32,000 nt of DNA, from assembly GCF_001306055.1 (NCBI RefSeq), contig NZ_LGHJ01000020.1:60001-92000 (forward strand). The letters run 5' to 3'. Under the pieces are notes generated by a model that did no database searches, had not been told where the DNA came from, and worked only from the letters and a program-made list of their open reading frames with translations. This DNA is from Bellilinea caldifistulae. Lineage in GTDB: Bacteria; Chloroflexota; Anaerolineae; Anaerolineales; Anaerolineaceae. The position numbers and the translations under genes were made by a program. Positions 1 to 32,000 of the stretch are shown here, in pieces. The first letter of the stretch is position 1. Each line of letters starts with the position of its first letter.

Positions 1-228
1 CAAACCTTTCGGCGGACGTTGCGGCGCGGTGATCAGGCTTTGCTGGATGGTCTGCTGGCATCTGCGCATCGTCATCTGGCTGCTATTTCGGCAAGCGGTG
101 CGTTGCTGCCTTTTGAAGCCGCCTTACTGGCCATGCTGCTCGAACAAGCCCGCCGGATTGCGGCGCTGGAGGAGGAAATCCGCATCTTTCAGGAGGAAGT
201 GGTGCGGCTGCGCGATGGCAAGGGTTGA
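1..228 (+). CDS. C-terminal end of an unidentified protein (open to the left window edge); Ala/Leu-rich helices followed by a charged coiled-coil-like tail
   Basis: Frame +1 is open from nt 1 (QTFRRT...) to TGA 226-228. The track ORF 19..228 starts at a TTG only because of the window edge. Its stop overlaps the polymerase ATG (215) by 14 nt, which suggests translational coupling. No family motif recognised. Confidence 0.4.
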   Translation, partial: QTFRRTLRRGDQALLDGLLASAHRHLAAISASGALLPFEAALLAMLLEQARRIAALEEEIRIFQEEVVRLRDGKG

Positions 229-2338
229 AAAGACCGGCTGGCTGATGGATGTGTACACCCGTCCGAGCGGTGAACTGGTCTGCTGGTTGTTGAGCGAGGA
301 CGGGCAGCGCTGGCTGCTGCCGATGGATTTTCCGGTTACTTTTTACGCGGCAGGCAGCTTGGCGGTGCTGCGGCAGGCCTGGCGCTTTTTGCGGGGGCGC
401 GGAGTACAACTTTCCCGGCAGGTGCGCCGTGATCTGTTTCACGGAGAGCGGGTTGTGTTGTCCGCAACCTTGGATTTGCCCGGACGTCTGCCTGAGACCT
501 ACCGCCGCCTGGCGCAGGCTTTTCCGGTATTGGATTACTACGATGCTGACCTGCCGCTCTCTGTGCGTTTTGTGGCTGGTACGCAAGTGCCGCTGCTGGG
601 ACGCTGCCGCTTTGAAACCGACGGCCAGCGTTTGTTGGGATTGCAGCCGCTTGAGTCGGCTTGGGAGATGCAGCCCTCGCTGCCGCCCCTGCGGGTGATG
701 GAAATCGAGTGTGACGCCGAGCCGGCGTTGCATCCCCCGCAGGAGATCGTCATTCGCTGCGACAGACGCTGCTATCGTTTTCCCTTGCAGCCCTTGCGTG
801 CCTTTGTGGTCAACCTGCAGGCACTGCTGGGGACTTACGATCCGGACGTAATTCTGACCCGTTATGGCGATACCTGGCTGTTCCCGTTCTTAAGCGAACA
901 TGCTCCGTCTTTCAACCCCAACCGCGACGAGCAGATGAAGGTTGAGTTTCGCCGCGAGCGCAGTTTGTTTGCTTATGGGCAGGTGCTTTACCGCGGGGCG
1001 CAAGCCCTGCTGTTTGGGCGCTGGCACATTGACCGTTGTAATGCCGCTTTGTTTGCCGAAATCGGGCTGACCGGTGCCCTGGAGATGGCACGGGTTACCG
1101 GTTTGGGGGTGCAGGAGGCGGTGCGCAAGTCACCGGGTGCAGGCATTACCGCCATGCAAATGCAGACTGCCCTGAGGGATGGAGTGCTGATCCCGGCGGT
1201 CAAACAGCAAGCGGAAGCTACCCGCACACTGGTTAGTCTGATTCGCTATGATCGGGGGGGGATGGTCTACCAGCCGCTGGTTGGTGTGCATCGTCATGTT
1301 GCCGAACTGGATTTTGCTTCAATGTACCCGGCGATCATGGTGCGTTATAACATCTCGCCGGAAACACTCTACCAGAGGGATGCGCCGGCCGGCTTAATTC
1401 CGCGCACGCTGCAACCCCTGCTGGTCAAGCGTCTGGCGCTCAAACATTGCCTGCATACCCTCGACCGGCGCGACAGCCGTGTAAGCGATTTGAAAGCCCG
1501 TCAGACGGCGCTCAAGTGGCTACTGGTGGTGTGTTTTGGATATCTGGGGTACAAAAATGCCCGGTTTGGGCGAGTGGAATCACACGAGGCGGTTACCGCC
1601 ATCAGCCGCGAGTTGCTGCTGCAGGCCAAGGAAAATGCTGAGGATATGGGATTCACCATCCTGCACATGTATGTGGACAGTTTGTTTGTAAAACGAGAGG
1701 ATACCCGGACTGAAGCGGATTTTCTGCCACTGGCAGAGAAAATTCAGGCAGAGACGGGTATTGGGGTGACCCTTGAAGGCGTATATCGCTGGCTGGTGTT
1801 TTTGCCGGCCTGCCGTGATCAACGCATTCCGGTGGCAAACCGTTATTTTGGGGTGTTTGAGGATGGTACGTTGAAGTATCGTGGCATTGCCCTGCGCCGT
1901 CATGATACCTGTCCGTATGTTGCCCAAACGCAGCTGGATATATTGAGTTGTCTGGCGCAGGCAGATGATCCGCGAGAGCAATGGAAAGAGGCATGGGGTC
2001 TGGTAAACCAGCGGGTGAGGTCATTGCAGCGCCGGCAAGCAGCCATCGAGGGGCTGCAAATGGCGGTCAAACTCAGCCGTGACCCGCAGGCTTTTCGGCG
2101 CCCTTCGGCGGCGGCACAGGCTGCCCGTCAGTTGCAGGCTGAGGGGGTGGCGGTGCGCGCCGGCATGCGGCTCTTCTTCTGGTTTACGCAACAGGGGGTG
2201 AGCGTTGCTCCACCCGCAGCCGAGGAGGTGGACTGGGATCACTATGCACGGTTGGTCTTGCGAGCAGCTGGCGAGATTCTGGATGTTCTCCAACCCGTAG
2301 AAAAGAAACAACAGTATTACCTGCCGCTCTTGAAATAG
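215..2338 (+). CDS. Family B DNA polymerase, archaeal-type layout, with degenerate 3'-5' exonuclease motifs
   Basis: Colinear with archaeal PolB. N-terminal MDVYTRPSGELV...; motif A ELDFASMYPAIMVRYNISPETL (about nt 1304-1369); motif B-like KWLLVVCFGYLGY (1514-); motif C-like HMYVDSLF (1664-); RGIALRRHD after an NRY (KxY-like) element. ATG 215 (MARVEK...) is preferred over the track start at 29, which lies in another gene's tail; ATG 245 (MDVY) is an alternative. Confidence 0.85.
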   Translation: MARVEKTGWLMDVYTRPSGELVCWLLSEDGQRWLLPMDFPVTFYAAGSLAVLRQAWRFLRGRGVQLSRQVRRDLFHGERVVLSATLDLPGRLPETYRRLAQAFPVLDYYDADLPLSVRFVAGTQVPLLGRCRFETDGQRLLGLQPLESAWEMQPSLPPLRVMEIECDAEPALHPPQEIVIRCDRRCYRFPLQPLRAFVVNLQALLGTYDPDVILTRYGDTWLFPFLSEHAPSFNPNRDEQMKVEFRRERSLFAYGQVLYRGAQALLFGRWHIDRCNAALFAEIGLTGALEMARVTGLGVQEAVRKSPGAGITAMQMQTALRDGVLIPAVKQQAEATRTLVSLIRYDRGGMVYQPLVGVHRHVAELDFASMYPAIMVRYNISPETLYQRDAPAGLIPRTLQPLLVKRLALKHCLHTLDRRDSRVSDLKARQTALKWLLVVCFGYLGYKNARFGRVESHEAVTAISRELLLQAKENAEDMGFTILHMYVDSLFVKREDTRTEADFLPLAEKIQAETGIGVTLEGVYRWLVFLPACRDQRIPVANRYFGVFEDGTLKYRGIALRRHDTCPYVAQTQLDILSCLAQADDPREQWKEAWGLVNQRVRSLQRRQAAIEGLQMAVKLSRDPQAFRRPSAAAQAARQLQAEGVAVRAGMRLFFWFTQQGVSVAPPAAEEVDWDHYARLVLRAAGEILDVLQPVEKKQQYYLPLLK

Positions 2339-2355
2339 GTCTCTCCCCCTGCTTG

Positions 2356-4449
2356 TCAGCCACTCACAACGATGCGGGCATCCACCACCTGAAGTCCATG
2401 TTCAAACACCAGAGCAGGATTCAGATCAATCTCAAGAATATCCTCGTTTTCCACCATCAGGTGGGAGAGCCGCAACATGGCATCAATCAGGGCAAAGCGG
2501 TCAGCAGGTGGTTCGCCGCGTACCCCTTGTAAAAGACGGGCACCACGTAACTCATCCAGCATTTCTTCGATGTCCGTGCGGCTAAGAGGAGCAAGGCGGA
2601 TGGAAACATCCTGCAGGGCTTCGGCGTAAATGCCACCCAACCCCAACACCACCACCGGCCCAAAAGAAGGATCTCGTTTAGCGCCAAGAATCATCTCTTT
2701 GCCTTTACTTAACATCTTTTGAATGAGAAATTCCTCTGCCGGCTTGAGGTTCAGTTGGGTAAAACGATGTTCCATTTCCAGCATGGCCGAAGCCAGCATT
2801 ACTTGATCGGGGATGTTCAACACAACGCCGCCGACATCGGTTTTGTGAGTTACCTGTTCAGAGATGGCCTTGAGTACAATGGGATAGCCGATACGGGCGG
2901 CCGCCTCAACTGCCTGTGAGAGATTGAAAACTTTGGCCCAGGGCGCAACCGCTATGCCGTAAGCCTCGCATATCTGCATCGCCTGATCCAGCGGGAGCAA
3001 GGATGAGGTTTTGCGGCTGATTAACCAGCGGGTTTTGCTGGGAGCATCTGTGGGTATAGGAACAGCGGGCGGCTGATGTTGAGCGGTCTGAAGTTGTGTT
3101 GCTTTTTGATAATGGTCGCGAGAAGCAGCCAATGCCTGGACAGCCTCATAAACTTCACTGAAAACCGGAAAGCCCAGATTCCTCTCTAAGTAGTTGACTT
3201 CATCCACTTCTGTAAAGTAACACAGGGCAATCGGTATCTGATAGTGCTGGCTCAGGGCTTTGATTTTTTCGGCAACGGCGCGAGCGGTGGGAATGGTTTC
3301 GCGCCGGTAATTGAAAATGAGCAAAATGGCATCAGCCTGTTTGAGTTTAATGGCTTCTTCGATGATTACCGGATAGGCATCGAAATTAAAAACCGTTCCC
3401 AAATCCAGCGGGTTCATCCGCTCAATAACATTTACGCGGAAAAAGGGCTTTGCCACCTCGATTAATGCGTCGCTAAAGGGAGGCAGTTCAAAACCGAACT
3501 GGCTGGCACAATCTACCGCAATGATGGCATGACCACCCGAACGGGAGAACACCGCTAAACGGTTGCCGCGCACAGGTGGCAGCGTAAACCCCTTACTGTA
3601 AATCATCATTTCCCGGAAAGTCATTGCACGGGTTATGCCAAATTGCCGGAATGCCGCATTGACGATACCCTCGTCGTTTGCCAGTGCAGCCGTGTGAGAT
3701 TGGGCAATTTGAGCGCTGGCCTGACTGGTATTGGATTTATAGACGATCACCGGTTTTGGAGATTGGGCGGCCAGTTCCACCAGCTGACGGCCTTCCACAA
3801 TGCTTTCCAGGTAAAGCAAAATAATCCGGGTGGCAGCATCCTGAATGAAGTAGCGGAGATAATCACTTTCTTTGAGGTCTATTTTGTTGCCTACACTGAC
3901 CGATTTAGCAATTCCTAAACCGGCAGCAGCCAGCGAGTCAATACAGGTCAGAACAACGCCGCCGCTTTGTGAAACCAGCGAGACATTGCCGTGAGGAACC
4001 TCTTCCGGAGCCGTTGGGACAAAGATGGTACAGATACCGCTGTCCGTACAGATGATGCCGATGCAATTCGGCCCAACAAGACGCATCCCCCATTTGTGGG
4101 CGATCCGGCATAGTTCTTCTTCCAGTATTGCGCCCTCTTCGGAAAATTCGCTGAAGCCAGCCGATTCGATGACCGCGTAACGCACACCGGCCGCCCCTAA
4201 CTCATCCAGCAAACCCGGCACAGTAGCCGCCGGGGTAAGAATGACCGCCAGATCAATGTTGGGAGGTAATTGATTGACAGATGAATAGATTGGATGCTCC
4301 AGAGTCCGCCCCTCGGTGCGTCCCAGTAGATATAACTGGCCACTGTAACCAAATTCGATCAGGTTGCTGGCTATATGACGAGCGAGATTATCCGGCTTAT
4401 CCGAAACCCCCGCCACGACAATACTGCGCGGATAAAATATTGCATCCAT
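2356..4449 (-). CDS. ADP-forming (NDP-forming) acetyl/acyl-CoA synthetase, fused alpha-beta type
   Basis: CoA-binding N-terminus (PRSIVVAGVSDKP), GPNCIGII, SQSGG and a SHTAALAND phosphohistidine-loop-like segment, then a C-terminal ATP-grasp half (IVLKAISEQVTHKTDVGGVVLNI). ATG 4449 has GAGG 6 nt upstream and is preferred over the track start at 4530. Confidence 0.8.
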   Translation of the reverse strand: MDAIFYPRSIVVAGVSDKPDNLARHIASNLIEFGYSGQLYLLGRTEGRTLEHPIYSSVNQLPPNIDLAVILTPAATVPGLLDELGAAGVRYAVIESAGFSEFSEEGAILEEELCRIAHKWGMRLVGPNCIGIICTDSGICTIFVPTAPEEVPHGNVSLVSQSGGVVLTCIDSLAAAGLGIAKSVSVGNKIDLKESDYLRYFIQDAATRIILLYLESIVEGRQLVELAAQSPKPVIVYKSNTSQASAQIAQSHTAALANDEGIVNAAFRQFGITRAMTFREMMIYSKGFTLPPVRGNRLAVFSRSGGHAIIAVDCASQFGFELPPFSDALIEVAKPFFRVNVIERMNPLDLGTVFNFDAYPVIIEEAIKLKQADAILLIFNYRRETIPTARAVAEKIKALSQHYQIPIALCYFTEVDEVNYLERNLGFPVFSEVYEAVQALAASRDHYQKATQLQTAQHQPPAVPIPTDAPSKTRWLISRKTSSLLPLDQAMQICEAYGIAVAPWAKVFNLSQAVEAAARIGYPIVLKAISEQVTHKTDVGGVVLNIPDQVMLASAMLEMEHRFTQLNLKPAEEFLIQKMLSKGKEMILGAKRDPSFGPVVVLGLGGIYAEALQDVSIRLAPLSRTDIEEMLDELRGARLLQGVRGEPPADRFALIDAMLRLSHLMVENEDILEIDLNPALVFEHGLQVVDARIVVSG

Positions 4450-4579
4450 GATCTGCCTCGCAAAGCTTGCCAGAGTTTGGGATTTGAACGTGCATTTGAT
4501 GTTTCTATTATGGCACAACCCTGCTTTCAATAACTCTCGGAGAAGGCTGATTTCAAGAGAAACACCATCCTGAAAAGTC

Positions 4580-5080
4580 TTAATCCCTTTCGAGAGGATT
4601 TCCGTTCAGTTTTGCAGTGACCGTAATGGGGGTGTTGTTTGTCAGGGCAACTTCGGTAAAACACATCTGACGGGCAAGGCGAACCAGTTCCCGGATGGTG
4701 GACAGCGGTTCATCGGATTCGATTTGGATCTCGACCTCAAACCCGTCACAAAATGCCATGGCATCGCCTCGTAAAACTGAGCCTTCTTCCCGAAAATGAG
4801 CGGTCACTTTGACTATTTCCTTACGAAGGTTCAATCTCTTTTTGGACGCAACCTGCGTCACATGGGAGATCAGTCAGAGTGCCATTCCGGATACAAAGTA
4901 GGTGAGAGGGGTTGGGGCAGTGCCTTCCCCACCGGGGATGTAGTTGCCTTCGTCGCTGATGAAGGCATACATACGACCGGTTTCCGGTTGTCCGGCAATG
5001 ACCTGTTTACGCCACTTTTCGATTGAGGTGGCAGTTGCTTCAACCACAATCTCGCGCCGGTGATTTTTTGGGTTTTCCAT
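4580..5080 (-). CDS. OsmC/Ohr-family peroxiredoxin-like protein with in-frame TGA (4874-4876) predicted to encode selenocysteine
   Basis: Track ORFs 4874..5080 and 4580..4861 are in the same frame, separated by one TGA. The joined product has the OsmC blocks ...GGEGTAPTPLTYFVSGMAL-U-LISHV... and ...LARQMCFTEVAL.... ATG 5080 is preceded by GAGGGA. A hairpin follows the TGA (next feature). Confidence 0.7.
4832..4873 (-). promoter_or_regulatory. Putative bacterial SECIS stem-loop directly downstream of the in-frame UGA
   Basis: RNA sequence is CUGAUCUC CCAUGU GACGCA GGU UGCGUC CAAAAA GAGAUUG. There is a 6-bp upper helix with a GGU apical loop, a possible unpaired U at +17, and a 5-7 bp lower helix (AUCUC/GAGAU plus two G-U pairs). 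Confidence 0.55.
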
Positions 5081-5257
5081 AATGTCCCTCGATCTTTTTG
5101 TTTACTTTATTCAAACTATACCACAATATTCATCTTCAAAAATTTATCTCTTTTTTATTAATTTTTTATCCTCTTCTTATGGTCAAAACAAACCAATAGG
5201 GGCATGATGGATTGCGGTTGTCATACAATCACCACTTCATTTCAACAGAGAGGAAAT

Positions 5258-7609
5258 ATGAAATTTAGAGACCGTTTGATCTTGATCATTTCGTTGATTC
5301 TGGTGTTTGTGATGGGGGTCAATACGGCATGGATGGTCAGCCGGGCGCGACAATCCTTATTGGATCAGACACGTTCTAATGCTGTTGCACTGGCAGAAAT
5401 GTTCGCCCATTCGGTAGATTTTGCCAACCGCATTCCGGGTGAAGTTGACCGGATTGTAGGCCGGCAAATGGTCACTCAGGCAAGAATCTCGGCCTACTTG
5501 ATTGACGCAGCCCTCAAAGCAGGCATGAGCGAGGCTCAAATTGAAGAGATGCTGCGCGCAATTGTTGATTCAACCGATCTCAAAGAGTTCTGGATCACCG
5601 ACGATACCGGCACAGTGGTTTATTCCAACATTGATGTACCGTTCGCTTTCAGCCCAGATCCAAACGAACAACCTCAAGCCTATATTTTTTACCAATTGCT
5701 GCAACAAAAGAACGGCGAGGTGATTCAATCGGCGCAGTTGCGGGAATTGGATTCAAAACTCTACAAATATGTTGGGGTTTCCGGGGTGGATAGCCCGCGT
5801 ATTGTGCAGGTTGGAGTTGAAGCAACCTATCTGGATGAGGTCACCCGCAGCATGAACCTGCAAACGCTGGTTGATAAAACGGTTTCGGTCAAGGATGTGA
5901 ATGCTGTGGCTGTAAAAATGGCTGATCAGCCGGTTGTTTTCAGCGCCCGTCAGGGTTTCTCCCAAACCGATTTGCTGGGTACGGATTGGGAGGAGAGTGT
6001 TGAAGAAGCGTTAAGCGGAGGTGAGGTTGTTGTAGACGAAATTTCCAATGCGCTGCGGGTGGTTTATCCGGTTAAAACCAGCGCCGGAGAACAGGTAACC
6101 ATCACAGTCTTCATGAGCACTGCCGGCGTCGCCCAGCAAGTTCGCCAGACCCTGACCACAGCCGTAATTGCGACTTTGATTCTTCTGGCAATCAGCCTTG
6201 GGGCAGCCCTGTTCATTGCCAATACCATCACCCGCCCCTTGGGAGTGATTGAGAAAGCCGCGGATCAACTGGCGGATGGTGACCTGTCCTTTTCGGATGC
6301 CCAGCAGAATCAATTGGAAGCCATCTATCACCGCAAGGATGAATTGGGTACGGTTGGGCGCGCTTTCCAGCGGTTGATCGGCTACTTTACCGAGATGATC
6401 GAGGTGGCCAATCGGCTGGCAGCGGGAGATTTGAGCCTCTCAGTCAAACCGCGCTCCGAGCGGGATGGGCTGGGGCAGGCATTTTCAACCATGATTTCCA
6501 GCTTGAAATCTACCGTATTCCGCCTTGCTCAGAGTTCGGATGAGCTGGACAAAGCCTCGGCTGAACTGGCTAACTTTGCCGAACAGGTGCGTCTGGCTTC
6601 GGAGCAGATTGCTCAAACCATGCAGCAAATTGCGATGGGCTCCTCTCAACAAGCCGAGTCGGTGCAGCGCACGGTCAGCTCAGTACACCAGATGGCGAAT
6701 GCCATTGACGGGGTTGCCAAAGGCGCTCAGGAGCAGGCTCGAGCCGTTACTTCTGCCTCGCAGGTTTCCAACCAGATGGGCGAGAAGATGCAAAGCGTTG
6801 CCGAGACGGCTACGGAAGGCGCGCAAAATGCGATCAGCGCTGCCGAAGTGGCACAGAACAGCGCTGAGACGCTCAACCAGATGATTAATGGGATGCGCCT
6901 GATTAAGGAAAAAGTTGACCTTTCCATGGAGCGGGTCAAAGATATGGGCGAGCGTTCCCAACAAATCAGTGTGATTTTGGAGACGATTGAGGATATTGCC
7001 AATCAAACCAACTTACTGGCGCTCAACGCAGCCATCGAGGCAGCCCGGGCAGGCGAGCACGGTAAAGGTTTTGCGGTTGTTGCGGATGAGGTTCGTAAAC
7101 TGGCAGAGCGTTCGGCTCAGGCGACCCGTCAGATTGGTGATCTTGTTTCAGAAATTCAAAAGACCGTTCATGAAGCCGTGGAAGCAATGAGCCTGAGCGC
7201 CAAAGAGGTGGAAAATGGGGTGGCTCAGACTCATCAATCCAGTGAGGCGTTGATGCGCATTCTGGAAGTGATTCAGCAGGTGCGCCAGCAAGCCGAGGGG
7301 ATTGCCTCAGCCGTCAAGCAGATTTCGGGCTTCTCGAATGAATTGATTGATGTGATGGATTCAGTCTCATCGGTGGTGGAGGAGAACATCGCCTCGACCG
7401 AAGAAATGTCGGCCAGTTCCACGGAGGTTTCGGAAGCGATGGAAATGATTGCCAGCATCAATGAGGAAACCAACGCTTCCATCGAGGAAATCAGCGCGGC
7501 GGCCCGCGAAATGAGCCAGCAGGTGCAGGATGTAACCTCTGCGGCGGTTTCACTTTCCCAAATGGCGGCTTCGCTGCGCGGACTGGTGGGGCAATTCAAG
7601 GTTTCGTAA
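5258..7609 (+). CDS. Methyl-accepting chemotaxis protein (two TM helices, large extracytoplasmic domain, tandem HAMP, MCP signalling domain)
   Basis: TM1 [15 protein letters not shown]; TM2 [20 protein letters not shown]; HAMP-like [18 protein letters not shown] and [13 protein letters not shown]; hairpin tip [37 protein letters not shown] 5258 is preceded by AGAGGAAAT. Confidence 0.9.
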
Positions 7610-7631
7610 GGGGCAAAGAAGGTAAGATAAA

Positions 7632-7670
7632 AATTTCATCGGCGGAGTGTTAAACTCCGCCGATGAAATT
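7632..7670. terminator. 17-bp perfect hairpin between convergent genes (bidirectional terminator candidate)
   Basis: aatttcatcggcggagt (7632-7648) pairs with actccgccgatgaaatt (7654-7670) around the loop gttaa. A T-rich run follows on the minus strand (TTTATCTT). Confidence 0.65.
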
Positions 7671-7688
7671 GTAATCAATCGGTTGACC

Positions 7689-8894
7689 TTATTTTTCAGT
7701 GATTTCCACACCGTCTTTGAAGACATGCAAGGGAGCTTCGTGATTCCAGATGGCTTCCCAGACTGAGTTGGCGTTTAAGATGACCAAATCGGCATTGCAG
7801 CCAACTTTCAGGCCGTAATTGGGGATATTCAGTGCCAGAGCGGCATTGGTAGTGATCAGGTCGTAGAGAATTTCCAGTTCTTCGCGGCTGGTCATCCACA
7901 TCAGGTGGGCGGCAAGGAAGGCCACTTCCAGCATGTTATTGCGCCCAAAGGGATAGTAGGCATCGGCAATGTCATCCTGCCCAAGGGCAATGCGTACACC
8001 GGCTTTGTAGAGCGACTTAACGCGGGCGTACAACGGGCCGGTCTGCGGGTCGGAAACCACCCCAATTTGAGCGCGTTTGAGCAGGTATTCGATCTTTCGA
8101 TAATACGGTTCTGGGTAAAGTGCCATGGCACGGGCATGTTGAGCCGTGACACGCCCCTCCCAGCCTTCTTTTATGGTCTTGACTGCCAGCATTTCCAGCG
8201 TGCGCAGGGTGGGGTCGCCGGCATCGTCAATCAGCATGGAAATGGGTTTGTTGTATTTCTTTGCCAGGGCAAACATGCGGTCAATGTGCTCCTGGGCATC
8301 GGCGTCGGTGTATTCGATCCAGGGAATGCCGCCAACCACATCCGCACCCAATTTGAGGGCTTCTTCAACATAATCTTCTGCGCCGGGGTCGCGCACTACA
8401 CCGTCCTGCGGAAAAGCGACAACCTGAATATCTACCTTGCCTTTGAATTCCTCCCGGGCGCGGATGAGGGCTTTGACGCCTTCCAGCCGGGCTTTGGTAT
8501 CGGTATCGGCAAAGGCGCGAATATGGGTGTTGCCAAAGCGAATGGCCAGTTTGACCGCTTTGCGGACGTTTTCGATAATCCACGATTCGTCGTACTTTTC
8601 TTTGACGCGGGCAGCCAGTTCGATGGCGGTCATTGCCCCACCCATCGCCTCGCCTGTGTAGGCCCCCAATGCTTCATCATCCATCATCGAAAGAGTGTAA
8701 ACCTTGCAAAGGTGCAGGTGCCCATTTACAAATGATTCGGTCACCAGATGGCCGTCTGCGTCCACAACCCGCTTTGCATCCCCCTCAATTTTTGGAGAAA
8801 TGGCGGCAATTTTGCCATCCTTGATTCCGATTTGGACTAACTCATTTCCTGAAAAGCGGGTTTTGGCATTCTTGATCAGGTAATCCAGTGTCAT
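7689..8894 (-). CDS. Metal-dependent amidohydrolase, cytosine deaminase / AtzC-like
   Basis: N-terminal beta-sandwich (IKDGKIAAI), then an HxH metal motif FVNGHLHLCK. The 401-aa layout is colinear with CodA-type amidohydrolases. GGAGGG lies 4 nt upstream of ATG 8894. Confidence 0.75.
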   Translation of the reverse strand: MTLDYLIKNAKTRFSGNELVQIGIKDGKIAAISPKIEGDAKRVVDADGHLVTESFVNGHLHLCKVYTLSMMDDEALGAYTGEAMGGAMTAIELAARVKEKYDESWIIENVRKAVKLAIRFGNTHIRAFADTDTKARLEGVKALIRAREEFKGKVDIQVVAFPQDGVVRDPGAEDYVEEALKLGADVVGGIPWIEYTDADAQEHIDRMFALAKKYNKPISMLIDDAGDPTLRTLEMLAVKTIKEGWEGRVTAQHARAMALYPEPYYRKIEYLLKRAQIGVVSDPQTGPLYARVKSLYKAGVRIALGQDDIADAYYPFGRNNMLEVAFLAAHLMWMTSREELEILYDLITTNAALALNIPNYGLKVGCNADLVILNANSVWEAIWNHEAPLHVFKDGVEITEK

Positions 8895-8914
8895 TGTTCC
8901 CTCCGTAGAGTAAT

Positions 8915-8953
8915 GAATAAAATTATCCTGCCCGCAGGTTGTACGGGCAGGAT
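8915..8953 (-). terminator. Stem-loop with a U-rich tail after the 2Fe-2S subunit gene (partial terminator or attenuator candidate)
   Basis: atcctgcccg (8925-8934) pairs with cgggcaggat (8944-8953). On the minus strand the hairpin is followed by AAUUUUAUU. Confidence 0.4.
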
Positions 8954-8961
8954 TTTGAATT

Positions 8962-9450
8962 TCAGGCCTTTTCGGTCATCCGTTCGCGGATCAGTTGTTG
9001 GGCAATCAACGCTCCGTCGCGAATGGGTTCGTAGCCAGTGCAGCGGCACAGGTGTTTATTGAGGGCATTCGATAGTTCGGTTTCGCTGGCGTCCGGTTTG
9101 CTTTCCAGCAGGGCGTGGAGCTCCATCACAATACCGGGGGTGCAGAAACCGCACTGAACGGCTCCTGATTCGGCAATGGCTTTTTGGATCGGGTGCAATT
9201 CCATACCTTTTGCCAGCCCTTCGATGGTCAAAATATTCGCCCCCTGCATTTTGCTGGCCGGGGTATTACAGGATTTAACGGCTTTTCCATTCATGACAAT
9301 TACACATGTGCCGCAGGTAGCGTTATCGCAGCCGCGTTTTGTGCCGGTCAGATCCAGCACGTCGCGGATTACATCAATAACCATCATTTCTTCGTCAATT
9401 TCGACAGAGCGGTATTCGCCATTGATGGTGAAGGAAATTTTCTCGGTCAT
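8962..9450 (-). CDS. Molybdenum hydroxylase small subunit, [2Fe-2S]x2 (xanthine dehydrogenase / aldehyde oxidoreductase / CoxS family)
   Basis: CDNATCGTCV (plant-type cluster), QCGFCTPGIVM and LCRCTGYEPI (second cluster). ATG 9450 has AAGGAG 10 nt upstream and lies 1 nt after the large-subunit stop (9452-9454). Confidence 0.9.
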   Translation of the reverse strand: MTEKISFTINGEYRSVEIDEEMMVIDVIRDVLDLTGTKRGCDNATCGTCVIVMNGKAVKSCNTPASKMQGANILTIEGLAKGMELHPIQKAIAESGAVQCGFCTPGIVMELHALLESKPDASETELSNALNKHLCRCTGYEPIRDGALIAQQLIRERMTEKA

Positions 9451-9451
9451 T

Positions 9452-11785
9452 TCAGGCATACTCCTTTTCCGTTCGGGCTTCGAGGGCTTGTTTGATTTTT
9501 TCGGGCGTGACGGGAATTTCGTAGAAATCCACCCCGATGGCATCATAGATGGCGTTCAGGATGGCAGGTGGCACACCGATAACCGGATGTTCTCCGATGC
9601 CGCGAGCGCCAAAAGCCCCAATCGGGTCGGGTGTTTCGATGAATTCGATGGTTTGCTGGGGAGCTTCTTTATAGGTTGGAATGTGGTACTGGAAGTAATG
9701 TGGGTTAAGGATGCGGCCTTCTTCGTCGAACTTCACTTCTTCATACAAGGCTGCGCCCAACCCCATTAAGACTCCGCCTAACACGGTGCCGCGAATTTGA
9801 ATCGGGTTAATGACCTGTCCGACATCGAAGACGGATGCAAAGTGATCTACGTAGATTCTACCGGTTTTCTTCTCAATGCGGATTTCGGCAGCTTGAGCGC
9901 CAAAGGTATAAGTCACCCCCAGATTCCCCTGACCGTTTTGATCCGGGTTGGAATAACGTGGCAGGCGGGCATCGGCTACCGATTGAGCCAGATCGCCAAT
10001 GGTGATGCCATTGTCCGTGATGTAGCCGCGCGCTAATTGGGTTACCGGAACGCGAATGGAGGGGTCGCTGCGCAGGTAGACGTACTCACCGTCGTATTCA
10101 AGATAATCTTCATCGGTGCGAAGTACCTGAGCAGCTGTTTTCTTCAAGCCTTGAATCAGTTTCTCGGCGGCGCGAACGATGGCGCGTCCCCCTTGCATGG
10201 TGAACATGGAACCGATGGTTTGCCATTCGTAGGGGGAGAACTGGGTGTCAATTTCGTTGTAGCAGCGCACTTTTTCGGGTGGTATCTTGAGGGCTTCGGC
10301 GGCAATCTGACGAACGACGGTGCGCAAGCCCTGGCCCACTTCGGCGCCGCCCATATTGACCGACACGCTGCCGTCAATGTTCATCTTCATGTAGCAGCCC
10401 TTGGTGGAGAAGGGCGCGCCTTTGGGTGATTTCATCAATGCAGCAAAACCCCGACCATAATAAAATTGATCATCTTCTTGCTTCTCTTTGGGCTTTCCAA
10501 AGACAATTTGTTGAACCCGCTCGGCACATGCCTGCATGTCACCGTTTGATTTCCACATCCGCTCACCGAGCGAATTGGTGCTGCCTTCGCGCAGATAATT
10601 CTTGCGGCGTAATTCAAATGGATCCATATTCAGCTTGCGTGCCAGCATGTCCATCATCCGCTCGGTGGCAAACTGCGGTTCGGGATGCCCATAACCACGG
10701 AATGCGCCAACCGGCGGCGTGTTGGTATAGACGGTGTAGCCGGTTAGATCGCAATGTTCAAATTCATACGGGCCGGTGGAGTTGTGGGTTGCGGCGATGG
10801 TCACATTGACGGCAGTGTCGGAGTATGCTCCGCCCGAATGATATACGGTGGTTTTAAGGGCCACCAGTTTGCCATCGCGCTTTGCCCCGATTTTCATGAC
10901 CGTGCGAATGCCGTGAGCAAGTAATGTGCTGGTGATGTCTTCCTTGCGGCTGGCAACCCACTTGACAGGCCGCCCGGGGACGAAACTGGCGATCCAGGCA
11001 ATGGTCTGCTCGACGGTGATATCCGATTTGTAGCCAAAGCAGCCGCCAATATCGGGAATGTGAACGCGAACATCCGAGACGGGCACACCGTAGGAATGGG
11101 CAATGTCATCGCGGATGATGAAGGGGCAAATCGAGGATGACCAGATTTCGATGGTGCGGTCTTCCTTGAACCAGACAATTGAACCGTGCGGTTCGAGTGC
11201 GGCGCAGGAACCAAACGGATAATTGAACTCGCCCTCGATGATGACGTCGGCTTCCTCGAAACCTTCCTCGCCGCGGCCTTTTTTCAGATGATAGACGTTG
11301 GCGATGTTGGTGCCGGGCTTTGGGTTGAGGGTCGGAAGATGCCAGTATTCGCCCAATTCTTCGTGTATGAGAACGGCATCCTCGCTCATTGCCTGGCGGG
11401 CATCAATGTAAACCGGCAGAGGGTCGTATTCCACTTTAATCTTGTCCAACGCCGCGTAGGCGTGGCGGGGCGTATCGGCGATGACGGCAGCAACCGGTTC
11501 TCCAATGTGCCGGACTTTGTCAATCGCCATGGGTACCAGGTCGCGGATGTTATCTCCGTAGCGGTAGGTGCAGCCCTTGCCGGTGACGACTTTGACCACA
11601 CCGGGACATTTTTCGGCTTCACTGGTATCAATGGAGAGGATGCGGGCATGGGCGTATTTGGGCCGCAGGATGGCGGCGTGTAACATGCCCGGCAGACGGA
11701 TGTCATCCAAAAAGACGGCTTTACCGGTAACTTTATTGATGGCATCCGGTCTGATGTAACTTTTACCTAAATACTTGTAAGCCAT
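9452..11785 (-). CDS. Molybdopterin-binding large subunit of a xanthine dehydrogenase / aldehyde oxidase family hydroxylase
   Basis: 777 aa. It has an a/b-hammerhead-type N-terminus (AVFLDDIRLPGMLHAAILRPKYAHARI) and GAFRGYGHPEPQFATERMMD, and is colinear with the family throughout. ATG 11785 is preceded by AAAGGAG with a 6-nt spacer; the track start 11791 is a TTG. Confidence 0.9.
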   Translation of the reverse strand: MAYKYLGKSYIRPDAINKVTGKAVFLDDIRLPGMLHAAILRPKYAHARILSIDTSEAEKCPGVVKVVTGKGCTYRYGDNIRDLVPMAIDKVRHIGEPVAAVIADTPRHAYAALDKIKVEYDPLPVYIDARQAMSEDAVLIHEELGEYWHLPTLNPKPGTNIANVYHLKKGRGEEGFEEADVIIEGEFNYPFGSCAALEPHGSIVWFKEDRTIEIWSSSICPFIIRDDIAHSYGVPVSDVRVHIPDIGGCFGYKSDITVEQTIAWIASFVPGRPVKWVASRKEDITSTLLAHGIRTVMKIGAKRDGKLVALKTTVYHSGGAYSDTAVNVTIAATHNSTGPYEFEHCDLTGYTVYTNTPPVGAFRGYGHPEPQFATERMMDMLARKLNMDPFELRRKNYLREGSTNSLGERMWKSNGDMQACAERVQQIVFGKPKEKQEDDQFYYGRGFAALMKSPKGAPFSTKGCYMKMNIDGSVSVNMGGAEVGQGLRTVVRQIAAEALKIPPEKVRCYNEIDTQFSPYEWQTIGSMFTMQGGRAIVRAAEKLIQGLKKTAAQVLRTDEDYLEYDGEYVYLRSDPSIRVPVTQLARGYITDNGITIGDLAQSVADARLPRYSNPDQNGQGNLGVTYTFGAQAAEIRIEKKTGRIYVDHFASVFDVGQVINPIQIRGTVLGGVLMGLGAALYEEVKFDEEGRILNPHYFQYHIPTYKEAPQQTIEFIETPDPIGAFGARGIGEHPVIGVPPAILNAIYDAIGVDFYEIPVTPEKIKQALEARTEKEYA

Positions 11786-11815
11786 TTTCAACTCCTTTCT
11801 TGAATTACTTGTGTA

Positions 11816-12736
11816 CTATTCTCTGCGGTAGGGTTTCAACAAGGCTGCCGGGTAAGAAGCGTTCCGCCCGGCAATGACCAGGGCAATGATCGTAACCACA
11901 TACGGCAGAGCCAAAAAGGTTTCATAAGGCACGGGCAACTGCAAACCCATTGCCTGTAAGCGCAATTGCAAAGCAAAGGTGCCGCCAAAGATCAAACCGC
12001 CCAGCATCACGCGAACAGGGTGCCAGTTGCCGAAGATCACGATGGCAATGGCAACCCAACCGCGCCCGGAGATGATCCCGTGAGTGAAGGCGCCCAATTG
12101 GAAAAGTGAGAGAAATGCACCCCCAGCCGCCATCAGACCGCCGCCGATTGCCAGGGCAGCATAACGCACTGCCGGTACACTGATTCCGGCGGCATCCACC
12201 GCCTCCGGATTTTCGCCAACCGAGCGGATTTTCAAACCAAAATTGGTGCGGTACAGAATCCACCATGCCAGCGGCACAATGACCAGAAAGGTGAGGTAGG
12301 TCAACCAGTATTGGGAAAGGATCGGCCCGAGGATGGGGTTGTTTTGCAAAATATTGAGCGTTTGGAAGGAAGGGATGGAAGGGGGAGTAGAACGGCCGCC
12401 ATAGAAAAGACGGAAGGTGAAAAGCGTTAAGCCGGTATGCAAGAGGGTGATACCCAGACCGGAAACGTGCTGGTTGACCCCAAGGGTGACGGTGAAGAAA
12501 CCCATCAACAAACCAAACACGATTCCCGATAAGATGGCCATTAATAAACCCAGCCAGAGTGAACCGCTTTTATCGGCGATTAGAAAGCCTACAAAGGCGC
12601 CAAAATACATAATGCCTTCAATGCCGAGGTTCAGAATACCGGCACGTTCGCTATAAGTTTCTCCAATGGCAGCCAGGACAATTGGGGTTGAAACACGGAA
12701 GGTGGCTGCGATTAAGTTGACCAGGAATACTTCCAT
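11816..12736 (-). CDS. ABC transporter permease (BMP / nucleoside-type, second permease)
   Basis: Polytopic hydrophobic protein. Its ATG overlaps the stop of the upstream permease (TAATG at 12734-12738). It sits in an operon with a duplicated ATPase and a BMP-family binding protein. Confidence 0.85.
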   Translation of the reverse strand: MEVFLVNLIAATFRVSTPIVLAAIGETYSERAGILNLGIEGIMYFGAFVGFLIADKSGSLWLGLLMAILSGIVFGLLMGFFTVTLGVNQHVSGLGITLLHTGLTLFTFRLFYGGRSTPPSIPSFQTLNILQNNPILGPILSQYWLTYLTFLVIVPLAWWILYRTNFGLKIRSVGENPEAVDAAGISVPAVRYAALAIGGGLMAAGGAFLSLFQLGAFTHGIISGRGWVAIAIVIFGNWHPVRVMLGGLIFGGTFALQLRLQAMGLQLPVPYETFLALPYVVTIIALVIAGRNASYPAALLKPYRRE

Positions 12737-13806
12737 TATGCCCTCCGAACGATGCGGTAACGTTGAAGCAGGTACATTCCCAGGGCAACCAGTAACATGA
12801 CTGCCTGAGTGACCTCGCCCAGGTAAACCGGTACGCCCATTGCCCGGCTAACCGTTTGAGCGCCGGTATCAATCAACCCAAAGAATAGAGAGGCAACGAA
12901 CACACCTATGGCATTCAGGCTGCCGAGCGTGGCAATGATCACCCCGGTGTAGCCATAACCGGCGGAAAGATCGCCGATCAAGTGGAATTGAATACCAGCT
13001 ACTTCGCTTACCCCGGCAATGCCGGCAATACCGCCGCTGATTAATGCGGCAATCAGTGTGGTGCGTCCAACGTTGATGCCTGCAAATTGTGCGGCAGGTT
13101 TTCCCAGTCCAACGGCGCGCATTTTCAGACCAAAGGAGGTCTGGGTCAGGATAAACCATAAAACTGCAATCCCTACCAGGGCTACAATGAACCCAAAGTG
13201 CAGGCGCGAACGGGGAATCAGCTTGAAAAACATGGTATTCTCAGCAATTTCGGGGGATTGCGGCCAACCAGAGGTTGGGTCGCGCCAGGGGCCGTTTAGA
13301 ATGGCGCTGACAATATAGGCCATGATGGAATTCATCAAAAGGGTGGTGACTACCTCATCCACGGCCAGCCGGACTTTGAGCAGCGCAGGAATCAGCGCCC
13401 AGGCCATACCTGCCAAAAATCCGCCAATTATCATCAAAGGGATGGCAATGGCGGCCGGTACCCCTGCCAGAACAATGCCAAGCCATGCAGCCGCAATCGC
13501 CCCGGCGTACAGCTGGCCTTCGGCGCCGATGTTGTAATAACCGGTGGCAAAAGCAAATGTGACGGCTACGCCGGTCAGCATCAAAGGAGTGGACTTGACC
13601 AGCACCTCCAGGAAAGATACCTGACTGGAGAGAGGGGAGATCAGGAAATAATAGTAAGCCTGAAAGGGATTTGCCCGAGTGGAGAGAATCAACCCCGCAG
13701 TAATAAGGAATGTGATCAAAAGAATCAGCACCGGAATGAGCGGGCGCATCCAAATAGGGGGTGTGTCGGTTTTGACCAGTTGATAAGGGAACCGTTTGGC
13801 TTCCAT
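12736..13806 (-). CDS. ABC transporter permease (BMP / nucleoside-type, first permease)
   Basis: Polytopic hydrophobic protein. ATG 13806 (MEAKRF...) with AAGGAG 10 nt upstream is preferred over the GTG at 13830. Confidence 0.8.
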   Translation of the reverse strand: MEAKRFPYQLVKTDTPPIWMRPLIPVLILLITFLITAGLILSTRANPFQAYYYFLISPLSSQVSFLEVLVKSTPLMLTGVAVTFAFATGYYNIGAEGQLYAGAIAAAWLGIVLAGVPAAIAIPLMIIGGFLAGMAWALIPALLKVRLAVDEVVTTLLMNSIMAYIVSAILNGPWRDPTSGWPQSPEIAENTMFFKLIPRSRLHFGFIVALVGIAVLWFILTQTSFGLKMRAVGLGKPAAQFAGINVGRTTLIAALISGGIAGIAGVSEVAGIQFHLIGDLSAGYGYTGVIIATLGSLNAIGVFVASLFFGLIDTGAQTVSRAMGVPVYLGEVTQAVMLLVALGMYLLQRYRIVRRA

Positions 13807-13810
13807 GGAA

Positions 13811-15313
13811 TCAATGCTCCTTGACGGCACCCGACATCAGCAGCCCGAGTCGTTCGGGTGTGGCTTCTGCGGCGGGTAAAGTACCAACAATTTCGCCCTC
13901 GTAAATGACGGCAATCCGATCCGAGAGCGCCAGAATTTCATCCAGGTCTTCTGAGATCAGCAGAATGGCGGCGCCACGCTGGCGCTGTTCCAGCAATTGC
14001 TGGCGAACATAATCCGTTGCGCCAATATCCAAACCACGGGTCGGTTGAGGAGCAATGATCACTTTGGGCTGCCGGGCCAGTACGCGTGCCAGCAGCACCT
14101 TTTGCATGTTCCCGCCGGAAAGGGTGCGGGTAATATCATTTGGTTTGGCTTTGATCTGAAATTTCTGGATTAACTCACTGGCATATTGACGGATGGCTTT
14201 ATGGTCTAAAACACCATTGCGGGTGAATTCATCCAGATGTTCCAGAACGAGATTGTCGGTAACGCTCAGGTGAACGACCATTCCCTCATGGCGGTCTTCG
14301 GGTATACGTCCGAGTCCGGATTGGGTGAGTTCGGAGGGTGATTTGCCAGTGACATCCCGGCCATCAACGCGGATGCTCCCGGCGGTTGGTTGACGGACAC
14401 CGCAAATCGTTTCAGCCAGTTCCTTCTGCCCGTTTCCTCCAACGCCGGCAATACCTAAAATTTCGCCCTCAAAAACGGTGAGCGAGATGTTCTTAAGGAC
14501 GGGTAAGTTTTTATCGTCGTTGGCGCACAGGTTGATCAGTTCGAGCATGGGTTTTTGTGCAGCCGTTTCGGAAGTTGCTTTGCTGCGCGTTACGCCGAAA
14601 GTTTCTCTTCCGACCATCATCGCAGCCAGTTCTTTTTGGGTGACATCGGCGGTATTGACCGTACCAACGACTTTACCGTCTCGCAGGACGGTGACTCGAT
14701 CGGTGATTTGGGTTACTTCATGTAATTTGTGGCTGATAAAGATGACCGATAAACCTTCCTGTTTGAGACGATTCAACGTTTCAAACAGCGCCTCTACTTC
14801 CTGGGGAATCAGCACTGCGGTTGGTTCGTCAAGAATGAGAATTTCAGCATTGCGGTAAAGGGCTTTAAGAATTTCGACCCGCTGGCGCTGTCCAACCGAC
14901 AGATGCCGGACGATTGCTTTGGGATTGATTTCTAATCCAAACCGACGGGCGGCTTCGGTAACGCTCTCTTCTATTTGATTCTGATCAAGAACGAACGAGT
15001 TTTGATAACCCAGCACAACATTTTCTGCAACCGTCAGCGGCGGCACAAGAGCAAAATGCTGGGTCACCATTCCAATTCCGAGATGGATGGCATCTTTGGG
15101 TGAGTGGATGACGACAGGCTGTTCCTTGACTTTGATGACACCCGAATCGGGATGGTACAACCCATAGAGGATGCGCATCAATGTGGTTTTTCCTGCCCCG
15201 TTTTCACCCAGCAGAGCGTGAACTTCTCCTTTTTGCAATTCAAAATTCACGTGGTCATTGGCGATGAGATCGCCAAAGCGCTTGGTGATGGATTGCATTT
15301 CGACGATAAACAT
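13811..15313 (-). CDS. ABC transporter ATP-binding protein with two fused ATPase domains
   Basis: Domain 1 has GENGAGKTT, LSVGQRQRVEI and ILILDEPT. Domain 2 has GVGGNGQKE and LSGGNMQKVLL. ATG 15313 (MFIVEMQSITKRFG) is preceded by GGAGAGG. Confidence 0.9.
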   Translation of the reverse strand: MFIVEMQSITKRFGDLIANDHVNFELQKGEVHALLGENGAGKTTLMRILYGLYHPDSGVIKVKEQPVVIHSPKDAIHLGIGMVTQHFALVPPLTVAENVVLGYQNSFVLDQNQIEESVTEAARRFGLEINPKAIVRHLSVGQRQRVEILKALYRNAEILILDEPTAVLIPQEVEALFETLNRLKQEGLSVIFISHKLHEVTQITDRVTVLRDGKVVGTVNTADVTQKELAAMMVGRETFGVTRSKATSETAAQKPMLELINLCANDDKNLPVLKNISLTVFEGEILGIAGVGGNGQKELAETICGVRQPTAGSIRVDGRDVTGKSPSELTQSGLGRIPEDRHEGMVVHLSVTDNLVLEHLDEFTRNGVLDHKAIRQYASELIQKFQIKAKPNDITRTLSGGNMQKVLLARVLARQPKVIIAPQPTRGLDIGATDYVRQQLLEQRQRGAAILLISEDLDEILALSDRIAVIYEGEIVGTLPAAEATPERLGLLMSGAVKEH

Positions 15314-15439
15314 GACCTCTCCTGAGGGGCTTAGGTGGGATAACCCGTAGCGGCGCTTGTTTATCAAACAGGATGGTTTTGATCGCTTCTACGGGTGGAC
15401 TGGTATTCCTGACTTGTTTCAACCATTATGGGTGTTGAG

Positions 15440-15473
15440 GTGCCTGTGCGGCTTGCTTTGGCCGCACAGGCAC
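15440..15473 (-). other. Intercistronic 13-bp stem-loop between the binding-protein and ATPase genes
   Basis: gtgcctgtgcggc (15440-15452) pairs with gccgcacaggcac (15461-15473). No U-tract follows on the minus strand, so it looks like an mRNA-stabilising or processing hairpin rather than a full terminator. Confidence 0.5.
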
Positions 15474-15486
15474 ACTCCAGTTTCAC

Positions 15487-16506
15487 CTAGTTGGTAGGTG
15501 CCGGGGGTTCTTCCTTGATGTCAACGCGGAAGAGACCATTGCGGATTTCTTCATCGCGTTGCTTGACCAGCGAAAGGATGTTCTCCGGAATCTTGGATTC
15601 CATGCCGTGGAATGGAGCAAGGTACGCACCACCTTTGGCAACCATGCTGAAGTCCTTGAGATCCTGAGCGGTGAAGGTGCCGGCTTCAATCTGCTTGATC
15701 ACGTATTCAACCGTGGGGGTCATGTTCCAGACTGGCCCGGTCAGGACGTGATCCGGTCCGAGTTCGTACTGGTCGCTCATGTTCCCAAAAGCCAGCAGAC
15801 CTTTTTCAACCGCCGCATCAATCACGCCGAAGCGTTCGGCAAACAGCACATCGGCACCGGCATCCACCTGAGCCAGAGCAGCCTCTTTGGCAGCGGCGGG
15901 ATCAAACCACGAGTTGATGAAGGTAACCAGCACTTTGGCATCCGGGTTGACCTCTTTGACGCCGTCAATGAACGCGTTGACAATGCGGTTGACTTCGGGA
16001 ACGGGATAGCCACCAACCACACCGATCACATTCGTCTTGGTTACACCACCGGCGATCATGCCGCACAGGTAAGCCGGTTCGTGAATCCAGTTATCGAATA
16101 CCGCCACATTGGGTTCCGCCGGGCCGAGGCCGGAACCAAAGACAAAAGCAATTTCCGGGTAATCCTTGGCTACCCGACGGACGGCTTCTTCATTGCCAAA
16201 AGCATCGCCAAAGATGGCGGCTGGTTTTTGTTTTTCGGCTACTTCGCGAAGAACGCGTTCCATATCGCCGGCGTAACCGATATCATCAGTATACTCGTAG
16301 CGGATTTTGCCTTCATCCGCAACTTTTTGGAGCGCCTGATGAATTACACCATCCCAGGGTTCTTCGATGGGGGTGGCAAAGGCGCCGAAGAATAACGGCG
16401 CTTGAGTCTCACCGGTTTGGGGCGCCTGGGTCTGTGCAGCCGGAGCGCATTGTGCGGTAAGCACCACCAGCAAAACAGCGATCAAGACAGTCTTAAAGGT
16501 TTTCAT
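15487..16506 (-). CDS. BMP-family (PnrA/Med-like) ABC substrate-binding protein, secreted
   Basis: Signal peptide MKTFKTVLIAVLLVVLTAQC. BMP-type blocks GVVGGYPVPEVNRIVNAFIDGVKEVNPDAKV...INSWFDPAAAKEAALAQVDAGADVLFAE. Confidence 0.9.
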   Translation of the reverse strand: MKTFKTVLIAVLLVVLTAQCAPAAQTQAPQTGETQAPLFFGAFATPIEEPWDGVIHQALQKVADEGKIRYEYTDDIGYAGDMERVLREVAEKQKPAAIFGDAFGNEEAVRRVAKDYPEIAFVFGSGLGPAEPNVAVFDNWIHEPAYLCGMIAGGVTKTNVIGVVGGYPVPEVNRIVNAFIDGVKEVNPDAKVLVTFINSWFDPAAAKEAALAQVDAGADVLFAERFGVIDAAVEKGLLAFGNMSDQYELGPDHVLTGPVWNMTPTVEYVIKQIEAGTFTAQDLKDFSMVAKGGAYLAPFHGMESKIPENILSLVKQRDEEIRNGLFRVDIKEEPPAPTN

Positions 16507-16877
16507 CGTTTAATTCTCCCCCAGGTGATTGGTTTTAGATAAGAAAATTGAGGTGAGGATGATTGGGAAAGAGATTATGACGTGGACACCTCCTTTCTGA
16601 AATTACATGGGAAAAAAGTGGTTTGTCATGAAAGAGGAGGATAATCAAGGAGGGAACAAAATAACCCAAAAAACCAGATTTCCAGTTTTTAATAAAGACT
16701 GGTAAATCTGAATGGACATCGGATGAAACAGACGATGTAGGGTATTAATAGTTTATTGAAAAACTTTAAGAATTGCAAGCAGTTTGGGTTGACAAATGAC
16801 GAATTAATAATAGATGTATGACAATTGTCCGAAGGAACTAAAAATTCTGCTTTTTTCGATGAGGTTATAATAAAACT

Positions 16878-18188
16878 ATGTCATCCGAGAATGAATTAAG
16901 CGAACGTGAAAAAGAGATTTTACGGCTTGTGGCTACTGGCGCCAGCAATAAAGAAATTGCTCAGGTGCTGTACATCAGTCCTAACACGGTCAAGGTTCAT
17001 CTCCGTAATATATTTGCAAAAATCGGTGTTGTTTCCCGCACCGAGGCTACCCTATATGCCATCAAAATCGGGCTGATTCCCGAAGCCGTGCGCGAAGAAA
17101 TCCACACCAGTCAGGCGGTTTCCGAGGGCAGCCTTGTAGTAACCGCCGAAGCACCACCAGCCGTCTCCCGCTCTTCACCGATCAAAGGTAGAGGGTGGGT
17201 GCTGTTTGTGGTTGTCCTCTTGATCGGGATTGGTTTCTTTCGGATGAGGAGTGTCAATCCAGGGGGAGTAGCCCAGGTCAATAGCGAGCAGCGGTGGAGC
17301 CAACTGGCTGATTTACCGGAAGGCGTTGGGGGAGGTGTTACGGAGAGGTACGAGGGGTATCTGTATCTGTTTGGGGGCGAAAAGGACGGAAAACTCAGCG
17401 GGAATGTATTTGCCTATAACATCACCCAAAATCAATGGGAGAGAAAGTCCCCAAAACCCACCATCGTTAGCGGTGTACAGGCGGGTGTGCTCGGGGAAAA
17501 AATTTATCTCCCCGGTGGAGAACTGGCAGATGATACCCTTACCACTCAGGTTGAAGTGTATGATCCGCGTAATGATCTTTGGGAAACCACCACACCGTTA
17601 CCTGTTCGGCTGACAGGTTACGGGCTGGCGGTTTTTGAGGGGCGATTGTATTTGTTTGGCGGTTGGGATGGTAATTCGTATCGGGATGAGGTGTGGATTT
17701 TCGAACCGGATGCTAAAGAATGGATTCTGCAACAAAAAATGCCCTTTGCCCGCGCATTTTTGGCAACGGCGGTGCTTGGAAACAAAATTTATCTGTTGGG
17801 GGGCGAAACGATGGTCGGTGTGACGGATGAATGTCTGGCTTTCTACCCCAATCGAGAGAAGGATGACCCGACCGCCTGGGAGCAAAAGCCTTCCCTCCCA
17901 AGGGGGAGAAAGAACCTGCGCGCGACTGTTCTGGCTGACGGCGTGTACGTCGCCGGTGGGGTCAATCAAATTGATCAGCCAATCACCGACATCCTTCGGT
18001 TTAATGAATCAAGCGGGGTTTGGGAGGTTTTGGAACCACCTCCATTGCTGGTCTCGGCAGATACAGCGTTGGCTGCCAGCCAAACACGCCTCCATTTTCT
18101 TGGAGGAACGATTGGCATGCGGACAGTTCCCTATCATCAGGCTTATCAAGCTCTCTATACGGTGGTGCTTCCGGCCGTCAGCCGATAA
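16878..18188 (+). CDS. Membrane-anchored LuxR/GerE-type HTH regulator with a C-terminal six-blade Kelch-repeat domain
   Basis: HTH SEREKEILRLVATGASNKEIAQVLYISPNTVKVHLRNIFAKIGV. One TM helix WVLFVVVLLIGIGFF (about nt 17196-17240). Six repeats of the type xxxYLFGG....W (YLYLFGGE, IYLPGGE, LYLFGGWDG, IYLLGGE, VYVAGGV, LHFLGGT). Confidence 0.85.
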   Translation: MSSENELSEREKEILRLVATGASNKEIAQVLYISPNTVKVHLRNIFAKIGVVSRTEATLYAIKIGLIPEAVREEIHTSQAVSEGSLVVTAEAPPAVSRSSPIKGRGWVLFVVVLLIGIGFFRMRSVNPGGVAQVNSEQRWSQLADLPEGVGGGVTERYEGYLYLFGGEKDGKLSGNVFAYNITQNQWERKSPKPTIVSGVQAGVLGEKIYLPGGELADDTLTTQVEVYDPRNDLWETTTPLPVRLTGYGLAVFEGRLYLFGGWDGNSYRDEVWIFEPDAKEWILQQKMPFARAFLATAVLGNKIYLLGGETMVGVTDECLAFYPNREKDDPTAWEQKPSLPRGRKNLRATVLADGVYVAGGVNQIDQPITDILRFNESSGVWEVLEPPPLLVSADTALAASQTRLHFLGGTIGMRTVPYHQAYQALYTVVLPAVSR

Positions 18189-18190
18189 AA

Positions 18191-18214
18191 AAACACCTCT
18201 TGAGGAGGTGTTTT
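18191..18214 (+). terminator. Rho-independent terminator candidate after the LuxR-Kelch gene
   Basis: aaacacctc (18191-18199) pairs with gaggtgttt (18205-18213) around the loop ttgag, 3 nt after the TAA stop. Confidence 0.55.
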
Positions 18215-18223
18215 CGGGTGAGG

Positions 18224-18295
18224 AGCGGGAGACGGGACTCGAACCCGCGAATGTCAGCTTGGAAGGCTGATGCCTTACCACTTGGCGACTCCCGC
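18224..18295 (-). tRNA. tRNA-Gly (anticodon UCC)
   Basis: Hand-folded cloverleaf. Acceptor GCGGGAG/CTCCCGC; anticodon stem TCAGC/GCTGA with loop CTTCCAA (UCC); 5-nt variable loop; T-arm GCGGG-TTCGAGT-CCCGT; discriminator U. CCA is not encoded. Confidence 0.85.
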
Positions 18296-18426
18296 ATGAT
18301 GAATTTTATTTTAACCATATCCCTACAAACGGTCAACCCTTCGCGAAATGGAAACAATGAGCTGGCTTCCTTATCGCCGTGATTGGCTTTCCCGGGCGGG
18401 TTTCGTTGGCCGATGTTTTTCTGAAT

Positions 18427-19422
18427 TCAGGGAAAAGGGAAGGGCGTTACAGTTCCACGCTGGATGGGTGTAAGTAGATTGGCGGCAAATTCACTGATTT
18501 CCAGACGAGTCGGATTGTCGGCTTCTTCCAGTCCAAGACTGTTGAGCGTCATCCGGATTTGACTGCCGTCTGCACTGCTCTGGTTCCATTCAAAGGGTTG
18601 AAGGCGGATAAACCAGCGCAGGATCTTGCTCAGTTGTTCGGGGGTTAACCGCATGATACCGGGATTCTGACTGGCCTGCCCTCGGCAATAATACTGGACA
18701 CTCCACCCGTTCAGGTAGACTTTTAAACCATCACAGTATTCCTGAAATGAACCTTCGCGGCTCCAGTTTAGAGCGGGAATACTGGTGAGATAGCCATCTA
18801 CACTAGCCAATACCGGATTTGATTCCAATTTAGAAATTCGGAACTCGAAAATGTGGTTCTCAATCCCCAATCGAATAATCCGGCCTTCGACCGGCAATTG
18901 AGTGCAGGGAATTTCGGCAATGGCAATTTCCAGACAACCATCTAAAAATGTGGTTTGGCGCTCACTGAGTATTTGAATTGCCTGCGGGTCATAACCTAAA
19001 AGTCCGGCCAGGTATTGTACGGCTTGCAAGGCCGAAATGGAAGGTTGATCAACCGAACGGATGGGGCGTACCATCATTCCATCCAAGTCAGTGTGATAGG
19101 TGTATGATTTGTCTGAGTAACGCAGGGTGACAATCAGGCCGGGAATCTTTTGTTCCGGACAAATTTCGCCCGGGTCACCCGCTTCCAGGCAGGAATTTTG
19201 CCAGGTTACCGATTCGATGGCTTGAATGGTGATTTGCTGGGGGGAGATATTCAACTCGCGGGCGAGTTCACGTCTGGCCTGTAAGGCTCCCCCGGGGGGT
19301 TGGATAAAACCACCATCCTGTGGGGGCAGCGTGGCAGTTTGCCCGACCGGCTGGTCGGTTTTATTACATGCCGCCAAAAGGAGCAGCAGAAAAATGGTGA
19401 TGAGAGAAAACCTTCGAAACAT
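18427..19422 (-). CDS. Hypothetical lipoprotein
   Basis: MFRRFSLITIFLLLLLAAC is a lipoprotein-type signal with a lipobox Cys. No catalytic motif recognised. ATG 19422 was chosen for the signal peptide; no clear SD, so the track start 19506 remains possible. Confidence 0.55.
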   Translation of the reverse strand: MFRRFSLITIFLLLLLAACNKTDQPVGQTATLPPQDGGFIQPPGGALQARRELARELNISPQQITIQAIESVTWQNSCLEAGDPGEICPEQKIPGLIVTLRYSDKSYTYHTDLDGMMVRPIRSVDQPSISALQAVQYLAGLLGYDPQAIQILSERQTTFLDGCLEIAIAEIPCTQLPVEGRIIRLGIENHIFEFRISKLESNPVLASVDGYLTSIPALNWSREGSFQEYCDGLKVYLNGWSVQYYCRGQASQNPGIMRLTPEQLSKILRWFIRLQPFEWNQSSADGSQIRMTLNSLGLEEADNPTRLEISEFAANLLTPIQRGTVTPFPFP

Positions 19423-19531
19423 CCAATAGGATTGTAATAGAAATCTGCCTCTTTGGGGTAAATCGTTCCGAGAATGATTTGCGCAATTACCCAAAATCAG
19501 ATACATTGTTTAAAAAATTTGAGAGGAAATC

Positions 19532-21043
19532 ATGGAAGAAAAGTTTTTGGAACTCAAGTCGCGCTTGAAAGAGATTGCCGATTTGAACAAAGCGGCTGGC
19601 TTATTGGGCTGGGATCAACGGGTTATGATGCCACCGGCGGGTGCTGCTGTTCGGGCTGAAGTGCTGGCAACTTTAGGGAAGATTGCCCATGAAAAATTCA
19701 CATCAGATGAAATGGGAAAATTGCTGGGGGTTCTCAGATCATACGAAGAAAGTTTACCGTATGAATCTGACGAAGCCAGCCTAATTCGTGTAGCCAGAAG
19801 AGATTATGAAAAGAGTGTTCGGGTGCCGGCCAGTTTACGGGCCGAGATGAGTCGGGCTTCTTCTCAGGCGCAGCAGGTATGGGTAGAAGCCCGGCAAAAG
19901 GCTGACTTCAATCACTTTTTACCCATGTTGGAGCGGCAGATTGAATTGCGCCATCGTTATATCGAATGTTTTCCCCCGGCTGAGGATCCTTACGATGTTT
20001 TACTGGATGATTACGAACGGGATATGCGTTTCAATGAGGTGCAAGGGACGTTTGAGCAACTGAAAGAGGGGCTTGTGCCGTTGATTCAATCTATTCAGGA
20101 AAATGCCGACCGGGTTTCGGATGCACCCTTGCACGGCCATTTTCCGGTGGAACAACAAAAGGCATTTTGTCTTGAGGTGGTCAAGCATTTTGGTTTTGAT
20201 CCGAATAGCTGGCGGTTGGATTCTACTGTGCATCCTTTTGCCTCCAGTATTGCCACACAAGACATCCGCATTACCACACGCTATTTTGAGGATTTCATCT
20301 CTCCGGCTCTGTTCGGCTCGATGCATGAATGCGGGCATGGTTTATATGAAAATGGAGTTTCTCCCTCATTAGAACGCACCTTGCTGGCGCGTGGTGCTTC
20401 CTCAGGACTGCATGAGTCCCAATCTCGCATGTGGGAAAATCTGGTTGGGCGCAGTTTTCCTTTCTGGAAATATTTCTACCCCAGATTACAACAAACCTTT
20501 CCCCAGCAGTTCGCGGAAGTCCGCTTGGAAGAATTTTATCGGGCGATCAACAAAGTTCAGCCATCCTTTATCCGAGTCGAGGCTGATGAAGCCACTTACA
20601 ATCTGCATATCATTTTACGTTTTGAAATAGAATGGCAAATGATTCGGGGGGAAATCGCTCTTAAGCACCTTCCTGAAGTCTGGAACAACCGTTTTCAAGA
20701 GTATCTCGGCCTGAGCATTCCCAACGATCGTTTGGGCGTATTGCAAGATATTCACTGGTCAATGGGTTTGATCGGTTATTTTCCGACCTATTCGTTGGGT
20801 AACATCGTTTCCTGCCAGATTTGGGAGAAGGTGTTGGAGGCTATTCCTGATTTATACGAGCAGTTCGAACGTGGGCAGTTTCTGCCACTACGCGAGTGGC
20901 TGCGAGAAAACTTCCACAGGTATGGTCGAAAATTTACCCCCAAGGAAACCCTCCAAAAAGTCACGGGTAAAGCCGAGATTGATGTTGAGCCGTATTTGCG
21001 TTATTTGAAGACTAAATTTTCGGAGATTTACGGGTTGAATTAG
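19532..21043 (+). CDS. Carboxypeptidase Taq-like M32 metallocarboxypeptidase
   Basis: HPF, HECGHGLYE (HEXXH), DIHWS and GYFPTYSLGN blocks in the M32 order. ATG 19532 is preceded by GAGAGGAAA. Confidence 0.9.
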   Translation: MEEKFLELKSRLKEIADLNKAAGLLGWDQRVMMPPAGAAVRAEVLATLGKIAHEKFTSDEMGKLLGVLRSYEESLPYESDEASLIRVARRDYEKSVRVPASLRAEMSRASSQAQQVWVEARQKADFNHFLPMLERQIELRHRYIECFPPAEDPYDVLLDDYERDMRFNEVQGTFEQLKEGLVPLIQSIQENADRVSDAPLHGHFPVEQQKAFCLEVVKHFGFDPNSWRLDSTVHPFASSIATQDIRITTRYFEDFISPALFGSMHECGHGLYENGVSPSLERTLLARGASSGLHESQSRMWENLVGRSFPFWKYFYPRLQQTFPQQFAEVRLEEFYRAINKVQPSFIRVEADEATYNLHIILRFEIEWQMIRGEIALKHLPEVWNNRFQEYLGLSIPNDRLGVLQDIHWSMGLIGYFPTYSLGNIVSCQIWEKVLEAIPDLYEQFERGQFLPLREWLRENFHRYGRKFTPKETLQKVTGKAEIDVEPYLRYLKTKFSEIYGLN

Positions 21044-21059
21044 AAATCCACCCGTCTTC

Positions 21060-21653
21060 CTAGCGATAGTTTTGATAGATCGTCAGGACTTTATCCGCGT
21101 AGGTATAACCCGCGTCCATGGGTCCGTATGCTTTTAACGCTTCGCGAACATCGCCTTTGCGTTGGATCAGCCCTGCCAGCATTCGCACACCGTATTGAAT
21201 GTTGAATTGTGGGTCGAATAGCTCCTGCATGGAAGGCCGATTGGCAAAACAGGGACCATTGATGCACATAAATTCAGCGGCTTTGCCATCGCGCGGCATG
21301 ACCTGCATCAGCCCGACTGCACCACTGCGCGAATAAGCGTCCGGGTTGCCGCCCGATTCTTGCAGCATTACCGCAGCGATCAGATTCGGATCGAGCTGGA
21401 ACTCTCCGGCAGCCTGCTGGATATAATGACACCATTGTTGAATTTTTTCCGGGTAGCGGTTGGAGATTTGACATTCTTCCGGGGTTGTGCCAGTGGGTTC
21501 TTCGGATCTGGGCTGTTCTGCGGGGGTGGGGTTAGGTTCGAGATCAGAAGCCTGTGCCGTTAGCGAAGGATTCAAGAGGAAGCGGGAAATTCCGATAACT
21601 ACAAGAATTCCAATGAGCACAGCAGGTAAAATGGCTTTGCTGGGATGATTCAT
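21060..21653 (-). CDS. Membrane-anchored lytic transglycosylase (SLT domain)
   Basis: N-terminal TM ILPAVLIGILVVIGI. SLT catalytic block AAVMLQESGGNPDAYSRSGAVGLMQVM. Confidence 0.85.
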   Translation of the reverse strand: MNHPSKAILPAVLIGILVVIGISRFLLNPSLTAQASDLEPNPTPAEQPRSEEPTGTTPEECQISNRYPEKIQQWCHYIQQAAGEFQLDPNLIAAVMLQESGGNPDAYSRSGAVGLMQVMPRDGKAAEFMCINGPCFANRPSMQELFDPQFNIQYGVRMLAGLIQRKGDVREALKAYGPMDAGYTYADKVLTIYQNYR

Positions 21654-21785
21654 TTCAGCCTCCGGGCAGGATATGGGGTGTAAATAGATTGAGAATCGTG
21701 CGGCTGAAATGATTATAGAACAATTATTCTATTTCGGGAAGAGGGCAGTTCTACCTTAAGCGGGGTGATTTTCGGGTGAGAAGCA

Positions 21786-22946
21786 TCAGGGTTGAATTGA
21801 CTCAACCAATAATTCTTCCAGATAATCACCCTGCAAAACGCGGTCTTTCCATCCCGGCATGAGATGATCAAGCAAAACCCCTTGCCCAAACCCAGAATAA
21901 TAAAAAAGAATTTCACCATCCATGTTCGTTTTGGACATGGTACTTAACTGAGTTTTAAAGAATTGGGCGCGCGAGGAGTAATTTTTCAAACCTAATTTTT
22001 GGGTCGAATCGGGCAGGGGCAAAAACTCATTTTGCGCAGCAATTTTACCAATTTGTAACTCCGCATATTTTGCCACCCCCTCCAACCATTCGCGTTTGCG
22101 TTCATAATCCATCAGGGCGTCACTTAACTGAGCAGATTGCCGTCGTTCATTTCTAACTTTTAGAAATTGCTCGGCAACCAAAATTGCCTCTTCACGAGTA
22201 GAAACTTCTCCCGCCTGCTGGAGTACTTTCAATTCATTCTTCCAGTTTTTCATTAAGTTTTCATTCTCAAAAGGGTATTGCTTTTCCCAATTGGCAATTA
22301 ATTCAGCGTTTTCGAACATGACTGGATTTTGTCTGGCCTGAAATACATGAAAAGCCTCATGAGCCAATGAACTGATATAGGCTTCCGGGGCGAGCATTAA
22401 ATCGCGAAAGAATATGCGGTAAGGGAAGATTTCCCGCAAGACCGGAGGGAGTTCAGTGTACATCAGATCGTGAAAATAAATCAAAGCAAATTCCTGAGTC
22501 TGGAACGACGCAGCAATTTGATCATCTATTTTAACGACAAAGTTTTCGGGTGTTTTTTGCGGATCCTCGATCCAAGTGCGGAAGACAGTGTTACCCGACG
22601 CATTGACCGGCTGCCATTCCCCGCCGCGTTGATGCGTGCGTGGATACATGGTCCAGCCCTCAGAAAGTGGCGTATCAATTCCTACGGCAAAAGCGGCCGT
22701 TTCATTGTAAAACACCCATGGAATTCGTTCAACTGACCAACCGGGAAAGACCTGATTGCCAACACCGGAGAGAAGATGATTGGCTTCCTGGGTCAGAAGC
22801 ATTTGATTTTCTGAAAGAAGCTCTGGATTTTCAGATCTTTTTGGAAGGGATTGATTGATGATGAGTAGGGTCAAAGAACTGAACAAGCACAAACCTGCCA
22901 TTGTAAAGAAGATGCCCAGTAAAAGAGATTTTCGTTTCTTAAACAT
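21786..22946 (-). CDS. Membrane-anchored putative MA-clan zinc metallopeptidase
   Basis: N-terminal anchor LLLGIFFTMAGLCLFSSLTLLI. HEAFH (HExxH) followed by WLEGVAKYAE (EGxAxY third-ligand-type block). The gene is markedly AT-rich. Confidence 0.55.
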   Translation of the reverse strand: MFKKRKSLLLGIFFTMAGLCLFSSLTLLIINQSLPKRSENPELLSENQMLLTQEANHLLSGVGNQVFPGWSVERIPWVFYNETAAFAVGIDTPLSEGWTMYPRTHQRGGEWQPVNASGNTVFRTWIEDPQKTPENFVVKIDDQIAASFQTQEFALIYFHDLMYTELPPVLREIFPYRIFFRDLMLAPEAYISSLAHEAFHVFQARQNPVMFENAELIANWEKQYPFENENLMKNWKNELKVLQQAGEVSTREEAILVAEQFLKVRNERRQSAQLSDALMDYERKREWLEGVAKYAELQIGKIAAQNEFLPLPDSTQKLGLKNYSSRAQFFKTQLSTMSKTNMDGEILFYYSGFGQGVLLDHLMPGWKDRVLQGDYLEELLVESIQP

Positions 22947-23039
22947 GTTAATTTCCTGTTTGAGATTTGATTGTCTTTAATGATTTACGCATCTGCTATA
23001 ATTCGGTTGCAGGGGAAAATCAATCAAAAGGAGACAAAA

Positions 23040-24662
23040 ATGAAGCCAAAAGGGTCTCTATGGTACAAAAATGCCATATTTTACGAAGTATATGTGCGCG
23101 CCTTTTATGATAGTAATGGGGATGGGCATGGTGATTTGGCAGGATTGATCCAGAAACTGGATTACCTGCGGGATTTTGGGGTGGATTGCCTCTGGCTGCT
23201 GCCGATCTATCCTTCTCCGTTGCGGGATGACGGCTATGACATTGCGGATTATTATAATGTCTTGCCCACATACGGCGATTTGAACGACTTCAAAGAACTG
23301 GTACGGCAAGCGCATCAGCGTGGAATGCGTGTGATTGCTGATCTGGTACTGAACCACACATCCGATCAGCACCCCTGGTTTCAATCAGCCCGCAGTAGCC
23401 GAAATTCGCCTTATCGCGATTATTATGTCTGGTCAGATACCGATCAAAAATACAAGGAAGCCCGCATCATCTTTCTGGATACCGAAAAATCCAACTGGAC
23501 ATGGGATGAAGTGGCCGGACAGTATTACTGGCATCGTTTTTATTCGTCCCAGCCTGATCTGAATTACGATAATCCCGCTGTTCGGGAGGAAATGAAAAAA
23601 ATCATTCGCTTCTGGATGGACATGGGTATTGATGGTTTTCGCGCGGATGCCGTTCCCTACTTATTTGAACGCGAAGGTACGAATTGCGAAAATTTACCGG
23701 AGACTCATGCATACCTTAAGGAAGTACGCGCCTTTCTGGATGAGCATTATCCGGAGGCAATTTTGCTGGGGGAAGCCAATCAATGGCCGGAGGATGTACT
23801 CCCGTACTTTGGCAATGGGGATGAATTACACATGAACTTTCACTTCCCGCTGATGCCGCGGCTCTACATGGCGCTGAAAAAAGCGGACAAGTCTCCGCTG
23901 GAATGGGTTTTTGAACGTACCCCGGCTATTCCCGAAAATTGTCAATGGTGTACTTTCCTGCGCAATCACGACGAGTTAACTCTGGAAATGATCACGTCGG
24001 AAGAAAGGGAATTTATGTGGCGCGAATACGCGCCGGATCCCAGGATGCGTCTGAATTTAGGCATTCGTCGTCGTCTTGCCCCATTAATGGAAAATGACCA
24101 GAGGCGCATCCGCCTATTGTATTCGATGCTGTTCAGTCTTCCCGGCACGCCGATCATTTATTACGGCGATGAGATTGGAATGGGTGATAACATCGAATTG
24201 TTCGACCGGAATGGGGTGCGCACGCCGATGCAATGGGATTCCTCACCGACGGCGGGTTTTTCATCCGCACTGCCATCCCAGTGGTATGCGCCGGTGGTTT
24301 CTACTCCTCCGTTTGACCCTCAACACGTCAATGTAGCGGATCAAATCCAAAGCACGGATTCATTGTATCACTTCCTGAAACACCTGATCGCTCTCCGTAA
24401 AGTCCGCTCCGAACTGTCAAGCGGAGAAATGGGCTGGATTGAGACGGGGTCACCTTCAGTGGCAGCTGTCTGGCGGGTTGAAGGCAGCCGTTGGTTGTGT
24501 GCCGTTCATAATCTGGCGGATAAGGCTCAAGAAATCAACCTGAACCTGCCGGTACAAACGGGAGTTTATACCGATTTGGTTGGAGGCCAAGTCTCACTCA
24601 ACACAAATGAAAGTCGCTTAAAACTTCAGCCGTATCAGACCTTGTGGTTTGCCAATTCTTAA
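23040..24662 (+). CDS. treS: Trehalose synthase (maltose alpha-D-glucosyltransferase), GH13
   Basis: WYKNAIFYEVYVRAFYDSNGDGHGDLAGL...LWLLPIYPSPLRDDGYDIADYY...VLNHTSDQHPWFQSAR...GFRADAV...FLRNHDELTLEM...LGIRRRLAPL are TreS-typical blocks. ATG 23040 is preceded by AAAGGAG. Confidence 0.8.
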   Translation: MKPKGSLWYKNAIFYEVYVRAFYDSNGDGHGDLAGLIQKLDYLRDFGVDCLWLLPIYPSPLRDDGYDIADYYNVLPTYGDLNDFKELVRQAHQRGMRVIADLVLNHTSDQHPWFQSARSSRNSPYRDYYVWSDTDQKYKEARIIFLDTEKSNWTWDEVAGQYYWHRFYSSQPDLNYDNPAVREEMKKIIRFWMDMGIDGFRADAVPYLFEREGTNCENLPETHAYLKEVRAFLDEHYPEAILLGEANQWPEDVLPYFGNGDELHMNFHFPLMPRLYMALKKADKSPLEWVFERTPAIPENCQWCTFLRNHDELTLEMITSEEREFMWREYAPDPRMRLNLGIRRRLAPLMENDQRRIRLLYSMLFSLPGTPIIYYGDEIGMGDNIELFDRNGVRTPMQWDSSPTAGFSSALPSQWYAPVVSTPPFDPQHVNVADQIQSTDSLYHFLKHLIALRKVRSELSSGEMGWIETGSPSVAAVWRVEGSRWLCAVHNLADKAQEINLNLPVQTGVYTDLVGGQVSLNTNESRLKLQPYQTLWFANS

Positions 24663-24675
24663 GCGTGAATTGACA

Positions 24676-25182
24676 TCAAAGGTTGCCGTGCGCCAGCAAG
24701 AGGATGCGCGGCATCCCTTTTTCAATTAACAGGCTTAACTGATCGAGGAGTTTCTCGATGTCCGACGGTGTGATGGAAGGCGGGTCTTTGATCTCCTCGG
24801 TGGCATTGCTCATTTCGCTAAGCATAAAAACCCGCCCTGCGTGATGTGGGAAAACATGATTCAAGGCTTCTTTATGCCCCAGTTCCATGACCAGAATCAG
24901 CTTGTGGCTGCTGAGTAGTCCTTCGTTTATCTTTTGAGAACGATGTTTTCTGAGGTCCACCCCTCTGGCGAAGGAAGCCTGAATCACTTCTTCTGGGGAG
25001 GGCATTCCCTCCTGTACCCAGGTGCCGGCGCTATTAACCCGCCAGCGGTCGAGTGAAAGGCCTTCACGTAGCAGATCATTGCGGAAAAGTGCAGCAGCCA
25101 GCGGAGAACGGATGCGGTTGGCCGTGCAGACAAACAGCACCGAAGGGCGGTTCAGCGGTGCAGTTCTGCCGGCTTCCGTCAA
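24676..25182 (-). CDS. Low-molecular-weight protein tyrosine phosphatase / ArsC-like
   Basis: P-loop VLFVCTANRIRSP (CX5R-S). TTG start at 25182 directly abuts the gmd stop, with GGAG 6 nt upstream. Confidence 0.75.
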   Translation of the reverse strand: MTEAGRTAPLNRPSVLFVCTANRIRSPLAAALFRNDLLREGLSLDRWRVNSAGTWVQEGMPSPEEVIQASFARGVDLRKHRSQKINEGLLSSHKLILVMELGHKEALNHVFPHHAGRVFMLSEMSNATEEIKDPPSITPSDIEKLLDQLSLLIEKGMPRILLLAHGNL

Positions 25183-26253
25183 TTAGCGCTCCATGCTGAC
25201 AACCTGCTGCTCCCAGCGATGCCAGTCTCCAAAACGTTCTTCCAAAATGCGTTTTCCTTCGCCGGGGCAGGGCAGTCCGGCCAATTCGAGATCGGCATCC
25301 ACCATAATCCGCACCAGTTCGTGGAAACGGACTTTGGGTTGCCATCCCAATTCGCGCCGGGCACGGCTGGCATCTGCCAGCAGGTAATCCACTTCGGTTG
25401 GGCGGAAATAACGCGGATCAATGCGCACATAGTCTTCCCATTTCATTCCGGCATAGCCAAAGGCTTCTTCTAAAAATTCGCGGACGGAATGGGATTCGCC
25501 GGTACCGATGACATAATCATTCGGCTTGTCCTGCTGCATGATTAACCACATGGCCTCGACGTATTCGGGCGCATATCCCCAATCGCGCTTGGCGTCCAGA
25601 TTTCCCAGATAGAGATACTTTTGGCGGCCGGATTTGATGGCAGCGATGGCGCGAGTGATCTTGCGGGTGACAAAGGTTTCACCACGGCGGGGTGATTCAT
25701 GGTTGAAGAGAATCCCGTTGCAGGCAAAAATGCCATAGCCTTCGCGGTAATTGCGGGTCAGCCAGTAGGCATAGACTTTTGCGGCGGCATAAGGGCTGCG
25801 TGGTTCAAAGGAGGTGTCTTCATTTTGAGGGGGCTTTGCGCTGCCAAACATCTCACTGGAAGATGCCTGATAGAATTTTTCCTCAAAACCGCTCTTACGA
25901 ATGGCTTCCAGGATGCGGGTGGTGCCCAATGCAGTCACATCACCGGTGTATTCGGGCATGTCAAAACTGACTCGTACGTGGCTTTGGGCGGCGAGATGAT
26001 ACACTTCGTCGGGACGAACATTGTAGATAATGTTGGAGATGGTTTCGGCGACCGAAATATCACCGTAATGCAAGTACAAGCGTACCTCACCACCGTTGGG
26101 ATGGGGGTCATGGTAAATATGGTCAATCCGGCGAGTATTGAAAGTAGATGCCCGGCGGATGATGCCATGAACTTCATACCCTTTGGAAAGCAACAATTCA
26201 GCCAGATAGGAACCATCCTGACCGGTGATGCCGGTAATCAATGCCTTTTTCAA
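25183..26253 (-). CDS. gmd: GDP-mannose 4,6-dehydratase
   Basis: [46 protein letters not shown] and a colinear SDR-extended body. TTG start at 26253 has AGGAGG 5 nt upstream. Confidence 0.9.
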
Positions 26254-26317
26254 ATTGTCCTCCTGAGATCAAATCGCTTGATCTGATTTGTTTCGTTTGG
26301 AAATGCTGCAAGGAACA

Positions 26318-26347
26318 AGTATAACCGACCTTCTTAAAAACTGTCAA
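26318..26347 (-). promoter_or_regulatory. Sigma70-like promoter candidate for gmd
   Basis: On the minus strand: TTGACA (26347-26342), an 18-nt spacer, then TATACT (26323-26318). It lies just downstream of the clpC terminator. Confidence 0.35.
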
Positions 26348-26350
26348 ACT

Positions 26351-26388
26351 AAAAAAATTCTGGCAGAGGAATATCCCAATGCCAGAAT
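26351..26388 (-). terminator. Rho-independent terminator of clpC
   Basis: attctggca (26357-26365) pairs with tgccagaat (26380-26388). On the minus strand the hairpin is followed by a run of 6-7 U (26351-26357), about 20 nt after the clpC stop. Confidence 0.6.
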
Positions 26389-26407
26389 AGAACGGTGGAA
26401 ACAATCT

Positions 26408-28867
26408 TTAAGCAGGCTGTTTGACTTCCACTTCCTCTTTTTGGAAGGACAATTGATTGTCGCCCTTCTGATAATCAATGATGACGCGGTCACCCCGCTG
26501 GAACTGGCCGGAAAGAACGGCGATGGAGAGCGGGCTTTCGACGTGTTTTTGGAGGGCGCGTCGCAGCGGTCGGGCGCCAAAAGCTGGGTCATAGCCGACT
26601 TCCGCCAGCCATTTACGGGCAGCATCGGTCAAAACCACATCCAACCCATGTTCTTTGAGCCGTTCGCTGACTTCTTTCATTTGCAGATCAACAATCTGGT
26701 ACATCTGCTCCAGTTTGAGCGGTGAGAACATGATGATCTCGTCAATCCGGTTGAGAAATTCGGGGCGGAAGGTGCTTTTGAGGGCTTTCTGAATTTTCTC
26801 GTGTTGAGCGCGGTTCTCGTCACTCGAATCTTCGCTCAAAAAGCCCAATGTACCGCCCTGACGCACAAATTCGGTGCCAAGATTGCTGGTCATGATCAGA
26901 ACCGTGTTGCGGAAGTCAACGACCTGCCCCTGACCGTCCGTCAAACGGCCGTCATCCAGAATCTGGAGTAGTGCGTTCCACACCTCGGGGTGAGCTTTTT
27001 CGATTTCGTCGAACAAAACCACCCGATAGGGCCGGCGGCGGACGGCCTCGGTTAACTGACCACCTTCCTCGTATCCGACGTAACCGGGCGGTGCACCAAA
27101 CAGCCGCGAGACGGTGTGTTGTTCACGGTATTCGCTCATGTCCAGACGCACAAGTGCATCCTCGTCACCGAACAGGAATTCGGCCAGGGCTTTAGCCAGT
27201 TCGGTTTTGCCAACACCGGATGGGCCGATAAAGATGAATGATCCAATTGGCCGGCGCGGGTCTTTCAGTCCGGCTCGGGCGCGGCGAATGGCATCTGAAA
27301 TGGCATGAATGGCTTCTTCCTGCCCGACTACCCGCTCGCTCAGCCGTTCTTCCATGTGTAACAGGCGTTCGGCCTCCGATTCCATCATCTGGCTCACGGG
27401 GATGCCCGTCCATTGAGCGACAACCTGAGCGATGTCATCTACATCAACAACCTCATCAAGTTTATGCTCGGCTTCCCATTTATCGCGCAACTGGTTGAAT
27501 TCGGTCTCGAGGCGCAAACGTTCGGCTTTTTTGCGCGCGGCGCGTTCGTAATCGCGTTCGATGCCGGCCTGTTCCTCTTCAGCGCGTAATTTTTCGATTT
27601 CGGTTTTCATCTCTTTCAATTCAGGCGGCAGAGAGAACAAAGCCACGCGCAATTTAGCAGCGGCCTCGTCCATCAGATCAATGGCTTTGTCCGGCAAGTG
27701 ACGGTCGGTCACATACTGAGCAGAAAGTCGCGCGGCAGCAACCAGGGCATCATCGGAAAAGTGCACTTTATGATGGGCTTCATATCGATCGCGAAGCCCC
27801 ATCAGCATTTTGATGGTGTCTTCCACGGTGGGCTCATCCACATAAACCGGGGCAAAACGGCGTTCCAGAGCCGAGTCCTTTTCGATGTGCTTATGGTACT
27901 CATCCAGCGTGGTTGCGCCGATGCACTGCAGCTCACCGCGAGCCAGCGCCGGCTTGAGCATGTTCGAGGCATCCATTGCTCCCTGGGCAGCCCCGGCGCC
28001 GACTACGGTGTGCAATTCATCAATGAAGAGGATGATCTCACCCTCTGATCGTTGCACCTCTTCAATGGCGGCTTTCAGGCGCTCTTCAAATTCACCGCGA
28101 AAACGGCTTCCCGCAATCATTGCGCCAAGGTCTAGTGAGACCACCCGCTTGCCCATTAAGATTTCGGGTACATCATTGCTGGCAATTTTCTGCGCCAGAC
28201 CTTCTACAATAGCGGTCTTGCCGACCCCGGCTTCGCCGATTAGAACCGGGTTGTTTTTCGTGCGTCGCGAGAGGATTTGCATCACCCGGCGAATTTCATT
28301 ATCCCGACCGATGACCGGATCCAGTTTGCCTTCACGGGCCAGTTGGGTCAAATCCCGCGAGTATTTTTCCAGGGTTCGGTAACGGGTTTCGGCTTGTGGG
28401 TCGGTTACCCGTTGACCGCCGCGCAACTGCATAATGGCATCCAGCACCCGCTCGCGGGTGAGGCCGTTGCTTTCCAGAAGACGGGCAGCCGGTGTGTTCC
28501 GCTCACTGAGAATCGCCAAGAAGATGTGCTCGGTTGAGATGTATTCATCCTTAAGGCGGCTGGCCTCTTCGTTTGCCAGATCCACAATCCGTTTGACACG
28601 CGGCGTGATGAAGATCTGGCCGGCTCCACCGCCAAAAATGCTGGCTTTGGGGCTGGTGCGCAAGATGTAATCCAGCCGATCGGCGAGCATGTTCGGGTCA
28701 ACCTTCAAAATTTCCAAAATTTGAGAGATGACCCCTTGTGGTTGTTCAATTAAAGCGAGCAGAATGTGCTCGGTATCAATCTGATTATGGCCGTAGCGCT
28801 GAATAATTTCCGCAGCGCGTTGAGCGGCTTCCTGAGCTCTTTCGGTAAAACGATCAAATCGCATCAT
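26408..28867 (-). CDS. clpC: ATP-dependent Clp protease ATP-binding subunit ClpC (class I AAA+)
   Basis: Clp N repeats ([11 protein letters not shown]..., [13 protein letters not shown]...). Walker [16 protein letters not shown] and [15 protein letters not shown]. Short middle region with UVR-like [14 protein letters not shown] tripeptide (GTLGFLS). At 819 aa it fits ClpC rather than ClpB. Confidence 0.9.
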
Positions 28868-28911
28868 AGTTCGTTATCCTTCAATTATGGTTAAACAATG
28901 CCTTCGTTGGA

Positions 28912-28920
28912 ATTATAGCA
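28912..28920 (-). promoter_or_regulatory. Extended -10 promoter candidate for clpC
   Basis: Minus strand reads TGcTATAAT (28920-28912), about 45 nt upstream of the ATG. No convincing -35 element. Confidence 0.3.
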
Positions 28921-29000
28921 TCGCCTTTGTCAGTATTTTACAAATAGTGTATAAGAAATCTATCATCATTTTAGTTTTTCTGAGGGGCGAAAACAAGCAC

Positions 29001-30167
29001 TTAATCACGGGTGTACACTATTCTGCCTTCCACCATCGTAAAGAGGATATTTCCATCCTCATCCATCAGAAACAGGTCAGCGTCTTTACCGGGTTCCAGA
29101 CTGCCTTTCTGGTGGGCAATCCCGATTGTGCGGGCTGGATAAAGAGAAGCGCTCAAAATCGCCTCTTCCAGCGGTGCGCCGGTTGCATTGACAAAGTTGT
29201 GGAGGGCTTTCTCAAGCGTCAAGCCGCTGCCTGCCAGTGTGCCATCCAATAAAGCGACCTTGCCTTGTTTAACCTGCACCGGACGATTGTCCAGAATATA
29301 CTGACCATCCGGCAGGCCGGTTACACGGGTGCTGTCGGAAATCAGCACAATCCCTTCACAGCTGCGCAGTTGATAAAGGATGCGCTGGGCAACGGGGTGG
29401 ACGTGGATGTTATCAGCAATCAGCTCGCAGCGCAGTTCGGGCATGGTCAGACCGGCACCCACGACGCCGGGTTCACGATGATGAAGCGGGCTCATGGCAT
29501 TAAAGCAATGGGTCAGCAGTCTTACTCCCCGCTCAACAGCAACTTGCATTTGCTCGTAGGTTGCGCTGGTATGACCGGCGGCGACGGTAATGCCCCGCGA
29601 AACGCAGGCGTCAATCAACCAGAAGTTTTCGGGGAATTCCGGTGCCAGTGAAACTACCTTAACCATTTCGTGCTGGATGAGAGAAAGGGCTTCTTCATGG
29701 TCGGTTGCCTGACGGATGAATTGAATGGCTTGCGCACCGGCGCGATTGGGATTCATGTAAGGGCCTTCCAGGTAGGCGCCTAATAAGGCTGCGCCATTGC
29801 GGATGCGCCCATAGGCATTCCCAATCGCATCCAAAGCCTTGAGCAAGGCGGCCTGGGGGGCTGCCCAGGTTGCAGCCAGGAAAGAGGTCACTCCATGTTG
29901 AACCAGAAATTGAGCAATCTCTTCAATGGCGTGCAGGTCAGCGTCCATGAATTCAAAGCCCATTGCGCCATGAATATGTAAATCCATCAGACCGGGAAGC
30001 AGGTGATTTTGACCGGCATCCAGTTTCTCCTGGGCTTTTTGCATCTCGGTTGCCGGTGGTTGACCGTGCCCCAAACGAGAAATCGTACGATTTTCAACTA
30101 CAATCCAGCCGGGGGATAAGATTTCATTCGGCGTATAAATTCGGGCATTCCAAATTAATGTTCCCAT
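29001..30167 (-). CDS. nagA: N-acetylglucosamine-6-phosphate deacetylase
   Basis: LLPGLMDLHIHGAMGFEFMD, AAGHTSATYEQ and THCFNAMSPLHHREPGVVGA blocks. ATG 30167 (MGTLIWNARIY) with GAGGAA upstream is preferred over the track start 30341. Confidence 0.85.
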   Translation of the reverse strand: MGTLIWNARIYTPNEILSPGWIVVENRTISRLGHGQPPATEMQKAQEKLDAGQNHLLPGLMDLHIHGAMGFEFMDADLHAIEEIAQFLVQHGVTSFLAATWAAPQAALLKALDAIGNAYGRIRNGAALLGAYLEGPYMNPNRAGAQAIQFIRQATDHEEALSLIQHEMVKVVSLAPEFPENFWLIDACVSRGITVAAGHTSATYEQMQVAVERGVRLLTHCFNAMSPLHHREPGVVGAGLTMPELRCELIADNIHVHPVAQRILYQLRSCEGIVLISDSTRVTGLPDGQYILDNRPVQVKQGKVALLDGTLAGSGLTLEKALHNFVNATGAPLEEAILSASLYPARTIGIAHQKGSLEPGKDADLFLMDEDGNILFTMVEGRIVYTRD

Positions 30168-30308
30168 ATAATTGTTCCTCACCGCTTTGGTTAAGTTGAT
30201 TGTAATCCGAAAACGAAAAGGTTTGTATTTTGGGGAGGGCGGAATTGGAAAACGGACCCATATGCTGAGCGGGTTTTCAAGCGCCGATAAGCGGTGTACA
30301 ATTTTGTT

Positions 30309-31271
30309 ATGGACGTTGCCCTGCTTTCTTCCCGCCAACATATCCGTCCGCTACGCAGCCGAAAAGATATTCTGGCAGTGGCCGATTTAATTGAGATTTG
30401 CTTTGCCGATCATATGGATGTGGATGGGAGAGAGTACATTCGTTATCTGCGGCGCTTCGCTGTACCGGATGAAGGTCTGGCCGGTAAACTTTTGGAGCCG
30501 TTTCAAGTACCGGTGCGAGGATTGGTCTGGGAGGAAGATGGTCAAATTGTCGGCAACCTGAGCCTGATCTCGTTCAACAGGCAAGGGAAACGCTACACTC
30601 TGATTGCCAATGTAGCCACTCACCCGGCTTATCGTCGGCGTGGAATTGCCCGCCACCTGACCGAAACCGCTTTGCAGCAAATTCGCGAGCGGGGAGAAAA
30701 TGAAGCCTGGTTGCATGTCCGCGAGGATAACCCGGCAGCCATTCAATTGTACCGGTCCCTGGGTTTTGAGGAACGATGCCGGCGCACCAGCTGGATGTGG
30801 GAACCGCACTCCGGATTTCTGCCAAAAGTCAACCATGAAAAAATTCGGATTGTATCTCGCCAGCCCGGCGATTGGCCGCATCAAAACCGCTGGTTGGATG
30901 AAGTCTATCCGGCAGAAATAACCTGGAACCTTCCGTTGGATAAAAACCGCCTGAAACCCAATTTCTGGAAGGACTTGTGGAACTGGTTGAATGGTGGCGA
31001 AGCCTTGCACCTTTCGGCACGTTGGATTGATCATTTGGTGGGCGTGGCTTCCTGGCAGCCGACTTCGGCTTACGCGGATATGATCTGGTTGGCTGCCGCA
31101 GCCGAACACGAAGATGAAGTCATTCCGGTCTTGTTGTCAGCAGCCGGCAGGCGGCTGCATAATGGAAGACCTCTGGCGGTTAACTATCCTGCGCAACGGG
31201 CAACGGAGGGTTTCCGCCGGGCCGGCTTTCAAGCGCATGTTACCTTGATCTGGATGCGTATCCAACTTTGA
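30309..31271 (+). CDS. GNAT-family N-acetyltransferase with an extra C-terminal GNAT-like domain
   Basis: N-terminal domain has the acetyl-CoA motif YRRRGIARHLTETAL...LHVREDNPAAIQLYRSLGFEE. C-terminal half ends ...ATEGFRRAGFQAHV. ATG 30309 is preferred over the GTG at 30294; the start is uncertain. Confidence 0.7.
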   Translation: MDVALLSSRQHIRPLRSRKDILAVADLIEICFADHMDVDGREYIRYLRRFAVPDEGLAGKLLEPFQVPVRGLVWEEDGQIVGNLSLISFNRQGKRYTLIANVATHPAYRRRGIARHLTETALQQIRERGENEAWLHVREDNPAAIQLYRSLGFEERCRRTSWMWEPHSGFLPKVNHEKIRIVSRQPGDWPHQNRWLDEVYPAEITWNLPLDKNRLKPNFWKDLWNWLNGGEALHLSARWIDHLVGVASWQPTSAYADMIWLAAAAEHEDEVIPVLLSAAGRRLHNGRPLAVNYPAQRATEGFRRAGFQAHVTLIWMRIQL

Positions 31272-31290
31272 TATGGTAAAGGAGGAGAAA

Positions 31291-31671
31291 ATGAAAAAAT
31301 TGTTAATCCGGCTGGCAATCAACGCTGTGGCTCTGTATGCAGCAGTTGCCTTGTTGAAGGATTCTTATATCTTTCCGAACGATCCGGATAACTGGCTCAG
31401 TTTTATCTGGCTGGCATTGATCTTTGGGGTGGTCAACGCCGTCATCCGGCCCATTCTGATGGTGATGAGCTGCCCGCTGATCATTTTGACGCTGGGATTA
31501 GGCACCCTGCTGATCAATACGTTGATGTTTGTTCTTGCCGGCTGGATTGGTACCCAGTTCGGTGTGGGATTTGAAGTCAACGGTTTCTGGGGGGCATTTT
31601 TTGGCGCATTAATCACCAGTGTGGTCAGTTTCGTACTGAGCCAGTTGTTCCGGGACGAGTTGAAGAAATAG
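31291..31671 (+). CDS. Small four-TM membrane protein, DUF360 / phage-holin-family-4-like
   Basis: MKKLLIRLAINAVALYAAVALL...VVNAVIRPILMVMSCPLIILTLGLGTLLINTLMFVLAGWI. ATG 31291 is preceded by AAAGGAGGAG. Confidence 0.65.
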   Translation: MKKLLIRLAINAVALYAAVALLKDSYIFPNDPDNWLSFIWLALIFGVVNAVIRPILMVMSCPLIILTLGLGTLLINTLMFVLAGWIGTQFGVGFEVNGFWGAFFGALITSVVSFVLSQLFRDELKK

Positions 31672-31681
31672 CCTGCAAAAA

Positions 31682-31718
31682 GTAACCGTCCGCCGAAAAA
31701 GGCGGGCGGTTACTTTTT
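31682..31718. terminator. Bidirectional rho-independent terminator between convergent genes
   Basis: gtaaccgtccgcc (31682-31694) pairs with ggcgggcggttac (31701-31713), 13 bp with one G-U pair, followed by TTTTT. AAAAA in the loop side serves the other strand. Confidence 0.7.
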
Positions 31719-31729
31719 AAGTTAGATTT

Positions 31730-32000
31730 TTATGGCAAAGTGAATCGAAGGACAACACGATTGGCAGCGTCACTGACCCAAACATGACCGTCCTTGTCCA
31801 CGGCGACCCCGGCTGCCAGGCCAAATCCGTCAATACCGGGGCTGTAATCACCCCATGTACGCACAAACTGGCCTTCCTCGGTAAACTGGATCACGCGGTA
31901 GCCTTCGGGGTCGGTGACAAAGACACTGCCTCGGTTGTCCACGGCAATATAGGGTTTGTTTTCCAGCGATTGACCAAACCAGCCAAAAATGTCCCAGGAG
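31730..32000 (-). CDS. NHL-repeat beta-propeller protein, C-terminal part (continues beyond the right window edge)
   Basis: The frame is open from nt 32000 (SWDIFGWFGQSLENKPYIAVDNRGSVFVTDPEGYRVIQF...GVAVDKDGHVWVSDAANRVVLRF). The repeated xVxVD..GxxxVxD..NxRVxxF pattern is typical of NHL blades. The track 'start' at 31942 is an internal GTG. Confidence 0.6.
   Translation of the reverse strand, partial: SWDIFGWFGQSLENKPYIAVDNRGSVFVTDPEGYRVIQFTEEGQFVRTWGDYSPGIDGFGLAAGVAVDKDGHVWVSDAANRVVLRFTLP

Follow-up and report, generated by a model that had tools for sequence, protein, structure and literature searches.

Gene layout at the locus

The window, that is, the whole stretch of 32,000 nucleotides (32 kb) of Bellilinea caldifistulae DNA that was analysed, contains on its minus strand, from position 5080 to position 4580, one frame of 166 codons whose sole interruption is a TGA at 4876-4874. 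The ORF caller reported two minus-strand ORFs in this place, one at 4874..5080 that encodes 68 amino acids and is terminated by the TGA, and one at 4580..4861 that encodes 93 amino acids and starts with GTG. Both share the same frame, since 5080 and 4861 differ by 219, i.e., 73 × 3, and between them lie the TGA and the codons CTG ATC TCC CAT, and nothing else. Coordinates and codons thus agree with a preliminary description of the locus, which had read the two fragments as a single frame with a TGA and four sense codons between its parts. Read through, the product has 68 + 1 + 4 + 93 = 166 residues and ends at the TAA at 4582-4580, which reproduces the length given for the joined product in that description. 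The minus-strand letters run ATG(5080)...GGA ATG GCA CTC TGA CTG ATC TCC CAT GTG ACG CAG GTT GCG TCC...TAA(4580), and the predicted product is MENPKNH...SGMAL-U-LISHVTQVASKK...RQMCFTEVAL...NPLERD (4580..5080, minus strand), where U stands for the putative selenocysteine (Sec). The interval 4580..5080 of the minus strand, with its 166 codons and the TAA stop, can be annotated as the complete coding sequence of a putative OsmC-related selenoprotein, on the basis of matches to Pfam, NCBIfam, and the PDB entry 3cje.

A Shine-Dalgarno-like GAGGG, read from the sequence, is located on the minus strand at 5086..5090, 5 nt before the ATG at 5080-5078, and no comparable motif is found in the sequence before the GTG at 4861. 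The TGA itself (4874..4876, minus strand) is the predicted Sec codon of residue 69 and occupies the position of a peroxidatic Cys, as judged from the column of its orthologues and from the alignment to Ohr proteins. The GTG that was called as the start of a "second gene" (4859..4861, minus strand) would be the internal Val74. Two Cys codons follow on the same strand, namely a TGT at 4748..4750 for a third Cys, Cys111 (AF-C-DGFE), which is almost always kept (79 of 81 genes) and belongs to a segment deleted in 3cje, and a TGT at 4661..4663 for Cys140 (RQM-C-FTE), the predicted resolving Cys. A promoter and terminator scan of 4300-5350 found nothing on the strand of the gene. The neighbourhood, with an ADP-forming acetyl-CoA synthetase downstream and a chemoreceptor upstream, is conserved only in the loci L001-L006, which belong to close Bellilinea relatives, and it was consequently dropped as a functional clue.

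The TGA codon and its downstream hairpin in related genomes

Scanning of one genome per GTDB species yielded 80 related loci, the best of them 87% identical; 79 are labelled as Anaerolineae or other Chloroflexota, and the exception (L049) is labelled as Syntrophomonadaceae. When the window is included, the TGA stands at the identical codon in 72 of 81 genes and a TGC or TGT in the other nine; among the relatives alone, 71 of 80 genomes carry TGA at the same alignment column. No frameshift, other stop, or other lesion occurs in the 72 TGA forms, in every one of which the frame remains open for 94-103 codons 3' of the TGA; 5' of it, the frame is open for at least 66 codons in all of them but one, which is cut by a contig end. 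The recurrence of the same TGA in the same column of 71 of 80 genomes, with an open frame downstream, is therefore far beyond chance. Moreover, the ratio dN/dS (Nei-Gojobori) amounts to 0.05 over 26 codons on the 5' side of the TGA and to 0.13 over 44 codons on its 3' side, with dS near saturation, and purifying selection acts on both halves. The Sec forms diverge down to 47% identity, and the nine Cys forms constitute one tight clade, with 81-95% mutual identity and at most 73% identity to any Sec form.

About 54 full-length homologues with lengths near 170 amino acids were retrieved by a protein search, together with many C-terminal fragments of about 92 amino acids and N-terminal fragments ending in ...SGMAL. 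The fragments come from Chloroflexi, Anaerolineae, and Bellilinea. The dozens of pieces of both kinds in public databases bear out the expectation that automated callers would split the gene. The 15 full-length database homologues of alignment A2 and the nine genomic loci all read ...AL-C-L[IL]SH, so that the Cys homologues carry Cys in the TGA column, as had been anticipated (15 of 15 database homologues and the nine loci). Exceptions at this column are P0019 and P0031, which have a W; the DNA of P0019 reads TGA there, and its W is therefore an artefact of the gene caller.

Downstream of the TGA, inside the coding sequence, the window contains a SECIS-type hairpin, UGUGACGCA-GGU-UGCGUCCA (4843..4862, minus strand), which spans nt 15-34 when the U of the UGA is counted as 1, lies 14-31 nt past the TGA, and has an MFE of -8.5 kcal/mol. 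Its core on the minus strand consists of 5 bp (4855-4859 with 4845-4849) that enclose the loop A-GGU-U (4850-4854) with the GGU triloop, and U17 is bulged at 4860. In the 62 distinct TGA-form sequences, nt 20-26 (C GCAGGU) and 28-30 (GCG) are invariant, so that three synonymous sites are frozen, NCG (Ser/Thr), CAG (Gln), and GCG (Ala); this freezing is confined to the TGA forms. All 62 of these sequences pair in the helix 18-22/28-32, whose outer two pairs vary (GC/UA/AU and UA/UG/AU) with 14 double-sided changes. None of 500 shuffled controls matched the observed pairing score, pairing drops to 23-77% when the 3' partner is slid by 1-3 columns, and RNAalifold independently yields the same helix. 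Two further pairs beneath the bulge are kept in 50 and 40 of the 62 sequences, respectively. At the covarying sites, the encoded residues shift jointly (Thr...Ser, Ser...Thr, Ser...Ala, Ser...Ile, and Ser...Lys), which is to be expected if a coding sequence is under the constraint of an RNA structure. A lower stem, AUCUC/GAGAU, that appeared in the single-sequence fold of the window had no RNAalifold support across relatives and was dropped.

At the hairpin site, ACC CAG GTG GCC stands in the nine genomic Cys forms, with 20% pairing and a mean of -1.7 kcal/mol vs. -8.0 kcal/mol in the TGA forms, and the hairpin is missing from all nine. A TGC together with the hairpin is found in L081, a low-coverage relative. 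An Rfam search of the hairpin region, which covers the families already in Rfam, returned no family match, and a snoRNA match at a permissive threshold (E 4.3) was rejected as chance. The preliminary description had proposed looking for a SECIS element downstream of the TGA, and a covarying hairpin is indeed present there. The conserved hairpin fits the published picture of bacterial SECIS elements (PMC1088965), in which a stem-loop with a small apical loop that contains G follows directly on the UGA.

Decoding of the in-frame TGA

Taken together, these comparisons make it very probable that 5080-4580 is a single gene in which the UGA at 4876-4874 is read as Sec at the position of the active-site nucleophile, and insertion of Sec at residue 69 is just as probable. 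In the proposed mechanism, which is likewise highly probable, the hairpin of nt 15-34, with its GGU apical loop and bulged U, would act as a bacterial SECIS that recruits SelB-GTP with Sec-tRNA(Sec) to the ribosome, where UGA69 would be decoded as Sec and termination would not take place.

Alternatively, the UGA could be read through without selenium, either by hairpin-stimulated near-cognate decoding as Trp, Cys, or Arg or by a general reading of UGA as sense, a reading to which a small probability is given. Some pipelines do translate P0019 and P0031 with W, and no direct sign of the Sec machinery came from the 32 kb window or from the related loci, which amount to 1.34 Mb. The latter were searched by tblastn with reconstructed SelA and SelD queries and by motif scans (SGDK..GGPQ and GxG[C/U]GCK). 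Neither the window nor these loci yielded selA, selB, selD, or a tRNA-Sec; ordinary tRNAs were the only output of ARAGORN, applied to the window and to 60 loci, and of Rfam, applied to the window. This null result over 1.34 Mb is uninformative, because the sel genes are not linked to the locus, and the W of P0019 stands over a TGA in the DNA. Moreover, TGA acts as an ordinary terminator in eight of the 22 large ORFs of the window and in 26 of the 81 genes of the OsmC-related family, so that UGA is not reassigned in the code. The codon at residue 69 alternates with Cys codons only, a Trp would be inactive at a peroxidatic Cys site, and the apical loop of the hairpin is small and contains G, as described for bacterial SECIS elements (PMC1088965).

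As for selenium-dependent decoding in related organisms, single-cell genomes of Anaerolineales contain Sec-containing formate dehydrogenases and SelB, and Anaerolinea thermophila encodes SelB (PMC4959059), and both selenoproteins and tRNA-Sec have been reported in Chloroflexi (PMC1794560, PMC5389517). A TGA and a hairpin kept under selection in 72 genomes would be hard to explain without Sec machinery. By implication, the Bellilinea-like organism and most of its relatives would run the selenocysteine machinery and need selenium, a need that bears on the trace-element dosing of anaerobic digesters, where such bacteria abound. Within the loci themselves, a Sec/Cys-pair scan and tblastn of 4,380 in-frame TGA candidates gave no further selenoproteins; the pair scan recovered the OsmC-related family and, apart from it, only artefacts of alternate frames and gene junctions.

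It is very improbable that two polypeptides are made, with a 68-residue piece that ends at the TGA, a 93-residue piece that starts at GTG 4861, and non-covalent assembly of the two. This arrangement would make use of the GTG start that the ORF caller placed five codons past the TGA, but that GTG has no Shine-Dalgarno motif, and its position is occupied by CTG, GTT, ATT, ATA, or other non-start codons in 25 of the 72 orthologues. The Cys homologues, in addition, are single chains; according to the structural model, a split would cut the active-site helix, and both the conserved hairpin and the replacement of a Cys by a stop would be left unexplained. A similarly slight probability attaches to a sequencing or assembly error, by which the TGA of the window would really be a TGC or TGT. 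The TGA is only one base away from either codon, and the low-coverage L081 combines TGC with the hairpin; nevertheless, the TGA recurs at this site in 71 independent assemblies, and the hairpin of the window is identical to that of its closest TGA-bearing relatives, L001-L003.

The last alternative, that an OsmC-family gene was inactivated by a nonsense mutation and now decays as the two ORFs, would account for a frame broken by a single TGA and for the handling of relatives as fragments in public annotation, but its probability appears negligible and it can be regarded as effectively refuted by the comparative data, since the same TGA codon is kept in 72 of 81 genomes despite divergence to 47% identity, other stops and frameshifts do not occur, dN/dS is low on both sides, and the stop sits exactly on the column of the catalytic Cys. 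Orthologues disrupted by differing lesions, which the preliminary description had named as the mark of a true pseudogene, were not encountered among the 72 intact TGA forms, whose dN/dS is well below 1. Its view of the locus as bearing a Sec signature, and not the signs of gene decay, was upheld by the Cys column, the constraint on both halves, and the covarying hairpin of the TGA forms.

Protein family, candidate function, and known systems

The joined protein, searched with a Cys placed at the stop position, matches the Pfam family OsmC (PF02566) with 49.2 bits vs. a gathering score of 27.5 (E 7.5e-13; residues 51-154, model positions 1-99 of 100). With the NCBIfam model NF041052.1, "OsmC-related (seleno)protein" (OsmC_like_Se), it aligns at model positions 5-144 of 144 and reaches 127.3 bits (curated cut-off, 95), and the Cys homologue P0004 reaches 125.5 bits; at the level of this model there is no difference between the window protein and the known family, whose name implies that it mixes Sec and Cys forms. 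The scores for the Ohr family models remain far below their cut-offs (TIGR03561, 18.7 bits vs. 88.85; NF052637, 30 bits vs. 240). When the family profile was compared with PDB sequences, 3cje came first (E 6.9e-18, residues 9-160), followed by a series of Ohr structures. An AlphaFold model of P0001, a Cys homologue that is 71% identical to the window protein, has a pLDDT of 86.9 and a pTM of 0.82; its first Cys stands near the beginning of a long helix, and its second Cys where two helices meet. The 50 best PDB fold matches listed for this model are all members of the OsmC/Ohr family, with 3cje at the top (E 1.2e-10; TM-score 0.70 query-normalised and 0.79 target-normalised).

In the profile alignment to Ohr structures, the TGA column falls on the Cys of GYAACF, which is the peroxidatic Cys60/61 of Ohr, and Cys140 falls on the Cys of HxVCPYS, the resolving Cys. 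All 81 genes have Sec or Cys at residue 69 and a Cys at residue 140. The position of the TGA in the column of the first redox Cys, with the partner Cys kept, had been proposed from a block alignment to E. coli OsmC, and it holds against the Ohr-type structures and 3cje. The block alignment itself was not reproduced, since hhalign with a reconstructed E. coli OsmC query gave a probability of 8% in a wrong register, and the E. coli OsmC structures 1nye and 1qwi were missing from the PDB sequence matches at E ≤ 10; they match at the fold level only, at ranks 24-36 among the 50 best listed. E. coli OsmC was consequently rejected as alignment reference in favour of Ohr and 3cje, to both of which the family is closer than to E. 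coli-type OsmC.

Homology suggests an Ohr/OsmC-type, selenol/thiol-dependent reductase as the most likely function. Sec69, which lies early in the long helix, would attack an oxidised substrate, an organic hydroperoxide being the most plausible one, and form a selenenic acid that would then be resolved by Cys140 to give a selenenylsulfide, and a cellular dithiol would reduce the latter. Residues 69 and 140 quite probably form the centre of a redox function, and for hydroperoxide reduction specifically the chances seem evenly balanced. Hydroperoxide reductase activity would be an extrapolation, because the Glu of Ohr is replaced by Leu and Cys111 is extra; together with the N-terminal extension, these differences make the substrate assignment tentative.

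The family shares with Ohr proteins (PDB 1n2f, 1zb8, 3eer, and 6mjn) the fold and the correspondence of Sec69 to the peroxidatic Cys and of Cys140 to the resolving Cys. Unlike Ohr, the window protein has Sec for Cys and scores far below the Ohr cut-offs, and, when the profile is aligned to 3eer and 6mjn, a Leu (TPLTYF) takes the place of the Glu in the Ohr motif NPEQLF. Compared with Ohr, the OsmC-related family is also extended at the N-terminus by about 25 residues and has the additional conserved Cys111. The best match in both sequence and fold, 3cje, is Jann_2040 of Jannaschia sp. CCS1, a structural-genomics entry named as an OsmC-like hydroperoxide resistance protein. It is alike in its length of 167 amino acids, in the N-terminal extension, and in both Cys positions, whereas it has Cys for Sec and lacks the Cys111 segment.

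"OsmC-like" selenoproteins have been recognised since the 2005 analysis of the Sargasso Sea by Zhang, Fomenko and Gladyshev, where they were assigned to COG1765/YhfA with the motif UxxT (PMC1088965), and the family is listed in reviews of 2022 and 2026 (PMC9312934, PMC13188914). Since a curated selenoprotein family already exists, the present result is an annotation correction and not a discovery; OsmC-like selenoproteins are established, and no new question is opened by the locus. In practice, the two "OsmC family" fragments are to be merged into one putative selenoprotein gene, and the same mis-call affects about 89% (71 of 80) of the related species-level genomes as well as dozens of database entries, some of them with Trp at the site.

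The Sargasso family resembles the proteins described here in the OsmC fold (PF02566), in Sec for the first redox Cys, in a SECIS after the UGA, and in widespread Cys homologues. However, 71 of the 72 Sec forms have the motif UxxS and one has UxxT, compared with UxxT in the Sargasso family according to its published description, and the hosts are anaerobic Anaerolineae here vs. marine plankton there. Only tentatively, and with rather low expectation, it may be suggested that the Anaerolineae clade (UxxS, U69/C111/C140, without the Ohr Glu) forms an orthologous group distinct from the marine COG1765/UxxT proteins, that it constitutes a signature, and possibly the most widespread, selenoprotein of the Anaerolineaceae, and that its substrate or redox partner is unlike that of Ohr or OsmC. 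If this were true, public annotation of MAGs would hide a lineage-wide selenium dependence in anaerobic digesters and sediments.

The loci also provide a clean natural dataset, comprising 62 distinct SECIS variants, one clade reverted to Cys without the hairpin, and one Cys form with it, which could help train predictors of bacterial SECIS elements and selenoproteins. Compared with the SECIS of E. coli fdhF, which has G23/U24 in its loop and a bulged U, the hairpin of the window family is alike in starting about 11-15 nt past the UGA within the coding sequence, in its small apical loop with an invariant GGU, and in the bulged U of its 5' strand, whereas its conserved stem is shorter (5-8 bp) and the G/U of its loop is shifted by about 1 nt relative to G23/U24.

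Predicted Sec forms hidden in the databases, and a Cys form with a hairpin

Two database homologues of the OsmC-related selenoprotein, P0019 (L082:970-1473) and P0031, are entered as complete chains that have a Trp in the Sec column, the alignment column of residue 69 in which the gene of the window (4580..5080, minus strand) carries its TGA codon. The DNA that encodes P0019 has TGA at this column and, therefore, the gene caller applied a genetic code in which TGA is read as Trp. P0019 and P0031 are hidden forms of the predicted selenoprotein.

In the related locus L081 (494-1006; protein P0001; ENA ERZ4756918), the codon at the Sec column is TGC, encoding Cys, and nevertheless the SECIS-type hairpin, UUUCGCAGGUGGCGAAA, is intact 3' of this codon. 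The combination of TGC and hairpin represents either a "fossil SECIS" that has outlived a recent replacement of Sec by Cys or a wrong base in the L081 contig, whose coverage is low, at approximately 2.7.

A third conserved cysteine and overlapping reading frames

Besides Sec/Cys69 and Cys140, the family has a third cysteine, Cys111 (motif AFCDGFE; window 4748-4750, minus strand), which is kept in 79 of the 81 members, that is, the genes of 80 species-level genomes and the window gene. Unlike the selenoprotein family, the closest solved structure, the OsmC-like protein Jann_2040 (PDB 3cje), has a deletion of the segment that bears Cys111.

Two further ORFs, one of 76 aa (4796-5026, plus strand) and another of 59 aa (4870-5049, minus strand), lie across the selenoprotein gene and are read in frames different from its own. 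Both were false candidates in the Sec/Cys scan, and their apparent conservation among relatives is the shadow of the real selenoprotein gene.

Neighbouring genes and other features of the window

Immediately 3' of the selenoprotein gene, and on the same strand, lies an ADP-forming acetyl-CoA synthetase-like gene (2356-4530, minus strand; CoA_binding_2, Succ_CoA_lig and ATP-grasp_5). The TTG at 4530 that is listed as its start probably lies too far upstream; at about 4449 there is an ATG, which opens MDAIFYPRSIVVAGVS. This gene is adjoined by a 769-aa ORF (29-2338, plus strand) matching family B DNA polymerases (PF00136, E 1.1e-25), an arrangement conserved in the close Bellilinea relatives L001, L003, and L004.

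The cluster at 7689-16506 (minus strand) has the look of a locus for the uptake and catabolism of purines or nucleosides. It comprises genes for an amidohydrolase, a 2Fe-2S subunit, and a molybdopterin-binding, xanthine-dehydrogenase-like subunit, together with those for two BPD_transp_2 permeases, an ABC ATPase, and a Bmp/PnrA-type binding protein. Synteny of the cluster is kept in the close relatives L001-L006.

Moreover, the window encodes a protein with an N-terminal LuxR/GerE helix-turn-helix and a Kelch-repeat beta-propeller (16878-18188, plus strand), a combination that is an unusual regulator architecture. The sole tRNA of the window is a tRNA-Gly (UCC) at 18222-18295 (minus strand).

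What the first reader, a model, noticed from the sequence alone, without database searches (positions are those of the whole stretch)
4832..4873. Hairpin after the UGA mimics the E. coli fdhF SECIS geometry (unpaired U17, GGU apical loop)
On the minus-strand RNA, numbering the U of UGA as +1, the sequence is UGA CUGAUCUC CCAUGU GACGCA GGU UGCGUC CAAAAA GAGAUUG. The upper helix is G18-C32, A19-U31, C20-G30, G21-C29, C22-G28, A23-U27, capped by G24 G25 U26. G16-C33 can stack below it and leave U17 unpaired. The lower helix is A7-U43, U8-A42, C9-G41, U10-A40, C11-G39, plus G6-U44 and U5-G45. In the fdhF SECIS the SelB determinants are a bulged U17 and loop bases G23/U24 at almost the same distance from the UGA. 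Such a structure exactly here inside a coding region is unlikely to be coincidental and independently supports recoding.
Basis: partly seen in the sequence, partly recalled or inferred. Interest (0 to 1): 0.7.

Follow-up and report, generated by a model that had tools for sequence, protein, structure and literature searches.

The report
Selenocysteine insertion hairpin in OsmC gene
The hairpin is real and is almost certainly the RNA signal that makes the ribosome read the in-frame UGA of an OsmC-type peroxidase gene as selenocysteine; this is an ordinary bacterial mechanism in an already catalogued selenoprotein family.

Summary
The minus-strand gene at 5080..4580 encodes a 166-codon OsmC-related protein. 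Its codon 69 is UGA (4876..4874), at the position of the invariant peroxidatic Cys of homologues. The protein passes NCBIfam NF041052, "OsmC-related (seleno)protein".

In 73 UGA-containing orthologues from Anaerolineae, the core C20-G21-C22 / A-GGU-N / G28-C29-G30 is present every time. The two pairs below it (18-32, 19-31) covary repeatedly. Three codons are locked to rare synonymous choices.

Of 17 Cys-containing homologues, 15 lack the intact hairpin, including some that encode the same local peptide. The two that keep it are sisters of UGA forms, which fits recent Sec-to-Cys reversion.

All tested criteria of the published bacterial SECIS model are met. The GGU loop lies 2 nt further from the UGA than in E. 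coli fdhF.

The window comes from Bellilinea caldifistulae GOMI-1. I could not check its Sec machinery.

Verdict: a genuine bacterial SECIS and a new member of a known kind. General interest is low.

The parts
4580..5080 (-). OsmC-related selenoprotein gene: 166 codons including the in-frame UGA at codon 69. ORF finders split it into 5080..4874 and 4861..4580.
   Evidence: Translation. Pfam OsmC PF02566, E = 7.5e-13. NCBIfam NF041052 'OsmC-related (seleno)protein', 127.3 bits against a cutoff of 95. Full-length Cys homologues align across the UGA.
4874..4876 (-). UGA read as selenocysteine. It sits at the position of the invariant Cys (GMAL-C/U-LISH), which aligns with the first conserved Cys of Ohr/OsmC structures.
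   Evidence: alignments to PDB 3cje and 3eer. 72 of 81 species-level genome copies (the window plus 80 loci) carry TGA here and 9 carry TGC/TGT. TGA is an ordinary stop in 7 of 21 long ORFs of the window.
4845..4859 (-). Conserved SECIS core (+18..+32). The 5-bp stem is G18-C32, A19-U31, C20-G30, G21-C29, C22-G28. The loop is A23-GGU-U27, where A23-U27 can close a sixth pair.
   Evidence: MFE. RNAalifold consensus over 72 sequences is exactly this stem. Pairs 20-30, 21-29 and 22-28 are invariant. Pair 18-32 is GC 58 / UA 9 / AU 4, and pair 19-31 is UA 41 / UG 26 / AU 5. Pair 18-32 needs at least 11 state changes on the tree, with 1 mismatch in 73.
4851..4853 (-). Apical GGU (+24..+26), the presumed SelB contact. 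It is invariant in all UGA-containing orthologues.
   Evidence: Invariant columns G33, G34, T35 of alignment A3. It fits the published bSECIS loop pattern N1-G-[G|U]-N-N2 (PMC13188914).
4844..4861 (-). Extended upper hairpin of this genome: G16-C33 stacked under the core, with U17 (4860) bulged. This feature varies between lineages.
   Evidence: Present in the window's MFE. G16-C33 is a standard pair in 44 of 72 orthologues. The U17 bulge appears in 35 of 70 MFEs.
4866..4872 (-). 5' arm of the lower helix (+5..+11). It forms in this genome but is not conserved.
   Evidence: MFE. Helix 1: 67.7% of cells paired; pair 7-43 is unpaired in 54 of 72, pair 9-41 in 39 of 72, pair 11-39 in 33 of 72.
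4832..4838 (-). 3' arm of the lower helix (+39..+45). Not conserved.
   Evidence: Same as the 5' arm.

Best explanation
The hairpin is a bacterial selenocysteine insertion sequence (SECIS) inside the coding region of an OsmC-related peroxidase gene of Bellilinea caldifistulae.

Proposed mechanism, by analogy with the E. coli and Moorella systems. When the ribosome reaches UGA codon 69, the stem-loop 12 to 30 nt downstream sits at the mRNA entrance. SelB carrying Sec-tRNA(Sec) binds the GGU loop on top of the G-C-rich stem and delivers selenocysteine instead of allowing termination. The result is a 166-residue enzyme with Sec at the peroxidatic Cys position.

Shown here:
- the fold;
- its conservation and covariation in all UGA-containing orthologues;
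- its absence or decay in Cys-containing orthologues;
- synonymous-codon locking;
- the fit to the published bSECIS model;
- membership of the protein in a curated (seleno)protein family.

Inferred, not shown: SelB binding, actual Sec insertion, and the presence of selA/selB/selC/selD in this genome.

The functional unit is the 5-6 bp stem plus the A-GGU-N loop. The lower helix and the bulged U17 of this particular sequence are probably dispensable extras.
For: 1. The MFE equals the proposed structure.

2. Of 80 species-representative Anaerolineae loci plus the window, 72 carry TGA at the Cys position. One further TGA copy came from a metagenome contig. All 73 carry CGCAGGUNGCG at the same offset.

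3. Covariation. Pair 18-32 switches among G-C, U-A and A-U with at least 11 changes on an NJ tree and one mismatch in 73. Pair 19-31 switches among U-A, U-G and A-U. The wobble base of codon 6 after the UGA tracks the middle base of codon 11, and so the amino acid there: NNG with Thr/Ala/Ser, NNU with Lys/Asn, NNA with Ile.

4. Synonymous locking. Ala is GCG in 73 of 73, against 27% elsewhere in the same genes. Ser/Thr is NCG in 73 of 73, against 23%. Val is GUU in 64 of 73, against 20%.

5. Cys homologues. Hairpin MFE is -2.7 against -7.9 kcal/mol (p = 1.6e-8). L088 encodes the same ISQVAKK peptide with AGC CAG GTG GCC and has no hairpin. The nested Cys forms show a decay series: L089 and L081 intact, L090 half lost, and the ITQVAN clade lost.

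6. The bSECIS model criteria quoted in PMC13188914 are all met. The loop is 3 or 5 nt, and G occupies the first two positions of the 3-nt GGU loop. The stem is 5-7 bp, the spacing from UGA to loop is 20 nt, and MFE is at or below -7.5.

7. NCBIfam NF041052 'OsmC-related (seleno)protein' scores above its cutoff. OsmC-like selenoproteins with predicted SECIS have been reported since 2005 (PMC1088965).

8. TGA is a normal stop elsewhere in the window.

9. SelB and Sec-containing formate dehydrogenases are reported in Anaerolineales (PMC4959059).
Against: No Sec machinery gene or tRNA-Sec lies in the 32-kb window or in the first 60 related loci (L001-L060). I could not reach the rest of the genome.

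There is no experimental evidence of Sec insertion.

On the single sequence the fold is only marginally better than shuffles.

No Rfam family matches. That carries little weight if, as I recall, Rfam has no bacterial SECIS model.

Two Cys-containing homologues keep the hairpin. I read these as recent reversions, from a rough NJ tree only.
Confidence: 0.9

Rival explanations
1. The hairpin is a by-product of protein-coding constraint on the peptide H-V-[S/T]-Q-V-A and has no RNA-level role.
For: The peptide SQVA/TQVA is conserved in both Sec and Cys forms. U at +17 is invariant simply because it is the second base of a hydrophobic codon. Two Cys forms carry the hairpin.
Against: Cys forms encode the same peptide with other codons and no hairpin: ACC CAG GTG GCC, or AGC CAG GTG GCC in L088. 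Synonymous sites are fixed only in UGA forms. Base pairs covary across an amino-acid-changing position.
Confidence: 0.03
2. The UGA is a genuine stop. The gene is either a pseudogene or split into two ORFs, and the hairpin acts as a terminator, a pause site or a re-initiation signal.
For: ORF finders and public annotation call two pieces. There are many 91-97-residue 'OsmC family protein' entries and N-terminal fragments ending at GMAL.
Against: The UGA and the downstream frame are kept in 73 diverged genomes, at the catalytic Cys position. Neither half is a complete OsmC fold. No U-run follows the stem, which is followed by CCAAAAAG, and no terminator is called there.
Confidence: 0.02
3. The hairpin stimulates SelB-independent read-through of UGA, for example by near-cognate Trp or Cys tRNA, rather than Sec insertion.
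For: Sec machinery was not verified for this genome. Structures downstream of stop codons can promote read-through in other systems (general knowledge).
Against: The loop matches the SelB-type consensus, a GGU on a short G-C stem about 20 nt after the UGA. The UGA replaces a redox-active Cys, the classic Sec/Cys pattern. The protein family is curated as a (seleno)protein. Anaerolineales encode SelB.
Confidence: 0.04

Closest known systems
Bacterial SECIS consensus model (bSECISearch model of Zhang and Gladyshev, as summarised in PMC13188914)
   Same: A stem-loop lies inside the ORF immediately after the Sec-UGA. The loop is 3 or 5 nt and follows the pattern N1-G-[G|U]-N-N2, here A-GGU-U. The upper stem is 5-7 bp, the spacing from UGA to loop is 20 nt, and MFE is at or below -7.5 kcal/mol.
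   Different: Nothing essential differs. In this lineage the core is unusually rigid: three invariant G-C pairs and an invariant GGU across 73 genomes.
E. coli fdhF SECIS (sequence verified in 5,419 of 5,426 E. coli genomes)
   Same: Both share the hexamer GCAGGU running into the loop, a C after the UGA, a bulged U at +17 in this particular sequence, and a two-helix hairpin of similar energy (-14.9 against -14.4 kcal/mol).
   Different: The fdhF loop is GGUC at +22..25 with 4 bp between bulge and loop. Here the loop is GGU at +24..26 with 6 bp between them. The bulge is absent in about half of the orthologues and the lower helix is not conserved. In E. coli, U17 and G23 are both required for SelB binding (PMC8659212). 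That requirement probably does not hold here.
OsmC-like selenoprotein family (Sargasso Sea, Zhang et al. 2005, PMC1088965; NCBIfam NF041052 'OsmC-related (seleno)protein')
   Same: It has the OsmC fold, Sec replaces the first redox Cys, and a SECIS is predicted just downstream. The window protein scores 127 bits against the NF041052 cutoff of 95.
   Different: The published motif is UxxT, while this clade has UL[I/L]S, that is UxxS. I did not test whether the marine sequences and the Anaerolineae clade are the same subfamily.

Membership tests
Bacterial SECIS (bSECIS consensus model) | An in-frame UGA aligned with Cys in homologues, with the reading frame conserved downstream | tested here: met
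   72 TGA and 9 Cys among 81 genome copies (the window plus 80 loci); the frame is conserved in all.
Bacterial SECIS (bSECIS consensus model) | Apical loop of 3-9 nt on an upper stem of 4-16 bp | tested here: met
   The loop is GGU (63 of 70 MFEs) or AGGUN (7 of 70). The uninterrupted stem is 5-9 bp. In the window it is 6 bp, plus 2 more after the bulge.
Bacterial SECIS (bSECIS consensus model) | G in one of the first two loop positions, with pattern N1-G-[G|U]-N-N2 where N1 and N2 pair | tested here: met
   The window has A23-G24-G25-U26-U27. GGU is invariant in the 72 aligned sequences, and A23-U27 is a pair in 63 of 72.
Bacterial SECIS (bSECIS consensus model) | 16-37 nt between the UGA and the apical loop | tested here: met
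   20 nt in 63 sequences and 19 nt in 7.
Bacterial SECIS (bSECIS consensus model) | MFE at or below -7.5 kcal/mol | tested here: met
   -8.5 for the hairpin alone and -14.4 for the whole element in the window. 70 of 73 orthologues pass over +1..+45.
Bacterial SECIS (bSECIS consensus model) | The structure is kept by compensatory change in Sec forms and is not required in Cys forms | tested here: met
Bacterial SECIS (bSECIS consensus model) | SelB binds the element and Sec is inserted at the UGA | not testable with these tools
   This needs a binding assay, 75Se labelling or mass spectrometry.
Bacterial SECIS (bSECIS consensus model) | The same genome encodes selA, selB, selD and tRNA-Sec | not testable with these tools
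   None is in the window or in the first 60 related loci. The rest of scaffold DF967971.1 could not be fetched. SelB is reported in other Anaerolineales (PMC4959059).
E. coli fdhF-type SECIS (SelB determinants U17, G23, U24) | A bulged U on the 5' side of the upper stem | tested here: inconclusive
   It is present in the window's MFE but in only 35 of 70 orthologue MFEs. U at +17 is fixed by the codon, not by the RNA.
E. coli fdhF-type SECIS (SelB determinants U17, G23, U24) | Loop G and U at +23/+24, four base pairs above the bulge, in a 17-nt minimal element 11 nt from the UGA | tested here: not met
   Here G25/U26 (or G24) lie six base pairs above the bulge, and the element G16..C33 starts 12 nt after the UGA.
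E. coli fdhF-type SECIS (SelB determinants U17, G23, U24) | A lower helix pairing the region next to the UGA | tested here: not met
   It forms in the window but is not conserved: 67.7% of cells pair and 3 of 7 pairs are unpaired in 33 to 54 of 72 sequences. It is also absent from the RNAalifold consensus.
OsmC-related (seleno)protein, NCBIfam NF041052 | Score above the curated cutoff | tested here: met
   127.3 bits against 95.
OsmC/Ohr peroxidase fold | Two conserved redox Cys positions, with Sec at the first | tested here: met
   U69 aligns with the Cys of 'GLTGC' in 3cje and 'GYAAC' in 3eer. C140 aligns with the Cys of 'QVCPYS' in 3eer. C69 and C140 are invariant in alignment A2.
Any Rfam family | A covariance-model match | tested here: not met
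   There is no match at gathering scores, and nothing relevant at E up to 10.

The most novel reading that the evidence does not exclude
The UGA might be decoded without SelB. If Bellilinea caldifistulae lacks the Sec machinery, the invariant CGC-AGGUN-GCG hairpin would be a dedicated read-through stimulator, inserting Cys or Trp at the catalytic position. A milder version: the Anaerolineae SelB reads a lineage-specific code (three fixed G-C pairs plus AGGUN, with no bulged U), which forces the protein residue 11 positions after Sec to co-evolve with a wobble base.
Probability: 0.04. Interest if true: 0.7.

Novelty: new member of a known kind. Interest (0 to 1): 0.22.

Why it matters
It corrects the annotation of a split gene. 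In public records the gene appears as 91-97-residue 'OsmC family protein' fragments in many Anaerolineae genomes.

It shows that a cultured anaerobe, Bellilinea caldifistulae GOMI-1, probably makes a Sec-containing OsmC-type peroxidase, so the prediction can be tested in culture.

The 73-genome comparison is also a clean textbook case. An RNA signal inside a coding region fixes synonymous codons and couples an amino-acid choice to a wobble base. After Sec-to-Cys reversion the signal decays.

It does not change what is known about how bacterial SECIS elements work.

Tried and rejected
- Rfam found no SECIS-type match, either at gathering scores on the whole window or at E up to 10 on 4700-5000.
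- The first attempt to scan genomes, with the mixed alignment A1, failed because no block was conserved enough. It worked with the full-length alignment A2.
- I looked for Sec machinery in three places. ARAGORN on the window found only tRNA-Gly. Pfam on 20 long ORFs of the window found no SelA, SelB or SelD. ARAGORN on 60 related loci found no tRNA-Sec.
One look-up with the gene at 29001-30341 was not on record, and P0028 had no DNA available.
- A second CGCAGGTAGCG, at 9312-9322 (+) with a TGA 15 nt upstream, looked at first like a second SECIS. I rejected it. That frame is full of stops, and the motif is the antisense of the CDNATCGTC iron-sulfur motif of the minus-strand 2Fe-2S gene.
- The terminator reading was rejected: no U-run follows the stem and the scan called nothing there.
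- Genome-wide reassignment of TGA was rejected: 7 of 21 long ORFs end in TGA.
- Literature searches found no paper on selenoproteins of Bellilinea. They gave only phylum- and order-level statements.

Full report
**What is in the sequence.** The minus strand between 5080 and 4580 reads as one frame of 166 codons, interrupted only by TGA at 4876..4874. ORF listing splits it into 5080..4874 and 4861..4580. With Cys in place of the stop, the protein matches Pfam OsmC (PF02566, E = 7.5e-13). It also matches NCBIfam NF041052, 'OsmC-related (seleno)protein', at 127.3 bits against a curated cutoff of 95.

Alignments to solved OsmC-like and Ohr structures place the UGA at the first conserved redox Cys. 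The later Cys140 falls at the second one.

**Checking the observation.**
- an upper helix, 18-23 with 27-32, capped by GGU;
- G16-C33 (and U15-A34) beneath it, with U17 bulged;
- a lower helix, 6-11 with 39-44.

Its energy is -14.4 kcal/mol. On this one sequence that is only modestly better than chance: z = -1.85, with 10 of 200 shuffles as good. The upper hairpin alone gives -8.5 kcal/mol, z = -2.6, 2 of 200 shuffles.

**Comparative evidence.**

A protein search returned three kinds of hit:
- about 50 full-length homologues with Cys at the position;
- 59 short pieces, mostly C-terminal fragments of about 92 residues starting just after the stop;
- five N-terminal fragments ending at GMAL.

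Four more proteins were called with Trp at the site, that is, TGA read under another genetic code. This is the usual signature of a mis-annotated selenoprotein.

A scan of one genome per species returned 80 Anaerolineae loci. Together with the window, 72 copies carry TGA and 9 carry TGC or TGT. Contig look-ups added one further TGA copy and eight distinct Cys copies. That gave 73 Sec and 17 Cys sequences for comparison.

*Conservation and covariation.*
- All UGA-containing copies carry CGCAGGUNGCG at the same offset.
- RNAalifold's consensus over 72 sequences is precisely the 5-bp stem 18-22 with 28-32.
- Pairs 20-30, 21-29 and 22-28 never vary.
- Pair 18-32 is G-C in 58, U-A in 9 and A-U in 4. 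Pair 19-31 is U-A in 41, U-G in 26 and A-U in 5.
- On a rough NJ tree built from the protein outside the hairpin, pair 18-32 needs at least 11 state changes, with a single mismatch among 73 sequences.
- These switches link the wobble base of the sixth codon after the UGA to the middle base of the eleventh. The amino acid there (Thr/Ala/Ser, Lys/Asn or Ile) therefore tracks an otherwise silent base.

*Synonymous sites.* They are locked in the Sec forms only:
- Ala is GCG in 73 of 73, against 27% elsewhere in the same genes.
- Ser/Thr is NCG in 73 of 73, against 23%.
- Val is GUU in 64 of 73, against 20%.

**The Cys control.** Fifteen of the 17 Cys-containing copies lack the intact hairpin. Mean MFE of +14..+37 is -2.7 against -7.9 kcal/mol (Mann-Whitney p = 1.6e-8).

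The peptide does not force the structure. The Cys clade encodes ITQVA as ATC ACC CAG GTG GCC. L088 encodes ISQVAKK with AGC CAG GTG GCC and has no stem.

Two Cys copies, L089 and L081, retain an intact hairpin. L090 retains a half-decayed one. In the tree these are sisters of UGA forms or nested among them, as is the larger hairpin-less Cys clade. I read this as at least three Sec-to-Cys reversions, each followed by relaxation of the RNA constraint. That reading rests on a distance tree only.

**What is and is not part of the element.**
- The lower helix is not conserved. It has 67.7% of cells paired in A/U-rich sequence, three of its seven pairs are unpaired in 33 to 54 of 72 sequences, and it is absent from the consensus fold.
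- G16-C33 is a standard pair in 44 of 72. The U17 bulge appears in 35 of 70 MFE structures.
- U at +17 is invariant only because it is the middle base of a Val/Leu/Ile/Met codon, and Cys forms share it.

The conserved functional unit is therefore the short G-C-rich stem and the A-GGU-N loop.

**Comparison with the known.** The bacterial SECIS model quoted in a 2026 review (PMC13188914) has four requirements. All are met.

| Requirement | Found here |
|---|---|
| Loop of 3-9 nt | 3 nt (GGU) or 5 nt (AGGUN) |
| Stem of 4-16 bp | 5-9 bp uninterrupted |
| G in the first two loop positions, pattern N1-G-[G/U]-N-N2 | A-GGU-U |
| 16-37 nt from UGA to loop | 20 nt (19 in seven sequences) |
| MFE at or below -7.5 kcal/mol | -8.5 (hairpin alone), -14.4 (whole element) |

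A structural paper describes a 6-8 bp stem with a conserved G about 20 nt after the UGA (PMC4605307).

I recalled the fdhF SECIS from memory, and it proved identical in 5,413 E. coli records. It shares the hexamer GCAGGU with this element. Its loop, however, is GGUC at +22..25, four pairs above the bulged U17. Here the loop is at +24..26, six pairs above the bulge. In E. coli, U17 and G23 are both needed for SelB binding (PMC8659212). Given the variable bulge here, the Anaerolineae SelB probably does not need it. So the element works like fdhF's but is not an fdhF-type copy.

OsmC-like selenoproteins with predicted SECIS elements were first reported from the Sargasso Sea in 2005, with motif UxxT (PMC1088965). 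This clade has UxxS.

**Source and context.** A gene of the window lies on NCBI scaffold DF967971.1 of GCA_001050215.2, which is 3,698,317 bp long. That equals the single-scaffold genome size published for Bellilinea caldifistulae GOMI-1 (PMC4574363).

The neighbours of the gene are an acyl-CoA synthetase-like gene and a chemotaxis receptor gene. No Sec machinery lies in the window or in the first 60 related loci. TGA is an ordinary stop in 7 of 21 long ORFs. SelB and Sec-containing formate dehydrogenases have been reported in Anaerolineales (PMC4959059).

**Rivals.**
- A coding by-product is excluded by the codon and Cys-control data.
- A true stop, pseudogene or terminator is excluded by conservation of the frame in 73 genomes and by the lack of a U-run after the stem.
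- SelB-independent read-through remains formally open until the machinery is found in this genome. I give it about 4%.

**Verdict.** This is a genuine bacterial SECIS in an already curated selenoprotein family. It is a new member of a known kind, and its interest is mainly for annotation and as a clear example of RNA structure constraining a coding sequence.

Noticed in passing
window 9294-9322 (+): There is a second CGCAGGTAGCG with a TGA 15 nt upstream, almost the same geometry as the OsmC SECIS. The 11-mer is expected 0.07 times by chance in the window. It is the antisense of the CDNATCGTC iron-sulfur motif of the minus-strand 2Fe-2S gene (8962-9546), and the plus-strand frame is full of stops. 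I judge it a coincidence.
   Followed up: yes
L081 (709), L089, L090; proteins P0001, P0033, P0034: These Cys-containing OsmC genes sit inside the Sec clade and still carry an intact (L081, L089) or half-decayed (L090) SECIS hairpin. They look like relics of recent Sec-to-Cys reversion. L081 comes from a low-coverage contig (2.7x), so a sequencing error TGA>TGC is not excluded there.
   Followed up: partly
proteins P0019, P0031, P0042, P0043; locus L087 (1179): Four database proteins have Trp at the Sec position. The DNA of L087 shows TGA, so gene callers read these Anaerolineae contigs with a genetic code in which TGA is a sense codon.
   Followed up: partly
proteins P0055-P0120 (for example P0055, 'OsmC family protein [Bellilinea sp.]', 93 aa): Public annotations split this selenoprotein gene. 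There are dozens of C-terminal fragments of 91-97 residues, and N-terminal fragments ending at GMAL, across Anaerolineae MAGs.
   Followed up: partly
window 8962-16506 (-): This is a cluster of a xanthine-dehydrogenase-family molybdenum hydroxylase (2Fe-2S subunit and MoCo-binding subunit) next to a Bmp/PnrA-type ABC transporter and amidohydrolases, probably for purine or nucleoside catabolism. Some enzymes of this family use a selenium cofactor. I did not examine that here.
   Followed up: no
window 29-2338 (+): A family-B DNA polymerase gene (Pfam DNA_pol_B, E = 1e-25) lies at the edge of the window.
   Followed up: no
window 18427-19506 (-) and 21786-22946 (-): Two ORFs of 359 and 386 residues have no Pfam match at E <= 1e-5.
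   Followed up: no
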